From a phage, in sequence record NC_135728.1: a stretch of 64,000 bases of DNA. One strand, written 5' to 3'. The number at the start of each line of letters is the position of its first letter. The stretch's first letter is position 1. The notes beneath the pieces were generated by a model that had not been told where the DNA came from, made no database searches, and worked only from the letters and a program-made list of their open reading frames with translations. Below are positions 1-64,000 of the stretch, one piece after another. The translations under genes were made by a program, and so were the position numbers.

Positions 1-534
1 AACCTTGACGAGTGTAACGTTTGGCAACCCAAAAGGAAACTTGTTAGGGTCAAACTTGAAACTGGCACGTAGCCAACTGATCCCTCTACCTATCATGTCG
101 GGTGACCATGATGGGCAGTGTGTACCCATGAAAGGATCAGATGTTTTTCTGTCGTTATGTAGCTCCCACGATACCAGATCTCCATACGAGGAAATAGGAT
201 TACCGTCGATGAGTATGTCTTCTATACCTTCCAGAGGATGATTAGCAAGAACAATGGCACAATGGAGGGTTCTGTCTCTGTCCTGCTCCAAAAACGCAAG
301 CAGCCCAGACGTGCGTGTCTTCCCATACACTACAGAGCAGGGTGCAGCAGAAGATCTGAGAAGCTTTTGTCTATCTTGCTGACTTCTGTAAGATTTGTTG
401 CCCTCAAAAATCTTATCCAGAGTTCTGGTGGTAACAGTGTTCAGGCTGTCAGCCAGAGCTGCCTTGGATGCGTTCCAGTCATAACTTGAAGATCTTGCAG
501 AAGCAACGATGTTATCAATCATTGCAATTGGCAT
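1..534 (-). CDS. hypothetical structural protein, N-terminal ~177 codons only (gene runs off window start); possible tail-tip/host-specificity-like protein
   Basis: Minus-strand frame open from ATG at 534-532 to position 1; ATG overlaps the stop of the upstream gene (TAATG coupling); absent from the ORF track because no stop lies in the window. Confidence 0.45.
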   Translation of the reverse strand, partial: MPIAMIDNIVASARSSSYDWNASKAALADSLNTVTTRTLDKIFEGNKSYRSQQDRQKLLRSSAAPCSVVYGKTRTSGLLAFLEQDRDRTLHCAIVLANHPLEGIEDILIDGNPISSYGDLVSWELHNDRKTSDPFMGTHCPSWSPDMIGRGISWLRASFKFDPNKFPFGLPNVTLVKV

Positions 535-971
535 TAATACCTCCAGACATCAACAACGATAGAATCTTTCATGTCGAACATAAAGACCCCTTTATCACCT
601 TTCGCCCAAATCTGGTTGTTCCAGAACACACCAGCGGTGAGCCCGTTCAGACCTTCGAAAATGACAATATCTCCACGCTGAACCTGTTTAGGAGTATCCA
701 GCCGAGTCATAAAGAGATCAAAAATAGTAGGCAGGTGTGTGGTTTTGAAACGGAGCATGCACCATCTTTTGCTTTCCAACTCTGTTTTATACGTTCCTTC
801 GAAGTTAGAAAGAAAATCTGTTCCGTACTGGGCATCAACACACTTAGCTGCAAAGGTGCAACAATCGTGGAATCCCCATTCAAAAGGTATGGTGGCCTCT
901 TCGTCAAACACTTTCCACAATCTTTCTTGCCAATCCACTAAACGAGGGTGTGTGCTCATTAAACCTCCCAA
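534..971 (-). CDS. hypothetical protein (145 aa), possible cysteine-peptidase-like tail-associated protein
   Basis: ORF track; tight overlaps with neighbours indicate an operon; HDCC and GDIVIF motifs loosely resemble the NlpC/P60 fold. Confidence 0.45.
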   Translation of the reverse strand: MGGLMSTHPRLVDWQERLWKVFDEEATIPFEWGFHDCCTFAAKCVDAQYGTDFLSNFEGTYKTELESKRWCMLRFKTTHLPTIFDLFMTRLDTPKQVQRGDIVIFEGLNGLTAGVFWNNQIWAKGDKGVFMFDMKDSIVVDVWRY

Positions 972-1525
972 ATGATCGGGCGGCTCGCCACCTGATCCAC
1001 ATATTTAAAAAATCTGTCATTATCGTTTCTTGAGCTGTGGCTTTCCTCCGTGTACCTATAAGGAAAACCTCTTAACCAACTGTTGAAGATGGAAGAGATG
1101 GATATGGACAAAGCACTATTCTCACCTGTCTGAATAGCCATATCTGTTATAAGGCCGTCAAACAAGCCATTAGTTGTAACAGGCAGACCATTCTCCATAG
1201 CGGTAATGTACAACGTGGCACGACAACCAGAATACTCCGTCTTCAGCAGATCACCAACATACTTAGGATCAAACCCGTTCAATGTTGCTACCACAGATCC
1301 GAAGTTGGTGGCATCTTTCTCAGACACAGCAGTTAATGTTGCTGATCCACCTATCCCTATAAAATGTTGCCCCTCAATTACTACAACACCAGTGCCTGAG
1401 CACACCCTGACAGTTCCTGTCGGTAGCTCCAGCTTTGCAGCAATTAAGATCTCAACACCATCAAGCTCCAGCTTTTCAAGAAATAAATTATCTAATGGCG
1501 CTCTGATCATCTTAGAAATCCTCAA
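959..1525 (-). CDS. hypothetical protein (188 aa), tail-module associated
   Basis: ORF track; 13-nt overlap with downstream gene, same strand as tail genes. Confidence 0.45.
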   Translation of the reverse strand: MRISKMIRAPLDNLFLEKLELDGVEILIAAKLELPTGTVRVCSGTGVVVIEGQHFIGIGGSATLTAVSEKDATNFGSVVATLNGFDPKYVGDLLKTEYSGCRATLYITAMENGLPVTTNGLFDGLITDMAIQTGENSALSISISSIFNSWLRGFPYRYTEESHSSRNDNDRFFKYVDQVASRPIIWEV

Positions 1526-2102
1526 AGAAGTTGATAACTATATTATCACCTTTTTGCATAGCATCGACTTTTTGCTTAATTTTATAAATATCTCTGATAT
1601 GAAACCTACCCTTTGGGGATTGAGTTATTATCTTCATAGTATCCCCTGCGGCAATAGGTTTCCTAAGTCTTGGAGATATGCTTATAACAGCAGCCCCAAC
1701 ACCATCGCTGCGTACTGGAGCTGTTACTACTTTCAACTCATCGTTCACAGATATTTTATCACCAGCTCTGGCTATGTCTCTGTTTGGCTCCCACCCGACC
1801 GTCTTCAAAAAATCGTCGTTACCAGTAGGCCCAAGAGCGATTGGCTCATTAGCTGTTACCGAGTGACCGTAAGTTTTAATGAGAAATATGTTCCCATCTT
1901 TATATACCTGATCAACAAAGCTCTTAAGCTCTAACAACTGTGACTCGCTGATATTGGAAACCGTCAAAGTGCCTTTCCAGTTAGGTGTGGCATAGGTTAC
2001 TTTTTGCGTTTTACCTGTAAACGGACTTTTAAACGTAACAATATCTGCTAGCAGCTCCAATCTAATATCTGGAAGGTATCTAGGCCTTTCCCATAAAAAC
2101 AT
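1512..2102 (-). CDS. hypothetical protein (196 aa), tail-module associated
   Basis: ORF track; operon arrangement. Confidence 0.45.
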   Translation of the reverse strand: MFLWERPRYLPDIRLELLADIVTFKSPFTGKTQKVTYATPNWKGTLTVSNISESQLLELKSFVDQVYKDGNIFLIKTYGHSVTANEPIALGPTGNDDFLKTVGWEPNRDIARAGDKISVNDELKVVTAPVRSDGVGAAVISISPRLRKPIAAGDTMKIITQSPKGRFHIRDIYKIKQKVDAMQKGDNIVINFFEDF

Positions 2103-2164
2103 TGTGCCTCCAGGTTAAACAATCATGATAGTTATTTTACCAGATTTTAAGTTAATACGCAATA

Positions 2165-2194
2165 TAAACAAAAAGCCCCCGCCGAAGCGAGGGC
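2165..2194 (-). terminator. rho-independent terminator (GC hairpin with UUCG loop followed by U-run on minus strand)
   Basis: Plus-strand aaaaa-gcccccgccgaagcgagggc; on the minus strand a GC stem with TTCG tetraloop then T-run, just after the stop of the 2200-2532 gene. Confidence 0.6.
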
Positions 2195-2199
2195 AATAC

Positions 2200-2532
2200 T
2201 TAAAATACTTCCAAGGTAGACGCTGGAGGGTCGAACATGTTCAATTTCATCGACTCTACAACTTTTCCGCTTTTTGAGATAATGTTTTCTGCACCTTCGT
2301 CCAGAGTTAAAACATTAACATAAAACAATTCGCTTTTCTCACAAACAGGATAGACAACCATGTTGCCAAACTCATCTTCTGCCTCATAGGTATCTCCCGT
2401 CTCTGTGTAAACAAAGCCAGCAACCTCTACAAGAAGTGTGTTTTGCAACACCTCATTTTCGTAAAAGCCGATTTCATCCATGAAACCGTTGAAGTCCTCC
2501 CTGTCAGTGAACCCGAGGGTAAAGGTATTCAT
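2200..2532 (-). CDS. hypothetical protein (110 aa), possibly fibre assembly/tail accessory
   Basis: ORF track; start-stop overlap with upstream fibre gene at 2532. Confidence 0.45.
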   Translation of the reverse strand: MNTFTLGFTDREDFNGFMDEIGFYENEVLQNTLLVEVAGFVYTETGDTYEAEDEFGNMVVYPVCEKSELFYVNVLTLDEGAENIISKSGKVVESMKLNMFDPPASTLEVF

Positions 2533-5500
2533 TATTCAACACTCTCCATCATAAGTTGGGTATCTGTCAGCGCAGAGTTCCAAACTCTTATGTCCTTAAT
2601 ATGACCAAACAAATGTCTTTCTCCTGTTGCCGTTTGACCACCGATACGGATGAAAGCTCCTCCTGCCAGGAACTCCCAAGAAGACTGTGTTTCAGTGCTC
2701 ACCAGTCCGTTAGCAAAAGAGCAAGTTTTACCGTCTTCTTTTATCCTGAACCCCATCTTCAGTTTACGCGCTTTAGCCATCTCGTAGACACGTCTGTTTG
2801 ACCCTCCAATATCGCAGTATGGATACCCATCCTCTGCAATATTTGTTGCAGAACCAAACCCGAGAATAAAAGCTGCGCTCGTCTGGTGTCCTTCTGTGTC
2901 TATAACCCTAGGGGCTGCGTTAGGAGCTTTGCCCCAACCTCTCCAGTTAGCATCCACAGTAGCGGCGATAGTGAACGGTCTAGGTGCTAAGTTATCCGTC
3001 ATCGGGAATTTGCAAAGGTCTGCCGCTCTAGTTACAGGTGAAGATCCTGTGGGAATAAACGAGGACTCGCAAGAACCTAACTCAAATTGAGGTATTGCAA
3101 CATCAACCCAATCCCCTACAACATGCTGAGCACCTTCAGGTGGAGAAATCTGGAACTGGCACCCGATATTCTTGTCAGAGGCCACTGCCTCAAACGTAGC
3201 GGCAATCCTTACCCAAGCAGGTCCGGCTGTTTGCCATCTCTCAGCTTTTACTTTAATTCTCCCAGCTGCACCACCTGTTGTTTTAACTTCAAGTGTTGAC
3301 AGGTTAACATAAGCGTCACCTTGGAATACTGTGGTGGATCCGTCATACATGTCGAATCTTACACGTAATCTCTGGTTCGCTTTACCTCCCCTTGCAATAA
3401 TAGACCCAGTACAGAATTTCTCAGCACCTGTCACATCGGCACCTCTGGTGGCTGGAACTGTAGCAAGGTTTAACGCTGTTGTTTCCACACCGGATGCAGT
3501 GTTTACTGTAAATCTTGCACCTTTTGTGCCGTTGGTGTTTGTTACAGTACCACCAACAGTAATCTGTTGACTGGCTCCCCATTTACTAGGGTCTTCACTG
3601 TTAAGCATTAGGTTTGTCCTTTGCCCTTCAATAAGCAGACCATCTCTTTCAAACCGAGGATGATCGTTCTGAGCAGTAACCATCACACCGCGTTTAGAAA
3701 AGTATGTTGCTGTAGAAGGTCTGGAGAATACCATCTCTCCCTCACCAAGTGCAGGTTTTAAGTTGGAGGTCAAAGGTAACCAAAGATCAGGCATAACTGG
3801 GGCGGTTGTGCTTTCCGGGAAGCTTGTTCTCTTCCAAGGACTCCAAGCCATTCCACTACCAGTGTTATTATAATACCTTTCCCATGTTCCACCAAGGTAC
3901 ATCTTGTAGATCTGAATACAGCCCGTGCCCTCGTTAGCAGAGTTTCTAAGCACAATCAGCGTACCAGCCATCTGCTGTCCAGGCGGGTAATGTCTTTCAG
4001 CTGTAGCGTTAGCATTCGCCTCTTGATGGTAGATACCTTCACGATCTGCTTTATAATCGTTAAGGTCGCTATTCCCCAGTCCTTGACCACGGTGCTGAAT
4101 AACCTTGTTCCACGCTCTGTGATTTCCCTGCTCTATGGAACGGGTATATAGCTGATCTAATCGACCTGCTATCTGGAAAGCATAGTTCCCAGAGAATGCC
4201 ACAGACAACCCGCCAACAACCATCGAACCTTCAGGCCCGTTAACATTACCAGCCATTATTTTAGAAGGGTTGTTATTCCCGAACTGGTTGTTCCAGTCTG
4301 CACCTGTGTGGCATACAAAACCACCAGGAGCTGAGAAAGTGCCATCTTTGTTGAAGTTGTAGAATCTATGGGATGAACCAACAACATCTCTAACAATGAC
4401 CTGACCAGCCTCTGGGGTAGACCTGAACTCTGCCTGACCTTTGAGACCAGCACCATTACCGCATTTAGAGGTAAATGTACCGTTAGTTAAGTCCTCTGTC
4501 CCATCTGATGCACACTGGAATCCTGCATTAGAGAATAAAGCCTTTCTAGGGCTGCCGTAGCACAAATAGTCAAGACCGTCTGCCCATAGCTCGACTTTTG
4601 GCATATTCATTTTGCTCATCACAGCATAGCGTTCAGCAGTGCCTATATAGTGCCACTGTGTACCGCCGCCAGTGTAGAATCCAGAGGTACCTTTGAAGTC
4701 AACAATAGGTCTGGTGTTGGTATTGTTATCTCCAAGAACAGCAAGATTCAAATCTGCCGACTGGAGAGGTGCAACAAACTTAACCCCGTCCTGATTGTTT
4801 GTTACAGAACCAACCTGGTAGTCTTGTTCTTTGGTAAACACCTCTAAAACATTTCTACTTGCGTATATGCTGACAGGGAAAGCACGCGCCTCTGCATAGA
4901 AAGCAACATATTCTTGTTTACCCCTTGTTGGAGCAACCATCCCAAGAATTGCTTTTTCATTCTGGTAGAAATTTACTACTCCGTAGAAAGAGTCCCCTCT
5001 ATCTGTCCACCCACCAGTTCTATAATGACACTGTAAGGTAGCACAGTTCATGGGGTCACCACCAGATGACGACCTAGTAACTATGGTAATATCGGTGCCA
5101 GTAGCTGGAGCATAATACGGATCTGTTCTAACTATAATTGGGTAGTATTTCCCATCTTCCATCCCTGCGGTTCTTGGCAGCGTTAAGAAATCTTTTACGC
5201 CTGCAGCTATAGGAACTCTAAACAGATTCTGAGCCTCTGCCAAAGTTGTAGCCCCAGTACCACCTGCGGCTTGCGGTAAAGGTTCCCACTTGGCCTTCCG
5301 GTTGTTATAAACACCCCATTCCAGAGTGCCGTTACCGGATTCATCCATCCCGCCATCCCAGATGACCATCTTGGCGGCTTTCTTGGATCCCCAGAAGCCT
5401 CTTTCTGCTCCTGAACTACGGATCCACTCTCCGAGTCCCCAGTTTGTCAGCTGACCAGTAAGATCCCCAACCTGCATGTATTTAGGGCAGTCTAGCACGC

Positions 5501-6971
5501 CGTCTTCTCGGAAACCTAAATATCTATGGGTTTCAGATCCTTTTGCACCTTTGTGCAGGTGGATTGTCAACCAAGCCTTATTGTCGTTTCTTACCTCAGA
5601 ATAGATCCTATAACCATGCTCAAGAACACCATCAGTATTATATTTATCTCCATGGAGAATACCTGAGGCAGATTTAACATCTCCAGAGTATTGAGCTAAG
5701 TAAAGGTGCCCGAAGGCTGGTGAGTTGTTTTTACCAAGGCCGATATGAGATCTGAAGGTATCATCGTTACGAGGTCTGACCATCGGCTGCCATGCAGTCC
5801 ACTGATTTGTGTTGGCCTGATAGGTTCTCAAATACCAAACATCTACGTTAGAGAATGGATAGTATTCCTGACGACAACCTGCACCGCCGTTAGCATTGTT
5901 CTGCCAAACAATCAGGTGACCAGCACCAGAACCTGCTGGGTAACCATTTGCCTCGGTGGCATTGGCAGTCATGGGCTGGTAGTATACACCATCCTGATTG
6001 CCAGTCAAATTGTTAATATTGAAATTTGCCTCAAGGGCTGCACGTTGTTTATAAAAAGTTCCTAAATTAATACGTGCACCTGCGGCATCTCTGGCACCTG
6101 TACCACCTTGCTCTATAGCAAGAGGTTGCCATGAAGATGTCTGTTGGTTCCACATGCCCCAACGACCTGTTGCATCAAGCTGCAAGTACCCGGCTGTGTT
6201 TACATCATCACCAGCACGAATAACGGTTCTTGTTGGGTTGTTTGCCTCTAGGCGTTTAAATTCATCACGAAGTGCTATTCTTTTTGTTGTTGCTACACCG
6301 TTGGTTACTGCAATGGTGTACATAGCTCCGGAGGTAGCGCCACGGAAAATACCATCAACAGTTGTAGTATCACGACGAGATACCACACCGTTCAGGAATT
6401 TTTCACCAGCTGCTACGGAAGGGTAGTTAGTAGTTCTTCCCTCTTCAATAACTGCAGGGCCAACAAAATTGACAAGGTGAATAACATCGCCTACAGTGTG
6501 CACGGTACCAAAATCTACCCGCTGTGCAAGTGCTTTAGCATCGTTGGCGGTCTTAACTGTAACATCCATTACATCCTGGACAGACTGACCTTCAGCTGTC
6601 ATAATCATGGATGCGCCAATAGTTGATTCCAGCTCCTCTCTTAATGATGGATCTGTATATACCATCCATGCAGCATCAGTAATCCCACCATCGGAGTACG
6701 GTGAAGATAGTGCAGGAACGGTGTGCGGAAATTCGCCTTTCCAACGCAGGTAGAGGTCTTCCTCTTCGAAGTAGGCAAAATCCATTGGGCCGTTTAACTT
6801 ACCACCTTCCTTAAAGGAGATTACATGAGAAACAGTCCCATCCACATGGACAACATCGCCAATTTTTACACGACGAGTCAGGTCTGGTTGTTGAACAACC
6901 AGGTAATCATCCTCTGTCACTGCGGTAGTGGCAGGAAGAGATTCAATTCTGACAACTTTAATATCAGCCAT
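2532..6971 (-). CDS. long tail fibre protein (1479 aa)
   Basis: Very large ORF in tail module; internal duplicated segments (NNANGGAGCRQEYY / NSANEGTGCIQIYK); C-terminal lectin-like region; N-terminal motif shared with the 9606-10274 protein. Confidence 0.75.
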   Translation of the reverse strand: MADIKVVRIESLPATTAVTEDDYLVVQQPDLTRRVKIGDVVHVDGTVSHVISFKEGGKLNGPMDFAYFEEEDLYLRWKGEFPHTVPALSSPYSDGGITDAAWMVYTDPSLREELESTIGASMIMTAEGQSVQDVMDVTVKTANDAKALAQRVDFGTVHTVGDVIHLVNFVGPAVIEEGRTTNYPSVAAGEKFLNGVVSRRDTTTVDGIFRGATSGAMYTIAVTNGVATTKRIALRDEFKRLEANNPTRTVIRAGDDVNTAGYLQLDATGRWGMWNQQTSSWQPLAIEQGGTGARDAAGARINLGTFYKQRAALEANFNINNLTGNQDGVYYQPMTANATEANGYPAGSGAGHLIVWQNNANGGAGCRQEYYPFSNVDVWYLRTYQANTNQWTAWQPMVRPRNDDTFRSHIGLGKNNSPAFGHLYLAQYSGDVKSASGILHGDKYNTDGVLEHGYRIYSEVRNDNKAWLTIHLHKGAKGSETHRYLGFREDGVLDCPKYMQVGDLTGQLTNWGLGEWIRSSGAERGFWGSKKAAKMVIWDGGMDESGNGTLEWGVYNNRKAKWEPLPQAAGGTGATTLAEAQNLFRVPIAAGVKDFLTLPRTAGMEDGKYYPIIVRTDPYYAPATGTDITIVTRSSSGGDPMNCATLQCHYRTGGWTDRGDSFYGVVNFYQNEKAILGMVAPTRGKQEYVAFYAEARAFPVSIYASRNVLEVFTKEQDYQVGSVTNNQDGVKFVAPLQSADLNLAVLGDNNTNTRPIVDFKGTSGFYTGGGTQWHYIGTAERYAVMSKMNMPKVELWADGLDYLCYGSPRKALFSNAGFQCASDGTEDLTNGTFTSKCGNGAGLKGQAEFRSTPEAGQVIVRDVVGSSHRFYNFNKDGTFSAPGGFVCHTGADWNNQFGNNNPSKIMAGNVNGPEGSMVVGGLSVAFSGNYAFQIAGRLDQLYTRSIEQGNHRAWNKVIQHRGQGLGNSDLNDYKADREGIYHQEANANATAERHYPPGQQMAGTLIVLRNSANEGTGCIQIYKMYLGGTWERYYNNTGSGMAWSPWKRTSFPESTTAPVMPDLWLPLTSNLKPALGEGEMVFSRPSTATYFSKRGVMVTAQNDHPRFERDGLLIEGQRTNLMLNSEDPSKWGASQQITVGGTVTNTNGTKGARFTVNTASGVETTALNLATVPATRGADVTGAEKFCTGSIIARGGKANQRLRVRFDMYDGSTTVFQGDAYVNLSTLEVKTTGGAAGRIKVKAERWQTAGPAWVRIAATFEAVASDKNIGCQFQISPPEGAQHVVGDWVDVAIPQFELGSCESSFIPTGSSPVTRAADLCKFPMTDNLAPRPFTIAATVDANWRGWGKAPNAAPRVIDTEGHQTSAAFILGFGSATNIAEDGYPYCDIGGSNRRVYEMAKARKLKMGFRIKEDGKTCSFANGLVSTETQSSWEFLAGGAFIRIGGQTATGERHLFGHIKDIRVWNSALTDTQLMMESVE

Positions 6972-7006
6972 TCTTTCTCCTGAAAGGGGGCAAACAGCCC
7001 CCTATG

Positions 7007-9604
7007 TTAAAGGTACAATCCACGGTATTGAGCATAAAGGCCCAGACCGCGAAGGATTTCGCCAGAGTGATAGCCAACCGGATCAGAAACTGCCCAGCAG
7101 CCGTTTAAAACATTATCCCCATTAATGAAGTGGTGCTTTTGCAGTAGCTTCACACAGGCCTCTACAACAATATCTATTTGGGGTATTGTCTCTGAATACC
7201 CGCACAGACCTAGCCAGCAGCAACCTGCAAGCCATTCACCTACCACCCACATCCTGTCGCCTCTATCTTGATAAGAATATCCCCCAGAGGTGTTAAAGTC
7301 TGTAGGTAGGTTTCCTGAATGAGATGACTGGAATCTGTTGAGAAACCATGCCCATTTCTGGCAGAACAGGAATAATCTTTCATCAACAGGTTCTTTATGT
7401 TTCTTGAGCTCATAGATTGTGCGGCACGCAGCAACAAAAGATCTTGACTGGAGTTTAGAGTTATCTACCATCTCCCACCAACCAGTCAACCCTTCATTAC
7501 CTCTTTGCCATACATAACGTGAGGCAACTGGACCCTCTGTCTTAAATGTATTATTATACCAGACTTGAGCGTCATACAGAAAGCCTATTGTATTTGACAA
7601 TCTATGGCGATCTATGTTTTCTGCACCCATGCAGTATACTGCTGGGTATTGCATGCCAGGGTAGGGCCAATTTGGCTTTTCCTCTAAGAGATAGTTTTCC
7701 TTATCTATCACCTTTCCGGCAGGGAACACACCTGGTGTGTGCCTGTATGCACCTTGCTTGTAGTTTCTGACATAGCAATCACCAACCTTAGCGGTTGATT
7801 CTGTCTTGCTTGCCATCCATACGCTAAACCATATTAGATAAGCATCCCTATCTGCAATATAGAACTGCGGCAGCGTGTTTACGCAGTACAGATCAAACAA
7901 GCCATTGCCTATCTGCCTGTCGCTTAGGCTGAAATCTACAGAGGTGAGTCCCTTAGGATTAGCAAAGAAAGGTTTAATCTCTTCTTCGGTGTGATGAGGT
8001 TGTGTCGGATCTAGTTTGAAATCTCCTAGAGTAAGAGTTTCTGTTATCCATTGTCCATTAGTGGCATATAGATCAGCATACCATAACCACCTATCTTTGT
8101 CAAGAAATTTGACCCTTACCATCTCATCATCTGATCGATAAGTTACTGAGTTTAAAGAAATCTCTCTCCCAAAATTGAAAGTTACTTTACCTCTTGCTAT
8201 ATTACAACGGGTGAAGTTGTCAGAGTGGTTGTAAATGTCGGTATCATACTGCATACTAACACTAGCGCCACCGCTTACGACAATGTTTTCCTCTTTAGGT
8301 AAGAGATACGGATTACCGTCTTTACCAACTACCTCTACGAAATCAGTAACCTTGGCAACTATTTCTGTTACCTCTGCCCCTCCAAAAGGAACCCCTATCC
8401 TGTACTGTTTTTTGTTATTGTTGCCATCATTAAGGATGAAATGTGGCTGGAACAGAACCCCTTCTCCTCCGAAATTCATAACAATTTCAGCATCTCTGCC
8501 TATTTTGTATGTAGTCCCTTTTTGAATTATTTCGCAAGGCTGGCGTGCGTTCATTCTAAAATTGATATACCCGTCACTGTCCCTGCTCATGGCAGGAACT
8601 GTTCCTGCAACAAGGCAAGTACCATCTGTAAACGGTGCCTTAATCAACGTGGTCTTCCTAAACAGTTTGTCGTAGGCGTTTATATCACTGAAATTAAGCA
8701 ATTTGTTGTAAGACTGTTTAAACGCGGTGTAATACTTTTCCTCACCTGTCAAGGTGTAGAGTTGATAACAAGCGTCACACCACATTTCTTCCCCGTCCAA
8801 CTCTGGGGCCTGATTATCTGCAACCACGTTTATAGGATTTACAATTACAGGGGATCCTGCAGGTATCACCGATCCGCCCTGCTCTTGAGGTAATCTTACA
8901 CAATAGGTCACCTTGTGGCTGCCTGTAACACCCTTATCTTGTAATTGGATTGTGCCGAACTCTACAGACGTATGACCACTGTCGGCTATGCTACCGTTAG
9001 CCCAATAGCGGTTACCATCCCATGCTATGTACCACTCAACCCCCCAACTTAATCCGGATGTTGTCCAATCTGGGTTAGCATCTGTGCCACCGTAAACATC
9101 GGAGTCTACAGTATCTCTTCCTAACACACCGTTATACGCTTGGAATGCCTTGTCAAGGTATTCCCCCCATGTCGGAGATCCAGCTGGGATTTTTCCTCTA
9201 CCGTTGGTAAAAGACACCACCACATCTTTAAACCCACCATGTGATGGAACCCCATCTGTGGATAGAGGGTAGTGGGACAATCTTTGCATTTTACTTTCTA
9301 CTGCATATGCACCCAGAAGATGACTATTGTAAGCTTCCCAAGCATCTTTTGCCCTATCCAGATAGAAATCGCTTTTCGATGCCCTGTATGCTTCAATGTA
9401 TCCCAGAATCAACACAGCTTGGGACTCATGCATTGCCCAATCATTATTTATCTTATTACCTGCCCACCCTGCAGCTATAAGACCATCAGGGTTTACTAAC
9501 TTATTTTGAGTATGGGTGTTGGTAATACCTGTGTTGTTATCGAGGCACTTCCTGTGCCCCTCAATCATCTGAAATACGTTATCAATGTTGTGTTGAATAC
9601 GCAT
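7007..9604 (-). CDS. tail fibre/tailspike-like protein (865 aa), possible carbohydrate-active domain
   Basis: Large ORF between baseplate and fibre genes; composition suggests a glycoside-hydrolase-like fold (weak, by eye). Confidence 0.4.
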   Translation of the reverse strand: MRIQHNIDNVFQMIEGHRKCLDNNTGITNTHTQNKLVNPDGLIAAGWAGNKINNDWAMHESQAVLILGYIEAYRASKSDFYLDRAKDAWEAYNSHLLGAYAVESKMQRLSHYPLSTDGVPSHGGFKDVVVSFTNGRGKIPAGSPTWGEYLDKAFQAYNGVLGRDTVDSDVYGGTDANPDWTTSGLSWGVEWYIAWDGNRYWANGSIADSGHTSVEFGTIQLQDKGVTGSHKVTYCVRLPQEQGGSVIPAGSPVIVNPINVVADNQAPELDGEEMWCDACYQLYTLTGEEKYYTAFKQSYNKLLNFSDINAYDKLFRKTTLIKAPFTDGTCLVAGTVPAMSRDSDGYINFRMNARQPCEIIQKGTTYKIGRDAEIVMNFGGEGVLFQPHFILNDGNNNKKQYRIGVPFGGAEVTEIVAKVTDFVEVVGKDGNPYLLPKEENIVVSGGASVSMQYDTDIYNHSDNFTRCNIARGKVTFNFGREISLNSVTYRSDDEMVRVKFLDKDRWLWYADLYATNGQWITETLTLGDFKLDPTQPHHTEEEIKPFFANPKGLTSVDFSLSDRQIGNGLFDLYCVNTLPQFYIADRDAYLIWFSVWMASKTESTAKVGDCYVRNYKQGAYRHTPGVFPAGKVIDKENYLLEEKPNWPYPGMQYPAVYCMGAENIDRHRLSNTIGFLYDAQVWYNNTFKTEGPVASRYVWQRGNEGLTGWWEMVDNSKLQSRSFVAACRTIYELKKHKEPVDERLFLFCQKWAWFLNRFQSSHSGNLPTDFNTSGGYSYQDRGDRMWVVGEWLAGCCWLGLCGYSETIPQIDIVVEACVKLLQKHHFINGDNVLNGCWAVSDPVGYHSGEILRGLGLYAQYRGLYL

Positions 9605-9605
9605 C

Positions 9606-10274
9606 TTAGATAGCTCCTGCGATAATCAGTGCTCCGTACCAAGTTAACCCGTTGTCGTAGGTTTCCAACTTGAAAATGTCTGTTGCACCAGCTGTAAATG
9701 TTAGGATAGGATCTCTTCCGTAGGCCCATTTAACATTATCAGGCCAATAGACTTTGTTGCCGCCAGCGGTCTGAGTAATGCATACGGTTATAGTTCTCGC
9801 CACCCCTTCAAGACCTTCTGTTTGATTTTCAAAAGAGATTGTGGTATTTGAAGTTAGTCGAACTTTAAAGGTGTCTGCAACTTCAAGATCCATATCAAGC
9901 TGACCACCGATAGATCCGTAATCAACTATCCTGCCAGAAGAAGTTGCAGCAAGCTCACCAAAAACAGACCATGCTTTTGCAGACACACCCCCAGCACCCT
10001 CTACAGTGGAGTCTGGGAGGATTATTTTAGGATAATCCCCGTTCCACGTGTAGTAGCGCTTGGTCTCTGGATCATAGGCAAAGTCCTTCTTGCTCTTAAG
10101 ATAACCACCCTCTGTGAAATAGATTATTTTAGTAATGCTGAGATCGTTGACAACATCATCAATCTTAGCCTTTCTTGTCCCATCAGTCTGGTTGACAACC
10201 AAGAAGTCATCACTCAGGACTGTTTCTGCATCTTCAAGATCTGGAATTGGTATTGTAGGATAAGCTACAGCCAT
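9606..10274 (-). CDS. tail fibre-related protein (222 aa) sharing the N-terminal attachment motif of the long fibre
   Basis: N-terminus LSDDFLVVNQTDGTRKAKIDDVV parallels DDYLVVQQPDLTRRVKIGDVV of the 1479-aa protein. Confidence 0.5.
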   Translation of the reverse strand: MAVAYPTIPIPDLEDAETVLSDDFLVVNQTDGTRKAKIDDVVNDLSITKIIYFTEGGYLKSKKDFAYDPETKRYYTWNGDYPKIILPDSTVEGAGGVSAKAWSVFGELAATSSGRIVDYGSIGGQLDMDLEVADTFKVRLTSNTTISFENQTEGLEGVARTITVCITQTAGGNKVYWPDNVKWAYGRDPILTFTAGATDIFKLETYDNGLTWYGALIIAGAI

Positions 10275-10283
10275 GATTTCTCC

Positions 10284-11000
10284 TTAGTTAACATCAATAG
10301 CACGACCAGACTGGTTGGCAATAGCCTCATCATTGGAGGTAGCAATAACACCAGAGTATTCGCGCTCATCTGGAGCAAGCGTCCAGGTATTGCGGTTAAT
10401 GGTTTGTTCTGCCTCAGTCATCAGCAGATCTTTATCCTGAGTCAACAGAGAGCCTACAGGGATCGGGTTTTCCATCTCAGGACCAGCATACTGGTTCCAC
10501 CATGTGGCATCTCCGGTTCTAGGCAATCTGAAGTTAATCAGGTAGTACAGTTTATTAGCCCACTTAATCCAACCTTCATCATCACAGAGAGAGGTTGTCC
10601 CAGAATCAGGCTGTGGGTAGGTAAACTGATCAAGACCTACGAAAGCCAGCCTTACAATCTCGTTCTCTTTGGTAACAACCTCAAAGAACGCTTGGTATGT
10701 TCTCGATCTTCGATCCATAGTAGACTGGAAGTTTATGATGTTTAGCACATCCGGCTCTTGTCTTGCCACTTCCATGATCTTGTTATCAAGAACAGTCTTC
10801 ATGACCTTCTTACTGAGAAAGTCCATATAAGGGAAGCCAAACAACTCGTCAAAGTACCAGCTCCCCTTCCACGTATTAAACCTCATCCACAAGCGCTGGC
10901 GCAGACTTACCTGGTTTGAATCTATCAACTCAAGACCTTTGTCTATCGCCAAATCGCCTGTCTGTGGGTCCATCAATATATCACTATAAAGCGTAGCCAT
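10284..11000 (-). CDS. baseplate protein (238 aa), putative
   Basis: ORF track; position between central spike and fibre genes. Confidence 0.4.
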   Translation of the reverse strand: MATLYSDILMDPQTGDLAIDKGLELIDSNQVSLRQRLWMRFNTWKGSWYFDELFGFPYMDFLSKKVMKTVLDNKIMEVARQEPDVLNIINFQSTMDRRSRTYQAFFEVVTKENEIVRLAFVGLDQFTYPQPDSGTTSLCDDEGWIKWANKLYYLINFRLPRTGDATWWNQYAGPEMENPIPVGSLLTQDKDLLMTEAEQTINRNTWTLAPDEREYSGVIATSNDEAIANQSGRAIDVN

Positions 11001-11012
11001 GAAAGCCCTCTA

Positions 11013-11690
11013 TTAGTGCGGTCCACTTGTCTCGCCATCAGGGCAAGAGTGGGTATGACCTTTATATTCTGCATAGAATGAATCCAAATCCACACCAGCA
11101 GCAGTTATAATTCTACCAGATGGGTCTATTGTGGCACCATTCATTCTGATATTTCCATCCACAGCAGCTCGCAAATTGGCAGCACCGTTAGTGAAAGAGA
11201 ACTCCCCGCTGCTGTCGCACCGTAATGTCCCACCAGGTGTTTGAAGCTCAAAATCGCCAGAAGGTGTCAGTTTAAAATAAACCCTATCATTCCATAACTC
11301 TACGTTATCAGGATCGATCTGTAAAGCGTTCGAGTCTGAATGAACAGAGGTGATTGCCCACCCAGGAAACAGGCCGTGAGTTTGTTGATCATCGTTATTG
11401 TTTTCATTTCTCTCTGAAAACTGCAATCCTACAACATCTCCAGCCTTAATAGGAAGTGTTAACCTTGCCTTTCCGCTGTTTGCAGACATCACCTGAATTG
11501 GAACGTCATAGATAAGAGGGTATCTCTCTACATCCCCGTCATCAAACGTAGTTTCAGCTATTGGCTGCACGGCTGCAGAAGGTATACTGTAGTCTACACT
11601 GACAACCCTGGCCCTGATACTGGTGTGGTAGTCCCTCATTATTTTTTCTATAAAAGATCTTACAGCAGCATCTTTCCTATTTATTGCCAT
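11013..11690 (-). CDS. baseplate central spike protein (gpV/gp5-like) with C-terminal HxH apex
   Basis: 225 aa; N-terminal OB-fold-like region (GDVVGLQFSERN); C-terminal GHTHSCPDGETSGP resembles metal-binding spike tips of P2 gpV-type spikes. Confidence 0.6.
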   Translation of the reverse strand: MAINRKDAAVRSFIEKIMRDYHTSIRARVVSVDYSIPSAAVQPIAETTFDDGDVERYPLIYDVPIQVMSANSGKARLTLPIKAGDVVGLQFSERNENNNDDQQTHGLFPGWAITSVHSDSNALQIDPDNVELWNDRVYFKLTPSGDFELQTPGGTLRCDSSGEFSFTNGAANLRAAVDGNIRMNGATIDPSGRIITAAGVDLDSFYAEYKGHTHSCPDGETSGPH

Positions 11691-12694
11691 TATACCTCCT
11701 CAGTTTTGTCAACAACTCCACCCACTGTTTCCCCAAGGCCAAGCTCTGTAGTGTAATCACCACCTTCTATGGTGCCCTTATGATGCACCGTGATCACCTT
11801 ATAGAAGCCTGTATATTGCTTGCTTTTAAGATAAATAGTGGACTCTGGGAGGATAGCTCCGTTAAGGCATGTGGTTACAGTAAGGCCAACATCCTCTCTC
11901 GGGTTTTTCTTTTTCTTTTTAGATGTCGAACCACCTTTGGCAGCAGCTTTAGCTCTTCGTTTTTTAGCAGGTTCTGGGTTTTTAGGAGTAGGAGATCCGT
12001 GCATCCCAGACTCTGCACTTATTTCAAACACAGAGTCCTTGAACCTTTTTCCAACCTTGGTCCAATACAAAGCCCCATCCTGAACGCTAAATGTTGAGTT
12101 GGTCAGCCTTGCAAACCTGCGGAGGTTCTCTGCAGTGTTTCCAGAGAAAGCCATAGAGTATTGCAAAGTCTGGTTTCCAAAACCAACAACCCTACCCTTT
12201 GGCAAGTTCATATCCTTCAGTAGGTCATTAAGCACAGAGTTCAGAGGTGTGCCTTTCTGATAAGATCTTGTGCTTTGGCACTTAATGATGTTCTCAGTGC
12301 CATCCCCAAAGATGAACTTAGTTTTTCTGGTCGGACCTTCCCATCTGTCTTCAACAAACTCCACAGTTCCGGAGAATATCAACTGGTTCTCATTATCATA
12401 GCCAGCTTCAAACATAACTGCAAGGGCATCAGCCTGATGCATATCCAAATAGTTAACTGTATCGTCAGACAGGTTGTAAACTGTCACATAACCTTTGTTT
12501 GGCTCTTTGGTATTGTCCTTTTGTATGTCAAACTCTATATTGGCAGCACCAGTGTCCGAGCTAACTTCATAAACTCCGGAATCACTCTCCCCTTTCTTTT
12601 CAACAGATTTTGGGATATTGGTTTTTGATTTGCCGCCATGTTCTACAGGACGACCAAACAATAATCGCCATGTTCTACGTCTGTACTCTGCCAT
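11690..12694 (-). CDS. baseplate protein (334 aa), putative
   Basis: ORF track; start-stop overlaps both neighbours; contains a basic tract AKKRRAKAAAKGGSTSKKKKKN. Confidence 0.4.
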   Translation of the reverse strand: MAEYRRRTWRLLFGRPVEHGGKSKTNIPKSVEKKGESDSGVYEVSSDTGAANIEFDIQKDNTKEPNKGYVTVYNLSDDTVNYLDMHQADALAVMFEAGYDNENQLIFSGTVEFVEDRWEGPTRKTKFIFGDGTENIIKCQSTRSYQKGTPLNSVLNDLLKDMNLPKGRVVGFGNQTLQYSMAFSGNTAENLRRFARLTNSTFSVQDGALYWTKVGKRFKDSVFEISAESGMHGSPTPKNPEPAKKRRAKAAAKGGSTSKKKKKNPREDVGLTVTTCLNGAILPESTIYLKSKQYTGFYKVITVHHKGTIEGGDYTTELGLGETVGGVVDKTEEV

Positions 12695-13074
12695 TATTCT
12701 AACCCTTGCTGTTCCTTGTAAAGATCAACCGGGGTGCCGTATACAAGCTGTAGCTCAGATCTCGCCCCAAGGTTATATCTTCCAACCCTGCCCCAATATT
12801 GATCGTCTTTAAACGACAGCGCCATCAGTCTACCTTTCGGTAAATCATCTCTGTAATGCAGTCCGTCTAAAATATCTTGACAAGCTGTTACTTTTCTGGT
12901 TACTAAAGGGCTGTCACCTACTGGACCAAGAGATAACCACCAGGACTCATCCCTCTCATTCCATTGCATACGCATTTCATACGTTTCATTGTCTAAAACA
13001 ACACGCATGGTTTGATCAGGAAAGCCATCAATGTCCCACACAAAAGTGATTACACACCAATCTTTAAGCTCCAT
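12694..13074 (-). CDS. hypothetical baseplate/tail protein (126 aa)
   Basis: ORF track; operon position. Confidence 0.4.
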   Translation of the reverse strand: MELKDWCVITFVWDIDGFPDQTMRVVLDNETYEMRMQWNERDESWWLSLGPVGDSPLVTRKVTACQDILDGLHYRDDLPKGRLMALSFKDDQYWGRVGRYNLGARSELQLVYGTPVDLYKEQQGLE

Positions 13075-13085
13075 TGCTGTTCCCC

Positions 13086-13997
13086 TTATTTTCCGTTAAC
13101 TTTGTCGTAGTTTCCCTGCTCTGACGGAACTATAGTGGAAGGTCTTCCATATTCCTGATAGTACCAATCGGCAGCGGACTGGGTAACACCGTTTTCATCT
13201 GTCCACATCATAGACTTGTATGGCTGCCACTCTTCTGCAGCATTTGTGGATGCAGTGTCTGCAAATGCCCCTGTATCTCTCTTGTTACCTACATTACTAC
13301 CATTCTTACAATCGTTGACAGCACCTTTTTGCTGGGTCTTCCCAACTTTTTTAGGATTGCTGTACACTGTTGCATTAACAACTTTGTTCAAGTAAAATGT
13401 GCGGAATTCTGTAAGTTCTACATCAAACACCATTGCAGCTCCTTCACCAACAGACTTGTTGGCAGAAAGGCTGGTTATGATATAGTTCTCAAGGAGTCTC
13501 TCCTCGGTAACCAAGGAAACCAACTGTCGCTTATTGATAATCTCAGTCAAAGCCTCCAATGCAGCTCCTGGTCTCATAGATGCTGCAGGGTTTTTAGAGT
13601 CAGTATTCCTATCAATGTAGTTTTGCTCATAAATTATATGTGGGGATGTATTTACCCTGCCAGTAAAAGAAAATACACCATCTTTAATTACAGCGTGGTC
13701 TGACATGGTAGATTTATCTTCCACTGCAAAACCAGTTTTATCAACAGAATGTTTGAAAGAATAGTTCTCAACCTGGTCGAAGATAATGGCAAGATCGTTA
13801 GTAAAGTTTTTACCCTTCATCTCCGTATTGCGACCACCATAGTTAAGACCGCTGACAAACATAGTGTACTTTACATCACCTTCAGTTTGCTGCTCAGCCT
13901 TTTCAGCCTTTGGAGACTTAACCTCTTGAGGCTTGTACAGATCTTTTTCATCAACTATATTATTTGGCATAACCTCTCCAGGACACTCCGATACCAT
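13086..13997 (-). CDS. hypothetical tail protein (303 aa), immediately downstream of tape measure
   Basis: ORF track; synteny with tail modules. Confidence 0.4.
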   Translation of the reverse strand: MVSECPGEVMPNNIVDEKDLYKPQEVKSPKAEKAEQQTEGDVKYTMFVSGLNYGGRNTEMKGKNFTNDLAIIFDQVENYSFKHSVDKTGFAVEDKSTMSDHAVIKDGVFSFTGRVNTSPHIIYEQNYIDRNTDSKNPAASMRPGAALEALTEIINKRQLVSLVTEERLLENYIITSLSANKSVGEGAAMVFDVELTEFRTFYLNKVVNATVYSNPKKVGKTQQKGAVNDCKNGSNVGNKRDTGAFADTASTNAAEEWQPYKSMMWTDENGVTQSAADWYYQEYGRPSTIVPSEQGNYDKVNGK

Positions 13998-14048
13998 TTA
14001 GATATTGTATCATAAAATAGCTGTTTTTACAACACCGATAAAAATAAA

Positions 14049-14066
14049 GGGGGCCGGAGCCCCCCC
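14049..14066 (-). terminator. GC hairpin (gggggccggagccccc) flanked by A/T runs, possible bidirectional terminator/attenuator
   Basis: Perfect 5-6 bp G/C stem between the tape-measure stop and the next gene start. Confidence 0.45.
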
Positions 14067-14074
14067 GCAGTTTA

Positions 14075-16414
14075 TTACCAAAGATCTGTTGACATAAAGT
14101 TAATATCTTTGCTATTCTCCCACTCAAGTTTTGCATCAAGTATTTTGCTAAACTCACCTTCATCTATAGAAATGGTGATTTTACCATCGCTGATCTCCAA
14201 AGGTAACATTTCCATGGTTCTCAGTTGAGAGGCAAAACCAGGGCCACCAGGTAGCGGAAGGGTTCCACCAGGTAAAGTGTCTAGAGGATTAACAAACCCG
14301 TTGCCACCCGATACTATATCTTTGCGGATCATGTCACTAATAGTATCCAGCTGTTGATTTCTCTCACTGAAAGGGTTGAAACGATCATTAACCATAGCCC
14401 CAGCACTCAATAATGTCCCAAGTATCCCCAACTTACCTAACATACCGGTACCTTTGATGCCTGGTGCTTTTATTCCACCACCTTTTCCTGCTGCGCCACC
14501 TACAGAACCCCCTGTGGTGATGGCACCAGCGCCAGCAGCTCCAGCTGCACCTTTCAGGGTGCTAAGGAACTTAAAAGTTTTTACAAGCATGGATGCCATG
14601 ACAAACCCTTTTGTAAGAGCGTGCACTACCAGCATAATGGCAGCAGCATACCCTGCCCATTTGGCAGTGCTGAAGGTGTCATGCAGCTCTTCGGAATACT
14701 CCTTCGTCTTAGCTGTTATGAACCCCCATTTGATGCCCCACTCAAGGAAAAACAGGCGGATCTTAACTATAGTGTTGTTTAGCTCACCAACAACCCAGTT
14801 AAGGCCTCTAATAAATCCGCTAACAAAATCACCTGAGGCATCCCACACAAATTGCAGAGTCTCACCTGTGCGGATCAAGGTGTAGTAGAACTCTGTCAAT
14901 TCATCTGCCCAACGGGTGAACAGTTTCTGACGAGACAGTTCTATGAAGGTTTTCAGTCTGTTTTCTGCCAGTACGTTAGACTTCTGCATTCTTTCATAAC
15001 CAGCTGCAGATGCCTCGTTCATGTACTTAGCCACATACTTCATGATCTTAGCTGTTTTAACCTCACCTTTCTTCATCATATCCATGAACTGATCCATGGA
15101 GAGTTCAGAAAGACCAAAAGCCTCTTTGGTGGCCTTGATAAAAGGTTCGTATGCACCAGGTAATGCTTCAGCAAGTTGTTGCTTCAGTTCTTCGGACATT
15201 ACTTGTCCCTTGCCTAGCATCTGTTGGATTGCCATGATACCACGCTGGTATTTTACCTCATCGGCACCATAAGCAGCAGCATACTGGGAGTATGCAGAGA
15301 ACAGCTCATGAACCTCCTGATTTGTCATCTGGTTTTTGGCGTTTACCGCCATCTGGGCGTAACCTTGAAGACCAGATTTGAGATCAAAACCAAGACGCAT
15401 AGCCTCTTGCTGGACAAACGCAACCTCACTGTTGGCTTTGTTTGGATCTCCAGTAACAGCAGTAAGAGCAGCACTTGCACCCTCCATCATGTGACCGGAT
15501 CTGTTAACAGCAGTAAATCCAGAAAAAGCCGTATACGCAGCTGTTGCATTAATAACAGATCTACGTAAGTCTCTCATGGCATCGCCTAGTGTAAGCGTTT
15601 GGTTGGTGGCGCTTTTAAACCCAGACTGCAGCGCTGACAGGTGGGCGTTAAAGGTTGACTTCTTCATCTCCCCGCGAGCAAACCTGGACTCTAACTCTGA
15701 GTATCCTGGCAAGCTTCCACGGAATCCGGCCCCATACTTGGCAGAAAGTCTTATCGCGGAGTTGTAGAGGTGGGTTCTCCTTGCCTCACGATCCGACATA
15801 AGCTTATTATCCATACCAGCTTTACTGTCTCTTCTTAGCTGTCTATGATAACGATTCATAGCGGCTGTCTGAGCTTTCACAAGGTTAGGGTCGGAAGCCA
15901 CACCACCCATATTAGGGTTACCGGGGATATATTTGAAAGATTTGGCATTAGCCAAAACTCTTGCCTTAGGTGCCTTATAACCACCGTAAGACACTGGTGC
16001 AGATTTGGCAGCCTTTTTGGCCTCTTTAGCTTGCTGCTGGTAGAACTTACGCATCCTAGCCATTTCTGGATTTTTAGCGGTAAGATTACCTACAGCTTGT
16101 TTACGTCTCGCATTCTCCCTACGTTCTATTGCAGCCCTTACTGCAGCCTCTTTCTTGGCCTGTGCTACGCTCTCTCTGTGCAGTTTAGCATTTGCCTGAG
16201 ATTGCTGTCTGGCAACCCTCTGCATTGTCTGCTGGGTTTTAACAGCTACCGCCTGCCATCTACTCATGGGGTTGGCTGAGTTAAAATCCTCGCCCAGTTT
16301 CCTGAACTCCCTCCCAATACTGCGAATTTTCTCTACAGCTTTTTTGTAGGAGGAGTTCTCTATCTCAAAGCCAATCTTGTTGACTGTTGTGGCAACTATT
16401 TTGTTTGTAGCCAT
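14075..16414 (-). CDS. tail tape measure protein (779 aa)
   Basis: Long, Ala/Lys/Gln-rich helical protein with a Gly-rich hydrophobic C-terminal segment; follows tube and chaperone genes. Confidence 0.8.
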   Translation of the reverse strand: MATNKIVATTVNKIGFEIENSSYKKAVEKIRSIGREFRKLGEDFNSANPMSRWQAVAVKTQQTMQRVARQQSQANAKLHRESVAQAKKEAAVRAAIERRENARRKQAVGNLTAKNPEMARMRKFYQQQAKEAKKAAKSAPVSYGGYKAPKARVLANAKSFKYIPGNPNMGGVASDPNLVKAQTAAMNRYHRQLRRDSKAGMDNKLMSDREARRTHLYNSAIRLSAKYGAGFRGSLPGYSELESRFARGEMKKSTFNAHLSALQSGFKSATNQTLTLGDAMRDLRRSVINATAAYTAFSGFTAVNRSGHMMEGASAALTAVTGDPNKANSEVAFVQQEAMRLGFDLKSGLQGYAQMAVNAKNQMTNQEVHELFSAYSQYAAAYGADEVKYQRGIMAIQQMLGKGQVMSEELKQQLAEALPGAYEPFIKATKEAFGLSELSMDQFMDMMKKGEVKTAKIMKYVAKYMNEASAAGYERMQKSNVLAENRLKTFIELSRQKLFTRWADELTEFYYTLIRTGETLQFVWDASGDFVSGFIRGLNWVVGELNNTIVKIRLFFLEWGIKWGFITAKTKEYSEELHDTFSTAKWAGYAAAIMLVVHALTKGFVMASMLVKTFKFLSTLKGAAGAAGAGAITTGGSVGGAAGKGGGIKAPGIKGTGMLGKLGILGTLLSAGAMVNDRFNPFSERNQQLDTISDMIRKDIVSGGNGFVNPLDTLPGGTLPLPGGPGFASQLRTMEMLPLEISDGKITISIDEGEFSKILDAKLEWENSKDINFMSTDLW

Positions 16415-16427
16415 GGTTTCCTCATAA

Positions 16428-16464
16428 TAAAAAGGGCCAGATCCCAGAAAAGGAATCCGGCCCT
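16428..16464 (-). terminator. rho-independent terminator (imperfect GC hairpin plus U-run on minus strand)
   Basis: agggccagatcc...ggaatccggccct hairpin preceded on plus strand by an A-run. Confidence 0.5.
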
Positions 16465-16468
16465 TAGA

Positions 16469-16717
16469 TTATCCTCTCCTGCGCTTAGCTTTCGCAGCAG
16501 CTGCGGCAGCCTTCTGCTCCCGCTCCATTTCCCTGTTTTGGACGGTATCTAGGAATTCTTCGATATCAAGATACTCACAGAGCTTCAGGAAATACGCCAT
16601 ATCTGCAAGATTTAGCGATTCAAAATTTTCCCCTTTGAAATTCTTGAGCACTCTGCACCAAAGAAAGTCGAACCAGTTGAGTGAACTGTTCTTGGCTGCC
16701 CACTCACTGGCCCTCAC
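16469..16717 (-). CDS. tail assembly chaperone, downstream frame (possible -1 frameshift extension of the 16729-17202 product)
   Basis: 82-aa ORF in the -1 frame relative to the upstream chaperone ORF, 12 nt after its stop; classic position between tube and tape-measure genes. Confidence 0.45.
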   Translation of the reverse strand: MRASEWAAKNSSLNWFDFLWCRVLKNFKGENFESLNLADMAYFLKLCEYLDIEEFLDTVQNREMEREQKAAAAAAKAKRRRG

Positions 16718-16728
16718 AACAACCTTGC

Positions 16729-17202
16729 TTATTCCTGCTCTTCCGGAGTCTGATCCAGGTTGTTCACCTGCTGAATCATACCCATCTGCTGTAACATCTC
16801 CAGAAGGCTTCCTAAACCGTCTTGTGTGAAAAAACAGCCGTAGTTAACCTCCAGAACCTTACCTGCCAGCTTAATCATCTCCAGCAGATGCCCTGCAAAC
16901 ACAACATCTGGGTTAAGCTTATCCACACCATCTACGGTAATATCTTCGAACAAGATTTTAAATAACTCTTCAATAGAGCTATCATCAAGTTCTTGGAACA
17001 GGTAAGCCAGGGCAGTAGGAAGGACCTCTGCCATATTCTGACCGCCTGAGATAATAGATCCACCGATAGCACCTAGCGGAACAGCCACAATCTTACCGAT
17101 TTTAGGCATGTTTTTCATTGCTTTCATCGGTCCCCAGTGGGTGATCACAAAGTTGTGCCCTGCTAAATCAATCTCTGTTGTAGGTCTAAAGTTTATAGCC
17201 AT
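16729..17202 (-). CDS. tail assembly chaperone (157 aa)
   Basis: Position between tube and tape-measure genes; acidic C-terminus. Confidence 0.5.
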   Translation of the reverse strand: MAINFRPTTEIDLAGHNFVITHWGPMKAMKNMPKIGKIVAVPLGAIGGSIISGGQNMAEVLPTALAYLFQELDDSSIEELFKILFEDITVDGVDKLNPDVVFAGHLLEMIKLAGKVLEVNYGCFFTQDGLGSLLEMLQQMGMIQQVNNLDQTPEEQE

Positions 17203-17313
17203 TTTATAGCATCCTTATTAGTCATGTTGTGCACCATATTTGTGTATTTTACCATGATTATGGTGCATTGTCAATTTAACCTTTCAAGCAATTCAAGAAC
17301 GTGTGTCAAAACC

Positions 17314-17348
17314 ATAAAAAGCAAAAAGCCCCACCCTAAGGTGAGGCT
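17314..17348 (-). terminator. rho-independent terminator after the tail tube gene
   Basis: gccccaccctaaggtgaggc hairpin followed on the minus strand by TTTTTGCTTTTT. Confidence 0.6.
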
Positions 17349-17365
17349 TATGCTAAAGTGTGCCC

Positions 17366-17839
17366 TTAGATAATACCTGCAAGACCTGCGAGGCCAGTGA
17401 GAGCACCAGTAATGTTATCACGGTTGAGCCATGCATCCAGAATACCGATATCCCAGTCCAGTTGACCTACTTCGGTTCCGTAAGTCAGGTCTGGTTGTTT
17501 CTGGATCCAACCGATTGTGGAAATACCAGGGCCCTGGCTACCTTCCAGCAGAACCGGGAAGAATACCAGGCCAGTAATCGATGCCTGTTTCTGCCAGTCA
17601 GAGAGGTAAGCGTTCCATACTGAAGTGTTCTGCAAAGACACAGTCATGACACCAGATTGGTTACGGGACAGAGCCGCAGACATTTCACCATCCACACCGA
17701 CGTGAGGATAAATGTTGTCTTCGTTTCTTGAAACAACAATCTTGGTGTCAGCAGCGAAGCCAGTGACACGCTGCTGCATCAGATACAGTTTGACCTTTTT
17801 AGGGTCATACGCATAAGGAGTTAAAATTTGAGTTTCCAT
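17366..17839 (-). CDS. tail tube protein (157 aa)
   Basis: Small protein directly downstream of the putative sheath gene; synteny. Confidence 0.55.
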   Translation of the reverse strand: METQILTPYAYDPKKVKLYLMQQRVTGFAADTKIVVSRNEDNIYPHVGVDGEMSAALSRNQSGVMTVSLQNTSVWNAYLSDWQKQASITGLVFFPVLLEGSQGPGISTIGWIQKQPDLTYGTEVGQLDWDIGILDAWLNRDNITGALTGLAGLAGII

Positions 17840-17849
17840 CTAGGCTTCC

Positions 17850-19226
17850 TTATTCAGTCATTGCAACAGCATTGGTGGATTTAGAACCAACTTTGTCCAG
17901 AAGGACGTTGATCCGGATACGAACGAAGTGCAGGGCGTTATTATACACCAGTTCTACTTTCACACCTTCCAGAACACGAGCAGCCAACTGATTGGTTGGG
18001 ATTTCTGCACGTTTAGGAACTGTGATGATCGGGTCGTAGAATACATTATTGTCTTCGTCGAAACCTGTCAGGATCGCACCATTCTTAATGCCAGTGTTGA
18101 TTGGGTTGTTCATCAGGACAGACTTGATAACCGGAAGATCATCATCAGACATCTTCATGCTCAGACCCATATTAGATCGGCGATGCATGTATCCAAACAT
18201 AGACTCTTCGGATCTGAATTTAATCCAGTGGGCGAAGCGGATAGCATCTGCATACTGACCAGAAGCACATTTACCTTCCCAGAAAGCACCAACACCGTTG
18301 ATTGTTCTGTAGAAGTTAATGTTGTTCTCCCAAATCGCCATGCGCTGGGTCAAGGTCAGGGATGGTGCAAGAACACCAGGCATCTGTTTTAAGTGTAAGC
18401 TGTCGCCGTAGGACGGATCGTTGGATGCCATAGCACCGATAATACCGCCCTCTGGGAAGTCTTTGTCGGCGCGAGGGTCGTACATACCAATACTGTCATA
18501 TTTTGCAGCTTTCAGTTTAGTGGCAATGTTGCTGTCTTTGCCAGTCACATCTTCTGCAGTAGAGTAGACATGCAGTTTGTAGTTAGCCTGAGCCCACTTA
18601 GCACATGCTTCAATATCTGTGTGGTCTTCATGGCACAAGAAGTACCAATTATCCTGCTCAGCGTTGATCTTGTCGATCACGGTAGAAGGTTTTTCACTAT
18701 TGGCAATGTTTTTGATCGTATAATTACCAGTATGATAACCAACAGTACAATCACCAGTGATGGTGATAACACCTTCGTCTGCCTGCACGGTGATACCGTC
18801 TAAGCTATCATCAGCCTCAATTTTTTCCTTCATTGCCTCTGCGATCTGAGTTGCCCCTGTTCCACCAGAGATAGGGACTATCAAGGCAGTATTGTAGTCA
18901 CCTTTTGCAATAGTCATTACGACATCGGTATCAGCTGCGGCAGCAATACCTTTAAAATCTACAGTGGTCTTTTCTTTGGCCTGTCTGCCGATCATAACGT
19001 ATTGTGGAGGGAATACACCACCAAAAGCTTTTGCTGCAAACTCATACGCTGCAGAGCCTTGTGCGAAACCATCTTCCACCATCTGATCCAGCTCCGCATA
19101 TACGCGAGCTCGCTCAGTAAAGTTATTGTGGATAGCGATGAACAGGGGAGTTTCGAAACCTACAGTGTCAATAGGCTGGGTTCCGAGGTTAACTGTAACA
19201 TCTACCACTTTATCTAAATATGGCAT
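17850..19226 (-). CDS. tail sheath protein (458 aa), putative
   Basis: Sheath/tube/chaperone/tape-measure gene order typical of contractile tails; size appropriate. Confidence 0.55.
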   Translation of the reverse strand: MPYLDKVVDVTVNLGTQPIDTVGFETPLFIAIHNNFTERARVYAELDQMVEDGFAQGSAAYEFAAKAFGGVFPPQYVMIGRQAKEKTTVDFKGIAAAADTDVVMTIAKGDYNTALIVPISGGTGATQIAEAMKEKIEADDSLDGITVQADEGVITITGDCTVGYHTGNYTIKNIANSEKPSTVIDKINAEQDNWYFLCHEDHTDIEACAKWAQANYKLHVYSTAEDVTGKDSNIATKLKAAKYDSIGMYDPRADKDFPEGGIIGAMASNDPSYGDSLHLKQMPGVLAPSLTLTQRMAIWENNINFYRTINGVGAFWEGKCASGQYADAIRFAHWIKFRSEESMFGYMHRRSNMGLSMKMSDDDLPVIKSVLMNNPINTGIKNGAILTGFDEDNNVFYDPIITVPKRAEIPTNQLAARVLEGVKVELVYNNALHFVRIRINVLLDKVGSKSTNAVAMTE

Positions 19227-19298
19227 TTGTTTCCTCTTAATATCTGTGCACGGATATCAAACACGCAGTGTAATCATTACACTACACAATTATAACGA

Positions 19299-19850
19299 TT
19301 ACTGACCACTGTCTGTAACCGCTTTACCAGAATTGGGTGAAGGGAAGTGTGTGGTTATTTCAGCCTTAATTCCCTGAAGATCCTCAAAAGCCCCAATGTC
19401 TGTTTCAACAAACCTTACGTTAAATGTCAGCATCACAGTGGCTCTATTTTCATACGTCTGCTTATTCAACGGCACTCTTTGAGGTGAGATTGTTGAATTG
19501 TTAGAGTAGGCAAAGCACGATCCCAGAGGGAAATACTTGTCATAAAACATTGGAAGGTTTATTGCTTGCAATACTCTGCTAAGTGCAGCATATGCCCTGC
19601 CACGATAAGCTGTTAATAGATAAGTAACAGTGTAGCTGTGGGTGACGTAAGCATTACCCTCCGCATCTTGAAATTCATTATCTTCCCAAGTGGTGGGATT
19701 GATCGCTAAGGTTTGTAAAAGTACAAACTCACCTTCCGGCTTCGGTATGGTAGAGCTTTCTGCCAGAACTACAGTTCTTCCTGTGGCAACCTTGACGAGC
19801 TTAGCAATGGTTGTTTCAAGATCAGAAAAAACTTTTTCGAAAGCTTCCAT
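19299..19850 (-). CDS. hypothetical neck/tail completion protein (183 aa)
   Basis: ORF track; start-stop overlap with upstream gene. Confidence 0.4.
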   Translation of the reverse strand: MEAFEKVFSDLETTIAKLVKVATGRTVVLAESSTIPKPEGEFVLLQTLAINPTTWEDNEFQDAEGNAYVTHSYTVTYLLTAYRGRAYAALSRVLQAINLPMFYDKYFPLGSCFAYSNNSTISPQRVPLNKQTYENRATVMLTFNVRFVETDIGAFEDLQGIKAEITTHFPSPNSGKAVTDSGQ

Positions 19851-20275
19851 CAGTTCTCTCCTTCAGGCTCTTCTACCACAAAAAATCTATATCTCCCGCC
19901 GCCGGAGGTAACATATGCATCGCATTTTAAAACGGTAAACCATTTCAAGTCACCACGGATGTCAGGCAGCTGAATTTGGTCAGCCATTGCATATGTTCCT
20001 TCGTCCGGACTATACAACTTGGTTGAGGAGTAAACTGTAAAAGCCTCGTACTGTCTGTCACCTTCAGGGTTTATTTGAGAGGAGTAATCTTTAGCTGCCC
20101 TTCCTGTCAACGGCTGCACAACACACTCTAAGACATCAAACTCTTCATACTCAAGCTCTAACCCCTCGTTGACAAAAGGACCGCCAACTGTTTTGTTATA
20201 CACTCTGTGGCGACCTTTGAATGTTTTACGAGGTATTAGTCTGTTATTTCCTATCAGCTTATAACCTGCTGCCAC
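19850..20275 (-). CDS. hypothetical head-tail joining protein (141 aa)
   Basis: ORF track; synteny. Confidence 0.4.
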   Translation of the reverse strand: MAAGYKLIGNNRLIPRKTFKGRHRVYNKTVGGPFVNEGLELEYEEFDVLECVVQPLTGRAAKDYSSQINPEGDRQYEAFTVYSSTKLYSPDEGTYAMADQIQLPDIRGDLKWFTVLKCDAYVTSGGGRYRFFVVEEPEGEN

Positions 20276-20290
20276 TCAACCCCCTTATTT

Positions 20291-20761
20291 TTACTGTCCG
20301 ATTTTAAAGGTTGCAGATTCAAGCAGCACATCGTAATGCCGCATAGCCTCGTTGAAGCCCTTTTCTTGTGCCCACTGCTCACTAACAGTAGGATTACTAA
20401 ACTGACCAGCCTCAATAACAAACTGGATAGCTTTGGCCCCTGTGTCCCCCATCTGCTTAAGAATAGCCTCTGCACTTGATCCTCTAGCCATAGCTCTCAA
20501 CAATTTTTCTGTCAAGGTCTGTAGTTGAGTGCTGTGAAATGCAAAGGCTGTCTCCATGAAATTGCGAACAGGCAGCCCGTTCCAACCGAAGTTGTGAATG
20601 GCTGCCAATGTTGCCATATTTAAGCCTGACGGGTGAGGTTCGTCATAAAAGCCGTAGGTTATTGTTTTACTTTCAAGTCTCACAAGTTCTTTGTAGAAGC
20701 TATCTAAACGCTTTAGGTTGAACCTTGTTTGACATTTAACCTTTAGCATTATATCCCTCAC
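20291..20761 (-). CDS. hypothetical head-tail connector/completion protein (156 aa)
   Basis: ORF track; synteny. Confidence 0.4.
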   Translation of the reverse strand: MRDIMLKVKCQTRFNLKRLDSFYKELVRLESKTITYGFYDEPHPSGLNMATLAAIHNFGWNGLPVRNFMETAFAFHSTQLQTLTEKLLRAMARGSSAEAILKQMGDTGAKAIQFVIEAGQFSNPTVSEQWAQEKGFNEAMRHYDVLLESATFKIGQ

Positions 20762-20802
20762 TAATGTATTTTACCACAAAGATACATCAAAAGCAACAAT
20801 TT

Positions 20803-21480
20803 TTAAAAACTGCGTTTGCGTCTTGGGTGGCGAGGAGGTTGGTTATTTAGACCACTGATAGGTGTAATACCCTGGACATCGAACGGCCCGTTGCTGTTTT
20901 CATTAAATTTAACCCGAATTCCTTCATCTACACGAACACCACCAATGATAATCATTCTGCTGTAAGCATCTAGCTCAGAATCTACATAGTCTGGGTGTGC
21001 CAGCAGCCAATCAAGGAAATCTTTCCATTGGGCGTAGGAAGATCCACCACGAATCTCTATGGTCTCATCACCTATTTTTTCCAGACGGGAAGTTATACTT
21101 GCATTACCGCTGGAAACTTCCTGCATCATCAGCCATCGCACAAGCTGCACAAGCACATTGTACTTAAGCAGTGGTAGCTTATCAGGGTCTGCCGGATAAT
21201 TTAGTTTCAGCTTCTCCATATCAAGGAATGTTTTAATTACCTCATCAGGGAGTGTTTCCTCATCAACATTGCCAAGCAATAACCTCATAATATCAATAAG
21301 AGGTTGGTCTGGATCAGGTTCCGGAGGTACAGGATCTTCTTTTGGTGGCTCTTCTGGGGTATCGACTACACCATCATGGTTAGGCGGGGACGGGATAATA
21401 TCTTCATCTTCATACCATGCCATTTGAAAATACCTCGTAAAAATAAAGCCCCATTCCTGATTTGGAAGGGGCCTTAACAA
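20803..21480 (-). CDS. hypothetical structural protein (225 aa), Pro/Glu/Asp-rich N-terminus
   Basis: ORF track. Confidence 0.4.
   Translation of the reverse strand: MLRPLPNQEWGFIFTRYFQMAWYEDEDIIPSPPNHDGVVDTPEEPPKEDPVPPEPDPDQPLIDIMRLLLGNVDEETLPDEVIKTFLDMEKLKLNYPADPDKLPLLKYNVLVQLVRWLMMQEVSSGNASITSRLEKIGDETIEIRGGSSYAQWKDFLDWLLAHPDYVDSELDAYSRMIIIGGVRVDEGIRVKFNENSNGPFDVQGITPISGLNNQPPRHPRRKRSF
21439..21472 (-). terminator. rho-independent terminator
   Basis: gccccattcctgatttggaaggggc hairpin followed on the minus strand by TTTATTTTT. Confidence 0.5.
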
Positions 21481-21482
21481 AA

Positions 21483-22307
21483 TTATGCCAGTGCAGCCTC
21501 AAAATCTTTCATCATATTTTGGAAAGTTTTTGCCTTACTTAAGGTAACACCGTGCTCTTTAGCGAAGGTTTGGAGTGCATCTTTTGAACCACTTTTGTCA
21601 TCTTCGTTGTTAAGAGCTGCGGCCTGTTTAAGGATTTCATCCTTATTCTCAACAGCTGTAGATGCGAAAGAGGCTACAGCCACATCTTGTGGATCTGCTA
21701 CAGGACCTTCACCGTCACCCTCTCCAGGCGGCTCAGGCTCTGGTTCAGGCTCAGGTTCTGGTTCAGGTGCTACTGTAGAAGTCAAACCCAGATTTATAAC
21801 CTGAGAACGTTTCTTAGGCCACTCAATGGTGAAAGTTTGGGTATCTTCTTCATAAACAATGTTGCATTGCTCATCGTTTATGGTCACTTTTTTAGGCATT
21901 CCTGCAGGGTCCCATAGATGGCCCTCTGCCACGGAAACCTTGAAAGCAGCATCTACCTCTTTAAACACTGAAGGGGTAAGTGTAATGTTGACATCACCAC
22001 TTTGAAGTGTTAAAGTGCTTTCATCAAGGTTTTCTGTGAAGAACAGAAGAATAACACCCATACGGATAGTTGAAATACCAGTATCAATTGGCAGACCTGT
22101 ATGTTTTGCAATCTTCTCGAAGAAGTCTACAATCGTTCTACATGGATAGTGAACACTGCCAATAACGAATTCTGTTGGTGGCAGAAGGGCTGATAAACCA
22201 ACATTGATTTCTGGATTATATTGTGCTAAAAATTGATAAAAACTTAACTGATTGTTGAAAACTCTTAATAGAGGATCATACTCAACTGGATATACGGCTC
22301 TCTTCAC
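21483..22307 (-). CDS. hypothetical structural protein (274 aa) with (PE)n linker
   Basis: ORF track; contains APEPEPEPEPEPEPPGEGDGEGP low-complexity linker. Confidence 0.45.
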   Translation of the reverse strand: MKRAVYPVEYDPLLRVFNNQLSFYQFLAQYNPEINVGLSALLPPTEFVIGSVHYPCRTIVDFFEKIAKHTGLPIDTGISTIRMGVILLFFTENLDESTLTLQSGDVNITLTPSVFKEVDAAFKVSVAEGHLWDPAGMPKKVTINDEQCNIVYEEDTQTFTIEWPKKRSQVINLGLTSTVAPEPEPEPEPEPEPPGEGDGEGPVADPQDVAVASFASTAVENKDEILKQAAALNNEDDKSGSKDALQTFAKEHGVTLSKAKTFQNMMKDFEAALA

Positions 22308-22330
22308 GGGGCACTCCTGTTAAACCCTAA

Positions 22331-22364
22331 TAAATAAAAAGGGGAGGGGGAGAACCCCCTCCCC
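22331..22364. terminator. strong GC hairpin (ggggagggggagaaccccctcccc) flanked by A/T runs, bidirectional terminator
   Basis: Perfect G/C inverted repeat immediately downstream of the major capsid gene. Confidence 0.65.
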
Positions 22365-22391
22365 ATATGGGATGAATCACCTCAGTGATTA

Positions 22392-23399
22392 TTAATCACC
22401 TTTCAGAGTTGCTTTAACAACCAGCTCTGGACGGGTGTTAACTGCCAGCATAGAAGTTTCAGATTCAATCTTCTCTTCACGCAGGTATGCAGAGTGTTTA
22501 TACCACATATACAGTTCCTGTGCTGGGGTATTTGCTTCGTTAACATCATCTGCCGGAGCAAAGTGCAGCTGGAACATCTGATCAATACCCATCGGCAGAA
22601 TGCGAGCTTCTTTCTTAGGAATATTGCCAGAGATATCTTCGATAAAGGTGATACCTTTATGTTCGAACACACGATAAACGCTGTCCTGACCGCCAGCACC
22701 CAGACGACGACGCAGAGGTTCCTGAGCAGAGCCGTAGTAGGTGTATGCCAGCTCTACCAGCGGGTGGTGAGTGACTGCACTGAAGAACTCAGGAGAGCAC
22801 AGAGCCACGATACGGTAGCCAGCAGCGTTGTCACCAGCTTGCAGGGCGATATGCAGACGAGCGTCTTCCAGAACTTCCATCGGGTCCTGATCTGCTTTTG
22901 CAGGATCGATCTCAACAGATTTCTGAGACACACCCCACAGAGTGTAGTAATCATACTGGCAGGTAGCGTCACCAGGTGCATAGGATTTACCCAGAATAGC
23001 CTGGAACAGCGCTTTCTCACGCAGTGCTTCATGGGAAACACGGATACGGCGAACAACTCGGGTTACTACGTCCTGAACAGTTTTCGGAGCATCAGGGGTG
23101 AAGTAACGACGGAAGTTCTGAACATCTGCGGCGGTGATGCCTTTGTCCAGAGGGAAGAACGGGATGTTCAGGTTTTTAACCTGAGCACGTTCATTACCAA
23201 CGTAGTTACGCTCACCACCACGACGGCGTGCCGGAATGTCGGTTACAACTTCATCAACACGCTCGATCTGAGCAATCGTTGAGGTGCCGAGACGGGTTTC
23301 GAACAGATCCATACCAGTAATCAGTCGGAATTGGCGCGGAACAAGGTCCAGAGTAGCACCTAAATCAACAATGCCAAATTCATCTTTACGAGTAATCAT
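22392..23399 (-). CDS. major capsid protein (335 aa)
   Basis: Size and position after scaffold and small head protein; followed by a strong terminator, typical of highly expressed capsid genes. Confidence 0.75.
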   Translation of the reverse strand: MITRKDEFGIVDLGATLDLVPRQFRLITGMDLFETRLGTSTIAQIERVDEVVTDIPARRRGGERNYVGNERAQVKNLNIPFFPLDKGITAADVQNFRRYFTPDAPKTVQDVVTRVVRRIRVSHEALREKALFQAILGKSYAPGDATCQYDYYTLWGVSQKSVEIDPAKADQDPMEVLEDARLHIALQAGDNAAGYRIVALCSPEFFSAVTHHPLVELAYTYYGSAQEPLRRRLGAGGQDSVYRVFEHKGITFIEDISGNIPKKEARILPMGIDQMFQLHFAPADDVNEANTPAQELYMWYKHSAYLREEKIESETSMLAVNTRPELVVKATLKGD

Positions 23400-23447
23400 T
23401 TATTTCTCCAAAGTAAAACTTAAATATTTTCCCGAACAATTTAGGGC

Positions 23448-23837
23448 TTACTCATCACCAAGAGTCTGGACGTGAACTTTGTTACCTAAAGCTTCCAACT
23501 TATCCAGAATTCTTTGGTCTGCTTTAGTTCCACCTGCACCTAACAGCATGTCTTTTGCAAAGGTAACACCATGGACGGCAACAACCAGGTTATAGGCTTG
23601 ACCTACTTCTAAAGGTTTTGCAAGATGAACCGTACCAGCATCTTTGACAAGAGCACGGTCAACAAGAACGCCGTACACATCAGAACCGTCTGCGTTAGCG
23701 ATGGTACCTGTTTTTGTTACAACAGTGCCAGCGTGGTGATGCTCTGTCAGTGTTACCTTAATCTCTTTAAAATTGTAGCCAGCATCGCTAGAATCAACTT
23801 TGCCGAGCACGATATCAGAATATTGAGCGGTAATCAT
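23448..23837 (-). CDS. small head protein (129 aa), possible decoration/accessory capsid protein
   Basis: Position between scaffold and major capsid genes. Confidence 0.35.
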   Translation of the reverse strand: MITAQYSDIVLGKVDSSDAGYNFKEIKVTLTEHHHAGTVVTKTGTIANADGSDVYGVLVDRALVKDAGTVHLAKPLEVGQAYNLVVAVHGVTFAKDMLLGAGGTKADQRILDKLEALGNKVHVQTLGDE

Positions 23838-23857
23838 TTATTTCCCCCGTTAATGTC

Positions 23858-24835
23858 TTATTTGGCAGATTCTGCACGTGCACGAGCAAGTGCTTTTGCA
23901 ACGTTTTCAGCAAGAATTTCTTCTGCGGATTTTGCAATATCATCCACAACAGGTTCGCCATCATTACCATGTTCAGTGGTGGCAAACTCTTCTTTGGTTT
24001 TATGCACCTCTGCTTCCAGCTCTTTAATTTTGGCTTGAGCTTTCTCCAGCATAGCTACGATAGGTTCGTTAGCTTTTTCCAGCATGAAGTCAACCAGGGT
24101 TGCATGATCTTCTTCACCAACAAAGCTTAAAGCTTGAGCCTTGGTCAGCATTTTAGCTTTTTCAACTTCAACCTGGGCCTTAATAATTTCTTCAGCTTTA
24201 CTCTGGGTCGCTTTCAGCTCTTCTACTTGCTTCAGCAGGTCCAGGTACTCTTTGGTTTTGGTTACGTCCACCGGATTCTCCTCGGTATTTGCGGATTTTT
24301 CAATATCATCCACCTTGGTAGTTTTATCCACCTCAGCAGGTTCCTGTACCGCCTTAATCAGGTTCCCTTCTTTATCGAAGAGATCAGCGGTTACTTGTTC
24401 AAAAATCTGTTGTGTTTTTAACAGACTGTATTGATCTACCACACTAAGCTGCTTGCCTTCTTTTGCAGCTTTATGAATGGTCACGTTATCACAACGCTCT
24501 TCCAGCCATGCAATACAAGACTCTGCGTCAGCTTGCGCCCATTCCCAATCAGGATGCTCTTTAGCCCAAGCCTCTTCTTCAATCTCAAAGCCAAGCATGT
24601 GTGCAAGTGCTTTAGCATCATCATACCACATATCGAAGAAACGACGCAGGTATTCTTCAAAACTAAGCTCCACAGTAACTTGACGAAGTGCCTTAACAAT
24701 ATCGTCTGTTAACTGCTCAGGCTTAAGATCACTCTTCATCAAAAGAGATACAGGTCTGTTGTTAGCGCTATAGCCTTGCGCCTTGTGGCACAGGGCAATC
24801 CCCTTCTCTTTAATAGTAATCGTTTTTTCAGACAT
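23858..24835 (-). CDS. head scaffolding protein (325 aa), putative
   Basis: Highly charged Glu/Lys/Ala-rich helical sequence; position between portal/protease and capsid genes. Confidence 0.5.
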   Translation of the reverse strand: MSEKTITIKEKGIALCHKAQGYSANNRPVSLLMKSDLKPEQLTDDIVKALRQVTVELSFEEYLRRFFDMWYDDAKALAHMLGFEIEEEAWAKEHPDWEWAQADAESCIAWLEERCDNVTIHKAAKEGKQLSVVDQYSLLKTQQIFEQVTADLFDKEGNLIKAVQEPAEVDKTTKVDDIEKSANTEENPVDVTKTKEYLDLLKQVEELKATQSKAEEIIKAQVEVEKAKMLTKAQALSFVGEEDHATLVDFMLEKANEPIVAMLEKAQAKIKELEAEVHKTKEEFATTEHGNDGEPVVDDIAKSAEEILAENVAKALARARAESAK

Positions 24836-25269
24836 TATTCATTGCCCTCTTCTACAACACTGATCCCGAAGTTTACGTTGGTAATTTCACCAGTTTCTTC
24901 ATCAACATTACCTGTTGCCTGAATGCTTAGGCCACCAACAATGCCAGCCTTCTTAGCTTCCCATAATTCAGGATTATTGTATTTAACTTTAGCAACCCAA
25001 GAGCCAGCCTTGATGACCTGCTCAGTGCCAATCACTACAACATCAAACTCTTCTTGAATCCACGTCTTTTCAATGGTGAAAGCATCTGTAGAGGTCAAGT
25101 GAAAAAGGTTTTCAGAAACTAGTCCTGCGGCGTATGCTGCGTCCCAGTTATCTTTAGCCTTTTTGATGGTGTCTTTACTCATCCACTCACCGTGAGCATC
25201 TTTAGTGTCAGGCTCGTAGATGATTTCGTAGGAAATCATTTCTTCCTGTGGCATCTTATTCCCCATGTG
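24835..25269 (-). CDS. head morphogenesis protein, possible prohead protease (start uncertain)
   Basis: ORF track gives 24835-25410 but that overlaps the portal 3' end; internal Met at about 25269 proposed. Confidence 0.35.
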   Translation of the reverse strand, partial: HMGNKMPQEEMISYEIIYEPDTKDAHGEWMSKDTIKKAKDNWDAAYAAGLVSENLFHLTSTDAFTIEKTWIQEEFDVVVIGTEQVIKAGSWVAKVKYNNPELWEAKKAGIVGGLSIQATGNVDEETGEITNVNFGISVVEEGNE

Positions 25270-25321
25270 GATTATTTTATCACGCCAAAGGAGGTTTTGC
25301 AACCCCCTGTGTTGATAATTT

Positions 25322-26878
25322 TTAATTTTCCATGTTGGATATGGAATTATCTCTGGTTGATGACATCTTAGAAGTGCCGTTACCCGTGGATCCTGCAGCC
25401 ATTCCATCACCAGCTCTACTGATGTCCTGGCCCAAGAGCTTCATCAGCTCTTCCTGATCCATGTCCTCGTCAAATCTTTCATCAAACCCACCTACTTCAA
25501 GAATCTTATTAATTACTGCAGGAGTTTTTGGCAAGTAACCTACAGCACCGATCCTCTGGACAAACTTGGAGAAGCTCTCCATGTCCACCTCTTCAATCAG
25601 ACCAGGTTTCAGTTTAGGCATATCATCATCTTCAAGGATGATACCATTCAATGCCAAAAGCTGTGGAATAAGATCTTTATTGAAGGCTTCAGTGATAATA
25701 TCTATATCACGCTGAACAAAATGACCATGGATAGACTGTTTTGACTCAGACAGAGAGAAGGATCCAACGTTATCGTTACCGAGGTTAATAAAGCCAGCAC
25801 CGAAACGGTCAAGAATCGCCTTCTTACGGGCATCAATCAAATCTTTAGTGGAATACTGCTTACCCATACCGTCAACCCCCTTCAGGGTCATGGAGTAAAG
25901 CTCTTTACCAGACTTATCTCTATCAGACGGAAGTATAAAGAAACTTTGCTCACCACTATGGGCGTTTGCTGCGTCAAGCATAAGATCTGCAACCATTCTC
26001 CCTTCCATTGAATTCGGGTCAATGCTGGCCTTGTTCAAAATATTGGAAGGAATTTTCAGCTCAAGTACACCACCAAGGTCTTTGGAACAGCCAACAACCT
26101 CAAGGTTTTCAATCAGAACTTTCTCACGGAAAGATCTGTAGCAACCTATCATAGGTGACACACCTGCAGGGTTAGATTCTGTTCCTGACAGGGTCATGAG
26201 CATAAGTTTTTTAGCAGGGATGAAAATTTCAGGCTCATTAAAGCCTTTTGAAGGCATTGCAGCAAGAGGTCCAGCCCAGCGTGCATTCTGAGTGTTTAGA
26301 AATGCATTAGGTGACTGATAAATACCTGTCAGTGTTCTACTGTTCTTGTCAAAGACAAACGGCTCTGATCTAGACAGACTGGCCTGAGGTCGGAATGCAA
26401 TTTTATCAATAAGAAGCATCCCGGCATATTTACCTTCTTTCTCTCTGCGGTATACTTTCTCAAACAGTGAAAAACCATACTCGTTAAAGGTAGCTGCGCT
26501 TCTTGCAATATCCCGAAGGGTTTGTTGGTTTGCCAAATTACGCAAAGAATACTCTATAAGCTCTGCAGCTTTCTTAGAGTCTTCACTTTTAACATTATAA
26601 AGGATCTTAAAATCATTAAATGCTTTCGTGATGAAAACGTATTTTGTATCTAAGGCAGTAGCAACTGTGGAATCACATTTCATAGTCTCCACTGTGGCAA
26701 TCAGCTGAGGCCAACGCAATTCCTCAACCATCATAGATTGCGATTCTGCCATAATTTGGGAAAGTGCGCCAGAACCGATCTCACTCATACGAACATTATG
26801 AGTTGGTGCGCCTGCGTTCCCAGATTTATTCACAGTTTTGGCTGTGGCGTTGTGTTTCCTGCGGTTCTTTTTGGACAC
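25322..26878 (-). CDS. portal protein (518 aa)
   Basis: Size and position directly downstream of the large terminase. Confidence 0.65.
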   Translation of the reverse strand: MSKKNRRKHNATAKTVNKSGNAGAPTHNVRMSEIGSGALSQIMAESQSMMVEELRWPQLIATVETMKCDSTVATALDTKYVFITKAFNDFKILYNVKSEDSKKAAELIEYSLRNLANQQTLRDIARSAATFNEYGFSLFEKVYRREKEGKYAGMLLIDKIAFRPQASLSRSEPFVFDKNSRTLTGIYQSPNAFLNTQNARWAGPLAAMPSKGFNEPEIFIPAKKLMLMTLSGTESNPAGVSPMIGCYRSFREKVLIENLEVVGCSKDLGGVLELKIPSNILNKASIDPNSMEGRMVADLMLDAANAHSGEQSFFILPSDRDKSGKELYSMTLKGVDGMGKQYSTKDLIDARKKAILDRFGAGFINLGNDNVGSFSLSESKQSIHGHFVQRDIDIITEAFNKDLIPQLLALNGIILEDDDMPKLKPGLIEEVDMESFSKFVQRIGAVGYLPKTPAVINKILEVGGFDERFDEDMDQEELMKLLGQDISRAGDGMAAGSTGNGTSKMSSTRDNSISNMEN

Positions 26879-26892
26879 AAGCTTTACCCCTC

Positions 26893-26931
26893 AAAACAGT
26901 ATAACAAAATAGCCCTCGTGTTAGAGGGCTA
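26893..26931 (-). terminator. hairpin (tagccctcgtgttagagggcta) with U-rich tail on minus strand; attenuator/terminator between terminase and portal
   Basis: 8-bp stem followed on the minus strand by T-rich sequence. Confidence 0.45.
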
Positions 26932-26980
26932 GTATCTCCGATTAATCTATTCTACCACATCTAATTAAGATTGGCAACAC

Positions 26981-28102
26981 TTAGATAAAACGCTTGAACA
27001 TAGAAGGTGATGAGATTGATGGAATCACACAAGGAAGTGCTACCTCCTCTTTCTCCAGGAAATTAATTGCAGAAGCTACACAGTCAGCCCAGTCGTCTTT
27101 TCTGTTAAATGTTGATCTTTCCCCGTTGAATTTTTCAAGTTCGGTCAGAAATGCTTCCAGAGTATCAGGATGGAAACTGGATTTTACAATCCTCACCATC
27201 CCTTGTTGGGCAAGATTGGCAAAAGGTGAGAACCTTGTCAGTTTAGACTTGTTGGAAGGCATTGGGTCTTCTTCAACCCTGAACCCTTCTGCGAGCAAGG
27301 ATCTGGATGAGGTTAAGAACTCACTCTTACCTGCCTGACCAGGGTCCACAGAGAATACGATTATGCAATCATCACCATCAAACTGCGCCTGTTTCCTGAT
27401 GATCACATCTCGTTCACCAGCCTTTTTACAGAACTTGCCTTCCAGACCTGTGGAATACCTCCCGTCATCCACGTTTTCAGGACAATAATCCCCTGACAGG
27501 TAATAAAAGCCGTCGCTATCTTTACTTACCTTAATACTGGCAGTAAAGTCAGGAAATTTATTGCCAGAAGTTCTCTCGGTTCCTGCCTTATCCCATGCCC
27601 TGCAAGATACTGATCCAAGGGGTACTCTATCGGCATCACGAAGGAAAGATCTTTGAAAATAGTTTGCACCCTCAGGCTTTGCAAACCAGTTACCATGGAG
27701 AAGCTGAGCTTTTTCCAGCTCTGGTAGACCTTCGAGGAAAGCAAGGTATTCTGGGTTGTCTCTCAAACAGACAGGATTATCAAATATTGTTGCGCCTATG
27801 AACGAGAATGACAACGGTCTTGGCTTGATCTCTACACCCAGTCCGTTAACCGTGGTGTATTTCTCTATCAACTCTTCCTTAGAGTCTCCCCAAATAAATT
27901 CACCGTCGCGTCGGATAAAATATCTTTTCTTACCACATTTCTCCGGATCTGGATACCCTTCATCGTCCAACCACCATCTAACCAGTTTGGCAAGCATGTG
28001 TTCTGAATCAGGGTTACAGCTGATAACCATCCTTGATGGATACTTTGACTGAGATCGCAGACGAGACATCAGATAGTCTATCTGCTCCCATTCAAATTGT
28101 GT
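26981..28102 (-). CDS. terminase large subunit, exon 2 (nuclease half); 5' boundary approximate
   Basis: Frame continues upstream of the annotated Met (TQFEWEQIDYL-MSRLRS...); contains MVISCNPD motif; different frame from exon 1, reconciled by removing the intron. Confidence 0.75.
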   Translation of the reverse strand, partial: TQFEWEQIDYLMSRLRSQSKYPSRMVISCNPDSEHMLAKLVRWWLDDEGYPDPEKCGKKRYFIRRDGEFIWGDSKEELIEKYTTVNGLGVEIKPRPLSFSFIGATIFDNPVCLRDNPEYLAFLEGLPELEKAQLLHGNWFAKPEGANYFQRSFLRDADRVPLGSVSCRAWDKAGTERTSGNKFPDFTASIKVSKDSDGFYYLSGDYCPENVDDGRYSTGLEGKFCKKAGERDVIIRKQAQFDGDDCIIVFSVDPGQAGKSEFLTSSRSLLAEGFRVEEDPMPSNKSKLTRFSPFANLAQQGMVRIVKSSFHPDTLEAFLTELEKFNGERSTFNRKDDWADCVASAINFLEKEEVALPCVIPSISSPSMFKRFI

Positions 28103-28421
28103 CGTTTATGTTCGGGCAAGGTCGCTAGTCTTGCCCCGCCATTTTCAGGCAGCTGCATGTCTCCATGCAGACCAGACTATATCTTATAAGCGACAACAAC
28201 CGCTTACCCTCCCGTTTCGAATCGCTTGATTCTACGTCTCTCGACTAGTCGTTGAACGTTCATCCTCTCGGATGCTTCGCTGCGGATTATCTAAATTAAC
28301 ACACTGTTACCCTACCTTCGATCTCTCTTCGAAGCCTCTATCATGTTACCATGACAGGTTGGTGGTGTCAATAATAAAGATTTCCCCGCAATTAGGGAGG
28401 TTTTACGAGAGCTGCAAATTA
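28103..28421 (-). ncRNA. group I self-splicing intron (ORF-less, about 319 nt) interrupting the large terminase gene
   Basis: Minus-strand sense contains the four conserved group I core elements: P AATTGCGGGGAAA (plus 28381-28400 region), Q AATCCGCAGC (28279-28288), R GTTCAACGACTAGTC (28243-28257), S AAGATATAGTCTGG (28172-28185); in-frame stop right after the 5' splice site; intron ends in G. Confidence 0.8.
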
Positions 28422-28847
28422 ACCCTCATCGAAGCAAACCATGGTGTACTCAAGCCCCTGATGGTTAAGCTTATCTTGTACATACTCCATGTGGCAGTAT
28501 TTTACAACAGCTCCCTTTTTGCTTCTATCCCACTTACCAGTGTTCGGATCAAACCGTGGAAAAATGAACTTATGATCCTTCTCTCTGAACTTTGGCTTAA
28601 TGTTTTCAGGCAGATCACTATAAATAGCTACTGCTTTAGGCCATAGTCCACCCTCACCTTCCAACTGTGGGGTTGTTCTTCGGAACATAACCACAGAGCT
28701 GTGGGGGTCATCAATAATTTTAAGTGGCATCAACTGCAAGAGGAACGACTTGCCAGACCCTGCGGCACCTCCGATTACCAAAATATCTGCATCGTTTTCT
28801 AGGATCATCTTCTGCTTTTCAGAACACGGTCCGTAAATCTTAGACAT
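28422..28847 (-). CDS. terminase large subunit, exon 1 (ATPase half)
   Basis: Walker A GGAAGSGKS and Walker B VCFDE; ends at ...VCFDEG followed by an intron-borne stop. Confidence 0.8.
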
Positions 28848-29134
28848 TAACCTCTCTCCTTTGGAAACAGTGTTCTAATATAGTCTTGCAAAATGATCAA
28901 TTTAGCTCTATCATTACTACAAGACAGATTATTATCCCTCATAATGCCAGAATTCACCGCATCTGGCGCACCTTTCTTCAAAGGCATAGCTCTAGCAGGT
29001 GGTTTCATGGCACCTTCTGGGGGTTTAACAATCAACCTTCCTACATCTGGAGTGTCAATCCTATATTCTCTCTCAACGCTGGTTGCACACCCACATAATA
29101 ACAAGCACACAATAAACAGTGTAGCAACTCTCAT
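28847..29134 (-). CDS. o-spanin-like outer-membrane lipoprotein (Rz1-like)
   Basis: Signal peptide with lipobox LLCGC, proline-rich mature region (KPPEGAMKPPARAMP); follows and overlaps by 4 nt the i-spanin-like gene. Confidence 0.6.
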   Translation of the reverse strand: MRVATLFIVCLLLCGCATSVEREYRIDTPDVGRLIVKPPEGAMKPPARAMPLKKGAPDAVNSGIMRDNNLSCSNDRAKLIILQDYIRTLFPKERG

Positions 29135-29529
29135 CGATCCTCCTGATTGATACTCTCATTATAAATATCTATAAGCTGATCAGGGAGTGTTGACTTCTTA
29201 CCTTCAGGTGATTGGAGGTAGATAGTCTGCTTTTCTCTACCTGCCCTCTCAGCTATATTTAATTTATCCTGCAGATCAGAAAGAGATTTTTCAAGGTTTT
29301 TAACCTCCTCTGCGTGGCCCATTTTAATTTTGTCGGCCTGCTTTTGTTGCTGATCAAGGATCCGTTCCCACTTTAACTCTGTTGCTGACACACCCTCTTG
29401 GTAGGCATCATTAAGCTTAGAGTTAAACCAATACACGGCCCCAAGATAAGCTGTACCTATAGCCGCTGCAAAAACTAAACCTTTTATGATCCCTCTATAC
29501 CTACTAAGCCATGTTAAACCTGAAATCAT
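29131..29529 (-). CDS. i-spanin-like protein (Rz-like)
   Basis: N-terminal transmembrane segment followed by a charged coiled-coil-like periplasmic domain; paired with a downstream lipoprotein. Confidence 0.6.
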   Translation of the reverse strand: MISGLTWLSRYRGIIKGLVFAAAIGTAYLGAVYWFNSKLNDAYQEGVSATELKWERILDQQQKQADKIKMGHAEEVKNLEKSLSDLQDKLNIAERAGREKQTIYLQSPEGKKSTLPDQLIDIYNESINQEDR

Positions 29530-29544
29530 TTTAAGGCTCCAGAA

Positions 29545-29580
29545 ACGAAAAAACCCCGCAGCTATACAGCTAACGGGGCG
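29545..29580 (-). terminator. rho-independent terminator
   Basis: ccccgcagctatacagctaacgggg hairpin followed on the minus strand by TTTTTTCGTTT. Confidence 0.55.
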
Positions 29581-29634
29581 GGTTAAAATTGAGTAACCTA
29601 AATAGATCGAAACTAACTAAAAGGAGACTAATAC

Positions 29635-29904
29635 TTATCGAGGCACTCGGTGGATGATTCTAACAGTAACTGCATTTTCATTCATCAAGTATGCATCTAC
29701 ATCTCTGTAAATATAAAACTTCTGCTCACTATCAACAACACAAGCTACCGCCCCTTCAGAGTTGTCTTCAAAAAAGACCACCACTGCATCGCAGCTGAGT
29801 TCATGATATGACTCTCGAAGATTTACAGCCAGAGGATTGAAATCGTCACGAAAATCTACAGTATTGGTTGGATTTACACGCTCTACAATTTTAAGTGTAT
29901 ACAT
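29635..29904 (-). CDS. hypothetical protein (89 aa)
   Basis: ORF track. Confidence 0.45.
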   Translation of the reverse strand: MYTLKIVERVNPTNTVDFRDDFNPLAVNLRESYHELSCDAVVVFFEDNSEGAVACVVDSEQKFYIYRDVDAYLMNENAVTVRIIHRVPR

Positions 29905-29950
29905 TTTAAAGGTTCCTTTCGTTTGTATATGTTTAAAGTATAACTAAAGG

Positions 29951-30027
29951 TGGTCTCCACGGAGTGATTCGAACACTCGACCTCCTGATCCCAAATCAGG
30001 CGCTCTACCAAGCTGAGCTACGCGGAG
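29951..30027 (-). tRNA. tRNA-Pro (anticodon UGG)
   Basis: Manual fold: acceptor CTCCGCG/CGTGGAG, D-arm GCTCAGCTTGGTAGAGC, anticodon loop TTTGGGA, T-loop TTCGAAT, encoded CCA. Confidence 0.8.
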
Positions 30028-30038
30028 TATTTATAATT

Positions 30039-30113
30039 TGGTGGCCCTGGGTGGAATTGAACCACCATCTGGCGATTATGAGTCGCTTGCTTGAACCTTC
30101 CAGCTACAGGGCC
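30039..30113 (-). tRNA. tRNA-Met (anticodon CAU; could alternatively be a lysidine-modified Ile2-type)
   Basis: Manual fold: acceptor GGCCCTG/CAGGGCC, anticodon loop CTCATAA, T-arm GGTGGTTCAATTCCACC, encoded CCA. Confidence 0.75.
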
Positions 30114-30114
30114 A

Positions 30115-30190
30115 TGGTGCTGATGGCAGGACTTGAACCTGCAACCTATTGATTACAAATCAATTGCACTGCCAATTGTGCTACATCAGC
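30115..30190 (-). tRNA. tRNA-Thr (anticodon UGU)
   Basis: Manual fold: acceptor GCTGATG/CATCAGC, anticodon stem ATTGA/TCAAT with loop TTTGTAA, T-arm GCAGGTTCAAGTCCTGC, encoded CCA. Confidence 0.85.
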
Positions 30191-30196
30191 AAAAAG

Positions 30197-30294
30197 GTGC
30201 TAGGCGGTGGAATCGAACCACCTATGTATTCAACGACTACCTCGTCTATTTTCAGGATTAAAAATCCTCGCCCTTGCCAAAGGGCTTACCTAGC
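30197..30294 (-). tRNA. atypical tRNA-like gene (about 98 nt; canonical acceptor and T-arm, aberrant anticodon/variable region, CCA not fully encoded)
   Basis: Acceptor GCTAGGT/GCCTAGC and T-arm GGTGG-TTCGATT-CCACC are canonical; only a 4-bp AGGA/TCCT stem with loop TTTTTAA and a ~30-nt region before the T-arm; positions 8-9 are AA. Confidence 0.4.
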
Positions 30295-30392
30295 TCAGTA
30301 TGTTGACCATGTTGCTAGTCGGCGATGACGACTGTAACATTTGATAATCCGGTTCTGCTTCCGGCTTTCGCTTAATTACAAGGTCAACAATG

Positions 30393-30483
30393 TGGCGGAG
30401 AGTAATGGAATCGAACCATCATCGAGTCATCCTCAATGGGACGGTTTTCAAGACCGCTTGAGCACCATTGCTCCCTACCCTCC
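30393..30483 (-). tRNA. tRNA-Ser (anticodon UGA), class II with long variable arm
   Basis: Manual fold: acceptor GGAGGGT/ACTCTCC, anticodon stem GCGGT/ACCGT with loop CTTGAAA, long variable arm, T-loop TTCGATT, encoded CCA. Confidence 0.75.
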
Positions 30484-30598
30484 TTTATAAATTATACTGA
30501 TAATGACACTGATTTTCGAGCAGTTAGTGACTAGTATAAACGACGATAAATATCAATGCCATTATCTGTATTATTTACGCATCTAAAAAATATAAATT

Positions 30599-30685
30599 TG
30601 GTGGGGAGTGGTGGAGTCGAACCACCCGAGTCGCAATGACAATAGATTTACAGTCTACACCGCTACCTCTACGGGATAACTCCCC
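30599..30685 (-). tRNA. tRNA-Tyr (anticodon GUA), class II
   Basis: Manual fold: acceptor GGGGAGT/ACTCCCC, anticodon stem GTAGA/TCTAT with loop CTGTAAA, T-arm GGTGGTTCGACTCCACC, encoded CCA. Confidence 0.8.
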
Positions 30686-30689
30686 AATT

Positions 30690-30764
30690 TGGCACCCCGT
30701 ACTGGACTCGAACCAGTGTCAACGGCTTAGAAGGCCGCTGCTTTATCCACTAAGCTAACAGGGC
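30690..30764 (-). tRNA. tRNA-Arg (anticodon UCU)
   Basis: Manual fold: D-arm GCTTAGTGGATAAAGC, anticodon stem GCGGC/GCCGT with loop CTTCTAA, T-arm ACTGGTTCGAGTCCAGT, encoded CCA. Confidence 0.8.
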
Positions 30765-30822
30765 ACTGGGTGGCTTTCTTTTACACCTTAGCCGCCAGAA
30801 AAGGTGGGAGACCATGTTTACA

Positions 30823-30852
30823 ATATTACACTGTTAAGCAAAGTTTGTCAAG
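30823..30852 (-). promoter_or_regulatory. sigma70-like promoter upstream of the tRNA cluster
   Basis: Minus-strand TTGACA (plus 30847-30852), 17-18 bp spacer, TAATAT (plus 30823-30828). Confidence 0.5.
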
Positions 30853-30860
30853 AAAATATT

Positions 30861-31199
30861 TTAGCTATTGCTAACAGGCTGTATTTCTGTAGTAAATGGC
30901 ATAAAAGGTGCTGGTTTTTCAGCCTCTTCTACTACCACCTCTTCCTCTTCACCAAACATCTCATCATATTCTTCCTGCATTCGGTCTGCCTTATCAAGAA
31001 CATACTCTGCAATGCTTTGACGAATATTTTGTTTGGTTTTCGGGTCCAACATCAGCTCTCTTAAAACTTTGTGAGCTTCTGGAACCATCGCTATGAAAGA
31101 TTCCTTCATATCAAGGATGTTCTTCTCTAGCTGAATGGCGTTGGACTCCTCTTTCAGAGGTCTGCCTCTACGGCGACGCTTTTTAGTTGTATCCGCCAT
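30861..31199 (-). CDS. small AT-hook-like DNA-binding protein with acidic C-terminal tail (112 aa)
   Basis: Start chosen at internal Met (MADTTKKRRRRGRPLK) with GGAGG RBS 6 nt upstream and its own promoter; RGRP AT-hook motif; C-terminus EEYDEMFGEEEEVVVEEAE. Confidence 0.55.
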   Translation of the reverse strand: MADTTKKRRRRGRPLKEESNAIQLEKNILDMKESFIAMVPEAHKVLRELMLDPKTKQNIRQSIAEYVLDKADRMQEEYDEMFGEEEEVVVEEAEKPAPFMPFTTEIQPVSNS

Positions 31200-31227
31200 G
31201 TTTCCTCCATTATCACGTGATAGGTGG

Positions 31228-31256
31228 ATTTTATCATAGCAAATACTGATTGTCAA
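31228..31256 (-). promoter_or_regulatory. sigma70-like promoter for the AT-hook protein gene
   Basis: Minus-strand TTGACA, 17-bp spacer, TAAAAT, followed by GGAGG and ATG. Confidence 0.55.
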
Positions 31257-31545
31257 GTTCGCCGCAGGGTGGTATTCCCTGCGACTTGTCCAGCGTCCTG
31301 GACCAGCAAGACCCAACAAGTGGGTTACCAGAGGCCTATTACCCGCGCTTCGGCCCGACCTTGTTACAGGTTGGCTGGGGTCACATCGTCATGTGCTGGC
31401 TGCCCCTACCATTTTAAGTGTGGTGCACTATCAAGCCCTCTGAGGGGAACTCAGCTTTCTCCGAACCCTGTTTCAAAGCATCCGGAGATAAAGCCATCAA
31501 ATTCATCTTTAAATTGGATATTCATCATGATACACGAAAACAACC

Positions 31546-31788
31546 TCATTGTAAAGCACAAATAAATAAAACATACTTAATTTGTTTGTTATCAGGCTCA
31601 GGGTAGAAGTAGAAGATCTTGCTATCACCGATCTGAACACCACCATCCCAACAGCATAGCCCATAACCTGTATTCATACAAGCTAAGTCGTTGGCAAAAT
31701 CTATTGCATCATCCAGTGCACGAAATTCACCTTCATCTTCTAAATAATCCTCATTCATGGAACGAAAAACGAGCTTAACCTTAAACAT
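31546..31788 (-). CDS. hypothetical protein (80 aa)
   Basis: ORF track. Confidence 0.4.
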   Translation of the reverse strand: MFKVKLVFRSMNEDYLEDEGEFRALDDAIDFANDLACMNTGYGLCCWDGGVQIGDSKIFYFYPEPDNKQIKYVLFICALQ

Positions 31789-31864
31789 AGCATTACCTGT
31801 AGACCTCGTAAGTTAAAATTGCATCACATCATATTGCAGATCTTATCAGGTAACACTATTTTTG

Positions 31865-32074
31865 TCAACAGATTCCGGCCTTATCCTTCCTGTCTGCGTA
31901 TTCTTTAATCGCAACCTCATCTGCATTAGTGACCAGGTCTTCAAAGTAACTCTCAAGCTCCTCATCAATGTCAGGAGACCAGCTCTTTTTCCTGTCAGTG
32001 TGAATTGCAGACTTGTTGAACTTATTACAGTTCTTTGCTACCGGGTTGTTCATTAAGCGCTCCTCAGCGTTCAT
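31865..32074 (-). CDS. hypothetical protein (69 aa)
   Basis: ORF track; overlaps the start of the downstream gene. Confidence 0.35.
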   Translation of the reverse strand: MNAEERLMNNPVAKNCNKFNKSAIHTDRKKSWSPDIDEELESYFEDLVTNADEVAIKEYADRKDKAGIC

Positions 32075-32642
32075 AGTAAATCTTATTTAACATTACCTCA
32101 TCTTTTGCAGAAAGAATACCGAAATATGCATCACCGAATCTACCTGCAACAACCTCTGCATGATACATCACTTCGTTAATATCGTCAAGAGTGATAACTG
32201 GATGACCGTATCTCTCTGAGTATTGTCTCAGAGTGCGATGTAGAGAGTCATCATCATAGGCAGACTTTTTAATATCGCAAACACGACGAATAGCCTTGAT
32301 GTCGAAAAACCCTGTACGATACCAACCAAGAAAAAGGTTTCGTGCAGTGTCAACATCTACATCAATACCATCAAGAACCTTATCTACAAGATAGCTGTCA
32401 TCCTTTGGACCTGCTTCCTTAGTGCGAATGTAGTTGCCATCTTTTCCAGGTGACAGCTCCTTCTCATCACCAACCTGCATGCCATCATTTGGCGGTGTTA
32501 ACCACTTATCCGGATGCTTACGATCACGAGCGTTAGAATGATTACGCTGGAAACCTGGCTTCCACTTGAAAGTTTTCTCCATCTGTTCTTCATTCTGATA
32601 ACGTTTTGCAATCTTTTCACGGTCATCTTTGCGTGGACTCAT
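32064..32642 (-). CDS. hypothetical protein (192 aa)
   Basis: ORF track; GGAGG RBS upstream of ATG. Confidence 0.5.
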   Translation of the reverse strand: MSPRKDDREKIAKRYQNEEQMEKTFKWKPGFQRNHSNARDRKHPDKWLTPPNDGMQVGDEKELSPGKDGNYIRTKEAGPKDDSYLVDKVLDGIDVDVDTARNLFLGWYRTGFFDIKAIRRVCDIKKSAYDDDSLHRTLRQYSERYGHPVITLDDINEVMYHAEVVAGRFGDAYFGILSAKDEVMLNKIYYER

Positions 32643-33145
32643 AGCTGCCTCCTCTTCAAGTTATAGAAAAACTCACTGTATCGCTTTGTAACGAGCTTTT
32701 CTATCAAACTGGTGCGATTGCCTTACTTGGTATAGTTTATATGGCTGTGGAGCGATTTAGGGGCCTCATTGTCCGTTTCCACACATAAACTTTATCCAAA
32801 CTCGCGCGGGAATCTCTCAACCGACTCCTTACGGCGCTGGCAAGCTTTCGTCGGTGGTCCACATTAGTGCTCGGCCTTTGGCCTGCGCTATCGCTTCGCT
32901 CCCACACATGTTAACAGACCTGCATGTATGCACTTCTGTTATTGTGTGCACTATGGAGGCCCGGCATCTCGCCCCTCGTAGGCGAGTGCCAATGAAGGGC
33001 CGACACTACCTATAGAAAGTAATAAATTTAAAACATGGTACTTAGGATCTAGTATATTCTACATAAGTTAAGTATATGTACTTAGTACCATAAGTACTAG
33101 ATCTTTTATTTTTTATTATTTAGTTATTTTAGTTATATTCTTTAT

Positions 33146-33228
33146 GTGTCCGTATCACGGACAGTTAGTGTCCGTATCACGGACAGATGTGTCCGCGTGA
33201 CGGACAGTAGTGTCCGTATCACGGACAG
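33146..33228. repeat. array of four ~19-bp palindromic repeats (GTGTCCGTATCACGGACAG) at 21-22 bp spacing
   Basis: Copies at 33146-33164, 33168-33186, 33189-33207 (centre variant GCGTG) and 33210-33228; half-sites TGTCCG/CGGACA are perfect inverted repeats. Confidence 0.85.
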
Positions 33229-33302
33229 TTAATAGTTTCTGTTCCATGGTGAACATAAAACATACAAATCCTTATAGTACAGATATTTAAGTTTTTACTG
33301 GT

Positions 33303-33653
33303 CTAACCAGTTGTTGACATTCGAATAACTTCTTCTGGTGGCAAAACTTTGGAAAATGTGCATCTTTTACCTCTCCCTTGTGTGGATGTTTCAACAACTC
33401 CTGCACATTCTAAAGTTTTAACGCACGCTGCTGCTTTTGTTTTCTTTATCCCAACATCTGCTGCAATTTTCCTTGTGCTTGGTGTGAAGTGTGAATTTCC
33501 TCCAAGCTTATACCAGTTGTGCAGGTAGCAGTATACAATCTTGTCATACAAGTCAAGAACAACAACCTCCCCAGTTGTGTCATTCAAAACTTTTGACATA
33601 GATAGTATTTCAAGGGGGACTTTAAGATATAGCAGCTTATCCCCATCTTTCAT
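33303..33653 (-). CDS. putative DNA-binding protein (116 aa)
   Basis: ORF track; helix-turn-helix-like segment (TPSTRKIAADVGIKKTKAAACVKTLECAGVV); 75 bp from the palindromic repeat array. Confidence 0.4.
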   Translation of the reverse strand: MKDGDKLLYLKVPLEILSMSKVLNDTTGEVVVLDLYDKIVYCYLHNWYKLGGNSHFTPSTRKIAADVGIKKTKAAACVKTLECAGVVETSTQGRGKRCTFSKVLPPEEVIRMSTTG

Positions 33654-33700
33654 ATCTCCTGATTCTCCTTGTGTGGCAATTTTCTTTAAAATAGCAGGGA

Positions 33701-34255
33701 TTACTCCCTGCTGTCAATATCAAAACTCATTGCAATACGGTATGCCTCTTCTAATGGTAAGAGTCTCCCCCACACATCCCAACCGACATCAAACTGTCTA
33801 CCAAACAACTGTTGTGTGGTTCCGTGAGCATGACCGAACAGTTGGACTGATCCGTGATGCTTTCTGTTCCACGTTGCAAACTGGTAATGGCTCATACAGA
33901 TCAAATTCTTGTTGTGGCGAAGCTCGTAATAATCTACAACCTCATGACCGAACTCTTTCATAATTCTGACAGTCGTCCTTGTGTCATGGTTGCCACGAAC
34001 AAGAATAATATGTCCGTTCAACATATTTAGAATATCTGGAAGTAAGTTGTTGATATTCTTATCATTAGTGCACGCAATATCTCCCAGGTGGAACACAGTG
34101 TCTGCAGGTGACACAACTGAGTTCCACTCGGTGATGATTCCCGCATTCATACTGTCAAGATTGTGATCATATTGAGATCTGTGTTTTTGACATGAATCAA
34201 ACTCCATGACCCGCTGGTGGAGAAAGTGCGTATCGCTTGTTACAAAGTATTTCAT
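33701..34255 (-). CDS. calcineurin-like metallophosphoesterase (putative RNA 2',3'-phosphatase of an RNA-repair set)
   Basis: Motifs DTHF, GDIA, GNHD, GHAH; start set at internal Met with GAGGAA RBS just after the kinase stop. Confidence 0.65.
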   Translation of the reverse strand: MKYFVTSDTHFLHQRVMEFDSCQKHRSQYDHNLDSMNAGIITEWNSVVSPADTVFHLGDIACTNDKNINNLLPDILNMLNGHIILVRGNHDTRTTVRIMKEFGHEVVDYYELRHNKNLICMSHYQFATWNRKHHGSVQLFGHAHGTTQQLFGRQFDVGWDVWGRLLPLEEAYRIAMSFDIDSRE

Positions 34256-34262
34256 ACATTCC

Positions 34263-34673
34263 TCATTTAAGTTTAATGCAGTTTTTAAGCTGGCGTTCCA
34301 TACGATCCACAACCTTGTCTGGAACATCATGAATGCTTTTATTACCGTGGCGGTTTTCAACCACGATTACGGTATAACTATACCCATGACTGATTGCCAT
34401 GTCAACATATTCCTGCACATGTTTTTCTTTTGTAAACGTATTACTTACCACGATACGGTCGTATCCCATACACATCATATCTTCTACGTTATCTTTGCAC
34501 CATTTTGCTGCGAGTGTTACTTTACTTGCATCCCAGTTGTAATTGCCGTCATCGTCATACCAAAACATGTCATTCTCAAAATGTGGATACAGACCTTCTA
34601 AAGATAGCGCATTTGCCAGTGTTGATTTGCCAGACCCTGGCAGACCACGCACGATATATAGCATTTTAGACAT
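34263..34673 (-). CDS. P-loop polynucleotide kinase-like protein
   Basis: Walker A GLPGSGKST near the N-terminus; start at Met of MSKMLYIVRG with GGAGG RBS 7 nt upstream; ORF-track N-terminal extension judged spurious. Confidence 0.6.
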   Translation of the reverse strand: MSKMLYIVRGLPGSGKSTLANALSLEGLYPHFENDMFWYDDDGNYNWDASKVTLAAKWCKDNVEDMMCMGYDRIVVSNTFTKEKHVQEYVDMAISHGYSYTVIVVENRHGNKSIHDVPDKVVDRMERQLKNCIKLK

Positions 34674-34773
34674 AGCAATCCTCCGTTTTAATTTTAATGA
34701 TAGTATACCTAACTGTTTTGTTAATTTCAAGTGTTGACACCAGGTTGTTTGTGTGGCAGGATAGACTGACAAA

Positions 34774-35709
34774 ATGACAAATGAGGAACGTATGATGAAG
34801 TATTTTAATGCAGATGACCTAGTAGACAAAGGTCTTGTAACCAGTCGGTATTATCCAGATCTTGGATTAAAGATCTATAAATATGCCAGAAAAGTATTCT
34901 ACAACAATCTGTGGCATTTGTCTCCGCGTTTACTGGAGTGCCGAGGTATTGTTGTTGGCAATGAGGGGAATGTTGTGGCATGGCCTTTCACAAAAGTATT
35001 CAACTTAGGAGAAAACTCCACCAACCTACCGGACAGTAAACTTGTTACTGCGGTAGAGAAAAAGAACGGATTCCTCGGTGTGGTATCATCTCATAAAGGT
35101 GAACTATTGTTCTCAACAACCGGGTCTCTTGATTCCCCATATTGTAACCTCGCAAAAGAAACCATCAGGGAGCAATGTGGTAATTTAGATCTTATCAAGA
35201 AGGTTATGGGCAATGAAAACATGACATTCATGTTTGAAATTTGCCACCCTTCAGATCCGCATATTGTTCAGGAAGATCATGGCGCATATTTGATAGGTTG
35301 CAGATATAATGATTCTGGAATAATGCTACCAGAAGCAGCTTTAGATGGGATTGCCAAATACCTTGGTGCAAAACGTCCTCACACTGTGCGTGAAATTCCG
35401 TTCAGCTATGCAAAAGAATTAGCTGCAGAAACAAGAGGTGAAGGGTATATGATTCGTAAGCCTTACTACCCTTATGATCTGCAGCTGAAGATCAAGTCTC
35501 CATACTATCTGGCACGGAAGGCAGTAATGAGGGGTAAAGCTTGGAAGATTTGGGATGATGATATCTTTAAACGTGTTGACGAAGAGTTTTACGGTATGGT
35601 AAAATTTATTCGTAGCAACTATACAGAAGATGTGTGGAATTGCTTATTAGAGCAGGAGCGTCGTGAGATACTGGACTACTATTTCCACAACGAGGACTAT
35701 ATGCAATGA
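34774..35709 (+). CDS. RNA ligase, T4 Rnl1-like
   Basis: Stretches resembling T4 RNA ligase 1 as recalled: LECRGI, KVFNLGEN, nucleotidyl-transferase motif I KKNGFL, LFSTTGS. Confidence 0.65.
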   Translation: MTNEERMMKYFNADDLVDKGLVTSRYYPDLGLKIYKYARKVFYNNLWHLSPRLLECRGIVVGNEGNVVAWPFTKVFNLGENSTNLPDSKLVTAVEKKNGFLGVVSSHKGELLFSTTGSLDSPYCNLAKETIREQCGNLDLIKKVMGNENMTFMFEICHPSDPHIVQEDHGAYLIGCRYNDSGIMLPEAALDGIAKYLGAKRPHTVREIPFSYAKELAAETRGEGYMIRKPYYPYDLQLKIKSPYYLARKAVMRGKAWKIWDDDIFKRVDEEFYGMVKFIRSNYTEDVWNCLLEQERREILDYYFHNEDYMQ

Positions 35710-36056
35710 AGAAGTGGATTGTGTGGCTTGATGATTTTAGAGATCCGTCAGATTATGGACTCCCAGACGCTCTGTGGCTAAAGAATTCTTCTGAGTTTAT
35801 GGATTTTCTTAATGATAAGAGAAAGCTCTACAGACGCGTATCTGAGTGGTATTTTGACAATGATCTAGGTGAAGTGCTTGAAGGGTACGACTGCTTCTCT
35901 GCGCTAGAGGAGAAATTTGTATTCGGAAAGCCACCACTTATTGACAACGTGATTATTTTCGTGCATACTTCTAATCCATCGGCAGCTCGTAAATTTATGC
36001 TTGCTGCTGACTCATTCAAGAAGTTTGGAATAGAGATCAAACAAAACATCTACTAA
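35706..36056 (+). CDS. hypothetical protein (116 aa) within the ligase/Sir2 operon
   Basis: ORF track; start overlaps the ligase stop. Confidence 0.5.
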   Translation: MKKWIVWLDDFRDPSDYGLPDALWLKNSSEFMDFLNDKRKLYRRVSEWYFDNDLGEVLEGYDCFSALEEKFVFGKPPLIDNVIIFVHTSNPSAARKFMLAADSFKKFGIEIKQNIY

Positions 36057-36064
36057 GGACATTT

Positions 36065-36826
36065 ATGCGACGACTGATTATTATCTCCGGTGCTGGTTTG
36101 AGCGCTGAATCTGGTATTCCAACTTTCCGATCTGGTAGCACTGCAATGTGGGAGAATTTCAGCATCGATGAGGTGTGCAACATCCACACCTTTGCCAAGA
36201 ACTACTATAAGGTGCATGACTTTTACAATGCACGTCGTGTAGCTCTGGGCAGTGTTGATCCTAACCTTGCACATCTTCGGATCGCTGAGTGGTATTCCCG
36301 CTGGCCTGGTCGTGTGATCAACCTTACCACCAATGTAGATGATTTGCTGGAGCGTGCTGGTGTAAAACATGAAGATATTTTACATGTCCACGGGTATTTG
36401 CCTGAAATCACCTACGAAGATGCTGAAGGTAACGATGTAATTAAAAATATCGGATACACGGAGGTAGATACAGGCAAGTATACCTGGGTTAAGCCTAATG
36501 TAGTGTTCTTCGGTGAGGTTGCTCCTAAGTATACAGACATGTATGACCTGTTGACATCTCTCACAAGCAATGATATGGTGATCCTGGTAGGTTGTTCTAA
36601 CACAGTTATTAATTTTAACTGGGAATTGTTTCCTGCTACTTGTAAAGGCACAAAACTGCTGATTGTAAACAAGTATGACTCGCAGAGTGCAGATGGAAGT
36701 GGCATTTCACGTAGCGACCTTTATCAATATGAGGATCGCGGGATCCCTGTATGGTTTAACGGTGCTGTTGACGCTTTCTCTGATAAAGCATTTATTGAAA
36801 CTGTAGAAAACTTTATGGAACTTTAA
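36065..36826 (+). CDS. Sir2-family (sirtuin-like) NAD-dependent protein lacking the zinc ribbon
   Basis: Sirtuin signatures GAGLSAESGIPTFR, TNVDDLLERAG, HVHG, VVFFGE, ILVGCS; no CxxC pairs between the HG and FFGE motifs. Confidence 0.7.
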   Translation: MRRLIIISGAGLSAESGIPTFRSGSTAMWENFSIDEVCNIHTFAKNYYKVHDFYNARRVALGSVDPNLAHLRIAEWYSRWPGRVINLTTNVDDLLERAGVKHEDILHVHGYLPEITYEDAEGNDVIKNIGYTEVDTGKYTWVKPNVVFFGEVAPKYTDMYDLLTSLTSNDMVILVGCSNTVINFNWELFPATCKGTKLLIVNKYDSQSADGSGISRSDLYQYEDRGIPVWFNGAVDAFSDKAFIETVENFMEL

Positions 36827-36839
36827 AAGGAGACCTTTA

Positions 36840-37553
36840 ATGCTGAATACTAAACTGATCGACAACCTGGAAAAACTGTCTCAGCCTGAAAACTACCTTT
36901 GGTCTGCCAACTGGGTGGAAAACTGGAACCGTGTGGCAGCTAAAGTGAAAAAATCATACACACCATTCGAATTACAGCTTAGCTTCATTGAGGAAGAGTT
37001 CAATGAGGTTTTGGAAGAGCTGGAGAAAGGTGATGGTGGAGATCACCTGCTAAAAGAGGCCTGCGATCTTCACGTTGTCACAAGTTATGCCGCTTATCTT
37101 GTTAATGACAATCACGAAAAGTGGTCAAACCTGTTTGATAATCCACGAGGTCTTAAGTTCAAGATCGGTGAGTTCTATGATACACTGATCGCTGCGAAAA
37201 ACACATCCAAGCAAAGAGCGTCAGCTTACCGCTTAGCGGAGTTGTCAACAGCTTTGCTGTTCCAGCTTCGCGGAGATGTGTGTGGGATGATGCGGAAGGT
37301 TCTCAAATCTAATGACAGTAAGTTTGCACGGATCAACCATCTACGGCATTCACACGGTGCCAGTGCAGATATGCCTGCTGAACAACTCATCGAGTTGGAG
37401 ATTAAAGATCTTGAGCGTCGTTTTGGTGGTCGCTACGAAGGTTTCGTTGCTAAAGAGGAGTTCTACAACGGCAATAAAGTTATTATATTCCTTGACAGTA
37501 AAGGTAAGATTATGAAGCCTTCGAGCTTCAAGGATGTAACAGAGTATATTTAA
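36840..37553 (+). CDS. MazG-like nucleoside triphosphate pyrophosphohydrolase, putative
   Basis: EExxE-type motif FIEEEFNEVLEELEKG followed by KEACDLHVV, resembling all-alpha NTP pyrophosphatases. Confidence 0.4.
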   Translation: MLNTKLIDNLEKLSQPENYLWSANWVENWNRVAAKVKKSYTPFELQLSFIEEEFNEVLEELEKGDGGDHLLKEACDLHVVTSYAAYLVNDNHEKWSNLFDNPRGLKFKIGEFYDTLIAAKNTSKQRASAYRLAELSTALLFQLRGDVCGMMRKVLKSNDSKFARINHLRHSHGASADMPAEQLIELEIKDLERRFGGRYEGFVAKEEFYNGNKVIIFLDSKGKIMKPSSFKDVTEYI

Positions 37554-37557
37554 CAAC

Positions 37558-37584
37558 ATAGCCGGGATTACCCGGCTTTACTTA
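37558..37584 (+). terminator. rho-independent terminator
   Basis: gccgggattacccggc hairpin followed by TTTACTT. Confidence 0.6.
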
Positions 37585-37615
37585 TTATGGAAAGTATGCA
37601 GTGAGGTAGTCAGTT

Positions 37616-37924
37616 ATGTACAAGCATTCCAGAGATCTTGAAAAAGATGCTGTGTTTGGCGACCAGATGAAGGAGCTGATCAAACTTATTGGTAGAATGG
37701 AAGATAAGTTTGACACTAAAATCTACATCGATAGCAAGATCTTCAACCACAAAATATGGACAAATGTGTGTGTTGGGCTACATGGTGATAAAGATATTGT
37801 AAATTTGGTTGTAATAAAGTTCATAGTGTGGCAGAATAGGACTATACGTTATTCCGATCCACACTTACTTGTTTATCCTATAAAAGACCTACTACAGAAG
37901 GAGGACTGCAATGCCGTTATTTAA
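37616..37924 (+). CDS. hypothetical protein (102 aa)
   Basis: ORF track. Confidence 0.45.
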   Translation: MYKHSRDLEKDAVFGDQMKELIKLIGRMEDKFDTKIYIDSKIFNHKIWTNVCVGLHGDKDIVNLVVIKFIVWQNRTIRYSDPHLLVYPIKDLLQKEDCNAVI

Positions 37925-38180
37925 TCTTGCTAAACCTGTAGAAGCACACCAGTTTGACGGAAGCTCTTCATCAGTATCTGATCTGCAACGGTGGATTGAT
38001 ACTGGTGTGTTTACATCGTCGCCTGTTCGGACCAGAGATATTCGTCGCATGTGTGAGCTTATCGAGCCGTTTGGTAACCTTGTCTTGTACCAGGGAGATT
38101 GGCTAGTTGACTTTATGGGAGACTGGTTGGTAATGAGTAAAGAAGAGATGTTTAAAATTTTTAAGGAAGAGGCCGAGTAA
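37911..38180 (+). CDS. hypothetical protein (89 aa)
   Basis: ORF track; start-stop overlaps. Confidence 0.45.
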   Translation: MPLFNLAKPVEAHQFDGSSSSVSDLQRWIDTGVFTSSPVRTRDIRRMCELIEPFGNLVLYQGDWLVDFMGDWLVMSKEEMFKIFKEEAE

Positions 38181-39463
38181 TGCATCAAATCAAAACAACA
38201 CTGTACGCACTGAACAAAGATGGCAGCTACCAACAGTGGAAAGTATTCACTGATGGCGAAAAGGTTATCGTAGAGTTTGGCAAGCTTGACGGTAAATTGC
38301 AGTACAAAGAGACGGTATGCACACCTAAGAACGTAGGTCGTGCCAACGAGACTACAGCTGAGCAACAGGCCGAGCTTGAGGCTATCAGCAAGTGGGAAAA
38401 ACAAGTCCGCCTGGGGTATGTTGAAAACATGGAAGATTGCGAGCAGGGTGTTGATCTTTTACCCATGCTGGTGCATGACTACCTGAAGCGTGGCAAGGCA
38501 CTTAAATTACCTTGCTGGATCTTGCGTAAGTTAGATGGTCTTCGTCTGCTTGTTGTTTTCCAAAATGGTGAGCCTAAATTTATTTCCCGTGGTAATAAGT
38601 CCTACCCTATTCAAGGAAAGCTTTTAGAGCAACTTCGTTCTTTCCATTCTACCACTAGGATTAAACAACTTGATGGGGAACTATACATTCATGGTCTTCC
38701 TTTGCAGAAAATAGTGTCTCTTGCTAAACGGTGGCGCACACAGGAAGAGATTCAGGCCGAGATCGATAAAGACTATGAGGCAGATAAAAAACGCCGTCAT
38801 GCAGCAATTAAGGCAGGCTTATCAACATACAAAAACTTCAACAAGGTAGATATTCCTGTCGATGTTGAGCCTGTTCGTGATGATTTGCGTTACGGCGGGT
38901 ACTGTAGCTACGATCTGGAGTATCACATTTTTGATATTCCTAGCGACAAGGTGTGGTGGGATCCAGAAACAGAGTCTGGGCGCTGCAAGGATCTTATGGA
39001 TGCAGAGGATACCGTTACCACTCTGATGCTTGATCATATCAAGGTTGTTGACGCAGAGCTTGCGTACACAGTTGATCATTGCGAAGAATCTGTTGGTATA
39101 TTCATGTCCGAAGGATATGAAGGTACTATCATGCGTAATTTCTGCGGTAAATATGAGTATGGTCAGCGAACATCTGAAGCATTGAAATGGAAAAAGTTCA
39201 ACGACGCAGAGGTGAAAGTTATTGACGTTGAGAAAGATAAGAATGATGAAGGTGTTCTTATCTGTGTTGACAAGGAAGGTGTTGTTGTTAAAATGAAGAT
39301 GAAAGGCACGCACGAGGAGCGTAGCTATGACAGGATGCAGGAAATGATCGGCAAGTTTGTCACCTTCAAATACCAAGCAAGGACAGAAGACAACAACTAC
39401 CAATTCCCTGTCGGTATCTGCGTCCGAAATGTTAACCCAGACACTTGGGAGGTGCTTGAATGA
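38180..39463 (+). CDS. ATP-dependent DNA ligase
   Basis: Nucleotidyl-transferase motifs I (RKLDGLR), III (LDGELYIHG), IV (EGYEGTIMR), V (LKWKKF). Confidence 0.7.
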   Translation: MHQIKTTLYALNKDGSYQQWKVFTDGEKVIVEFGKLDGKLQYKETVCTPKNVGRANETTAEQQAELEAISKWEKQVRLGYVENMEDCEQGVDLLPMLVHDYLKRGKALKLPCWILRKLDGLRLLVVFQNGEPKFISRGNKSYPIQGKLLEQLRSFHSTTRIKQLDGELYIHGLPLQKIVSLAKRWRTQEEIQAEIDKDYEADKKRRHAAIKAGLSTYKNFNKVDIPVDVEPVRDDLRYGGYCSYDLEYHIFDIPSDKVWWDPETESGRCKDLMDAEDTVTTLMLDHIKVVDAELAYTVDHCEESVGIFMSEGYEGTIMRNFCGKYEYGQRTSEALKWKKFNDAEVKVIDVEKDKNDEGVLICVDKEGVVVKMKMKGTHEERSYDRMQEMIGKFVTFKYQARTEDNNYQFPVGICVRNVNPDTWEVLE

Positions 39464-39586
39464 TGTAGGAAGGTTCAGCAGGTAACGGTAGCCAATTGAA
39501 TGATGGTTTTCAATCGGCACCTACATAACCACACTGTGTAGTGTTGTTGATTGTGTTAGTTATGAGTAAACTGGAGAGTATGAAAA

Positions 39587-40057
39587 ATGAAACTTGATAA
39601 AAATGTTCAACGAAAAGCTTTCTTGGATATGATCGCATATTCGGAAGGCACAGATAATGGTAGGCAACCCACTAAGGATCGGGGATACGATGTCATAGTT
39701 GGTGGCAAGCTGTTTAGCGATTACAGCAAGCATCCAGGTGTGTACGTTAAGCTAAATGCTAAACTTACCTCCTCCGCTGCTGGTCGTTACCAGGTTTTGG
39801 AGAAGTTTGCTAAACACTACATGGAACAGTTAGGATTGCCAGATTTTGGCCCTGCCAGTCAGGACAAGATTGCGTTGCAACTGATCCGTGAGTGCAAGGC
39901 TCTCGCCGACATTGACGAAGGGCGTATCCACGAGGCTATCCATAAATGCCGTTCCCGCTGGGCTTCGTTACCTGGTGCTGGATATGGTCAGCATGAACAG
40001 AAGATCGAGAAGTTGATCGAGGTGTTTAAAAAGGCAGGCGGTGTTGTCCTTGATTGA
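39587..40057 (+). CDS. endolysin, lambda R-type lytic transglycosylase
   Basis: Near-colinear similarity to phage lambda R as recalled (QRKAFLDM..SEGTDNGRQ..GYDVIVGG..AGRYQ..WASLPGAGYGQ). Confidence 0.9.
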   Translation: MKLDKNVQRKAFLDMIAYSEGTDNGRQPTKDRGYDVIVGGKLFSDYSKHPGVYVKLNAKLTSSAAGRYQVLEKFAKHYMEQLGLPDFGPASQDKIALQLIRECKALADIDEGRIHEAIHKCRSRWASLPGAGYGQHEQKIEKLIEVFKKAGGVVLD

Positions 40058-40060
40058 TCA

Positions 40061-40089
40061 TTGACATAACCACAAGGACGTGGTATTGT
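40061..40089 (+). promoter_or_regulatory. sigma70-like promoter with palindromic spacer (CCACAAGGACGTGG)
   Basis: TTGACA, 17-bp spacer, TATTGT; spacer palindrome recurs at 55792-55822. Confidence 0.5.
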
Positions 40090-40120
40090 TACCTCATAAA
40101 ATGTTTAGGAGGGCTTAACC

Positions 40121-40327
40121 ATGAAAGATTTTCTGTTGGCAATTTTGTTCATGGCAGCATGTCTGGCCTGTGGTGTCGTGTTTGCAGGTGAAACAGCGTA
40201 TCTTGTCGATGTATATCGGGACAATGGTAAACGTATTTGCCTTTATGAGACAAGTCAAGGTGAGCTCTACGAGCTTGTGAAACAAGGCGAGGCTGGATCT
40301 TGTCCTCGCACCCATTTCTTTGAATGA
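40121..40327 (+). CDS. small lipoprotein (68 aa)
   Basis: Signal peptide with lipobox-like LACG; RBS GGAGGG upstream. Confidence 0.5.
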   Translation: MKDFLLAILFMAACLACGVVFAGETAYLVDVYRDNGKRICLYETSQGELYELVKQGEAGSCPRTHFFE

Positions 40328-40336
40328 GGAGAATAC

Positions 40337-40801
40337 GTGGAAGACGGACGTTTAATGAAGTCTGAACGCAGGCTTATTGTGCAACTGATCCCAGAAACAG
40401 CTTGGTATAATAACCTCCGAAACGCTGTGAAGAAGAGTGAGTGGGATAAGATCCGTAAGAAGTGCTACAGAGAAGCCAACTACACTTGCGAGGTGTGCGG
40501 AGGTAAAGGCAGCAAACATCCAGTGGAGTGTCATGAACTTTACACTTTCGAAGAAGGAGTGATCCGTCTTGTCGGACTGATAGCGTTGTGCCCAGACTGT
40601 CACACATCGGTGCATCCTGGGTTAGCAAATATCCGTGGAAAGTATGCTCAGGCAGTTAATCAGTTGGCTAAGGTGAATAAGATCACCAAGGGTATGGCAG
40701 AGGCGTATTACCGAGACTGCTTTGCAGAGTGGCGTGAGCTTAGTAAAGTTCCAGAATGGAAGACTGACTTTTCGTGGATAGAGGGTTACCTTGATGGCTA
40801 A
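40337..40801 (+). CDS. zinc-binding HNH-like protein (154 aa), possible endonuclease
   Basis: CEVCGG ... HPVECHE ... CPDCH arrangement of Cys/His pairs. Confidence 0.4.
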   Translation: MEDGRLMKSERRLIVQLIPETAWYNNLRNAVKKSEWDKIRKKCYREANYTCEVCGGKGSKHPVECHELYTFEEGVIRLVGLIALCPDCHTSVHPGLANIRGKYAQAVNQLAKVNKITKGMAEAYYRDCFAEWRELSKVPEWKTDFSWIEGYLDG

Positions 40802-41084
40802 GAAACCTGTAAAAGAGAAATTTGATAAGACAGCTTTTGTATTCGATACACCTTTGGACGATATCATCAGAGGTATGCAAGCCTTGTATCGGAAGTCTGA
40901 ATCTGAGCAGCTGTCGGAATCAGAGCTTTACTGGTTGGGTTGGTGGGAGCTTAATCTACCTAAAGCTGAAAGCTCTGATCTAAAAACCGTTAAAACGTGT
41001 GCCCAAGAAAATGCTGCACTTGGAATTTACCACAAAAGAAAAAGATCAACAAAAAGCTCTCCAAGAAAGACTAAAAAGTCTTGA
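40791..41084 (+). CDS. hypothetical protein (97 aa), basic C-terminus
   Basis: ORF track. Confidence 0.4.
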   Translation: MMAKKPVKEKFDKTAFVFDTPLDDIIRGMQALYRKSESEQLSESELYWLGWWELNLPKAESSDLKTVKTCAQENAALGIYHKRKRSTKSSPRKTKKS

Positions 41085-41111
41085 CAAATGAGTCTCTGAT
41101 CTGATATTATC
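41081..41111 (+). promoter_or_regulatory. sigma70-like promoter
   Basis: TTGACA (41081-41086), 17-19 bp spacer, ATATTA/TATTAT; followed by RBS AGGAGA and ATG at 41144. Confidence 0.5.
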
Positions 41112-41143
41112 AGTTAACTATTTATTAACTAGGAGAACTAGGT

Positions 41144-41452
41144 ATGCTTAAAATTTTTATTGTTGAAGATAAAGATATCGTCCAGTTGTATGCAAACGAG
41201 AATCACAAAGGTATGATTCTGAAGAAGGCAAAAAACCTTCATGAAAACACAATTCAACCGGGTGATGTAATTAAGATCTGTGGTTATATGATACCAGACT
41301 CCTTGATGAAAATAACCCACCACTGGGGGTCTAATCCGTTCCTTTTTGAAAAGTATTGGGATGTTGAGTCACTTATTGCAGAGAGTGATGATGCATTTCA
41401 TTACAGCATCCAACCATCTTGCAGAATAACTAACAGGAGGGGCTTTGAGTAG
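41144..41452 (+). CDS. hypothetical protein (102 aa)
   Basis: ORF track with RBS. Confidence 0.5.
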   Translation: MLKIFIVEDKDIVQLYANENHKGMILKKAKNLHENTIQPGDVIKICGYMIPDSLMKITHHWGSNPFLFEKYWDVESLIAESDDAFHYSIQPSCRITNRRGFE

Positions 41453-42584
41453 AGAATATCCACTTATTGAATCTGTAGATTGTCTTGCTGATCTTCTCGA
41501 ACCTGACGCTATAGTTTATTATGACTTCGACCAGGTTGCATATCAAGCTGCGGCAAGTTGTGAAAAAAGGACAATTGAGGTAACACACAAAGCCTCCGGA
41601 CGTAAGAAGATGTTTAAAACACGAACAGAGTTCTGGGGGCGGCAGAAAAACACCGTTGGTGGTTGGTTAAAAGCTGAGAATACCAACCGTGAAGCCGCAT
41701 GTAAAAAGGCTGGAAAGGAGTTTATTCCGTGGACACGCGAAGATTTCGATGTCTTGGATATCCAAACCCCTGATCCTGTAGAGAACTGCTTACACACAAT
41801 TAAGTGTAAAGCTAATGCAGTTCTTAACTATCTTGGTATTCCGGAAGAGCGATGTGTCGGGGTGTTGGGAGGCACAGGTAACTTCAGACTAGATCTTCCA
41901 ATGCCGGAAAGATACAAAGCCAACCGTAACAATACTCTTCGACCACTGCTGCTTGGAGATGCAAGACAGTATCTCCAAAAGCAGTATAATGCTCAAGTGA
42001 TCAACGGTATCGAGGCTGACGACTGGTTAGCTATCCAGCAATTTGAAGGTTGGAACCACTACCAAAAAACAGGTAAGTTCAACAAGTTTATTATCTCTAT
42101 TGATAAGGACCAAAGAACACTACCTGGACTTGTGTTCGATCCCATGCGAAACGATAAGGGAGATTTTGTAAGGGAAACCCCTATGCTGATCGATAACGGC
42201 ATGGGAAACATCTTCATGAAGCCTAATGGAGAGGTTGGTGGTTACGGAATGCTGTTCTTCGGATACCAAATGCTGTGTGGTGACTCTGCTGACAACATCA
42301 AGCCGTATCAAGGACTTATCGGTAAGGGTAAGTTCGGGGATGCCTCAGCATTCTACCTGCTGTCTCAGTGCAGCACTCCAAAGGAGATGTGGGTGGCTAT
42401 TATTGATCAGTACAAGAAGTGGTTCCCGAAAGGTGTTGTTAAGTATACTGACTTCAATGGCATTGATCGTAGAATTTCCGTAGGTCAATGGATGAGTATA
42501 ATTTTTGACTGTTTGTATATGAAGCGAACATTCAATGATCAAACAAAACTTGTTAACGTTCTTAGAAATGTTGGAGCAATTTGA
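41445..42584 (+). CDS. 5'-3' exonuclease / flap endonuclease (FEN family)
   Basis: Motifs IEADDWLA and GDSADNIKP typical of 5' nuclease family. Confidence 0.65.
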   Translation: MSREYPLIESVDCLADLLEPDAIVYYDFDQVAYQAAASCEKRTIEVTHKASGRKKMFKTRTEFWGRQKNTVGGWLKAENTNREAACKKAGKEFIPWTREDFDVLDIQTPDPVENCLHTIKCKANAVLNYLGIPEERCVGVLGGTGNFRLDLPMPERYKANRNNTLRPLLLGDARQYLQKQYNAQVINGIEADDWLAIQQFEGWNHYQKTGKFNKFIISIDKDQRTLPGLVFDPMRNDKGDFVRETPMLIDNGMGNIFMKPNGEVGGYGMLFFGYQMLCGDSADNIKPYQGLIGKGKFGDASAFYLLSQCSTPKEMWVAIIDQYKKWFPKGVVKYTDFNGIDRRISVGQWMSIIFDCLYMKRTFNDQTKLVNVLRNVGAI

Positions 42585-42916
42585 TGACTAAAAATGCTGT
42601 AGATAATGCAATTATGGAAGCTGTTTTTGAGGATGATCATACAACAGGGACACTTAAAACAAAAAACACATTTATTGTTGCCACAGGTATGTGGCGGTTG
42701 TACGAAGATGACACTATTGCATACATCTTGTATACTGATGATTACGCAGATGACCGTGTATGGTCTGCTGTTTTAAAAGAGGATTGTGAGCTGATTGAGG
42801 GCGAGCGGTTATGCATGTTCACCAGTGTGGAAACAGATGTTAAGCTTTGCTCTCTCGTCTTGTTCAAAGATAAGGCTTATGCTCCTGATGAAGGAGAGGA
42901 GGATGAGAGAGCATGA
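42581..42916 (+). CDS. hypothetical protein (111 aa)
   Basis: ORF track. Confidence 0.45.
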   Translation: MMTKNAVDNAIMEAVFEDDHTTGTLKTKNTFIVATGMWRLYEDDTIAYILYTDDYADDRVWSAVLKEDCELIEGERLCMFTSVETDVKLCSLVLFKDKAYAPDEGEEDERA

Positions 42917-43542
42917 GAGAGCGTCTATTATCCATAGACCAGTCGTTGACACACACAGCTTGCGTTGTATGGGACGATGGAAAGCCTGTTCATAAGGTTG
43001 TGTTACGAACTCAAAGCTCATCTGCAAAAGAGAAGAAACCAGGGACGGTTTCTTTTGCAACAGCTGCTGAGCGCATTGACTGGATCTGCAAACAGGTCAG
43101 ATATTATATCCACACGCACGGAGTTGACACCGTGGTTATGGAAGGGCTTTCCTTTGGATCACGCGGTGATGCCACACGTGAGCTGGCTGGGCTGTTTTAC
43201 GGTCTTGAAATTATGCTTTGGGATGCCTTAGCTGATTGTGAAAATGACGGCCTGTTTAAGGTCCACACAGTGACACCAACAACTGCCAAAAAGTTTGCTC
43301 GTAGTCATCTTCCTGAAGAACTTGCTTTTGAGGAGAAGAAAAAGCTTGACAAAAAGACAGGTAAAGAGCATACTGTGAAGAAACCTGTTACAATGGATAA
43401 AAAGTTGATGGTTAAGGCCTGCGAAGTATCTGAACCTGGGTTCCTAGATGGGATCAATTTGGTACAAGGTAAGGCCGATCTCGCAGATGCTTATTGGATA
43501 GGCAGGGCTCATCTGGAGGGATTATCGCAAAGCGTAAAATAA
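42913..43542 (+). CDS. RuvC-like Holliday junction resolvase, putative
   Basis: RNase-H-like start LSIDQSLTHTACVV, acidic residue in VVMEGLSFG, C-terminal DAYWIGRAHL. Confidence 0.5.
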   Translation: MRERLLSIDQSLTHTACVVWDDGKPVHKVVLRTQSSSAKEKKPGTVSFATAAERIDWICKQVRYYIHTHGVDTVVMEGLSFGSRGDATRELAGLFYGLEIMLWDALADCENDGLFKVHTVTPTTAKKFARSHLPEELAFEEKKKLDKKTGKEHTVKKPVTMDKKLMVKACEVSEPGFLDGINLVQGKADLADAYWIGRAHLEGLSQSVK

Positions 43543-44099
43543 GAAAGAAAGCTGTCAAAGCCCCAGTTCATAACGGGTGGTTAAAAGATTCTAAGGACAT
43601 AGCCAACTTTCGAAAAGAATTGTCAGAGGAGCAGGATGGTCTTGATCCGATCTTGTGCGAGCCACTTCGTAAGCCTTGTTTAGATCATGATCATCTGACT
43701 GGTCGTTGCAGGGGTGTTTTGTCTCAATGCACTAATACCTTTGAGGGATATGTGCTTAAATACTGGATGAAATACTGTAACGAGTATACAGATTGCAGTT
43801 TATCAGAGGCGTTGCGCCGGATGGCTGACTATTTGGAGAAAGACTACAGCGACTTCCCGCTCCACAAAAACTACAGAGATGATATGACAAAGTTCTTGAG
43901 GAGATGCTCTAAAGCTACGATTATTGCACGAGCAGAATCAGATCTAAATCTTGTCATTAATCCGGAGTGCACCAAGCATGAGGCTATTGAGTTCTACATG
44001 CAGGAGTTTATAAAGAAAACTGAGGAGAGAGATTTCTATGGGGATGAAAAAGGTATTCAATCCTTGCGACTCAGTCCTGATCAGGATGAAATACCGTAA
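43494..44099 (+). CDS. endonuclease VII-like recombination endonuclease (start uncertain)
   Basis: CLDHDHLTGRCRGVLSQCTNTFEG matches the Endonuclease VII zinc/HNH-like signature; ORF start overlaps the upstream gene by 49 nt. Confidence 0.6.
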   Translation: MDRQGSSGGIIAKRKIRKKAVKAPVHNGWLKDSKDIANFRKELSEEQDGLDPILCEPLRKPCLDHDHLTGRCRGVLSQCTNTFEGYVLKYWMKYCNEYTDCSLSEALRRMADYLEKDYSDFPLHKNYRDDMTKFLRRCSKATIIARAESDLNLVINPECTKHEAIEFYMQEFIKKTEERDFYGDEKGIQSLRLSPDQDEIP

Positions 44100-44259
44100 C
44101 TGGAAAGGTGTTGTTGCAGATCGCTGCGTTACTGAGCCTAATTTATGGTTTGGATCTACAGAGTATCATAAAGAAGAGCAGTGGTTGATGCGTGCCTTCG
44201 ATGTAGACAAGGGCGAATATCGTGACTTCGCTTTAAAAGACATTCTTCAGTTTTACTAA
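44038..44259 (+). CDS. hypothetical protein (73 aa or shorter)
   Basis: ORF track; overlaps 3' end of EndoVII-like gene. Confidence 0.3.
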   Translation: MGMKKVFNPCDSVLIRMKYRNWKGVVADRCVTEPNLWFGSTEYHKEEQWLMRAFDVDKGEYRDFALKDILQFY

Positions 44260-44271
44260 GGAATCTTAACG

Positions 44272-45255
44272 ATGATGACAAAGTTAACTCTTGAGCAAAT
44301 TTTAACACTAAAGCAACAGGGATACACTAATAGACAAATTGCTCGTGAATTTTTAGGCCGTGAGTCACGTGAGAGCTGGATCCGACTACAGCTTAAACGT
44401 GCACAAGAGAATATGTCAGAGATTGTAGGAGAAGCAACGGAGCGCTTCCTTGAAGAACACAAAGGTGCTAAAGTTTGGGTGTATGATACAGAGACATCCC
44501 CAACAAACGGCTGGTTCTTTGGGCACTATAAGACCAACATTCAAACCTGTGGTATTGAAGTTATGCCCTATATGCTAACTTTCGCAGGTAAGTGGTTAGA
44601 CAGCCCTAGTGTGGTTGACTGCGCTCTTCCAGATTACAAAATGTGGGATGAAGATATTCACAATGATCTCGAATTGATTCAGGATTTGTGGTATTATCTG
44701 GATAAATGCGATGTCGCAGTAGCCCACAATTCAGGTTTTGACTGCGGGTGGGCCAACCAACGATTTGCATTTCACGGGTTGCCTCCAACAAGCCCCTACA
44801 AAGAGGTTGACACCCTTAAAATGATCAAGAAGGCATTCCGTTTGAATGCAAACACTTTGGAGTATGCATGCAAATACTTCCAACTGGCCAGACAGAAACT
44901 GATTGATCACACATTTGAAATGTGGATCAAGTGTGTCCATGGCGATCTTGAGGCATTTAAACAGATGCGGGAGTATAATGTTGGTGATATCCTGTCTCTG
45001 GAAGGACTGTATTTGCTGGCTCGCCCGTTTGCTAAGCAGCACCCAAACATGTCATTGTACTACCAGGACGAGGAGCCAAAGGTTCGTTGCCCACGCTGTG
45101 GTGGAGAACACTTTCACGAGGAAGAAGCTTTGGCATATACTCAGCTGAGTGCATTTAAAACATACCGCTGCGAAGGTTGTGGATCTGTTGTTCGTGACCG
45201 TAACAACATCCGTACCAGAGAAGAAATGAAAAACACCCTGATTCAGATAATCTAA
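44272..45255 (+). CDS. DnaQ-like 3'-5' exonuclease with N-terminal HTH and C-terminal zinc finger
   Basis: DEDD motifs VWVYDTETS, VAHNSGFDCGW, YNVGDI; C-terminal CPRCGG...CEGCG. Confidence 0.6.
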   Translation: MMTKLTLEQILTLKQQGYTNRQIAREFLGRESRESWIRLQLKRAQENMSEIVGEATERFLEEHKGAKVWVYDTETSPTNGWFFGHYKTNIQTCGIEVMPYMLTFAGKWLDSPSVVDCALPDYKMWDEDIHNDLELIQDLWYYLDKCDVAVAHNSGFDCGWANQRFAFHGLPPTSPYKEVDTLKMIKKAFRLNANTLEYACKYFQLARQKLIDHTFEMWIKCVHGDLEAFKQMREYNVGDILSLEGLYLLARPFAKQHPNMSLYYQDEEPKVRCPRCGGEHFHEEEALAYTQLSAFKTYRCEGCGSVVRDRNNIRTREEMKNTLIQII

Positions 45256-45263
45256 CAATTATA

Positions 45264-45291
45264 GGGAGGCTTGCGCCTCCCTTTTCCTTTT
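45264..45291 (+). terminator. rho-independent terminator
   Basis: gggaggcttgcgcctccc hairpin followed by TTTTCCTTTT. Confidence 0.6.
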
Positions 45292-45300
45292 GGAGGCACT

Positions 45301-46119
45301 TTGAGCAAGAAAGAGTCCAACGACAAATATTACACAAACCCTGAGTATGCAGAATATCTTGTTGGTAAAGTAAAAGACAAGTATGGGAATTGTGCATACG
45401 TTGAGCCTTCTGCTGGAAGGGGTTCTTTTTCAAAACTATTTTCAAAGATACTGTCGTACGATCTAGTACCAGATCCTGAATTTGAAGGACCAACACAGTG
45501 CATTCAGGCAAACTTCTTGGAGGTGCATCCTAAGGCAGATGTCTTCATAGGTAACCCACCATTTGGCAAGAATTCATCTTTAGCTTGCAAATTCTTTAAC
45601 CATTGTGCATCATTGCTAGAGCTTGGCGGGGCTATAGCCTTCATCTTGCCACGGACATTTGAAAAAATATTTTTTGCAAACAAACTGGACATGTCTATGC
45701 ACCTTGTCTACAGCGAAAGGTGCCCTAAGAACTCGTTTTTACTTAATGGCAAACCTTACGACGTGCCATGTGTTTTCCAAATTTGGGAGAAAAAGGCGTG
45801 CAATAGGGATCCTGTAGAGATTGGAGAGAATAAGTTATTTTCTTTTAGCACTCCGGATGACTACGACTTCTGTGTAAGACGTGTTGGGTATAATGCTGGA
45901 AAAGTATTGGGGGATGATGACCCAAAATCTGAAGAATCGACATATTTCATAAAATCTTTAGTTGACGGTGTTGACAGAGTGTTTGCCGAATGCTATTCTT
46001 CTTTTCAAGAAGAAGCAGGTAAGACTGCTGGAATGAAGAGTATAGGCAAGAAAGAACTACAATACATTTTGGAGACCCGGTATGATCAAAAGCATAGACT
46101 TGACCAAAGAACTTACTGA
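45301..46119 (+). CDS. DNA N6-adenine (amino) methyltransferase; start uncertain (TTG at 45301 proposed; ORF-track ATG at 45271 lies inside the terminator hairpin)
   Basis: Motif I YVEPSAGRGSF and motif IV IGNPPFG. Confidence 0.65.
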   Translation: MSKKESNDKYYTNPEYAEYLVGKVKDKYGNCAYVEPSAGRGSFSKLFSKILSYDLVPDPEFEGPTQCIQANFLEVHPKADVFIGNPPFGKNSSLACKFFNHCASLLELGGAIAFILPRTFEKIFFANKLDMSMHLVYSERCPKNSFLLNGKPYDVPCVFQIWEKKACNRDPVEIGENKLFSFSTPDDYDFCVRRVGYNAGKVLGDDDPKSEESTYFIKSLVDGVDRVFAECYSSFQEEAGKTAGMKSIGKKELQYILETRYDQKHRLDQRTY

Positions 46120-46540
46120 TGCAAAAGCTTTTGGTGAGACAGCGGTACAAAGAGGCCAGGCGATGGGACTGGCACTACCTTTCGTCTTAAAAGAGCACTT
46201 TACAGATTTTCAACTTATCAAAGGTGATAAGGGAATGCTTATCCTGGAGCATAAGTTGAGTAAGAAACGCTACAAAGTTGTTTTTAATTCTAAAGCCCCA
46301 ACAAAACTTGGATTCAGAACTTACAATCTCAACCCATCCTATACTAAGGGTGTTGGAAGGGTAGAACAACAGCATTTCAGTGCTAGAGCTTCTTTAGCCC
46401 CTTTGATGCTAAATTTCTCAGGAGTGGCTTTAGGATACCTTGATAAGAAAAGAGTTCTTCATGTCCGTTTCACAGACTTTGTAACGCTTTTAGCTAACAA
46501 CGAAGTTGATGAAAAGGGACGTGTAAAAACAAACTTCTAA
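46082..46540 (+). CDS. hypothetical protein (152 aa)
   Basis: ORF track. Confidence 0.45.
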   Translation: MIKSIDLTKELTDAKAFGETAVQRGQAMGLALPFVLKEHFTDFQLIKGDKGMLILEHKLSKKRYKVVFNSKAPTKLGFRTYNLNPSYTKGVGRVEQQHFSARASLAPLMLNFSGVALGYLDKKRVLHVRFTDFVTLLANNEVDEKGRVKTNF

Positions 46541-46555
46541 TAACGCATAGTATGA

Positions 46556-46759
46556 TTGGAGACCGCAATGACACTAAAGTTAACAATTCCAGACAGCTTT
46601 TCAGAAAACTTTATCCCAGAAATGATGGGTAAGATGCGATCATTGCTTGATCAGATTGAGGAAGCTGTTTGGGAAGACGATGCTGTAGTGGCTAACGAGC
46701 TAGTAGATAAGTGTAAAAGTATTATTGATGCAGTTGAAGAATACTACGGAGGTTTTTGA
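46556..46759 (+). CDS. hypothetical protein (67 aa)
   Basis: ORF track; RBS GGAGA. Confidence 0.45.
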   Translation: METAMTLKLTIPDSFSENFIPEMMGKMRSLLDQIEEAVWEDDAVVANELVDKCKSIIDAVEEYYGGF

Positions 46760-47373
46760 TGGATATTATTGTTCTTAACGCCCCACCCAGCAGCGGTAAG
46801 GATCACATTGCAGATCTCTTGTTGGAAGCTATTCCTAACTCACACCATCGTGAGGTTAAGGAGATGCTCTTCAGCGTGGCAATTAAGGCAGCTGGTGTAA
46901 CTCCTCAACTCTGGAATGCACTTTATGACCGCCACTACAAAGAAGAGCCTTGCCCTTTCTTAATGATAGACGGCAAGCATGTTTCTCCGCGAGAGTGGAT
47001 GATCCATTGTAGTGAAAATCTGATTAAACCTATCTTTGGTGAAGATGCTTTCGGTAAGGCCGCAGTCACATCCTTGAAGAAAGATTTCCCTAAAGGTAAA
47101 GGGGTTGTTGTTTACTCCGATGGTGGATTTAAAGAGGAGCTGGCGTGCCTTAGTGAGTACGCATACAGCACAGGTGGAGATCTGTTGTTGTTCCGTATTC
47201 ACCGTGTCGGATATGACTGGGGAAATGATTCCAGAACCTATCTAAGTCTGGAAAAGAACGGAATAAAAGGGATTGAGTTCGATGTTGTAAATCCTGAAGG
47301 TGCACCTTGGGAATGTGCATCGGAGATTGTGTGCAAGTATATTGATGCTAAAGAGGCCCAAGAAGAATGTTAA
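46756..47373 (+). CDS. deoxynucleoside monophosphate kinase-like P-loop protein
   Basis: N-terminal LNAPPSSGKDHIAD resembles phage dNMP kinase P-loop (SGKDT). Confidence 0.45.
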   Translation: MMDIIVLNAPPSSGKDHIADLLLEAIPNSHHREVKEMLFSVAIKAAGVTPQLWNALYDRHYKEEPCPFLMIDGKHVSPREWMIHCSENLIKPIFGEDAFGKAAVTSLKKDFPKGKGVVVYSDGGFKEELACLSEYAYSTGGDLLLFRIHRVGYDWGNDSRTYLSLEKNGIKGIEFDVVNPEGAPWECASEIVCKYIDAKEAQEEC

Positions 47374-47960
47374 TCGGAATTGATGTAGATTTGACACTGG
47401 TAGATTCAGGAACAGCATGGTGGGAGTGGTTGGAGCGTTTGTATGGTCCAGCCAGTAAGACAGTCGTTAAACCTTCTAATGGGCTGATGTATTACGATCT
47501 GTCAAAGTATTGGCCTGATCGCCCCAAAGAAAACATCATAGGACCTTTTGATTTCTGGAGTGATCCGTTCCTCTACGACTTCCTTAAGCCTGAAGAGGGG
47601 GCTATTGAGGTTATGAAAGATTTGGTGGCTCGCGGTCACAAGCTCGCATTTATCTCGGTATGCAAGAAAGGTCACCTTGCATCTAAATCAAGGTTCTTAA
47701 AGCGTTGGACCAGTGATTTTATGGATCTGGATGATCACACCCAGGGTCACGGCTTCTACGCCACACATTTCAAAGGTAATGTGGCTGTAGATGTTATAAT
47801 TGACGACAGGCATGAATACCTGAACCAATTCGCTTCACGACCTGAAGTTATTAAAATCCTAAAAGACACACCTTATGAGCAATTCGAGGAGTTAAAGGTC
47901 AGTGTTGACTATACCACTAATAGCTGGTATAAAATAGGAAAGTTTTTAGAAGGTATTTGA
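47367..47960 (+). CDS. HAD-superfamily hydrolase (possible 5'-deoxynucleotidase)
   Basis: Motif I IGIDVDLTL (DxDxT) and downstream IIDDR. Confidence 0.5.
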   Translation: MLIGIDVDLTLVDSGTAWWEWLERLYGPASKTVVKPSNGLMYYDLSKYWPDRPKENIIGPFDFWSDPFLYDFLKPEEGAIEVMKDLVARGHKLAFISVCKKGHLASKSRFLKRWTSDFMDLDDHTQGHGFYATHFKGNVAVDVIIDDRHEYLNQFASRPEVIKILKDTPYEQFEELKVSVDYTTNSWYKIGKFLEGI

Positions 47961-47961
47961 A

Positions 47962-48162
47962 ATGGGCAGATGTTCTAAAGGTGGCGATCCTGTAGTCAGA
48001 TACGGTGACTGGCTGGAGGTATATGATCTGGGGGGCAAGCTAGTGTATGCCTCCAGGATCACCCAAGACATGTGCTCTGATATGTTTAACAGATACCTTG
48101 CATTTAAGGCTAACATAAGCCCAGACGAAATTTCCAAAATTAAAACAAGGAGAGCTAAATAA
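47962..48162 (+). CDS. hypothetical protein (66 aa)
   Basis: ORF track. Confidence 0.4.
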   Translation: MGRCSKGGDPVVRYGDWLEVYDLGGKLVYASRITQDMCSDMFNRYLAFKANISPDEISKIKTRRAK

Positions 48163-49145
48163 TGCTAAAACTGTGCACTGCAAAGATTATTGCTGACAGC
48201 ATTTCCGAGAAAGGTAAGCGTATCACCACTTTTGAGCTAGAGTATCCTCGAATTATTCACTCAGAGCTTATGACGCACCGAGTGTTCAGCCGAAACGCCA
48301 TGTCTTCCCGTGCAGTACCTGTCGGCAAGATGCTGCAACAGATTGTGGAGAACCCTGCAATGCCAGTACGCTTCGGTGTAAATAAGCGGGGGATGGAAGA
48401 TGGTGGAGAACACGATCAAAAGATCCGTGTAGAGTACACTGACATGGAGTTAACTCCTGAAGAGTTTTGGAAAGAAGCTGCAAAAAACGCAGCTTGGCAT
48501 GCAGAGAAGTTCGCCCTTGCTGGTTACCATAAGCAAGTATGTAACCGCTTAGTGGAGCCGTTTCAGCGCATGAAAACAGTTGTAACAAGCACAGAGTGGA
48601 ATAATTTCTTCCATCTCCGTTGCTGGCACGATGCGGACCCTACTATTCAGATGTTGGCTAATTGCATGTGGGAGGCTCTTATGAATAGCACTCCTGAAAT
48701 CCTTAAACCTGGTCAATGGCACACACCATATGTAGAGCACGTTTATTTGGACGGCGAGTTTAACTATGCTGTACGTGACACAGAAGGAAAGCTTTGCATT
48801 CTCGATACTGGAGAAGCTCTGTCTATTAGTGCTAGTTGCTGTGCACAAGTATCTTATCGAAATATTGACAGCACGTTTGAAAAGGCAGACAGTGTGGCTA
48901 AAAAATTGATTGGTGGGGATCGTATTCATGCAAGCCCTTACGAGCACCAAGCAACACCTATGGATCACGATAACGCAATGGAACGTTTAAACTACTATCT
49001 ATCTTCATGTGAAATCACACAAGACAGCTGTGTTTGGCAGGAAGGTGTAACCCATCAAGACCGTGATGGTAAATTCTGGTCTGCCAACTTTTGTGGGTGG
49101 GTTCAGCACAGACAACTGCTTAATAACCACTTCGTGAAAGGTTAA
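48162..49145 (+). CDS. thyX: flavin-dependent thymidylate synthase ThyX
   Basis: ThyX signature LMTHRVFSRNAMSSRA (RHR-x7-S type) near the N-terminus. Confidence 0.75.
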   Translation: MLKLCTAKIIADSISEKGKRITTFELEYPRIIHSELMTHRVFSRNAMSSRAVPVGKMLQQIVENPAMPVRFGVNKRGMEDGGEHDQKIRVEYTDMELTPEEFWKEAAKNAAWHAEKFALAGYHKQVCNRLVEPFQRMKTVVTSTEWNNFFHLRCWHDADPTIQMLANCMWEALMNSTPEILKPGQWHTPYVEHVYLDGEFNYAVRDTEGKLCILDTGEALSISASCCAQVSYRNIDSTFEKADSVAKKLIGGDRIHASPYEHQATPMDHDNAMERLNYYLSSCEITQDSCVWQEGVTHQDRDGKFWSANFCGWVQHRQLLNNHFVKG

Positions 49146-49174
49146 TCCTATCACAGCGATAGGTAACTTTTGTG

Positions 49175-49203
49175 TTGACTAATATTATCAGATAATCTAT
49201 AAT
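49175..49203 (+). promoter_or_regulatory. sigma70-like promoter (near consensus)
   Basis: TTGACT (49175-49180), 17-bp spacer, TATAAT (49198-49203). Confidence 0.6.
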
Positions 49204-49204
49204 A

Positions 49205-49705
49205 ATGGCTCACTTTGTTGGTGAGCCAGAAATGGAGACAGATATGAGTAATGTTATGATTCCTAAAAAGACATTTATTTCAGTTACTTTAGATTTCCTA
49301 TCTACCGTACCTGGGTTTAACGTTCGCACACGAAACGGTCTCCGAGCTGCACTCTTCGCCGTAGGCTTTGATTTAAAAAATATTGATGTTCTCCGTGGAA
49401 AAAACGTTCGATGCAAAAATAAGCCAACCCATTATCGAAAGGCAGATGTGTTTGCTGGTGTCATGCGTGCAGACTTTAGATACCCACAAATGTATAACGG
49501 TGTAGATATTTTAGATGTAGATAAAGCACCTGGTGAGGCAATGCTTGTTCAAGATCTTCCGTATGATATCCCAGTAGAAGATCGTGTTAATGTAAGAAAG
49601 TATACAAAACAATCTGAAAAGGCTGAAGATATTCATATTGTTGATGAACCTTTCAATTTTGAAGATCTGCATCGCCTAGAAAAATTATTCGGTATTGAAA
49701 GCTAA
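49205..49705 (+). CDS. hypothetical protein (166 aa)
   Basis: ORF track. Confidence 0.45.
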   Translation: MAHFVGEPEMETDMSNVMIPKKTFISVTLDFLSTVPGFNVRTRNGLRAALFAVGFDLKNIDVLRGKNVRCKNKPTHYRKADVFAGVMRADFRYPQMYNGVDILDVDKAPGEAMLVQDLPYDIPVEDRVNVRKYTKQSEKAEDIHIVDEPFNFEDLHRLEKLFGIES

Positions 49706-49946
49706 GGTGGTGAAGATGAGTCATAGCTCCAAGTGGAAGGATCTTGGTTTTGCAAGTCGGGCAGAGTATGTTGGTTGGCTTTGGTTCAACGGTCTGACAA
49801 ACGATATTAAAATGTATGATGATGTTTATTATGACGAGTATACAGGTAAAATTATAAATATCTCTGTAGAAGAGGATACCTTTATCCAGCAAGATACTGA
49901 TACCTGCCTTGATAAATACGTTAATGAAGTGGAGGAAGCAAATTGA
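49695..49946 (+). CDS. hypothetical protein (83 aa)
   Basis: ORF track. Confidence 0.4.
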   Translation: MKAKVVKMSHSSKWKDLGFASRAEYVGWLWFNGLTNDIKMYDDVYYDEYTGKIINISVEEDTFIQQDTDTCLDKYVNEVEEAN

Positions 49947-52258
49947 TCACCAAGGTAATTAAAAGCAACGGATGTGAAGTGGCATTCGATCCAGAACGTT
50001 TAAATAAGGCAGCTATTTTCGGTGACGACGGTAACGGCAATTGGTCACACATTGCACTGGATGCATACAAACGACTGTATGATGGATGTACGACCAAAGA
50101 AGTTAACCAAGCTATCATAGACTCCTGTGTTAGCCGTAAAGACGAAGCACATTCCCGTATGGCTGGTCGTGTTCTTATTGGTCAGATTTATAAAGAGGCT
50201 TTTGGAGGGTTTACAAAGATCCCTTCATTACCATCATTTTACAATACCATGGTTGAGAAAGGGTATTGGGAGGATATGGGTTATAGCTTTACCGAGCTAA
50301 ATACTTTAGGCGCTGTTATTGACCACAGTAAAGATCTCGGTTACGGCTATGCAGTCCTTAAACAGTTTCGCGACAAATACGGGATCAAGGATACTCTTAA
50401 AGACACCCTGTTTGAATCTCCCCAGATGATGTTTATGGGGATAGCAATGGCTGTCATGAAGAATATGCCGAAAGAACGTCGTATCAACGATGTTGTAAAA
50501 TTATACACTTATCTGTCCGACTTAAAGATCAATGCCCCGACACCGTACTTAAACGGGCTGCGCACAGGTAAGACAGGGTATGCATCTTGTTGTGTAATAA
50601 AAGCTGACGATACAGCAAAATCTATTGGTGTGGCACGTGAAGTTGCGTACACTATGACGGTTAACCAAGCAGGTATCGGCTACTATTTATCATCAAGATC
50701 TGCAGGCGATGGTGTTCGTGGTAACACTATTAAACACATGGGTAAGATTCCATATTATCGAGGTATTGATGCTGGGGTTAAGGAGAACAGACAACAATCA
50801 CGTGGCGGTTCTGCAACAGTATCATTCCTTGCACTGGATCCGCAGATTGATGAGCTAATCCGTTTGAGAAACCCTATGACTGTTGCTTCAAAAAGAATCA
50901 ACACCATGGACTACTCTATAGGTATTAACAGGTCGTTTATCAACCGTGTGGCTAAGAATTTAGATTGGATGCTTGTTTCTTATAAGCACGCGCCTCAACT
51001 GCATGAGGGTATCTTCACCATGTCTATGGAGGAGTTTGATGCAGAGGTTGATCGTATCGCTAAAGATGACAGTATTCCTAAAACATGGATCCGAGCTAGA
51101 GATCTTGCTGTTGAGCTGATCACGCAGCGTACTGAGGTGGGAAGACTGTACGTATACTGGACAGATGAGATGAATAGACATACACCTTTTAAAGATGTGA
51201 TCTATTCAAGTAACCTGTGTGCAGAAATAGCCCTCCCGACAAAAGGCTATTCAGATATGCGTAATATCTTCAAGTACGATGCTGATGATGGCGAGGTTGC
51301 ATTGTGCTTCCTGTCATCTCTTGTAGCTGGAAGGGTTACCCCAGAGGAGTATGAGGATGTTGCATATTACACGGTGCTTATGATTGACAATGTTATGGAA
51401 ATCATGACATATCCGTATGAAAATATGGAGAGCACTGTTAAAAAACGCAGATCCATCGGGGTTGGCCTTACCAACGTTGCACATTTTATTGCCAGCCATA
51501 AGGTTACTTACGGATCTCCTGAAAGTAAACAGCTTGTTCACGATCTTGCAGAACTTCACAGCTACAGCTTGCATAAGGCAAGTTTACGGTTGGCAAAAGA
51601 GCGTGGTGTCTGCGAGTGGATGCATAAAACAAAATATCCAGAAGGTTGGTTACCAATCGACACCTATAACAAAGAGGTCGATAGCGTGGTGAAAGATCCT
51701 TCTCTTAAACAGGATTGGGAAGGGTTACGTAAAGAAATCATTGAAAATGGTGGGCTACGTAATAGCGTTCTTGAAGCATATATGCCTAATGAAAGCTCTT
51801 CGCTGGCAACAAACACCACTAACGGGGTTTATCCTGTCCGTGAGCACATTATCTTTAAAAAATCGCCACAAGGGCAGGTGCTGTTTATCGTTCCTGAATA
51901 CGATGAGCTGAAAGAGTATTACACTTCGGCTTGGGACGTTGATACTAACGACATGATCGATATGTATGCTGTGATTCAAAAATTCACAGGCCAGGCAATC
52001 AGCGCGGATTTATACATAGACTACACCAAGTTGAAAGATGGTAAAATTTCAATGAAGGAGCAGCTAGGGTACCTTATCCGTGCCACTAAATTCGGGATGA
52101 AGACATGGTATTATTTAAACTCCAGGGTTGGTGCTGGTGACTCCTTGGCAGAGGAACTTCATGCCAAGAAACAAGCTGAAGATGAAACCAGAAAGAACTA
52201 TCCTTTGATTGCAGATAGTTCAGTTGAAGATCCGTATTGCGAAAGCTGTGCATTGTAA
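49943..52258 (+). CDS. nrdA: ribonucleotide reductase class Ia alpha subunit
   Basis: N-terminal ATP-cone (VIKSNGCEVAFDPERL), active-site NLCAEIALPT, C-terminal CESCAL cysteine pair. Confidence 0.9.
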   Translation: MITKVIKSNGCEVAFDPERLNKAAIFGDDGNGNWSHIALDAYKRLYDGCTTKEVNQAIIDSCVSRKDEAHSRMAGRVLIGQIYKEAFGGFTKIPSLPSFYNTMVEKGYWEDMGYSFTELNTLGAVIDHSKDLGYGYAVLKQFRDKYGIKDTLKDTLFESPQMMFMGIAMAVMKNMPKERRINDVVKLYTYLSDLKINAPTPYLNGLRTGKTGYASCCVIKADDTAKSIGVAREVAYTMTVNQAGIGYYLSSRSAGDGVRGNTIKHMGKIPYYRGIDAGVKENRQQSRGGSATVSFLALDPQIDELIRLRNPMTVASKRINTMDYSIGINRSFINRVAKNLDWMLVSYKHAPQLHEGIFTMSMEEFDAEVDRIAKDDSIPKTWIRARDLAVELITQRTEVGRLYVYWTDEMNRHTPFKDVIYSSNLCAEIALPTKGYSDMRNIFKYDADDGEVALCFLSSLVAGRVTPEEYEDVAYYTVLMIDNVMEIMTYPYENMESTVKKRRSIGVGLTNVAHFIASHKVTYGSPESKQLVHDLAELHSYSLHKASLRLAKERGVCEWMHKTKYPEGWLPIDTYNKEVDSVVKDPSLKQDWEGLRKEIIENGGLRNSVLEAYMPNESSSLATNTTNGVYPVREHIIFKKSPQGQVLFIVPEYDELKEYYTSAWDVDTNDMIDMYAVIQKFTGQAISADLYIDYTKLKDGKISMKEQLGYLIRATKFGMKTWYYLNSRVGAGDSLAEELHAKKQAEDETRKNYPLIADSSVEDPYCESCAL

Positions 52259-52264
52259 TTTTAA

Positions 52265-52280
52265 AGGGGCTTCGGCCCCT
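52265..52280 (+). terminator. GC hairpin with UUCG loop after nrdA (attenuator/terminator)
   Basis: aggggcttcggcccct followed by GTCTT. Confidence 0.35.
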
Positions 52281-52297
52281 GTCTTAGAGGTAGAATA

Positions 52298-53386
52298 ATG
52301 GCTGTATTTAATGCTGAGAACACTGCTCATAAAACTGGTGACTATCCGCTGTTTTTAGGACAGCAAATGGGTATGTACGACTCTATTAACAAAAAATATC
52401 CACAACTGTTCGAACTGTACAAAAAACAAAAAGAACAAGACTGGGCAGAGGATGAAGTGGATTTGTCGCAATCTATTTCAGATTTTGTAACATGCTCCAA
52501 GTCAACTTATGACGTGATGGTGCAGACCTTGATGTGGCAATGGGAGGCTGATAGCGTTGCGGCAAGATCGATCATCTGCCTCTTTTCACCATTCATCACT
52601 AATAGTGAGCTTTTCACTCTATTGATGAAACAGTCAGAGATTGAAGTTCTTCACGCACTAACCTACTCAGAGATTGTTAGACAATGCCTTCCTAATGCTC
52701 GGGAGATTATAGAAGAGATTCAGGAAAACCAGAACGTACTGAGCAGATCTGGAGTTATTGTCAAATACATGCAAGAGCTTGAGGTTATTGGTGCAAAATA
52801 TCGACTGGATCCTTTTAGTGTTGAAGAAGATACTGTGCGGAAATGCATTCTTAGAGCGCTTTTTGCACTTTTAGCTCTAGAAAGTATTGAGTTTATTGCA
52901 AGTTTTGCATGCACTTTCGCAGTAGCTGAACAGGGTATTTTTGTTCAGGTGGCACAGCTTGTTCAAAAAATCATGCTTGACGAAATGCTACATTCGAAAG
53001 GTGATTTTGCCATCATTGATATCCTGCTTAATGATCCAGCATGGGAGAAAAGCTTCCTTGAGATAAAGGGAGAGTTAAAAGAGATTCTTGATGAAGTACG
53101 GACCAAGGAGTACGGTTGGAGTGACTATATTTTCAGCGAAGGAAGAGCGATTATAGGTCTTAACTCACCGTTGCTTAAAGAATGGGTTGACTATAACTGC
53201 TCACCGATTTATGATTACTACGACATCGACAAAGACTTTGTGCCGCCAACAAAGGACCCGCTACCGTTTATGCAGGTGTGGATGAAACCTTCATTGCAAC
53301 AGACGGCTAACCAGGAAATGTCGAACACCGACTACCGAGTCAACACAACTGTTAACGACGCTGAAGAAGAAATTTGGGAGTTTTAA
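52298..53386 (+). CDS. nrdB: ribonucleotide reductase class Ia beta subunit
   Basis: Size, position after nrdA, ferritin-like helical composition and acidic C-terminus. Confidence 0.85.
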   Translation: MAVFNAENTAHKTGDYPLFLGQQMGMYDSINKKYPQLFELYKKQKEQDWAEDEVDLSQSISDFVTCSKSTYDVMVQTLMWQWEADSVAARSIICLFSPFITNSELFTLLMKQSEIEVLHALTYSEIVRQCLPNAREIIEEIQENQNVLSRSGVIVKYMQELEVIGAKYRLDPFSVEEDTVRKCILRALFALLALESIEFIASFACTFAVAEQGIFVQVAQLVQKIMLDEMLHSKGDFAIIDILLNDPAWEKSFLEIKGELKEILDEVRTKEYGWSDYIFSEGRAIIGLNSPLLKEWVDYNCSPIYDYYDIDKDFVPPTKDPLPFMQVWMKPSLQQTANQEMSNTDYRVNTTVNDAEEEIWEF

Positions 53387-53389
53387 TAT

Positions 53390-53668
53390 ATGAGCTGTGA
53401 AAAATCTTTTTTCTTTATTATTTACGGTAAAGATAACTGCCCACATTGTGTAAGAGCAAAAGAATTTGCAGTCAGTAAAGGTCTGCCTTTTGTATATAAG
53501 ACACTTGGAGAGGGATACACAAAAGAAGAGCTTATTGAGAAGTGTAGTCCAATCGTCCCAAGAACGTTACCGCAGATCTTCTTAGAAAGCGATCTTGATA
53601 GTGTCCATGTAGGTGGTGCCGACGATTTCATCTCTTTTGTTAAGAATGATTTTGGAGAGAAAAAGTGA
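53390..53668 (+). CDS. glutaredoxin/NrdH-like redoxin
   Basis: Redox-active CPHC motif near the N-terminus; placed between nrdB and nrdD. Confidence 0.75.
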   Translation: MSCEKSFFFIIYGKDNCPHCVRAKEFAVSKGLPFVYKTLGEGYTKEELIEKCSPIVPRTLPQIFLESDLDSVHVGGADDFISFVKNDFGEKK

Positions 53669-55788
53669 AAGTTGTAAAACGGGACGGTAGAGAAGAGGTC
53701 TATAACGGAATTAAGGTGATCAAGGCGGCAGAGTCCGCCTTACTTGAGTCTGGACATACTGAAGAAGAAGCTTACCGGATCGCCTGCGCGGTTAATGAAG
53801 TTGTTGCTAACAATCTACCAACCGACCAGTGCACGATCTCTGTAAAAAATATCCATATCCTTGTTGAAGACGCTCTTATGGATATGGGTTTAAAATGTGC
53901 AGCCAGAGAATACATCCAGTATAGGCAGACAAGAGATAATAACAGAGAGGCAGGTGGAAAACTGCTTGCAGATATTAGTGGCTTCTTGGATCGCACTTGT
54001 GATGAATTTACAAAAGAAAACGCAAATAAGCCTACCAACCATGTACACACTCATCGTGACCTGCTTGCAGGCATCCTTAGCAAACACCTTGCATCAACAC
54101 AGATCCTGCCAGACCGTGTCTCCGAAGAGCACAATAAAGGCTTCATCCATGTGCATGATCTTGATTATTTGATCAGTCCGTTAACAAACTGTTGTTTGGT
54201 AAATTATCCAGATATGCTGGAAAACGGATTCAACATTGGTAACGCCCATGTCAGTAAGCCGAAGTCAATAGGGGTTGCAACAACAATCCTTAGCCAAATC
54301 TCTAGTGCGGTAGCTAGTGCTCAATATGGCGGTCAGACTATGAGCCATATTGATCATTATCTGGCACAGTATGCTGAAGCAACCTATGAGAAGAACCTTA
54401 AATTTTGCCAGGAACATTGGTTGCCAGATGCTGAGACTGTTGCAATGCAAATGACAGATAAAGACGTATTTGACAGCATGCAGACTTTGCTCTATCAAAT
54501 CAATACGTTAACTTCTGTCAACGGGCAAACTCCATTCATTACATTAAGTTTGGGTCTGGACACCTCAGTATTTGGTAGAATGATTACCAAAAACTACTTG
54601 AAAGTCCACAAAATGGGTCTTGGTGAAGAACGTATCACACCTGTGTTCCCTAAAGTGCTGTTCTTCCTAGAAGAGGGTGTCAACATGAACCCTGGAGATC
54701 CTAACTATGATTTGAAACGATTAGCTCTGGAATGCTCTGCAGAGCGGATTTATCCTGACTTTGTTTCTGTTCCACTAAATCGTAAAGTGACAGGCTCGAC
54801 AGATGGCAAAGTAACGAGCATGGGTTGCCGGAGTTTTCTTAGCAAATACAATGACTTGGAAACAGGTGAGGAGAAATACCTCGGCAGATTCAATTTGGGT
54901 GTTGTTAGTCTTAACCTACCAATGATTGCGGCAAAAGCTAAGACGGAAGGTGTTGATTTCTTTGCCGTTCTTGACGAATACCTGGATCTTGCATACGAGG
55001 CTCACCTTGTAAGGGTTAACCGTCTAAAAGGAACAAAGGCAGGGCAGAACCCTATCATGTGGTGTGAAGGTGCTCTTGCTCGCCTGGATCCTGAAGAGAG
55101 TATTGATAAACTCTTCTATGACGGGTACGCTTCCATCAGTATTGGGTATATTGGTGTGTATGAAACCTGTCAGATTTTGGGCAGGGAGGGTGACAAGGCT
55201 TTAGCTCTTGGAATACTTCAGCACATGAGAGATGCTTGCGAGCGATACAAGAAGGAAAGTAGACTAGCGTTTAGCTTGTACGGCACCCCTTCTGAGAGTC
55301 TATGCTATAAAGCTGCAACCTGTCTGGATCGTGAATATCCTGAAGTGTTGAAGCACGAGCATGAATATCTCACCAACAGTTTCCATCAGCCAGTGTGGAT
55401 CAATAGCTCTCCTTTTGATAAGTGGGAATATGAGGAAGGTTTTGCTATGATCTCCTCTGGTGGCAACATCGGGTACGTAGAGACACCAAATCTGAAAAAC
55501 AACTTAGATGCTTTAGAGGCTCTTGTTGACTTCGGGTATAAACACATTATGTATTTTGGTATTAACCAACCTGTGGATAAATGTCTCAAGTGTGGTTTCT
55601 CTGGTGAGTTCAGTGCAACAGCTAAAGGCTTTGTATGCCCAGAGTGTGGAAACCATGAAGAGGGAACGATCAGTGTGATCAGACGTGTATCCGGGTACCT
55701 GTCTAGTCCAAACTCCCGTCCTTACAATAAAGGTAAGCAAGCGGAAGTTATCGAGCGGGTTAAGCACTATGGAAGTTGTAGTTGCTGA
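53665..55788 (+). CDS. nrdD: anaerobic ribonucleotide reductase (class III)
   Basis: N-terminal ATP-cone, C-terminal glycyl-radical motif RRVSGYL, zinc site CPECG. Confidence 0.9.
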   Translation: MKVVKRDGREEVYNGIKVIKAAESALLESGHTEEEAYRIACAVNEVVANNLPTDQCTISVKNIHILVEDALMDMGLKCAAREYIQYRQTRDNNREAGGKLLADISGFLDRTCDEFTKENANKPTNHVHTHRDLLAGILSKHLASTQILPDRVSEEHNKGFIHVHDLDYLISPLTNCCLVNYPDMLENGFNIGNAHVSKPKSIGVATTILSQISSAVASAQYGGQTMSHIDHYLAQYAEATYEKNLKFCQEHWLPDAETVAMQMTDKDVFDSMQTLLYQINTLTSVNGQTPFITLSLGLDTSVFGRMITKNYLKVHKMGLGEERITPVFPKVLFFLEEGVNMNPGDPNYDLKRLALECSAERIYPDFVSVPLNRKVTGSTDGKVTSMGCRSFLSKYNDLETGEEKYLGRFNLGVVSLNLPMIAAKAKTEGVDFFAVLDEYLDLAYEAHLVRVNRLKGTKAGQNPIMWCEGALARLDPEESIDKLFYDGYASISIGYIGVYETCQILGREGDKALALGILQHMRDACERYKKESRLAFSLYGTPSESLCYKAATCLDREYPEVLKHEHEYLTNSFHQPVWINSSPFDKWEYEEGFAMISSGGNIGYVETPNLKNNLDALEALVDFGYKHIMYFGINQPVDKCLKCGFSGEFSATAKGFVCPECGNHEEGTISVIRRVSGYLSSPNSRPYNKGKQAEVIERVKHYGSCSC

Positions 55789-55791
55789 TAC

Positions 55792-55822
55792 TTGACAAAA
55801 GCCACAAGGATGTGGCATATTA
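55792..55822 (+). promoter_or_regulatory. sigma70-like promoter with palindromic spacer (CCACAAGGATGTGG)
   Basis: TTGACA (55792-55797), spacer palindrome, CATATT/ATATTA; followed by RBS GGAGG and ATG at 55852. Confidence 0.5.
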
Positions 55823-55851
55823 TTGACACACAGTGAGCTAGGAGGTACAGT

Positions 55852-55968
55852 ATGTCTAAAGGTATTTATAAAATTTGCAAGTGTGGTTGTCGTTGCAATC
55901 TTCGTTGGTGCAAGGCACTTGATGATTTTATTTGGCATTGCCCTGAATGCGATGCGGAGTACTTATAA
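55852..55968 (+). CDS. small cysteine-rich protein (38 aa), possible zinc ribbon
   Basis: Not in ORF track (short); ATG with strong RBS (GGAGGT, 7 nt); encodes MSKGIYKICKCGCRCNLRWCKALDDFIWHCPECDAEYL. Confidence 0.5.
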   Translation: MSKGIYKICKCGCRCNLRWCKALDDFIWHCPECDAEYL

Positions 55969-56119
55969 GCATAAGGGGTCGAAATGCGGAAATCTATCAA
56001 GAAAATCAAGATAAGATTGTTGGTACTGAAGCGTAAGTATAAAAAGTTATACGGCTTCATTAAATGGACTTTTATAGGTTTATCTTGAATAGAAGCACAC
56101 CACAGAAGAGAGGTTCCTT

Positions 56120-56356
56120 ATGATAGGTGTCTGTGTAAAAGCTAACAGATGGTTTACATTCGGTAAGGATTACGAAATTATCTTTCATTCGGACAGAGCC
56201 ACAACAGTAGAAAGCGATGATGGGTGCTACTGGTTCGTTAGTTACCATGGTGATGGGTATTATAGATCTACTGATTCCAGAGGGGAAGAAGCTGTTTTCT
56301 TAGATAGAGCTTATTGTGGGCCTGAATATCCCTACCTCAAAGAGGATAAGGAATGA
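56120..56356 (+). CDS. hypothetical protein (78 aa)
   Basis: ORF track; start-stop overlaps nrdG. Confidence 0.45.
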   Translation: MIGVCVKANRWFTFGKDYEIIFHSDRATTVESDDGCYWFVSYHGDGYYRSTDSRGEEAVFLDRAYCGPEYPYLKEDKE

Positions 56357-56826
56357 ATGTTGTTAATATTATAGAGTGTAGCATGGTTGACGGCCCAGGC
56401 ATTAGGACAACGGTGTTCTGTTCTGGTTGCCCACATCACTGTGTCGGTTGCCAAAACAAAAGTGTTTGGTCACCAGCTAAAGGTGAACCGTTAACAAATG
56501 ACACTATTGAGAGTATACTTCACTCTATAGAGCCGAAACATATTACTGGCGTTACATTATGCGGTGGCGAACCTTTAGCGCCTTACAATATCGATGGTAT
56601 GTACTCGATCATTCGCGCTATCCGTGAACGCTTCGGCAACACAAAAACTATCTGGGTGTACACAGGGTATTTGTTTGAAGAGGTTCCCGATCACATTAAA
56701 GATAGTGTCGATTACATTATGGATGGTAAGTACGAAAAAGATAACCCTACCAAAAAAACCTTCAGAGGTAGTGATAACCAAAGAATGTTTAAAAAGGTAG
56801 CAGGCGGTTGGGTTCAGGTTGACTAA
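56353..56826 (+). CDS. nrdG: anaerobic ribonucleotide reductase activating protein (radical SAM)
   Basis: N-terminal CSGCPHHCVGC cysteine cluster; follows nrdD. Confidence 0.85.
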   Translation: MNVVNIIECSMVDGPGIRTTVFCSGCPHHCVGCQNKSVWSPAKGEPLTNDTIESILHSIEPKHITGVTLCGGEPLAPYNIDGMYSIIRAIRERFGNTKTIWVYTGYLFEEVPDHIKDSVDYIMDGKYEKDNPTKKTFRGSDNQRMFKKVAGGWVQVD

Positions 56827-56829
56827 TTG

Positions 56830-56859
56830 TTGACAAAGCTTTGTTAAGTTGGTTATAAT
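56830..56859 (+). promoter_or_regulatory. sigma70-like promoter
   Basis: TTGACA (56830-56835), 17-18 bp spacer, TTATAAT; followed by RBS GAGGAGG and ATG at 56883. Confidence 0.6.
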
Positions 56860-56882
56860 TAGGAAAGCAGAGGAGGTGCCAA

Positions 56883-56996
56883 ATGGCTAAAAAAGCCTTG
56901 AAGAAGGCGTACAAAAAAGAAATTGCGCTTGAGCTTAAGAAAAAACACAAGCGTGAAAAGAAACATCATGAGGATGAAGAGGGGGTGCAACAGTGA
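56883..56996 (+). CDS. small highly basic protein (37 aa)
   Basis: Not in ORF track (short); strong promoter and RBS upstream; MAKKALKKAYKKEIALELKKKHKREKKHHEDEEGVQQ. Confidence 0.45.
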   Translation: MAKKALKKAYKKEIALELKKKHKREKKHHEDEEGVQQ

Positions 56997-57343
56997 CACA
57001 AGAACGTATCGATTTGGCTAATAAGTTTGTAGATCTCATTTTGCCACGGTTAGTTACTCAACATGCAGACGCTATTTCTACTAATCTTGATGGCTTACGC
57101 CTAATGCTGAATCGCACAGATGACCCTCGTATTCGGGCTGATTTAGAAGCCTCTGCCAACAAACTGGAAAAGTTCTTGCAAGTAGACACGCAAGAAGCCT
57201 TACACAAGATTATGGTGGAAGGTTTCTCTAAAGAATTTACCATTAAAGAGCTTAAGGAGCTGATCCACCAAGAAGAGATGAATATCCGAGTTCAGGCTGT
57301 TGCAAGCAGCATGGAAGCGGCTATTGAAAAACTGTTGCAGTAA
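56993..57343 (+). CDS. hypothetical protein (116 aa)
   Basis: ORF track (GTG start overlapping upstream stop). Confidence 0.45.
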   Translation: MTQERIDLANKFVDLILPRLVTQHADAISTNLDGLRLMLNRTDDPRIRADLEASANKLEKFLQVDTQEALHKIMVEGFSKEFTIKELKELIHQEEMNIRVQAVASSMEAAIEKLLQ

Positions 57344-57381
57344 AAGTACTTGACACATCTCAATCTGAAAGGAGTCCCAAC

Positions 57382-58170
57382 ATGGGTCGAGCTAAAGAAA
57401 CAAAACGCATGCGTGATGAAGCTAGAGAGGCTCGCAAATCTGATCGCCTGCGTAAGGCTGCTGAGAAATTTGCTGACGAACGAGAGCACACAGCTCCAGC
57501 TCTCCGACCAATGAATAAAAAGCAGCAAAAGTATCTTGATTATCTAGGGTCACGTAAGATTATTATTGTAAACGGTGTGTTTGGATCCGGTAAGACATTC
57601 ATGGCATCTGCATATGCAGGTGATCTTCTGCGTAAGAACGAGATTGATAAGATCATTGTTGCACGTCCTTACGTTCAGACAGGAAAGACTTCAGGATTTA
57701 AACCTGGAAATGCAATGCAGAAACTGTGGCCCTATCTTAGAAGCATGATGGACACGATTTGTCGTCGTGTTGGCAAAGGTGCTTTTGCCGCAATGCTGGG
57801 AGACGGTCAGAACAGCCGTATCGAGATTTGTGAGGTTGAAAGCATTCGTGGTCGTAGTTTCGATGAGCGATGCTTTGTCCTGATTGACGAGGCACAGCAA
57901 ACTAACCCTGAAGAAATGTTGTCAATTATCACAAGGATCTCTGATCAGGCCACTCTTGTAATTATGGGAGATAATAGTCAACGTGACATCCCTGGTAAAT
58001 CTGGCCTTGCATGGGTGACAGATTTCTTTACTCGTCATCCAGATCCTGAGGTTGGAATGATCAGCTTTGATAGTCCAGACGATGTCGTTCGTTCCGGGTT
58101 GGGTCGTCAGATTGCACTCAATCTTATTGAGGATCGTGCAAATCATATTTGGACCCCTGTTTCCGAGTAA
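57382..58170 (+). CDS. phoH: PhoH-like ATPase
   Basis: Walker A GVFGSGKTF and Walker B-like FVLIDEAQ in PhoH arrangement. Confidence 0.8.
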   Translation: MGRAKETKRMRDEAREARKSDRLRKAAEKFADEREHTAPALRPMNKKQQKYLDYLGSRKIIIVNGVFGSGKTFMASAYAGDLLRKNEIDKIIVARPYVQTGKTSGFKPGNAMQKLWPYLRSMMDTICRRVGKGAFAAMLGDGQNSRIEICEVESIRGRSFDERCFVLIDEAQQTNPEEMLSIITRISDQATLVIMGDNSQRDIPGKSGLAWVTDFFTRHPDPEVGMISFDSPDDVVRSGLGRQIALNLIEDRANHIWTPVSE

Positions 58171-58214
58171 CACAGAAGGGTGGTTATTCCACCCTTAGAT
58201 ATCTAAAACAGTTG

Positions 58215-58243
58215 TTGACAAATAGGTAAGCTTTAGATATTAT
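58215..58243 (+). promoter_or_regulatory. sigma70-like promoter
   Basis: TTGACA (58215-58220), 17-bp spacer, TATTAT (58238-58243); RBS AGGAGAAGGAG before ATG 58269. Confidence 0.6.
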
Positions 58244-58268
58244 TATCGGACAAGGAGAAGGAGATAGT

Positions 58269-58580
58269 ATGGCTACAGTACAAGAGAAACTGAATAAAAT
58301 ATACTGCCTGTTTGTCTATAACGGCGAGACAATTCTGGCATATAAAGGATCCAAGAATGTATGGATCAAGGACAGTGGTGGTAATATAATCAACTTAGCG
58401 TTGCTACGTGAGCGCCGACACAGATTCTTTATCGAGTCTCGGATTATTGAAAGCAGCACCTGCTACAGAACAGGCGATAAAGTAATTGTTGACAATGATA
58501 CGTGGTATGTGGTAGACTGGCAATCATTGAGCTGTGATGCTTCTGACAATCGTAAGTATTCTATAGTGATTGCTAAATAA
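58269..58580 (+). CDS. hypothetical protein (103 aa)
   Basis: ORF track with promoter and RBS. Confidence 0.5.
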   Translation: MATVQEKLNKIYCLFVYNGETILAYKGSKNVWIKDSGGNIINLALLRERRHRFFIESRIIESSTCYRTGDKVIVDNDTWYVVDWQSLSCDASDNRKYSIVIAK

Positions 58581-58639
58581 AGGTAAATGTGAATCAGGTT
58601 TAATAAATAGCTTTCAACTTCCAATATTAAGGATTTCTC

Positions 58640-59689
58640 ATGAATTTAACACCTCGCAGCACCATGGTACACGGCATGAAAGAAAAACAGAACGGTTTCG
58701 AACCTATGAGTAATAAAATGTTTGGTATGCCAGGTGGTATTATGGAAACATACAGCTACCCAACACCAGTTGTTGACCACGTTCTTTATATCGACGATTT
58801 GGAAGACTTACAAGATCATATGTCTCGTCTACAGACGATCCGTATGGCTCAGCCGGAAGAAAGCATTCGGGTGATCATCAATAGCCCTGGGGGTTGCGTG
58901 CACATTGCAATGGCTTATCTGCAGGCATTCCGTGAGTCTCAGGCAAGCGTTGTTGCACATGCTGAAGGGATGTGCTGCTCTGCGGGAACAATCTTATGGC
59001 TGGGTTGCAAAGAGCGCACTGTTGCTCCGGACACAGAGTTTATGTTCCACTACTACCAAGGTGGCACCTATGGTAACGGTGTGAACATGAATACCCAGAT
59101 CAACTACTGGAAGAAACGTTTTGAACGCCTGATCGAAAAATACTACGGTGGGGTGTTAACAGAAGATGAGATCGCATCCATCACAGCTGGCGGTGAAGTG
59201 TGGTTAGATGGAGAAGAGCTGGCATCTAGAACTGGTGCTATCATTCTGGACGATGAAAACATTCAGCGCATTCAGAATGGACAGAAACCGAAAAAGCTTT
59301 TGGCAAAAAGTGATGAAGAAGGTGTGCTAGGCGAAGCAGGCCTGCCAGAGATTCACCAATGCACATCTCTGGACGAGCTGGTTCATGCTGTTGAGTCTGC
59401 AAAAGCAAATGGTATGAAAGATGATGTTCACACTGTGTTCCTGAATCTGCAGATGGAAAGTGGCGAGACAGTCAGGATCGCCCTGGGTGAAATTACTTCA
59501 GAAGATCTGCAGCGATTCTCTGTCGTCGAACTTCAGGATATTCTGTCTCAATTGAAGACTACTCTGAACGGCGGTGAAGAGGTTAAGGTGAAAGACAAGA
59601 CCCGCAAGCGTCTGATGGACAATATCATTAAAACAGCAAAAGAGCTCAATGAAAAAATCCTGGGTTCAGGAATTGTCGAAGAAGCTTAA
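58640..59689 (+). CDS. ClpP-like serine peptidase with acidic C-terminal extension
   Basis: ClpP-type motifs INSPGG and GMCCSAGT (Ser nucleophile context). Confidence 0.55.
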   Translation: MNLTPRSTMVHGMKEKQNGFEPMSNKMFGMPGGIMETYSYPTPVVDHVLYIDDLEDLQDHMSRLQTIRMAQPEESIRVIINSPGGCVHIAMAYLQAFRESQASVVAHAEGMCCSAGTILWLGCKERTVAPDTEFMFHYYQGGTYGNGVNMNTQINYWKKRFERLIEKYYGGVLTEDEIASITAGGEVWLDGEELASRTGAIILDDENIQRIQNGQKPKKLLAKSDEEGVLGEAGLPEIHQCTSLDELVHAVESAKANGMKDDVHTVFLNLQMESGETVRIALGEITSEDLQRFSVVELQDILSQLKTTLNGGEEVKVKDKTRKRLMDNIIKTAKELNEKILGSGIVEEA

Positions 59690-59700
59690 ACATTAATTCT

Positions 59701-59727
59701 AAAGCCCTCTTCGGAGGGCTTTTATGA
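59701..59727 (+). terminator. rho-independent terminator
   Basis: aaagccctcttcggagggcttt hairpin with UUCG loop followed by T-run. Confidence 0.6.
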
Positions 59728-59740
59728 TCTGGAGATTTGC

Positions 59741-60274
59741 ATGACTTGTGCTAGAAAACCTGATGAACAACGTAACGCATACGATGAGTATGTGACACCG
59801 GAGTGGTGTGCAGAAGGGCTGTATGACCTTATTCCGTTCCCAGAGGACTGGACCTACTTAGAGCCTTGCAGGAATAGTGCCTCAGGTGTGTTCTACTCCC
59901 GTATGCCGTTAGGATCTGCATGGGGAGAAATCCAAGAAGGTGTTGACTATCTGAATACAGAATACAACCATGTTGACTGTATTATCACCAACCCACCATA
60001 CAGTCTGGCCCGTGAGTTTGTAGACAAGGCGTTGAAAGATGCTGACGTAGTTATTATGCTTTTGCGTCTTAATTTTCTGGAAAGCAAAGCCAGATTTGAA
60101 TGGTGGCTTGATAATGCACCTACCACTGTGATCACAATATCTAAGCGTCCATCATTTCAATCAAATGGTAGAACTGACGGGCAAGCATATGCATATTTTG
60201 TGTGGGATAAGAAAAACCGTTTAGACTTGCCGCCATTTATGTGGTTGGCACCCCCAGAGGTAGACCTGAAATGA
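59741..60274 (+). CDS. DNA methyltransferase (amino-methyltransferase, NPPY motif)
   Basis: IITNPPYS catalytic motif; second methyltransferase in the window. Confidence 0.55.
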   Translation: MTCARKPDEQRNAYDEYVTPEWCAEGLYDLIPFPEDWTYLEPCRNSASGVFYSRMPLGSAWGEIQEGVDYLNTEYNHVDCIITNPPYSLAREFVDKALKDADVVIMLLRLNFLESKARFEWWLDNAPTTVITISKRPSFQSNGRTDGQAYAYFVWDKKNRLDLPPFMWLAPPEVDLK

Positions 60275-60555
60275 AAATGAGTGCTAAGGACAAATTACAC
60301 CAACTGGCGCTAAAACGTCCTGTAACGCTTCCTGACGAGCTTAACTCTATTTATGATGCGATTGTAGGGGAGATACAAAATAAAGCGTTAGCAGGCTTTC
60401 TGGGATGCGGATTTTCGATAAATCTACCCTCGCATCTCTCAGATTACTTCCCGCATATTGTTGGGGATTTGAGGGCAGGAGGTCTGCAGGTAGATGTTGT
60501 TGGCATCTCTCCAGAGAAAAATAACACGGTTGCCTACTTGACAGTAACTTGGTAG
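60271..60555 (+). CDS. hypothetical protein (start adjusted to ATGA overlap with upstream stop)
   Basis: ORF track 60241-60555; internal Met at 60271 overlaps the methyltransferase stop. Confidence 0.4.
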   Translation: MKMSAKDKLHQLALKRPVTLPDELNSIYDAIVGEIQNKALAGFLGCGFSINLPSHLSDYFPHIVGDLRAGGLQVDVVGISPEKNNTVAYLTVTW

Positions 60556-60566
60556 TTGTGTATTGT
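60538..60566 (+). promoter_or_regulatory. sigma70-like promoter
   Basis: TTGACA (60538-60543), 17-bp spacer, TATTGT. Confidence 0.45.
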
Positions 60567-60829
60567 TGTTATCAACAAGGGGGTCATTTATGTACAAGTC
60601 ATTTTCAATTTACTCAAGACAGGCGAAACATTACACAGAGATTCTAATCACTCAGAAAAAATCTGTAGAAGGTGAGTGGGAATATCATCATAAAATGTTG
60701 CGTCCAGACTGGGTTTTTGATAGGCTTATTGCTATGATCCCTCTTGGAGAAGTATACCCTCTGACAGGTCATAGGGATGCTTGGGATTTAATTGATTACA
60801 TAGATTCATTTAAGGAGCCTAGTGTATGA
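60563..60829 (+). CDS. hypothetical protein (88 aa)
   Basis: ORF track. Confidence 0.4.
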   Translation: MLLSTRGSFMYKSFSIYSRQAKHYTEILITQKKSVEGEWEYHHKMLRPDWVFDRLIAMIPLGEVYPLTGHRDAWDLIDYIDSFKEPSV

Positions 60830-61224
60830 AGATTGAGATCACTAAAGAAGGTAAGAAAGTGTCTGGCGATTATGCAACAGTAATTCGGGATGTAATGTTC
60901 GAAGTAACCCAGACTGGTACGTCTAAGGTTGGTCAAACGGTAAGTGTGCAAGGTAATATTGCCGCAGGTGAAAAGATAATCATCGTGATCAAAGGACAAG
61001 ACCCTGTGGAAGGAACAGTGGGCCGAGGAGGCTACCTGTGTATTTCTGAAGAACCTCGTATGCTGGTTGCTGATAACTCCACAGGTAAAAAGCGGGTATG
61101 TAACACGGACGAGGTGATGATTATCTATCCAGTCAACCCAGATGATCCGGCAACATGGATTGTGGGAAATGAAATCTTCTCTTTAGAAGAGTTATCCTTC
61201 CCAGCTCCGCGCTCTGTTCAGTAA
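60826..61224 (+). CDS. hypothetical protein (132 aa)
   Basis: ORF track; start-stop overlap. Confidence 0.45.
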   Translation: MKIEITKEGKKVSGDYATVIRDVMFEVTQTGTSKVGQTVSVQGNIAAGEKIIIVIKGQDPVEGTVGRGGYLCISEEPRMLVADNSTGKKRVCNTDEVMIIYPVNPDDPATWIVGNEIFSLEELSFPAPRSVQ

Positions 61225-61263
61225 TAATTTATCTTACCAGGGACGGTAGAAGTAGGAGGTAGC

Positions 61264-61497
61264 ATGAAAGTTAAATTTCTTACAGATTTAGGGTACCCTT
61301 CCTTGGTTGACTGTGTTGGTAAAATTGTGGAAGCAAAACGGCTATCTGCAAACGAGAATGTTGTCATGGTTAAGGGAAAAGATTTATTAGCTGCAGGTGC
61401 AGAGTCTGGCAGGGTCTCTCCTGACTATACGTATTACCTGTCTTTAAGTAATCTACCAGAACGAGGCGGCAAAGGCCTTGAAGTTGTGGAGGAGTGA
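61264..61497 (+). CDS. hypothetical protein (77 aa)
   Basis: ORF track; RBS AGGAGG. Confidence 0.45.
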   Translation: MKVKFLTDLGYPSLVDCVGKIVEAKRLSANENVVMVKGKDLLAAGAESGRVSPDYTYYLSLSNLPERGGKGLEVVEE

Positions 61498-62027
61498 CAG
61501 GTATGCTTCTGATTAACTGGGAAGACCTCTATGGGGACAAAGACCCTGTTGCGTTTGTTGATCGTAGATGGAGATATACTGAAGAACAACTGGCTGCAAA
61601 AAATTTAACTGCAAAACGCAGAAAGATCATCCAGTGCAAGTATAAATACGCACAGTTTGCTGCAAAAGTGTCTCCCCAAATCGAGAGCTTTGTGCTTAAA
61701 TTGTATGACGAGTACCTCAAATTCAAACTGGATTTTGTACAGGTATACCGTGCACAGATACGCCCAGATACCAGCATTTGTAGATGGAAGGTTGTTTGTG
61801 ACGGTAAAGATTTGCCACTCAGCTTGACAATTGAGCAGCGTTGGGGGTATCATGAGTGCGGTCTGTATGAGACTTGGGATGTCATTGTAGATCCTGCTAA
61901 GTACCTGAACACAGAGGAGCTGGAATATATCAATAAGGTTATTCTCGATATGTTTTTCAGATACACCTGTGAAAACTCTGAGAAAGAACGGGATAATTTT
62001 CTTGACACCATCAGCAACCATCTGTAG
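61494..62027 (+). CDS. hypothetical protein (177 aa)
   Basis: ORF track. Confidence 0.45.
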   Translation: MTGMLLINWEDLYGDKDPVAFVDRRWRYTEEQLAAKNLTAKRRKIIQCKYKYAQFAAKVSPQIESFVLKLYDEYLKFKLDFVQVYRAQIRPDTSICRWKVVCDGKDLPLSLTIEQRWGYHECGLYETWDVIVDPAKYLNTEELEYINKVILDMFFRYTCENSEKERDNFLDTISNHL

Positions 62028-62057
62028 TATACAATTTAACCTACAAAGGGAGGGCTA

Positions 62058-62294
62058 ATGAGTATAAATGTTGTGCTAATAGGTTACCTGGTAATAGCAG
62101 TTATAACAGCGGTATTCTTGACAGGTATATGCATCGTGTCTAGACGAAGGGTGAAGTTTGATGATTTTATCACCATCATCACTGCTGCACCTTTTTGGCC
62201 TATTGTTATCTTCATCGTAATAATGTGCCTAGTTGATTACTACAAGAATATCCGTAAGGAGAAAAAGGAGAGTAGGGATGGAGACCGCGCCTAA
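62058..62294 (+). CDS. small membrane protein with two predicted transmembrane segments (holin candidate)
   Basis: Two hydrophobic stretches (VVLIGYLVIAVITAVFLTGICIV and ITIITAAPFWPIVIFIVIMCLV) and charged C-terminus. Confidence 0.4.
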   Translation: MSINVVLIGYLVIAVITAVFLTGICIVSRRRVKFDDFITIITAAPFWPIVIFIVIMCLVDYYKNIRKEKKESRDGDRA

Positions 62295-62430
62295 AACTGT
62301 TTATACTGTTCTTAAAGAGATTGCGTTCTACGCAGATCTTAGCCAGGCACCTTTATGGGAAAAGAGCATGTATTTAAAATGGTGCGTTAATTTATGGAGA
62401 CCTTCCAGTGTTTCAAGCCATGTTTATTGA
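62278..62430 (+). CDS. hypothetical small protein (50 aa)
   Basis: Internal Met of ORF 62233-62430 preceded by strong RBS (AAGGAGAGTAGGG). Confidence 0.3.
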   Translation: METAPKTVYTVLKEIAFYADLSQAPLWEKSMYLKWCVNLWRPSSVSSHVY

Positions 62431-62513
62431 GATGCTATCTGGGGTATTGTTACTGGTAGCCATCTTAGGTGGTGCAGTTCTGATGTATAACTATCTTGAA
62501 AAAGGAGACAGCA

Positions 62514-62699
62514 ATGGCAAAAAATAAATCTTTAGAGCAGGCTGAAAACCTTCTCCACGAGCTAGTAAAGGAGTGGAAAGTTGAATACTCAGATTTTAAT
62601 GCACGAGAGGGTGAAGATTATTGGCCTACGGAGCGCTCAGAGGGCGAATGGTATCAAGATTTTATAGAGTGGTTATATCAGACGTGTGATGAGGGGTGA
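62514..62699 (+). CDS. hypothetical protein (61 aa; start at second Met with RBS)
   Basis: ORF track 62496-62699; AAGGAGA RBS precedes the ATG at 62514. Confidence 0.4.
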   Translation: MAKNKSLEQAENLLHELVKEWKVEYSDFNAREGEDYWPTERSEGEWYQDFIEWLYQTCDEG

Positions 62700-63157
62700 C
62701 GATGTTTGTTAAATATGTAAAAACGTGCCTCAACAGTCTTGGCAGAGAGCATTGGTACACCTTACTTGAAAAAGGAGAAATTTTAACAAAATCTGGAAAG
62801 ATAACTTTGATACCCTTGGACGATAAAGACCCGTCACTCCTTGTCATAGATGATTACGTTACAGGTGTGTCGTACGAGGTCTCTGTGGAGAGGTTAATAC
62901 GCAGATCTGGAGGTCCTTATGACCGAAGAGAGTATGTTTTCGATTCTGTTACAGAGAAGGAAGATCCGTCTCTAATGTTCAGGATGGTAATCAGAGATAT
63001 GAGGTCATCTATAGACAGGATCGTAAAGGACATTAAGGAGCCTTTTAGGGTAAAAGTTAAGAAGTTTTTTGATTCTAAGATTAACATACTTGCCGTTGTG
63101 CTAGGCGTAATTCAACTTCTGTTAATTTTGCACTATCTTGAACTGTTGTTTAAGTAG
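62696..63157 (+). CDS. hypothetical protein (153 aa), C-terminal hydrophobic segment
   Basis: ORF track. Confidence 0.45.
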   Translation: MTMFVKYVKTCLNSLGREHWYTLLEKGEILTKSGKITLIPLDDKDPSLLVIDDYVTGVSYEVSVERLIRRSGGPYDRREYVFDSVTEKEDPSLMFRMVIRDMRSSIDRIVKDIKEPFRVKVKKFFDSKINILAVVLGVIQLLLILHYLELLFK

Positions 63158-63217
63158 TGTGCAATAAGGCACAAAGGATGTGCCATAACTAAATAAACTA
63201 AGAAAGAGGTAGAGAGA

Positions 63218-63565
63218 ATGCCAAAGATTAAATCGATATTAATGTGGGTAGCTGTTGTGGCTTTTGTAGGATACTGGACTTGGGAAACTGAATTAAAAGA
63301 TATCGGATATACCAGTCTTGAGAACAAGGCGTGCATTGGCATAACCGATGCATTCAGGCAAAATGCTATGGATCACGAATGTGTCGATGCAGACATAGAT
63401 GAGAAACTGTCTAAGGACAAAGACTTCTACCACGGGTATGCTTTGCTTGATAGTGGAGACACTGTAGAGTTCTGGTCGTGGTTCCGTAAAGATGGAACAA
63501 TAAAAACAGCAGTAAAGATCTCTAACAAAGAGTTAATGCTGTTGCAGCAGAAGGAGGCTCAATGA
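63218..63565 (+). CDS. hypothetical protein (115 aa) with N-terminal transmembrane/signal-anchor segment
   Basis: ORF track; hydrophobic N-terminus ILMWVAVVAFVGYW. Confidence 0.45.
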   Translation: MPKIKSILMWVAVVAFVGYWTWETELKDIGYTSLENKACIGITDAFRQNAMDHECVDADIDEKLSKDKDFYHGYALLDSGDTVEFWSWFRKDGTIKTAVKISNKELMLLQQKEAQ

Positions 63566-63849
63566 TCTGGATATCCTATGCTGATGGCACCATGCTGTAT
63601 ACTGCAGGTACCAGATATGAGGTTCAGGAGAACGATAAAAAATTTATCGTAAGAACATTTGACAAGGACGACAACCTTTTGCTAGAATTAACTTACAAGG
63701 TTGGGGATGTATCTAGCATCCAGTTGGATTGCGGTCATAAAGATAACCCACTCAAGAAACCTGGGGTAGGTAAAGCTTCAGAAAAACGCCTGTCTCGTAT
63801 TGCAGAAAGCGTTTCTGCACAAAAATCTAAGAAGGGGACTAGAAAATGA
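63562..63849 (+). CDS. hypothetical protein (95 aa)
   Basis: ORF track. Confidence 0.4.
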   Translation: MIWISYADGTMLYTAGTRYEVQENDKKFIVRTFDKDDNLLLELTYKVGDVSSIQLDCGHKDNPLKKPGVGKASEKRLSRIAESVSAQKSKKGTRK

Positions 63850-64000
63850 AAAACTTACGTTTTAACACTTATTACTACAACACATTGAATGATTTGTATT
63901 ATATTGTTCGAAGTAAAAGTCCTGAAACAGTCCTATTCTGCCGCGAACCTTTCAAAGGGGAGGAAGTAGAGTCTGAGATGAATGTTAGCCATATTACCTC
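63846..64000 (+). CDS. hypothetical protein, 5' part only (runs off window end)
   Basis: ATG at 63846 overlapping the upstream stop; open frame to the window end. Confidence 0.3.
   Translation, partial: MKNLRFNTYYYNTLNDLYYIVRSKSPETVLFCREPFKGEEVESEMNVSHIT

What the first reader, a model, noticed from the sequence alone, without database searches (positions are those of the whole stretch)
1..2532. Five-gene cluster of unknowns downstream of the tail fibres
Five tightly coupled genes (110, 196, 188, 145 aa and a partial one) follow the long fibre gene. Their sizes and the EG-I-x-DG-NPI-type motif in the partial protein (…HPLEGIEDILIDGNPIS…) are reminiscent of a non-contractile-tail tip set, which would be unexpected beside a sheath/tube/central-spike tail. 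Alternatively they are fibre-assembly or host-interaction accessory genes.
Basis: inference. Interest (0 to 1): 0.35.

Follow-up and report, generated by a model that had tools for sequence, protein, structure and literature searches.

The report
Siphovirus tail-tip cassette inside a myovirus
Four of the five genes are a complete copy of the gene set that builds the tip of a non-contractile phage tail, here sitting as its own late operon in the baseplate region of a contractile-tailed rV5-like coliphage, where it most likely builds an extra receptor-binding fibre; the fifth gene belongs to the neighbouring fibre.

Summary
The window comes from an rV5-like coliphage (genus Vequintavirus), 99.5% identical to phage MiataMamis. 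All five ORFs exist on the minus strand, but they form two units.

- **Gene A (110 aa):** it travels with the exchangeable tip of the upstream 1479-aa fibre. A terminator and a late promoter follow it.
- **Genes B-C-D-E:** these form a separate late operon. They match, gene for gene and in the same order, the genes that follow the tape-measure gene in siphoviruses (Seuratvirus gp15-18, at 33/40/45/54% identity).
  - B models as a T5 pb9-type distal tail protein (Dit).
  - C models as a lambda gpL / RcGTA g13-type hub attachment domain.
  - D is DUF6950, a divergent NlpC/P60-like domain that lacks the catalytic His.
  - E is the N-terminus of a 1279-aa lambda-J-like protein.

Four sister genera lack the cassette and carry tailspike genes in the same slot. 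The cassette is under purifying selection. E was detected, thinly, in rV5 virions. E has lost the hydrophobic N-terminal segment that its siphovirus homologues keep, and B is unusually divergent.

My best reading is a captured tail-tip complex reused as an accessory fibre rather than as a DNA conduit. Where it attaches to the virion is unknown.

The parts
2200..2532 (-). Gene A (110 aa). A small accessory gene of the upstream fibre's exchangeable tip; not part of the tail-tip cassette.
   Evidence: Its ATG overlaps the fibre stop codon (TAATG). It matches phrog_1361 (unknown function, E 2e-25). It is 42% identical to the small ORF that immediately follows the side-tail-fibre gene of lambdoid phage mEp460, whose fibre is 40% identical to fibre residues 1052-1473. 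Homologues sit just downstream of side/lateral tail-fibre genes in lambdoid, T1-like and T5-like phages. Only about 34 rV5-like genomes carry this allele.
2165..2194 (-). Intrinsic terminator ending the fibre + A transcription unit.
   Evidence: Stem of 8 pairs (7 G-C), GCCCTCGCTTCGGCGGGGGC followed by TTTTTGTTT. Identical to terminator t041 predicted for rV5, -19.8 kcal/mol (Table S4 of PMC3606486).
2119..2155 (-). Late promoter upstream of B (rV5 'P040'), with the core TGGTAAAATA at 2133-2142.
   Evidence: The 37-mer TTAACTTAAAATCTGGTAAAATAACTATCATGATTGT is listed as putative late promoter P040 in rV5 Table S4 and is present in the window. The exact core occurs three times in the window, each time upstream of late structural genes. 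With up to 1 mismatch there are 19 matches against 6.0 +/- 2.8 in shuffles.
1512..2102 (-). Gene B (196 aa): distal tail protein (Dit) of the T5 pb9 type.
   Evidence: Matches phrog_1302 'distal tail protein', E 4e-50. It is 33% identical to Seuratvirus OddieOddie gp15, the gene right after that phage's tape-measure gene. The AF2 model has pLDDT 87. Foldseek matches the DT57C and T5 pb9 Dit over the full length, E 5e-9 to 1e-8, TM about 0.6. It deviates at 14 of 28 family-conserved positions, where its nearest siphovirus relatives deviate at 0-3.
959..1510 (-). Gene C (183 aa): hub 'attachment-domain' protein, the counterpart of lambda gpL, RcGTA g13 and the T5 pb3 N-terminus.
   Evidence: Matches phrog_2048 'tail protein', E 1.5e-67. 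It is 40% identical to OddieOddie gp16. The AF2 model has pLDDT 80. Foldseek matches T5/DT57C pb3, lambda gpL (8iyk_L), the T1 tip (9l9p_J), RcGTA g13 (6tba) and the JBD30 and E217 hubs, E 2e-6 to 3e-4. Ten of 57 family members weakly match PF09931, the hub N-terminal attachment domain. It is 100% identical in 117 rV5-like records; every other hit listed among the 60 rows sampled across the ranking is on a record of at most 83 kb.
534..959 (-). Gene D (141 aa): DUF6950, a divergent NlpC/P60-like protein and the positional counterpart of RcGTA g14 and the lambda gpK C-terminal domain.
   Evidence: Matches Pfam DUF6950 at E 2.5e-33, above the gathering score. It is 45% identical to OddieOddie gp17. 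Of 65 family members, 21 also match NLPC_P60, best E 3.7e-5. The family profile hits Spr/MepS in the PDB at E about 0.009, with the invariant D32-C33 aligned on the catalytic Cys motif and Thr107 at the position of the catalytic His.
1..534 (-). Gene E, first 178 aa of a 1279-aa lambda-J-like tip / central-fibre protein. The rest lies upstream of the window.
   Evidence: The full-length sequence was read from MiataMamis (L001 5695-9534). Pfam Phage_Tail_Tip matches at 1.2e-38 and Ig_J_second at 1.4e-30, both above threshold. Lambda J in the PDB matches at 5e-28. It is 54% identical over residues 48-758 to Seuratvirus gp18. The window part aligns with the N-termini of five siphovirus J-like proteins but lacks their hydrophobic first 45 or so residues.
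2532..6971 (-). Context: the 1479-aa mosaic fibre that precedes the cluster.
   Evidence: Residues 46-103 match Pfam Tail_spike_N. Residues 1-135 are 37% identical to the anchor of the Seunavirus SSE121 tailspike. Residues 139-966 are up to 35% identical to the Seuratvirus lateral tail fibre gp20. Residues 1052-1473 are 40% identical to a lambdoid side tail fibre.

Best explanation
The region holds two separate things.

(1) Gene A is the small companion gene of the exchangeable, Stf-like tip of the upstream 1479-aa fibre. It is probably needed to fold or assemble that tip.

(2) Genes B-C-D-E are a complete siphovirus tail-tip ('initiator complex') cassette of the RcGTA/Seuratvirus type. It consists of a Dit ring protein (B), a hub attachment protein (C), an NlpC/P60-like DUF6950 protein (D) and a J-like protein (E). 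E has hub domains, Ig domains, a long coiled coil, a tip fibre and a C-terminal head.

An ancestor of the genus Vequintavirus captured this cassette into the variable fibre slot just upstream of the baseplate-wedge genes. It is expressed as its own late operon.

Proposed mechanism. Three E and three C subunits form a pseudo-sixfold closed cone capped by a B hexamer, as in lambda, T5 and RcGTA. D acts as an assembly factor or cargo. The coiled-coil fibre of E projects from the cone and binds a host surface component. This adds one more adsorption device to the multi-fibre baseplate. The complex no longer serves as the DNA exit.

What is shown:
- homology, gene order and folds;
- a separate transcription unit;
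- restriction to one genus among the relatives examined;
- purifying selection;
- loss of the N-terminal hydrophobic segment of E;
- unusual divergence of B.

What is inferred:
- that B, C and E assemble as they do in siphoviruses;
- that the complex is mounted on the virion periphery;
- that it acts as a receptor-binding fibre.

Not known: the docking partner on the baseplate and the receptor.
For: Identity of the phage. The 8-kb stretch is 99.5% identical to Escherichia phage MiataMamis and 93-95% identical to rV5-like phages. The same genome carries sheath, tube, tape measure, hub, HxH spike and wedge genes.

Synteny. The order tape measure, then a gene of about 195 aa, about 190 aa and about 135-145 aa, then a J-like gene, is found in Seuratvirus OddieOddie, Salmonella FSL SP-016, Yersinia P840, Roseobacter CRP-821 and Vibrio 489E54-1. 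Pairwise identities to B, C, D and E are 33/40/45/54% for OddieOddie.

Folds. B matches the T5/DT57C Dit pb9 (E 5e-9, TM 0.6). C matches T5 pb3, lambda gpL, the T1 tip, RcGTA g13 and others.

Families. D is DUF6950 and NlpC/P60-like. E carries Phage_Tail_Tip and Ig_J_second and matches lambda J.

Own operon. Terminator t041 and late promoter P040 lie upstream of B. A terminator hairpin and promoter P036 follow E's stop codon in the 99.5%-identical relative.

Add-on, not core.
- The cassette is absent from the tail modules of Seunavirus SSE121, Mydovirus KB57 and Phapecoctavirus nieznany. These keep the same hub, spike and wedge backbone and carry tailspike or fibre genes in that slot.
- It is absent from the Septuagintavirus W70 gene and proteome list.
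- It is not among the phi92 baseplate components.

Functional genes. Against rV5_ev146, synonymous versus non-synonymous codon changes are B 19/2, C 9/0, D 8/0 and E residues 1-650 58/6. C is 100% identical in 117 records.

Virion presence. rV5 gp37 (the E orthologue) was detected by MS, including the tryptic peptide GYSETDFPSVFVPEWIEK.

Change of role.
- All 5 phage homologues have a hydrophobic N-terminal segment, and so do 47 of 61 IMG/VR homologues (56 of 61 at a laxer cut). Their best 19-residue Kyte-Doolittle score is 1.6-2.2. In E it is 0.31, with 9 charged residues in the first 45.
- In RcGTA the equivalent segment forms the channel-closing iris and the putative membrane-penetration helix (PMC7296036).
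- B, the subunit that contacts the tube and tape measure in siphoviruses, deviates at 14 of 28 conserved positions. Seuratvirus, P840, SP-016 and CRP-821 deviate at 0-3.

Allelic variation of E lies in the length and sequence of the coiled coil (residues 650-950, with an 80-aa indel). This fits a projecting stalk. It matches the 'variable lateral tail fibre gene' at alignment positions 16,000-19,000 in the BASEL study.
Against: - No structure places the complex on the virion. Cryo-EM of two rV5-like phages located only three of nine annotated fibres and did not report this one (PMC12143355).
- In siphoviruses a Dit ring needs a tube and a tape-measure C-terminus to dock on. No second tube or tape-measure-like sequence was found in the window, so how B would be used is unexplained.
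- B, C and D were not among the 19 proteins in the only rV5 proteome. That dataset is shallow: the tail tube gave 4 spectra and E gave 5.
- rV5-like phages need only the LPS outer core and the ECA/NGR glycan on K-12. No receptor is left obviously unassigned for E.
- The divergence measure for B depends on which homologues were sampled, and one Vibrio phage homologue is nearly as divergent.
- The AF2 models are monomers of moderate confidence (pLDDT 80 and 87).
Confidence: 0.6

Rival explanations
1. Central cap. The B6-C3-E3 cone sits on the tail axis under the baseplate, enclosing or abutting the gpV-like spike, so the myovirus has a lambda-like central fibre. Receptor binding by E would open or shed the cone and license sheath contraction.
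For: In every solved case this complex is coaxial with a tube-like sixfold surface (lambda, T5, T1 and RcGTA matches; PMC7296036). The myovirus hub and tube initiator share the same tube-like fold. A single copy per virion would fit the very low MS signal for E.
Against: The hub, spike and wedge genes are conserved in sister genera that lack the cassette. In phi92 the axis is fully occupied by hub, spike and tape-measure C-terminus. The distal face of a myovirus hub is bound by the spike OB domain, so no tube-like face is free. Loss of E's N-terminal plug segment is not required by this model. No central fibre has been reported in EM of rV5-like phages.
Confidence: 0.12
2. Only E is structural. 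B, C and D are retained as non-virion assembly factors that fold or trimerise E's N-terminal hub domain, and E attaches to the baseplate directly as an ordinary fibre.
For: Only gp37 (E) was seen in the rV5 virion proteome. Lambda gpK is annotated as a 'tail tip assembly protein', and deleting RcGTA g14 prevented formation of native particles. B has diverged strongly at family-conserved positions.
Against: Dit and gpL/g13-type proteins are stoichiometric structural parts in all solved tips. C is 100% conserved and B shows 19 synonymous versus 2 non-synonymous changes, as expected of tightly packed structural subunits. The proteome is too shallow to count absence as evidence.
Confidence: 0.15
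3. The cassette still works as a DNA- or protein-delivery tip, that is, a second and independent penetration device. It could be used on hosts where contraction-driven puncture fails, or it could deliver the D peptidase locally.
For: The gene set is complete, including the NlpC/P60-like D with its invariant Cys. RcGTA g14 is reported to degrade peptidoglycan and is thought to be ejected through the tip.
Against: There is no second tube, tape measure, terminator or chaperone set in the 64-kb window or its flank. E has lost the hydrophobic N-terminal segment. The whole D family lacks the canonical catalytic His.
Confidence: 0.05
4. Decaying relic or selfish passenger with no function in the phage.
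For: It is a horizontally acquired block that sister genera do without.
Against: All ORFs are intact and translationally coupled, with their own late promoter and terminators. Purifying selection is strong. The cassette is present and near-identical in more than 100 genomes. E was detected in virions.
Confidence: 0.03

Closest known systems
Tail-tip genes of Seuratvirus and other small siphoviruses (for example OddieOddie gp15-gp18, directly downstream of the tape-measure gene)
   Same: Same four genes in the same order, with similar sizes (194/194/144/1040 aa against 196/183/141/1279). Identities are 33/40/45/54%. The neighbouring lateral tail fibre gp20 is also related to the shaft of the window's 1479-aa fibre.
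   Different: Here there is no tape-measure, tube or chaperone gene upstream. The cassette sits between a baseplate fibre and the wedge genes of a myovirus. E lacks the hydrophobic N-terminus and has a longer coiled coil. B is much more divergent than the other three proteins.
RcGTA baseplate genes g12 (Dit), g13 (hub), g14 (peptidase), g15 (megatron); PDB 6TBA, PMC7296036
   Same: Same order and similar sizes: a T5 pb9-like Dit with an inserted domain, a hub protein whose attachment domain matches C (Foldseek E 2.9e-4), a peptidase-like protein of about 150 aa, and a multidomain protein of about 1300 aa.
   Different: C has only the attachment domain plus short helices. It has no four-Cys iron-sulphur domain and no OB or clip domains. 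E has lambda-J-type Ig and tip-fibre domains instead of the megatron's peripheral and fibre-binding domains. E has no iris/penetration-like hydrophobic N-terminus.
Phage lambda tail tip gpM-gpL-gpK-gpI-gpJ (PDB 8IYK and others)
   Same: E shares the Ig_J, Ig_J_second and Phage_Tail_Tip domains with J. The C model matches gpL (TM 0.54). The D family profile aligns weakly with the NlpC/P60-like part of gpK, and the smaller six-sequence alignment pairs its W-G-x-x-D-C motif with gpK's H-G-V-T-D-C. Gene order is analogous.
   Different: There is no gpI counterpart. B is a 196-aa pb9-type Dit, not the 109-aa gpM. Profile-to-sequence comparisons of B with gpM and of C with gpL are not significant. 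The NCBIfam lambda_TipJ score is far below its cutoff (152 against 1950 bits).
Phage T5 / DT57C tip: pb9 (Dit) and pb3 (baseplate hub protein)
   Same: These are the best structural matches for B (pb9) and for C (N-terminal domain of pb3).
   Different: In T5 both hub tube-like domains are in one 949-aa chain, and the central fibre and receptor-binding protein are separate proteins. Sequence identity is only 13-18%.
Multi-fibre baseplates of phi92 and other rV5 relatives (the 'Swiss army knife')
   Same: Same myovirus backbone of hub, spike, wedge and several fibre sets anchored by shared N-terminal domains. E is counted in the literature as one of the variable 'lateral tail fibre' genes.
   Different: The relatives examined fill this slot with ordinary tailspikes or fibres that carry the Tail_spike_N-type anchor. 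Only Vequintavirus fills it with a self-contained siphovirus tip cassette whose fibre protein has no such anchor.

Membership tests
Distal tail protein (Dit), T5 pb9 type | Tube-like ring domain plus inserted OB-like domain (fold) | tested here: met
   The AF2 model (pLDDT 87) aligns over its full length with DT57C/T5 pb9: E 5e-9 to 1e-8, TM 0.6, about 205 columns. It matches phrog_1302 at E 4e-50.
Distal tail protein (Dit), T5 pb9 type | Gene lies directly after the tape-measure gene; protein forms a hexamer between tail tube and hub | tested here: not met
   In the window B follows a fibre gene, gene A, a terminator and a promoter. The phage's tape-measure gene is 12 kb away and is followed by myovirus hub genes. 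The homologues in siphoviruses do follow the tape-measure gene. Oligomeric state could not be tested.
Hub N-terminal attachment domain (Pfam PF09931; RcGTA g13 / lambda gpL) | gp27-like or tube-like attachment-domain fold | tested here: met
   The C model (pLDDT 80) matches T5 pb3, lambda gpL, the T1 tip chain J, RcGTA g13, JBD30 and E217 hub proteins at E 2e-6 to 3e-4.
Hub N-terminal attachment domain (Pfam PF09931; RcGTA g13 / lambda gpL) | Sequence match to the Pfam model | tested here: inconclusive
   C itself has no hit at E <= 1. Ten of 57 aligned family members hit PF09931, with a best E of only 2.4e-4.
Hub N-terminal attachment domain (Pfam PF09931; RcGTA g13 / lambda gpL) | Four-cysteine iron-sulphur domain (present in RcGTA g13) | tested here: not met
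   C is only 183 aa and has two cysteines. Neither is among the invariant or nearly invariant columns of the family alignments.
NlpC/P60 peptidase-like tail protein (RcGTA g14 / lambda gpK C-terminal domain); Pfam DUF6950 | Pfam DUF6950 above the gathering score | tested here: met
   E 2.5e-33, 115.5 bits against a cutoff of 27. All 65 aligned relatives match.
NlpC/P60 peptidase-like tail protein (RcGTA g14 / lambda gpK C-terminal domain); Pfam DUF6950 | Catalytic Cys in the conserved D-C motif | tested here: met
   D32-C33 are invariant in 65 sequences. They align with the I-D-C-S-G-F motif of Spr/MepS and with H-G-V-T-D-C of lambda gpK.
NlpC/P60 peptidase-like tail protein (RcGTA g14 / lambda gpK C-terminal domain); Pfam DUF6950 | Catalytic His after the G-D-x-V/L-x-F strand | tested here: not met
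   Where Spr has G-R-H-V-G-I, D has G-L-T-A-G-V and the family consensus has e-t-l-G-v. No His is conserved anywhere in the family. Enzymatic activity could not be tested.
Lambda J-type tip attachment / central fibre protein | J-specific Ig domains and tip-fibre domain | tested here: met
   Ig_J_second at 1.4e-30 and Phage_Tail_Tip at 1.2e-38, both above cutoffs. PDB lambda J matches at 5e-28. This was tested on the full-length protein of the 99.5%-identical relative.
Lambda J-type tip attachment / central fibre protein | Equivalog-level match to lambda J (NCBIfam NF049904) | tested here: not met
   152 bits against a cutoff of 1950. It is a relative of J, not an orthologue.
GTA/Seuratvirus-type J-like proteins | Hydrophobic N-terminal segment (iris/penetration-like) | tested here: not met
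   The best 19-residue hydropathy is 0.31 in E. It is 1.6-2.1 in 5 of 5 phage homologues and at least 1.6 in 47 of 61 metagenomic homologues.
Siphovirus tail-tip operon | Order Dit, hub protein, DUF6950, J-like, translationally coupled | tested here: met
   Same order and coupling as in five siphoviruses.
Siphovirus tail-tip operon | Belongs to a non-contractile tail (tube, tape measure and chaperones of siphovirus type in the same genome) | tested here: not met
   The genome encodes a sheath, a myovirus tube, hub, spike and wedges. No siphovirus tape-measure-like ORF was found. No other siphovirus tail gene matched, apart from the fibre shaft.
Tail-fibre accessory / assembly protein (gene A) | Small gene immediately downstream of, and co-varying with, a fibre tip domain | tested here: met
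   TAATG coupling to the fibre gene. The homologous pair (fibre tip plus small ORF) is present in mEp460 and downstream of fibre genes in many siphoviruses. Chaperone activity could not be tested.

The most novel reading that the evidence does not exclude
rV5-like virions carry one or several complete, self-assembled siphovirus tail-tip complexes (Dit ring, hub cone and J fibre) mounted on a contractile-tail baseplate. This would be a 'tail tip used as a fibre': a whole DNA-delivery organelle of one tail type exapted as a sensory or adhesive appendage of another. The Dit ring would be re-tooled to dock on a trimeric baseplate fibre instead of a tail tube. In the stronger version, opening of the cone on receptor binding is the signal that triggers sheath contraction.
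Probability: 0.2. Interest if true: 0.75.

Novelty: new variant of a known kind. Interest (0 to 1): 0.5.

Why it matters
Tail tips of non-contractile phages and baseplates of contractile phages are usually treated as alternative solutions to the same problem. Here a complete tip cassette has been added to a complete baseplate and kept under strong selection in a whole genus of broad-host-range, therapy-relevant coliphages.

If the complex is mounted on the virion, three things follow.
- It shows that multi-protein tail modules, not only single fibre genes, can be swapped between tail types.
- It gives a natural experiment on which parts of a tip complex are needed for structure and which for DNA passage. 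The hub core is conserved, while the N-terminal hydrophobic segment is lost and the Dit is remodelled.
- It could help account for the annotated fibres that cryo-EM of rV5-like baseplates has not yet placed, and perhaps for an unassigned density seen there.

It also bears on annotation. 'Central tail fiber J' and 'distal tail protein' labels in a myovirus are not errors, but they should not be read as statements about position.

Tried and rejected
1. Tape-measure mimic. I searched all stop-to-stop ORFs of the window and of the 9.6-kb flank with five siphovirus tape-measure proteins, both full length and the last 200 aa. The aim was a docking partner for the Dit ring. There were no hits at E <= 1 (full length) or E <= 10 (C-terminal 200 aa).
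2. Paralogy. rV5 genes 54 and 55 have exactly the same lengths as C and D (183 and 141 aa). BLASTP shows no similarity (E > 2), so this is coincidence.
3. Profile-to-sequence comparison of the B family with lambda gpM and of the C family with lambda gpL was not significant. Only fold comparison links them.
4. Single-sequence searches of B, C and D against PDB sequences returned noise only. NCBIfam had nothing for A-D.
5. A single-sequence search of the large protein collection with B returned only near-identical proteins. Seeding with an alignment of siphovirus homologues was needed.
6. The sigma-70 consensus scan did not find a promoter before B. The phage's own late-promoter motif, from the rV5 paper, did.
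7. I tried to estimate E's copy number from the rV5 MS table. The dataset is too shallow: 5 spectra for E and 4 for the tube.
9. I looked for an explicit description of the four-gene cassette in the rV5, LL12, BASEL, RBPseg, phi92, Septuagintavirus and receptor-prediction papers. Only the J-like protein is discussed, as a tail fibre.

Full report
**What the window is.** The first 8 kb are 99.5% identical to Escherichia phage MiataMamis and 93-95% identical to about 120 rV5-like phages of the genus Vequintavirus. All genes in this part lie on the minus strand. The same genome encodes a sheath, tube, tape measure, baseplate hub, a gpV-like spike ending in an HxH motif, and wedge proteins, so it is a standard contractile tail. 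The window starts inside a gene. I read the rest of that gene from MiataMamis (locus L001) and rV5_ev146 (L002).

**Check of the observation.** The five ORFs are real.
- A: 2200..2532, 110 aa.
- B: 1512..2102, 196 aa.
- C: 959..1510, 183 aa from the ATG.
- D: 534..959, 141 aa from the ATG rather than 145.
- E: 1..534, the first 178 aa.

The quoted motif is at E residues 99-115.

B, C, D and E are coupled by TAATG overlaps or a 1-nt spacer. A is different. Its ATG overlaps the stop codon of the 1479-aa fibre gene. It is followed by a 97-bp gap holding a strong hairpin terminator (2194..2175) and the sequence TTAACTTAAAATCTGGTAAAATAACTATCATGATTGT. The rV5 genome paper lists both as terminator t041 and late promoter P040 (Table S4 of PMC3606486).

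The core TGGTAAAATA occurs exactly three times in the window, each time upstream of late structural genes. With up to one mismatch there are 19 matches against 6.0 +/- 2.8 expected. In the 99.5%-identical relative, E's stop codon is followed by another hairpin terminator and by promoter P036 in front of the wedge gene. So the 'five-gene cluster' is the tail end of the fibre operon (A) plus a self-contained four-gene late operon (B-E).

**Gene A.** It matches only a PHROG of unknown function. Its homologues, at 29-42% identity, are small ORFs directly downstream of side or lateral tail-fibre genes in lambdoid, T1-like and T5-like phages. Only about 34 rV5-like genomes carry this allele.

In lambdoid phage mEp460 the side tail fibre is 40% identical to residues 1052-1473 of the window's fibre. 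The next small ORF, again overlapping the fibre stop, is 42% identical to A. A therefore travels with an exchangeable fibre tip. I infer that it is a tip-specific accessory or assembly protein. This was not tested.

**Genes B-E are a siphovirus tail-tip set.**
- PHROGs call B 'distal tail protein' (4e-50), C 'tail protein' (1.5e-67) and E 'central tail fiber J' or 'tail fiber'. D is Pfam DUF6950 (2.5e-33).
- tblastn with the full 1279-aa E finds, outside the rV5 group, only J-like proteins among the records listed. The best is Seuratvirus OddieOddie at 53% over 76% of the length.
- In OddieOddie, the tape-measure gene is followed by gp15, gp16, gp17 and gp18 (194, 194, 144 and 1040 aa). These are 33, 40, 45 and 54% identical to B, C, D and E.
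- The same four-gene order after the tape-measure gene is found in Salmonella FSL SP-016, Yersinia P840, Roseobacter CRP-821 and Vibrio 489E54-1.

**Folds and families.**
- *B.* An AF2 model built on 48 homologues (pLDDT 87) matches the T5/DT57C distal tail protein pb9 over its full length (Foldseek E 5e-9, TM about 0.6). It also matches the Dit proteins of R4C, Chi and JBD30.
- *C.* A model built on 57 homologues (pLDDT 80) matches the N-terminal hub domain of T5/DT57C pb3, lambda gpL, the T1 tip, RcGTA hub protein g13, and the JBD30 and E217 hub proteins (E 2e-6 to 3e-4). Ten of the 57 members weakly hit PF09931, the hub N-terminal attachment domain. C lacks the four-Cys iron-sulphur domain of g13.
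- *D.* Its family has 2092 representatives at E <= 1e-3. All 65 aligned members are DUF6950, and 21 also hit NLPC_P60. The family profile finds Spr/MepS in the PDB at E about 0.009, with the invariant D32-C33 aligned on the catalytic Cys motif. The catalytic His position is Thr in D and is not His in the family consensus. A weak alignment to the NlpC/P60-like part of lambda gpK shows the same motifs.
- *E.* It carries Ig_J_second and Phage_Tail_Tip above Pfam thresholds and matches lambda J in the PDB at 5e-28. It is a relative of J, not an orthologue: NF049904 scores 152 bits against a cutoff of 1950.

In size and order the set is closest to RcGTA g12-g15: Dit, hub, peptidase and megatron (PMC7296036).

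**An addition to a complete myovirus baseplate.** The tail modules of four related genera keep the same backbone: tape measure, two small proteins, hub, spike, a protein of about 205 aa, anchor-domain proteins, a large 'tail protein', then wedge. These are Seunavirus SSE121, Mydovirus KB57, Phapecoctavirus nieznany and, from its published gene list, Septuagintavirus W70. None has B-E. The slot before the wedge gene holds tailspikes or fibres instead.

The phi92 cryo-EM study assigns hub, spike, wedge and three fibre sets without any J-like component. C is 100% identical in 117 phage records. The other 227 records that hold a relative are below 60% identical. Every one of these listed among the 60 rows sampled across the ranking is a genome of at most 83 kb, and the best is 40% identical. 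The 80 best IMG/VR relatives lie on contigs of 50 kb or less. Within the sampling limits, Vequintavirus is the only myovirus group with this cassette.

The neighbouring fibre is a mosaic.
- Residues 1-135 form a baseplate anchor (Tail_spike_N) shared with the 222-aa protein and with the SSE121 tailspike.
- Residues 139-966 form a shaft up to 35% identical to the Seuratvirus lateral tail fibre gp20.
- Residues 1052-1473 form the lambdoid Stf-like tip.

. Both the cassette and part of the adjacent fibre therefore have Seuratvirus-like relatives. This suggests capture of a larger siphovirus block, but that is an inference.

**Is it functional?** Against rV5_ev146, synonymous versus non-synonymous codon changes are 19/2 (B), 9/0 (C), 8/0 (D) and 58/6 (E residues 1-650). 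The rV5 virion proteome contains gp37, the E orthologue. It rests on 4 peptides and 5 spectra, one of them a good tryptic peptide. gp38-40 are not among the 19 proteins listed, but the dataset is shallow.

Differences between E alleles are concentrated in the coiled coil (residues 650-950, including an 80-aa indel). The hub part and the C-terminal 330 residues are nearly invariant. This matches one of the three 'variable lateral tail fibre genes' noted in the BASEL study.

**What has changed relative to siphovirus copies.** Two parts stand out.

1. All five phage homologues of E begin with an Ala/Gly/Val-rich hydrophobic segment (best 19-residue Kyte-Doolittle score 1.6-2.1). So do 47 of 61 metagenomic homologues next to C-family genes, or 56 of 61 at a cut of 1.26. 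The five lowest scores are artefacts of my start-codon trimming. E begins with a polar sequence: best score 0.31, with 9 charged residues in the first 45. In RcGTA the equivalent N-terminus of the megatron forms the iris that closes the channel and is proposed to insert into the outer membrane.

2. B is the subunit that touches the tube and tape measure in siphoviruses. It deviates at 14 of 28 positions that are at least 90% conserved in its family. Seuratvirus, P840, SP-016 and CRP-821 deviate at 3, 2, 0 and 0, although one Vibrio phage deviates at 11. C is not exceptional, and D deviates at none of 13.

So the core of the cone is conserved, while the parts tied to the tube and the channel have been remodelled.

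**Most likely mechanism (confidence about 0.6).** E3 and C3 form a closed pseudo-sixfold cone capped by a B6 ring, with D as assembly factor or cargo. The complex is mounted on the baseplate and presents E's coiled-coil fibre and C-terminal head as an additional adsorption device. It is not a DNA exit.

Homology, operon structure, genus restriction, selection and the two remodelled features are shown. The assembly, its position and its ligand are inferred. The docking partner is unknown. A search for a tape-measure-like plug in the phage's own proteins found nothing. Cryo-EM of two rV5-like phages placed only three of nine annotated fibres, and it noted an unassigned density on one fibre head.

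**Rivals.**
- A coaxial cap with a central fibre: 0.12.
- E alone structural, with B-D as assembly factors: 0.15.
- A still-active second delivery device: 0.05.
- A relic: 0.03.

**What is already known.** The rV5 paper annotated gp37 as a host-specificity tail fibre (COG4733) and gp38-40 as conserved hypotheticals with homologues in the siphovirus PY54. Pharokka/PHROG annotations in GenBank use the Dit and J labels. The RBPseg atlas remarked that a Vequintavirinae fibre has an N-terminal region 'common in central tail fibers'.

I found no paper in the searchable library that treats the four genes as a tail-tip cassette, notes its restriction to one genus, or asks where it sits. I rate it a new variant of a known kind. 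Every protein belongs to a known family, and the novelty lies in the context and the remodelling. Interest is moderate at 0.5. It is surprising for tail structural biology and directly testable with existing cryo-EM data, but it is partly anticipated by annotation.

**Caveats.**
- Residues of E beyond 178, and the downstream terminator and promoter, are read from a 99.5%-identical relative, not from the window.
- The AF2 models are monomers.
- Foldseek matches to hub and Dit folds show common ancestry of fold, not position in the particle.
- Distribution statements rest on sampled hit lists.

Noticed in passing
window 2532-6971 (-): The 1479-aa fibre is a three-part mosaic. Residues 1-135 form a Tail_spike_N-type anchor shared with the 222-aa protein (9606-10274) and with the Seunavirus tailspike. 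Residues 139-966 form a shaft related to the Seuratvirus lateral tail fibre gp20. Residues 1052-1473 form a lambdoid Stf-like tip. Against rV5_ev146 the last 80 residues are the most variable (73 of 79 identical, against 90-100 per 100 elsewhere).
   Followed up: partly
window 2133-2142, 17245-17254, 20767-20776 (all -): Exact copies of the rV5 late-promoter core TGGTAAAATA lie upstream of B, of the tail-chaperone/tape-measure block and of the tail-completion gene. With up to 1 mismatch there are 19 matches against 6 expected.
   Followed up: partly
L001 5695-9534 (upstream of window position 1): The two E alleles (1279 and 1199 aa) differ almost only in the coiled-coil stalk (residues 650-950, with an 80-aa indel). 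The stalk contains repeated T-N-K-A-T-x-D-L-L-N-type units. The receptor-side C-terminus is nearly invariant, which is unusual for a host-range determinant.
   Followed up: partly
phage collection hits to window 1-8000: Eighteen GenBank records named 'Campylobacter phage' (MG0656xx, host C. jejuni) are about 94% identical to this rV5-like coliphage region. They look like mis-assigned hosts or co-isolated coliphages.
   Followed up: no
L001 5571-5660 (-): MiataMamis annotation has a 29-aa ORF between E and the wedge gene. It overlaps promoter P036 and the start of the wedge gene, and other annotations omit it. It is probably not a gene.
   Followed up: no
window about 19296-20272 (-): Two tail genes (rV5 genes 54 and 55) have exactly the same lengths as C and D (183 and 141 aa) and the same overlapping junction, but they show no sequence similarity to them.
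   Followed up: yes
window about 29640-30460 (-) and about 34000: There is a cluster of five tRNA genes (Pro, Met, Thr, Tyr, Arg) in the annotation of the near-identical genome. GC skew changes sign near 34 kb, where transcription switches from the minus to the plus strand.
   Followed up: no
window about 34465-37250 (+): The early or middle region carries an RNA ligase, a Sir2-type NAD-dependent deacetylase and a nucleotide pyrophosphohydrolase in a row, according to the relative's annotation. This may be relevant to counter-defence.
   Followed up: no
protein collection hits P0005, P0010: B and C have relatives at 85-87% identity labelled 'Escherichia coli', on contigs of up to 137 kb for the B relative and 74 kb for the C relative. 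No phage record has C at 60-99% identity. This suggests a second, less-sampled Vequintavirus-like lineage that also carries the cassette.
   Followed up: no

What the first reader, a model, noticed from the sequence alone, without database searches (positions are those of the whole stretch)
9606..10274. Shared N-terminal attachment motif on two receptor-binding-type proteins; internal duplication in the long fibre
The 222-aa protein and the 1479-aa fibre (2532-6971) begin with the same approximately 25-residue motif (DDF/YLVV-Q-D-TR--KI-DVV), consistent with a common baseplate-docking domain on interchangeable distal modules. The long fibre also contains an internally duplicated domain (…NNANGGAGCRQEYY… / …SANEGTGCIQIYK…). 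Such modularity is where host-range switching occurs.
Basis: seen in the sequence. Interest (0 to 1): 0.45.

Follow-up and report, generated by a model that had tools for sequence, protein, structure and literature searches.

The report
Shared anchor on two phage tail arms
Two tail proteins of an rV5-like E. coli phage do share an N-terminal attachment domain of a known family, but the small one looks like an adaptor that holds the neighbouring sugar-cleaving-type protein, not a receptor binder itself, and the long fibre's modularity is already published.

Summary
The 222-aa protein (9606-10274, -) and the 1479-aa fibre (2532-6971, -) share about 100 N-terminal residues, not 25: 39% identity, E=1e-18. 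Both match Pfam Tail_spike_N above threshold. The fibre's internal duplication is also real (residues 316-399 vs 967-1048, E=1.6e-11).

The window is a Vequintavirus, 97.5% identical to phage MiataMamis. These are the orthologues of rV5 gp43 and gp41, both detected in rV5 virions.

The fibre does carry exchangeable distal parts on a constant anchor:
- Within the genus, the swap point is at the second knob copy.
- Between genera, it lies just after the anchor.
- This was already described for BASEL phages, with cryo-EM support.

The 222-aa protein is different. Its C-terminal 114 residues form a conserved beta-sandwich (XD1-like in a moderate-confidence model) that sits at the very end of very diverse fibre or anchor proteins. 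It is always followed by a tightly coupled gene. Every full-length homologue of the next gene that had upstream sequence (67 of 67 viral loci, plus a Burkholderia prophage) is preceded by this domain. That next gene encodes the 865-aa, six-hairpin-glycosidase-like protein.

I infer an adaptor-plus-cargo pair, which is not shown. This is an ordinary, known kind of system, with a modest new lead.

The parts
9606..10274 (-). Gene for the 222-aa protein (rV5 gp43 orthologue), the proposed adaptor
   Evidence: ORF. PHROG 7760 over its full length, E=2.6e-118. 95-99% identical in 112 phage records. rV5 gp43 (222 aa) was detected in virions (PMC3606486).
9960..10274 (-). Shared N-terminal module of the 222-aa protein (residues 1-105): a ~45-residue N-terminal part plus Tail_spike_N (residues 51-104)
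   Evidence: BLASTP E=1e-18 against the fibre. Pfam PF18668, 40.4 bits. PDB sequence matches to tailspike N-termini: 9occ, 8x8m, 5w6f, 4oj5.
10149..10211 (-).
   Evidence: Translation. It is the core of the 46-residue N-terminal profile that also hits GAP31_221, GAP31_223, phAPEC8 gp098 and, as a non-seed sequence, the phAPEC8 gp095 endosialidase (E=4.8e-8).
9609..9950 (-). [quoted passage not shown]
7007..9604 (-). Gene for the 865-aa protein (rV5 gp42 / phi92 gp141 orthologue), six-hairpin-glycosidase-like, the proposed cargo
6986..7002 (-). GC-rich hairpin (GGGGGC-TGTTT-GCCCCC, then TTTC) between the 865-aa and 1479-aa genes
   Evidence: Sequence. The same position is annotated as a terminator in phage Murica. 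The consensus scan did not call it.
2532..6971 (-). Gene for the 1479-aa long fibre (rV5 gp41 position, lectin-tip allele)
   Evidence: ORF. PHROG 6578. Annotated as lateral tail fibre protein in BASEL phages. Equivalent to the RBPseg TC12 fibre with a lectin-like head (PMC12143355).
6657..6971 (-). Shared N-terminal module of the fibre (residues 1-105)
   Evidence: At least 99% identical in 111 phage records. PDB matches 9occ_G (E=2.5e-10), 9d84, 9lna, 4qnl and 4oj5.
5775..6026 (-). Duplicated domain, copy 1 (residues 316-399), knob-like
   Evidence: Self-BLAST E=1.6e-11 against copy 2. A profile of the two copies weakly hits the R1/R2 pyocin fibre knob (6cl5/6cl6, E=0.6-2) and 6eu4 (E=0.4).
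3828..4073 (-). Duplicated domain, copy 2 (residues 967-1048), the recombination junction and variable knob
   Evidence: Only 40-74% identical to the alternative alleles, with unrelated sequence after residue ~1050. DNA breakpoints at gene nucleotides 2801-2987.
5979..6176 (-). Second internal repeat, copy 1 (residues 266-331; WQPLAIEQGGTGARDAAGARINLG)
   Evidence: Self-BLAST E about 3e-6 against residues 547-610.
5142..5333 (-). Second internal repeat, copy 2 (residues 547-610)
2535..3734 (-). Distal tip of this allele (residues 1080-1479)
   Evidence: phmmer match to the RcGTA head spike fibre 6tb9 (E=2.2e-8, residues 1080-1322). Weak Laminin_G_3 / ConA-like match at the C-terminus. Present in 35 phage records.
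2200..2532 (-). 110-aa ORF overlapping the fibre stop codon by 1 nt; travels with the lectin-type tip
   Evidence: TAATG overlap. 97/110 identical in CarlMeissner, which has the same tip. Absent from DrSchubert, CM1 and Murica, which have the S74-chaperone tip. PHROG 1361, function unknown.
2175..2194 (-). Intrinsic-terminator-like hairpin after the 110-aa ORF
   Evidence: 8-bp stem with 7 GC pairs, followed by TTTTTGTTT.

Best explanation
The window is the tail module of an rV5-like Vequintavirus. Two gene pairs each appear to build one arm of the host-recognition apparatus, and both arms start with the same kind of N-terminal attachment 'head'.

**Arm A.** The 222-aa protein is head plus a 114-residue C-terminal beta-sandwich and nothing else. 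I propose it is an adaptor. Its head fixes it to the baseplate periphery. Its C-terminal domain holds the product of the next, translationally coupled gene, the 865-aa protein. That protein has an (alpha/alpha)6 glycosidase-like barrel and CBM-like sandwiches, and no anchor domain that Pfam or the solved-structure sequence search detects.

**Arm B.** The 1479-aa fibre has the head in cis. It is followed by shaft, knob copy 1, further domains, knob copy 2 and a lectin-like tip. A 110-aa accessory gene is coupled to it.

**Host-range variation.** Within the genus it arises by replacing knob 2, the tip and the accessory gene. Between genera it arises by replacing everything after the head.

**Shown:** the homologies, the duplications, the gene linkage, the allele breakpoints and the fold of the 865-aa model.

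**Inferred:** physical binding of the 222-aa C-domain to the 865-aa protein; that the head is the docking element; and where it docks.
For: **Shared head**
- 39% identity over 99 residues, E=1e-18. Both pass the Pfam Tail_spike_N cut-off.
- The module aligns with Kuttervirus TSP1 from about residue 50. That is the 'head' which docks on TSP4 in CBA120 (PMC8825819).
- The N-terminal 46-residue profile hits exactly two ORFs per genome in three genera. One is phAPEC8 gp098, where it is fused directly to the C-domain without Tail_spike_N.

**Adaptor role**
- The C-domain lies 0-10 residues from the stop codon in ORFs of 131-1171 aa with unrelated N-terminal parts. In the 75 loci with a next gene on the contig, that gene starts within -37 to +17 nt, except in L080.
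- The small protein's N-terminus is the T7 tail-fibre anchor PF03906 in podoviruses.
- 43 of 80 loci found through the C-domain have an 865-like gene directly downstream.
- In the reverse test, 67 of 68 loci found through the 865-like gene have a C-domain ORF ending just upstream. The exception is a partial weak match.
- The same pairing holds in a Burkholderia prophage at 26% identity.
- C-domain sequences group by downstream partner family: 50% identity within families against 31% between. The nearest C-domain from a different upstream architecture has the same partner family in 58 of 72 cases.
- The stop and start codons are 1 nt apart, with the RBS inside the 222-aa gene. A hairpin separates this pair from the fibre gene.
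- gp41, gp42 and gp43 are all virion proteins in rV5.
- The C-domain model matches connector-type XD1 domains.

**Fibre modularity:**, and the published cryo-EM comparison of lectin-head and S74-tip alleles.
Against: - No direct evidence of a 222-aa/865-aa complex was obtained.
- Gene adjacency and co-segregation are also expected from plain linkage.
- The same beta-sandwich fold occurs as a glycan-binding module (CpaA, StcE) and as the distal knob of the Pa223 capsid spike. It also occurs in tandem copies inside large proteins. The C-domain could therefore bind sugar itself.
- 37 of the 80 C-domain loci have other downstream genes or none on the contig.
- No C-domain/865-like fusion protein was found.
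- The 865-like N-terminus is not more conserved than the rest of the protein.
- The structural models are of moderate quality: mean pLDDT 50.5 for the 222-aa protein, with the N-terminal half below 50, and 60.9 for the 865-aa protein.
- (alpha/alpha)6 enzymes are usually monomers, so stoichiometry on a trimeric adaptor is unclear.
Confidence: 0.6

Rival explanations
1. Both proteins are receptor-binding proteins on a common baseplate-docking domain. The C-terminal domain of the 222-aa protein is itself a small glycan-binding tip. The 865-aa protein attaches to the virion independently, and the genes are neighbours only because they act together.
Against: The 222-aa protein is 95-99% conserved across 112 phage records, whereas the true tip of the fibre varies. 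The 865-like gene was never found without the domain upstream (67 of 67). The 865-aa protein has no Pfam family and no solved-structure sequence match, so no recognisable anchor. The small protein's N-terminus changes with virion type while the C-domain and 865-like gene stay together.
Confidence: 0.25
2. The shared N-terminal module is only a trimerisation or neck module inherited from a common tailspike ancestor, not the attachment element. The two proteins attach by other means, for example through a different partner protein each.
For: In CBA120, TSP2 and TSP4 carry the head downstream of separate anchor and XD domains. The head alone is therefore not always the virion anchor (PMC8825819). 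The match to Kuttervirus TSP1 starts at about residue 50 of that protein.
Against: In both window proteins the module starts at residue 1, with nothing upstream. In phAPEC8 gp098 the first 43 residues are the only part besides the C-domain. At least 99% conservation of the fibre N-terminus across 111 records fits a contact with conserved baseplate parts.
Confidence: 0.1
3. The N-terminal similarity and the internal repeat are chance or low-complexity matches.
For: None found.
Against: E=1e-18 and E=1.6e-11 with composition-based statistics. Independent Pfam hits above the curated cut-off. The same module recurs in more than 1300 phage records.
Confidence: 0.01

Closest known systems
Branched tailspike complexes of CBA120 (TSP1-4) and G7C (gp66/gp63.1)
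   Different: Here the head is at residue 1, with no anchor or XD2/XD3 domains detected. The phage is a Vequintavirus, not an Ackermannviridae or N4-like phage. The docking partner of the head is unknown. The proposed platform is XD1-like, whereas in CBA120 XD2 and XD3 do the binding and XD1 does not (PMC8825819).
Adaptor or 'truncated first RBP' systems of podoviruses: K1-5/K1E/SP6 adaptor and Klebsiella phage KP34 gp49 (Latka et al. 2019, PMC6872550)
   Same: A small protein with a virion anchor and a C-terminal docking domain but no enzymatic or receptor domain, plus a second protein that carries the activity and lacks an anchor. Podovirus relatives of the 222-aa protein have exactly the PF03906 anchor plus C-domain architecture.
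   Different: No sequence similarity between the C-domain and the SP6 or KP34 adaptor C-termini. Those are T4 gp10 XD2/XD3-like, this one is XD1-like. Here the cargo gene is always immediately downstream, whereas in SP6 and KP34 it is several genes away.
Vequintavirinae long fibre class TC12 of the RBPseg atlas (Bas49 EmilHeitz, Bas54 MaxBurger) and rV5 gp41
   Same: Same protein family as the 1479-aa fibre. The same two alleles (lectin-like head, or S74 peptidase tip) were published with low-resolution cryo-EM. The paper notes a mobile pseudo-domain present in two copies. BASEL noted the allelic variation.
   Different: Nothing substantive. The window allele is 90-93% identical at DNA level to published ones. 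That the published duplicated pseudo-domain D42 equals the knob repeat found here is my inference.
Knob domains of R-type pyocin fibres and T4 gp34 (PMC6116203)
   Same: A domain of about 85 residues duplicated within a fibre. [quoted passage not shown] The motif YP..AG.L.V....Q.Y....W.PW is shared with R2 Knob2 in the alignment.
   Different: The sequence match is not significant on its own (E=0.6-2). The fold was not predicted here. The copies are about 570 residues apart, not in tandem.
phi92 gp140/gp141 (PMC13450770)
   Different: The related phAPEC8 small protein lacks the Tail_spike_N domain (157 aa). phi92 itself was not fetched. The phi92 paper tested gp140 alone as a fibre candidate and left fibre II unassigned.

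Membership tests
Pfam PF18668 Tail_spike_N (TSP1/Gp66 N-terminal 'head') | Profile score above the curated gathering cut-off | tested here: met
   Both proteins score 40.4 bits against a 25-bit cut-off, E=3.1e-10. Sequence matches to solved tailspike N-termini.
Pfam PF18668 Tail_spike_N (TSP1/Gp66 N-terminal 'head') | Lies upstream of a receptor-binding or catalytic body in the same chain | tested here: inconclusive
   Met for the 1479-aa fibre. The 222-aa protein has only a 114-residue beta-sandwich after it.
Pfam PF18668 Tail_spike_N (TSP1/Gp66 N-terminal 'head') | Trimeric head that docks on a partner protein | not testable with these tools
   No multimer prediction or experiment was available. 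Inferred from CBA120 (PMC8825819).
Adaptor / anchor-branch RBP systems (SP6, K1-5, KP34 type) | Small protein with an N-terminal virion anchor and no enzymatic or receptor-binding body | tested here: met
   Head plus C-domain only. No further Pfam or PDB sequence match. Podovirus relatives carry PF03906 plus the C-domain.
Adaptor / anchor-branch RBP systems (SP6, K1-5, KP34 type) | Docking domain homologous to T4 gp10 domains 2/3 | tested here: not met
   No similarity to the SP6 gp38 or KP34 gp49 C-termini (scores below 0 bits). The fold hits are the XD1 set instead. It works like an adaptor but is not a member of this domain family.
Adaptor / anchor-branch RBP systems (SP6, K1-5, KP34 type) | Second protein lacks an anchor and depends on the first | tested here: inconclusive
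   No Pfam family or PDB sequence match for the 865-aa protein. Obligate upstream C-domain gene in 67 of 67 loci. Dependence itself was not tested.
Adaptor / anchor-branch RBP systems (SP6, K1-5, KP34 type) | Physical complex of the two proteins on the virion | not testable with these tools
   All three proteins are in rV5 virions, but no interaction data exist.
Fibre knob domain (R-pyocin Knob1/2, T4 gp34) | Sequence or fold match to solved knob domains | tested here: inconclusive
   The profile of the two copies hits 6cl6 (E=0.57), 6cl5 (E=2.1) and 6eu4 (E=0.4), with a shared motif. No Pfam hit. The fold was not predicted.
Fibre knob domain (R-pyocin Knob1/2, T4 gp34) | Duplicated within one fibre, with the distal copy variable | tested here: met
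   Two copies, E=1.6e-11. Copy 2 is 40-74% identical between alleles, while the region before residue ~950 is mostly above 90% identical in 50-residue windows.
Six-hairpin (alpha/alpha)6 glycoside hydrolase-like proteins (865-aa protein) | (alpha/alpha)6 barrel fold | tested here: met
Six-hairpin (alpha/alpha)6 glycoside hydrolase-like proteins (865-aa protein) | Catalytic residues and enzymatic activity | not tested
   The active site was not examined. No family-level sequence match.
Vequintavirus (rV5-like) gp43 / gp42 / gp41 orthologues | Near-identical DNA and conserved gene order from tape measure to fibres | tested here: met
   97.5% identity over 16.5 kb to MiataMamis. 112 records cover at least 80% of the query. 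Same gene order in CarlMeissner and rV5_ev146. gp43 is 222 aa in rV5.

The most novel reading that the evidence does not exclude
The C-terminal 114 residues of the 222-aa protein represent a large family of fibre-end docking domains that Pfam does not curate (at least 3843 cluster representatives). The family acts as a universal joint. It couples whatever virion anchor or shaft lies upstream to whatever distal protein is encoded by the next gene. Anchors seen include the T7-type anchor, the Tail_spike_N head and long shafts. Twelve partner families were seen in 72 loci. In rV5/phi92-like phages the small protein plus the 865-aa glycosidase-like protein would then form one of the baseplate fibres that cryo-EM studies have not been able to assign, such as fibre II of phi92.
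Probability: 0.4. Interest if true: 0.55.

Novelty: new member of a known kind. Interest (0 to 1): 0.3.

Why it matters
The finding as written matters little. Shared N-terminal anchors and swappable tips are the textbook organisation of phage receptor-binding proteins. For this phage group the fibre alleles are already published.

Three points are useful:
1. **Engineering boundary.** Anyone retargeting rV5-like phages should cut at knob 2, near residue 950-1050 of the fibre, and carry the 110-aa gene along. Cutting after the anchor is the wrong place.
2. **Annotation.** The 222-aa 'tail fiber' or 'sialidase domain' protein is more likely an adaptor for the neighbouring glycosidase-like protein.
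3. **A testable candidate.** The adaptor-cargo pairing gives the fibre densities left unassigned in the phi92 and BASEL Vequintavirinae cryo-EM maps a concrete candidate. It also points to a very common fibre-joint domain that domain databases do not yet describe.

Tried and rejected
- **Sequence homology to known adaptors.** The C-domain profile scores below 0 bits on the SP6 gp38 and KP34 gp49 C-termini. Rejected.
- **Rosetta-stone fusions.** No fusion of the C-domain with an 865-like protein among the 169 proteins held, including the 150 best C-domain hits.
- **Pfam family for the C-domain or the duplicated knob.** Nothing, even at E<=10.
- **A specially conserved N-terminal docking peptide in 865-like proteins.** Conservation is fairly even along the protein, so no argument follows.
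- **Word-index protein searches.** They returned only 4, 14 and 6 proteins, so both AF2 alignments were shallow. The N-terminal half of the 222-aa model is unusable (pLDDT below 50).
- **Literature.** Schwarzer et al. 2012 on phi92 is not held. It may already discuss these N-termini. A search for six-hairpin virion proteins found nothing. The Septuagintavirus and phiR8-01-related papers say nothing on adaptors.
- **gp10-type XD platform in the baseplate.** A Pfam scan of the rest of the fibre cluster found none. It found only Baseplate_J, N4-type sheath protein domains and lambda J domains.
- **Chance similarity.** Rejected.

Full report
**What the window is.** The first 16.5 kb are 97.5% identical to Escherichia phage MiataMamis and 94-96% identical to about a hundred other rV5-like phages of the genus Vequintavirus. 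The gene order on the minus strand matches annotated relatives:

| Window coordinates | Product |
|---|---|
| 14075-16414 | tape measure |
| 13086-13997 | tube initiator |
| 12694-13074 | plug |
| 11690-12694 | hub |
| 11013-11690 | spike |
| 10284-11000 | sheath initiator-like |
| 9606-10274 | the 222-aa protein |
| 7007-9604 | the 865-aa protein |
| 2532-6971 | the 1479-aa fibre |
| 2200-2532 | a 110-aa ORF |
| 534-2102 | a lambda-like Dit / gpK-like cassette |

By position and length these are the orthologues of rV5 gp43 (222 aa), gp42 and gp41. All three were detected in rV5 virions by mass spectrometry. The N-terminus of gp43 was already noted to resemble a tailspike N-terminus (PMC3606486).

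**Checking the observation.** BLASTP aligns residues 8-105 of the 222-aa protein with residues 7-105 of the fibre: 39/99 identical, one gap, E=1e-18.
- Both proteins pass the curated threshold of Pfam Tail_spike_N (PF18668) at residues about 46-104.
- Both match the N-terminal parts of solved tailspikes, including CBA120 TSP1, TSP3 and TSP4.
- No other ORF in the window or in the rest of the fibre cluster carries the module. Complete Vequintavirus genomes show two places each.
- The internal duplication in the fibre is confirmed: residues 316-399 vs 967-1048, 39% identity, E=1.6e-11. A second repeat is residues 266-331 vs 547-610, E about 3e-6.

**The shared module has two layers.**
- Residues about 50-123 occur in more than 1300 phage records, in tailspikes of many genera.
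- The first 45 or so residues are rarer. A profile of them hits exactly two ORFs per genome in Vequintavirus, Seunavirus (GAP31) and Phapecoctavirus (phAPEC8).
- The phAPEC8 hits include, as a non-seed sequence, the endosialidase gp095 (E=4.8e-8).
- In phAPEC8 the small protein gp098 (157 aa) has those 43 residues fused directly to the C-terminal domain, with no Tail_spike_N part. The first 43 residues may therefore be the minimal attachment element. This is inference.
- The whole module aligns with Kuttervirus TSP1 starting near its residue 50, that is, with the TSP 'head'. In CBA120 the head of TSP1 docks on the XD3 platform of TSP4 (PMC8825819).

**The 222-aa protein is probably an adaptor.**

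*Distribution of the C-terminal domain.* Residues 109-222 match nothing in Pfam but match 3843 cluster representatives in an exhaustive HMMER search.

*Annotated phages.* The domain ends small 'tail fiber' proteins in GAP31 (223 aa), phAPEC8 (157 aa), the Felix O1-like phiEa21-4 (244 aa) and the podovirus phiR8-01 (269 aa). In each case the next gene is a homologue of the 865-aa protein (E=2e-166, 9e-180, 2e-59 and 2e-100). In podoviruses the N-terminal part is the T7 tail-fibre anchor PF03906.

*Forward scan.* A scan of IMG/VR with a C-domain pattern gave 80 loci.
- The ORF carrying the domain could be read in 79. In 78 of these the domain lies 0-10 residues from the stop codon; the exception is L083.
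- These ORFs are 131-1171 aa long and have unrelated N-terminal parts.
- In the 75 loci with a next gene on the contig, that gene starts within -37 to +17 nt, except in L080 (343 nt).
- The next gene is 865-like in 43 loci. In the others it belongs to other partner families (12 families in all) or is not on the contig.

*Reverse scan.* A scan with an 865-like pattern gave 71 loci, 68 of them with upstream sequence.
- In 67 of these an ORF ending in the C-domain stops between 4 nt inside the 865-like match and 57 nt before it.
- The one exception is a partial, weak match.
- About 45 of these loci belong to one closely related group. The upstream ORFs still fall into at least 11 length classes, on contigs from 17 kb to 348 kb.

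*Further support.*
- A Burkholderia prophage with a 26%-identical 865-like gene has a 473-aa upstream gene ending in the domain (E=1e-22).
- C-domain sequences group by downstream partner, not by upstream architecture.
- In the window the two genes are 1 nt apart, with the ribosome-binding site of the second inside the first. A GC-rich hairpin separates the pair from the fibre gene.

**Folds.**
- The AF2 model of the 222-aa protein is confident only for the C-domain (pLDDT 70-80).
- Foldseek's best match for it is the Pa223 capsid spike (E=5e-4). The phi92 cryo-EM paper reports the same hit for gp140.
- The fold therefore belongs to a class used both in baseplate-fibre connectors and as glycan-binding modules. 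It does not by itself decide between a docking platform and a sugar-binding tip.
- That agrees with earlier annotations as a glycosidase-like tail protein.

**The fibre.**
- Within Vequintavirus only 34 of 121 records share the whole gene. The others share nucleotides 1 to 2801-2987.
- At protein level the alternative alleles (1266-1270 aa) are mostly above 90% identical up to residue ~950. They are 40-74% identical across knob copy 2 and unrelated afterwards, ending in an S74-type intramolecular chaperone.
- The window allele ends in about 400 residues that match the RcGTA head spike fibre (E=2.2e-8). It also has a weak ConA-like signal.
- The 110-aa ORF that overlaps the fibre stop codon is present with this tip (CarlMeissner, 97/110 identical). 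It is absent with the S74 tip.
- The knob profile weakly matches the R1/R2 pyocin knob (E=0.6-2). There, too, Knob2 and the lectin-like tip are the variable parts (PMC6116203).
- All of this is essentially published. BASEL reported the allelic variation. The RBPseg atlas showed by cryo-EM that Bas49 and Bas54 fibres differ by a single C-terminal replacement, lectin-like head against S74. It also noted a mobile pseudo-domain present in two copies.

**Mechanism proposed.** Two arms carry paralogous heads.
- *Arm A* is the 222-aa adaptor carrying the 865-aa glycan-processing or glycan-binding protein.
- *Arm B* is the long fibre with its exchangeable knob 2, tip and accessory gene.
- The heads dock on the baseplate periphery or on each other.
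- In phi92, fibre I sits on the wedge protein gp145 and fibre II on the base of fibre I. Fibre II is still unassigned.
- The homologies, linkage and breakpoints are shown. The contacts are inferred.

**Comparison with known systems.** Functionally this is the anchor-adaptor logic known from CBA120/G7C, K1-5/SP6 and KP34. The N-terminal head is a true member of Tail_spike_N. The C-terminal docking domain is not a member of the T4 gp10 XD2/XD3-type docking domains used by SP6 and KP34. It is an uncurated family.

**Verdict.** The feature is an ordinary instance of a known kind, and the fibre part is already described. The adaptor-cargo pairing, and the breadth of the C-terminal domain family, are modest new leads that need a complex prediction or a deletion experiment.

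Noticed in passing
window 28153-28457 (-): A group I intron (Rfam RF00028, 79.4 bits, E=1.6e-18) interrupts the terminase large subunit gene. The exons are roughly 28419-28847 (with the Walker A motif) and 26981-28069. No homing-endonuclease ORF lies inside it here, whereas rV5_ev146 has a joined terminase CDS with an endonuclease VII gene.
   Followed up: partly
window 29951-30764 (-): A cluster of seven tRNA-like genes (Pro, Met, Thr, Ser, Tyr, Arg). One is a 99-nt element at 30196-30294 that ARAGORN calls with a four-base anticodon and that Rfam does not call. Rfam also misses the Ser gene.
   Followed up: no
window 534-2102 (-), continuing left of the window (L001 8935-12534): A siphovirus-type tail-tip cassette sits inside this myovirus fibre cluster: a Dit-like 196-aa protein, a 188-aa tail protein, a 145-aa cell-wall-hydrolase-like protein and then a 1199-aa lambda J-like protein with Phage_Tail_Tip and Ig_J domains.
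   Followed up: partly
window 2200-2532 (-): The 110-aa ORF (PHROG 1361, function unknown) overlaps the fibre stop codon by 1 nt. It occurs only with the lectin-type fibre tip, not with the S74-chaperone tip. It may be a tip-specific assembly factor or accessory protein.
   Followed up: partly
window 2535-3734 (-), fibre residues 1080-1322: The distal part of the fibre matches the head spike fibre Rcc01080 of the Rhodobacter gene transfer agent (PDB 6tb9, E=2.2e-8). The same module is therefore used on a capsid in one system and on a tail fibre in another.
   Followed up: no
IMG/VR loci L039-L086 (e.g. L044, L053, L061, L071): The same C-terminal domain ends fibre shafts of 131-1171 aa. It is followed, within a few nucleotides, by genes of at least 11 other families, for example products starting MSNIKKLMM..., MAYSTNPFS... 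or M..GR..LM... This suggests a general fibre joint. The domain is absent from Pfam.
   Followed up: partly
phage records MG065635-MG065690: 18-23 unannotated GenBank records named 'Campylobacter phage' with host Campylobacter jejuni are about 95% identical to this E. coli Vequintavirus over 16.5 kb. This looks like mislabelling or contamination, not a true host.
   Followed up: no
window about 33500-35000: GC skew changes sign and coding strand switches from minus to plus near 34 kb. This marks the boundary between the structural module and a divergently transcribed module.
   Followed up: no
L001 4569-6641 (left of the window in related phages): The 690-aa fibre protein of the cluster carries the N4 non-contractile tail sheath protein domains (PF23844 and PF23845, E=4e-80). 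This fits published use of the ECA/NGR glycan by these phages.
   Followed up: no

Follow-up and report, generated by a model that had tools for sequence, protein, structure and literature searches.

Probable programmed −1 ribosomal frameshifting in the tail assembly chaperone gene of rV5-like phages

The sequence analysed here is a 64,000-nt stretch of phage record NC_135728.1 (hereafter the window), in which two short open reading frames lie among tail genes. The pair and the flanking tail genes are all encoded on the minus strand, and the region is laid out as follows, TAC standing for tail assembly chaperone:

19226-17850, minus strand: sheath gene (phrog_205)
17839-17366, minus strand: gene for a tube-type structural protein (PF11681, phrog_280), which several records call "tail tube protein"
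17349-17326, minus strand: terminator-like hairpin and T-run of the intrinsic type, between the tube and TAC genes; a terminator in the Murica annotation
17274-17246, minus strand: sigma-70-type promoter-like site upstream of the TAC gene (TTGACA-17 nt-TAAAAT with TG; 11 of 12 matches)
17202-16729, minus strand: ORF1, the predicted TAC-N gene, zero frame, 157 aa (ATG at 17202, stop at 16731-16729)
16717-16469, minus strand: ORF2, 82 aa (GTG at 16717, stop TAA at 16471-16469)
16465-16432, minus strand: terminator-like hairpin of the intrinsic type (14 pairs and a T-run), in the gap that separates the −1 ORF from the tape-measure gene; a terminator in the Murica and rV5 annotations
16414-14075, minus strand: tape measure gene, 779 aa (PF20155, phrog_5255)

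An earlier note, made from the letters of this DNA, had placed the pair between the tube and tape-measure genes, and the matches of the two flanking genes to phrog and Pfam families (phrog_280 and PF11681 on one side, PF20155 and phrog_5255 on the other) bear this out. The order sheath, tube, TAC, tape measure, in which the chaperone has its canonical place, is the same in all annotated relatives examined. The 5.3 kb around the chaperone pair share 98.7% identity with Escherichia phage vB_EcoM-Pr121LW; for over 110 further Vequintavirus (rV5-like) myophages the figure is 90-96%. Within this stretch, positions 16469-16760, the ORF2 region, form a locally hyper-conserved patch, with 92 of 117 phage records reaching 99% identity or more there, whereas the surrounding 5.3 kb (14000-19300) reach only 90-95% in 113 of 124. 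Some 18-23 of the matching records (MG0656xx) are named "Campylobacter phage", with Campylobacter jejuni as the host, and are 94-100% identical to E. coli rV5-like phages here; these are probably mislabelled or contaminant assemblies. The chaperone pair is also bracketed by putative regulatory signals, with a hairpin and a near-consensus sigma-70 promoter upstream and a 14-bp hairpin downstream, directly before the tape-measure gene; the promoter-like site at 17274-17246 is annotated as promoter P51 in the rV5 RefSeq record. The pair may be a separately dosed transcription unit within the tail operon.

Family matches identify ORF1 as a predicted tail assembly chaperone. It matches Pfam PF21822 (Phage_TAC_15) over residues 15-129 with a score of 83 bits (cut-off 22) and phrog_3840 (tail assembly chaperone) over residues 3-156 with an E-value of 6.5e-69; PF21822 is present in all 73 clusters of database homologues. 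The product that would arise by continuing in the −1 frame has matches solely in families of unknown function that model the annotated short ORF, phrog_10409 among them (8.9e-51, over its ORF2 part).

The earlier note had proposed a chaperone pair joined by a −1 frameshift, in which the second ORF lies in the −1 frame of the first and begins 12 nt after its stop. The geometry is as claimed: the codons of ORF1 start at 0 mod 3 and those of ORF2 at 1 mod 3, a −1 relationship given the minus strand, and the GTG is the 12th base past the last base of the stop, leaving an 11-nt gap. When the −1 frame is extended upstream, as the note had advised for locating an XXXYYYZ site in the overlap, it is not closed by stops before ORF1. 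The last −1-frame stop is the TAA at 16847-16845, and the frame is open from 16844 for 123 codons in all, 37 of them before the ORF1 stop. The overlap contains T_TTT_TTC, a heptamer of the kind that the note had been unable to pick out with confidence, and the features of this stretch are as follows:

16852-16848, minus strand: GGAGG, a candidate Shine-Dalgarno-like stimulator, 13 nt 5' of the heptamer
16844-16732, minus strand: dual-coded overlap, with the zero and −1 frames both open up to the ORF1 stop
16834-16828, minus strand: putative slippery heptamer T_TTT_TTC in the codons TGT-TTT-TTC (Cys123-Phe124-Phe125), where two tRNA-Phe are proposed to slip by −1 in tandem
16828-16469, minus strand: −1-frame extension that follows Phe125, 119 codons and the stop TAA 16471-16469, including the annotated ORF2

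No other XXXYYYZ in ORF1 is in phase, and T_TTT_TTC lies three codons past the last −1 stop. Stops make up 9.3% of the −1-frame codons in neighbouring genes, and at this local density 123 open −1 codons have a probability of about 6e-6 and 37 open codons one of about 0.03. When the codons of ORF1 were shuffled, 6.8% of the trials had an in-phase heptamer inside an open −1 window. From the single sequence alone the heptamer evidence is thus suggestive; it becomes compelling once the comparative data are added. Two other ways of joining the ORFs were considered and rejected: the +1 frame closes 8 codons past the ORF1 stop here, while most relatives have it closed after 4-20 codons and none later than 42, and readthrough of the ORF1 stop codon would end after 4 codons, where the zero frame closes.

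The heptamer is identical and in phase in 13 IMG/VR loci (39-99% identity), in each of which the −1 frame runs uninterrupted into an 86-92-codon extension. T_TTT_TTC in phase with an open −1 junction is also found in phAPEC8, in the phi92-like phages Eryne and FKP3, and in Aeromonas phage phiA009 (28-35% identity). A wider metagenome scan was seeded with the peptide motif x-Phe-Phe, which means that the presence of Phe-Phe is ascertained while the choice of codons is not; it gave T_TTT_TTY in phase in 54 of 54 distinct genes (26-99% identity), and in none is the −1 frame interrupted between the heptamer and the ORF1 stop. The codon before Phe-Phe in these genes specifies Cys (TGT, 18), Pro (CCT, 13) or Ser (TCT, 11; AGT, 12) and always ends in T. 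Phe124 is TTT in all 54, and Phe125 is TTC in 53 and TTT in one. Elsewhere in the same genes TTT accounts for 41% of Phe codons and T for 33% of the wobble bases of Cys, Ser and Pro codons; the chance of a T wobble together with TTT is about 0.14 per lineage, and the genes fall into 9 clusters below 45% identity or 14 below 60%. Third positions of nearby conserved codons do vary, Lys115 being AAG in 7 and AAA in 7, Val119 using four codons, and Tyr121 being TAC in 11 and TAT in 4. The heptamer nucleotides, including three synonymous or wobble positions, are invariant in the relatives examined down to 26% identity, which appears to go beyond what coding needs. This amounts to a natural control, in that different residues occupy the X position over an unchanging nucleotide, and the exchange of the heptamer in one lineage adds to it.

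One lineage has swapped its heptamer. Rheinheimera phage Barba5A is without the T-run; three codons downstream it has G_GGA_AAG in phase, its −1 frame is open and its C domain is homologous. A distant relative, IMGVR_UViG_3300009509_000030 (L073), carries T_TTT_TTC and, 15 codons downstream, an in-phase G_GGA_AAG within an open −1 window; it may be an intermediate in a slip-site replacement of the Barba5A type.

A run of T residues might also act on RNA polymerase, which by adding one U in the U6 run would produce a subset of mRNAs with the whole fusion in one frame. As the site is a homopolymer and the fusion protein would be identical after insertion of a single base, protein data cannot discriminate between slippage of the polymerase and slippage of the ribosome. 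A 2022 paper by Vladimirov et al., in the reference list of PMC12846349, reportedly concerns T4-like TACs. For bacterial RNA polymerase to slip efficiently, however, a stretch of some 8-9 A or T or longer is generally required. Given that the run here is only 6 (7 in one relative), that it stands in the exact X_XXY_YYZ phase in 54 of 54 genes, when phase matters to ribosomes and not to polymerase, and that the G_GGA_AAG of Barba5A is no long homopolymer, we regard transcriptional slippage as very improbable.

The −1 ORF itself bears the marks of a translated sequence. Past the ORF1 stop, substitutions per codon pair are 0.283, 0.226 and 0.585 at −1-frame codon positions 1, 2 and 3, respectively. 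Since variation falls mainly on the third position of the −1 frame, this frame is in all likelihood translated, and we conclude from the comparison that the −1 ORF past the ORF1 stop is under purifying selection at the protein level. Inside the overlap, substitutions follow the zero-frame pattern. On the 3' side of the heptamer, the last 32 residues of TAC-N, a conserved segment, are encoded in the zero frame and a linker rich in Gly, Ser, Asp and Pro in the −1 frame, and the pattern would fit a conserved C-terminal helix of TAC-N overprinted by an unconstrained Gly/Ser-rich linker.

Selection on the −1 frame leads to the question of where its translation starts. ORF2 could be an independent gene, expressed as an 82-aa protein from GTG 16717 through a weak Shine-Dalgarno sequence or by termination-reinitiation, with the open −1 frame and the T-run being incidental. 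Every public record examined has two separate CDS, the Murica annotation marks a 3-nt ribosome-binding site, phrog_10409 models the 82-aa form, and a weak AAGG lies five bases upstream of GTG 16717, itself only 11 nt past the ORF1 stop; both the GTG and the AAGG are kept in close relatives (L004-L006). However, the alignment of −1 products shows that this GTG is not conserved outside the genus. Many relatives (L008, L013, L017, L018-L022 and others) lack any ATG, GTG or TTG from the ORF1 stop up to the conserved core of the −1 product, A-x-x-Y-A-x-K-N-S-S-L-x-W-F-D-Y-L, and in relatives without a start ahead of the core the annotated "ORF2" is a stump of 43-72 aa that begins inside the domain. 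Given, in addition, that the −1 frame is uninterrupted in all 54 genes when stops take up nearly a tenth of the codons in the −1 frames of neighbours, and that an independent ORF2 leaves the wobble invariance of the heptamer unexplained, we consider separate initiation highly unlikely as the sole route to the C domain. Some extra initiation at GTG 16717 in this genus, beside frameshifting, is possible.

T-runs are also error-prone in sequencing, and two abutting ORFs might be an artefact or a pseudogene, a single ancestral gene having been broken by an indel or by a sequencing error in the homopolymer. Against this, the two-frame layout is identical in 117-124 near-identical Vequintavirus records and in all independently sequenced diverged relatives, and the C-terminal 32 residues of ORF1 in the zero frame are conserved as protein. 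Furthermore, none of the 73 protein clusters homologous to the predicted fusion contains an in-frame fused homologue, all being 149-159 aa long. Since the one-frame fusion is missing from 73 of 73 clusters, we believe that the two-frame split is maintained and is not a sequencing error, and we give the artefact next to no credence.

Elements that might stimulate a slip were sought around the heptamer. Single-sequence folds of 14 homologues gave no common downstream hairpin, RNAalifold on 10 Vequintavirinae sequences gave a consensus of −0.21 kcal/mol with 4 pairs, none of them covarying, the fold of the window RNA downstream of the heptamer had a z of −0.52, and a search of Rfam gave no meaningful family match. 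As no conserved downstream stem-loop or pseudoknot was found, slip efficiency may be low. Lambda G/GT likewise does without a simple structure, and a stimulator is thus not strictly a defining feature of such frameshifts. Upstream, GGAGG, GGAG or GAGG occurs at the position of the candidate Shine-Dalgarno-like element in 8 of 13 divergent sequences, but it coincides with conserved Leu-Glu-Val codons, so that its conservation is inseparable from coding. Shine-Dalgarno-like stimulation operates in dnaX, with which a spacing of 13 nt is compatible, and it is possible that the GGAGG 13 nt upstream stimulates −1 slippage. Pyrimidine-only X_XXZ_ZZN motifs and "shifty" UUY codons are frameshift-prone in E. 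coli (PMC4066793). On the 3' side, CGGTTT (window 16814-16819), 8 nt from the heptamer, is invariant in 10 diverged Vequintavirinae-type sequences, and zero-frame Gly129 (GGT in 14 of 14) and Phe130 (TTC in 11 of 11) are without synonymous variation. The invariance of CGGTTT could reflect dual coding, with Arg-Phe in the −1 frame, or a sequence-specific stimulator that has gone unrecognised.

Taken together, the TAC family match, the in-phase heptamer, its conservation and the selection on the −1 ORF support the proposal of the earlier note. We believe that one tail-assembly-chaperone gene is very probably decoded in two ways by programmed −1 ribosomal frameshifting; the slip, its efficiency and the protein partners are what we infer. 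In our model, most ribosomes that start at ATG 17202 would remain in the zero frame as far as the stop at 16729 and produce the 157-aa TAC-N. A minority, with UUU (Phe124) in the P site and UUC (Phe125) in the A site, would slip one base back onto U_UUU_UU, where both tRNA-Phe could re-pair. The slipped ribosomes would read His-Thr-Arg-Arg-Phe-Arg... in the −1 frame, pass the ORF1 stop and continue through ORF2 to the TAA at 16469. The predicted product, TAC-NC, is 244 aa long, running ...EVNYGCFF and then HTRRFRKPSG..., and ends in ...KAKRRRG. It would consist of the N domain (1-125), a disordered linker rich in Gly, Ser and Asp, and a helical C domain with a basic tail. If lambda gpG/gpGT is taken as the guide, the N domain common to both forms would coat the tape measure protein (779 aa), the C (T) domain of the rare form would recruit tube protein and so start tube polymerisation, and both TAC-N and TAC-NC would leave before the tail is completed, neither being part of the virion.

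An AlphaFold model of the fusion has three parts. The N domain has a pLDDT of about 80-94, the linker (128-162) is disordered with a pLDDT below 50, and the C part is helical with low confidence; the model of the C domain is weak, since its alignment could draw on TAC-N homologues only. Among the best viral fold matches of the fusion model are predicted proteins that bear the name tail assembly chaperone or tape measure chaperone (E down to 2e-06), the second best match being a 212-aa "tape measure chaperone" of phage Moogle that is annotated as frameshifted (E 2.3e-06, 224 columns). Among solved structures, sequence searches with ORF1, the −1 product and the family profile gave no significant match, and a fold search of the PDB matched no solved TAC structure, its best result being the weak match 5IR0 (E 0.3). 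5IR0 is "ORF19", a protein of unknown function from a PICI-like element (PLE) of Vibrio cholerae, a satellite of the related myophage ICP1. Its resemblance to the TAC-N domain has a Foldseek probability of 0.93, a TM score of 0.58-0.61 and an E-value of 0.3, phmmer gives an E of 0.94, and the family profile fails to recover it. That a phage satellite carries a TAC-like protein is a weak lead.

The dual-coded overlap of 32 codons is unusually long and GTG 16717 is specific to the genus, and from these two features a more elaborate scheme can be drawn. Vequintavirus would then make three products, namely a TAC-N with a conserved C-terminal helix of its own, TAC-NC and a free 82-aa C domain. Tube initiation would be tuned beyond the ratio of two isoforms, and the bracketing promoter and terminators would set the dosage of the pair independently of the tube and tape-measure genes. 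We regard this scheme as speculative and unlikely to hold as a whole.

Existing annotation treats the pair as two genes, and none of the 11 distinct public records examined contains a joined CDS. In the rV5 RefSeq record (NC_011041, L024), ORF50 occupies 701-1069 (369 nt), equivalent to window positions 16469-16837, and overlaps the TAC gene by 109 nt; it starts at a CTG codon just before the T-run, and no join is annotated. Evidently, the rV5 annotators saw the long open −1 frame and chose a non-canonical start over a join. The paper on rV5 genomics and proteomics mentions neither a frameshift nor a chaperone, the Murica paper does not mention frameshifting, and no mention of it was found in the other rV5/Vequintavirus literature searched. 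More than 100 Vequintavirus genomes, and the Stephanstirmvirinae, Plateaulakevirus and Barbavirus genomes examined, annotate what we take to be the C-terminal portion of TAC-NC as a "hypothetical protein" of its own, in some cases as a truncated stump. Frameshifted tail chaperones are textbook material, and the present case is an annotation correction, ordinary in kind and of low surprise. Biocontrol and therapy directed at E. coli make wide use of rV5-like phages, so that a correct set of virion-assembly genes is useful.

In related phages a frameshift of this kind has been annotated or proposed before. A frameshifted "tape measure chaperone" was annotated in the FelixO1-like phage Moogle (2015; PMC4319497), and a GTTTTT frameshift motif was proposed bioinformatically for Vandenendeviridae and Andersonviridae (Adele 2025; PMC12846349). 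As in these sister clades, the pair described here belongs to a related virion module, has its motif near the 3' end of TAC-N and is followed by a "hypothetical protein" that would be the C part of TAC-NC; in contrast to the present work, those reports omit Vequintavirinae and Stephanstirmvirinae. The site is now seen in Vequintavirus, in other Vequintavirinae-type relatives, in Stephanstirmvirinae (phAPEC8 and phi92-like phages), in Plateaulakevirus and in many uncultured relatives, and the arguments from wobble bases and start codons, together with the heptamer replacement in Barbavirus, go beyond the sister-clade reports. The proposed T-run frameshift of the TAC gene is thereby extended across a large, old supergroup of myophages, while the understanding of frameshifting and of tail assembly is unchanged.

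Phage P2 offers a parallel among myophages, its gpE and gpE+E' being TACs made by a −1 slip on the T-rich heptamer T_TTT_TTG. The locus described here shares with P2 the contractile tail, the order sheath, tube, chaperone and tape measure, and a −1 slip, putative in our case, on a T-run. It differs in protein family and phage lineage, and in having T_TTT_TTC in place of T_TTT_TTG.

The paradigm for such pairs is lambda G/GT (Levin et al. 1993; Xu et al. 2004, 2013, 2014, as summarised in PMC5009743). As with lambda gpG/gpGT, the pair lies immediately upstream of the tape-measure gene, the short product would come from standard decoding and the long one from a −1 slip on an XXXYYYZ heptamer, and no strong downstream structure seems to be needed; indeed, Barba5A carries lambda's own heptamer. 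Unlike lambda gpG, to which it has no detectable sequence similarity, the chaperone here belongs to PF21822, is encoded by a contractile-tailed myophage and would be decoded at T_TTT_TTC. Furthermore, the slip would come 32 codons ahead of the stop and leave a dual-coded overlap of 100 nt, whereas the overlap in lambda is a few codons. On account of this 32-codon overlap, TAC-N, unlike its lambda counterpart, would have a conserved C-terminal segment that is absent from TAC-NC.
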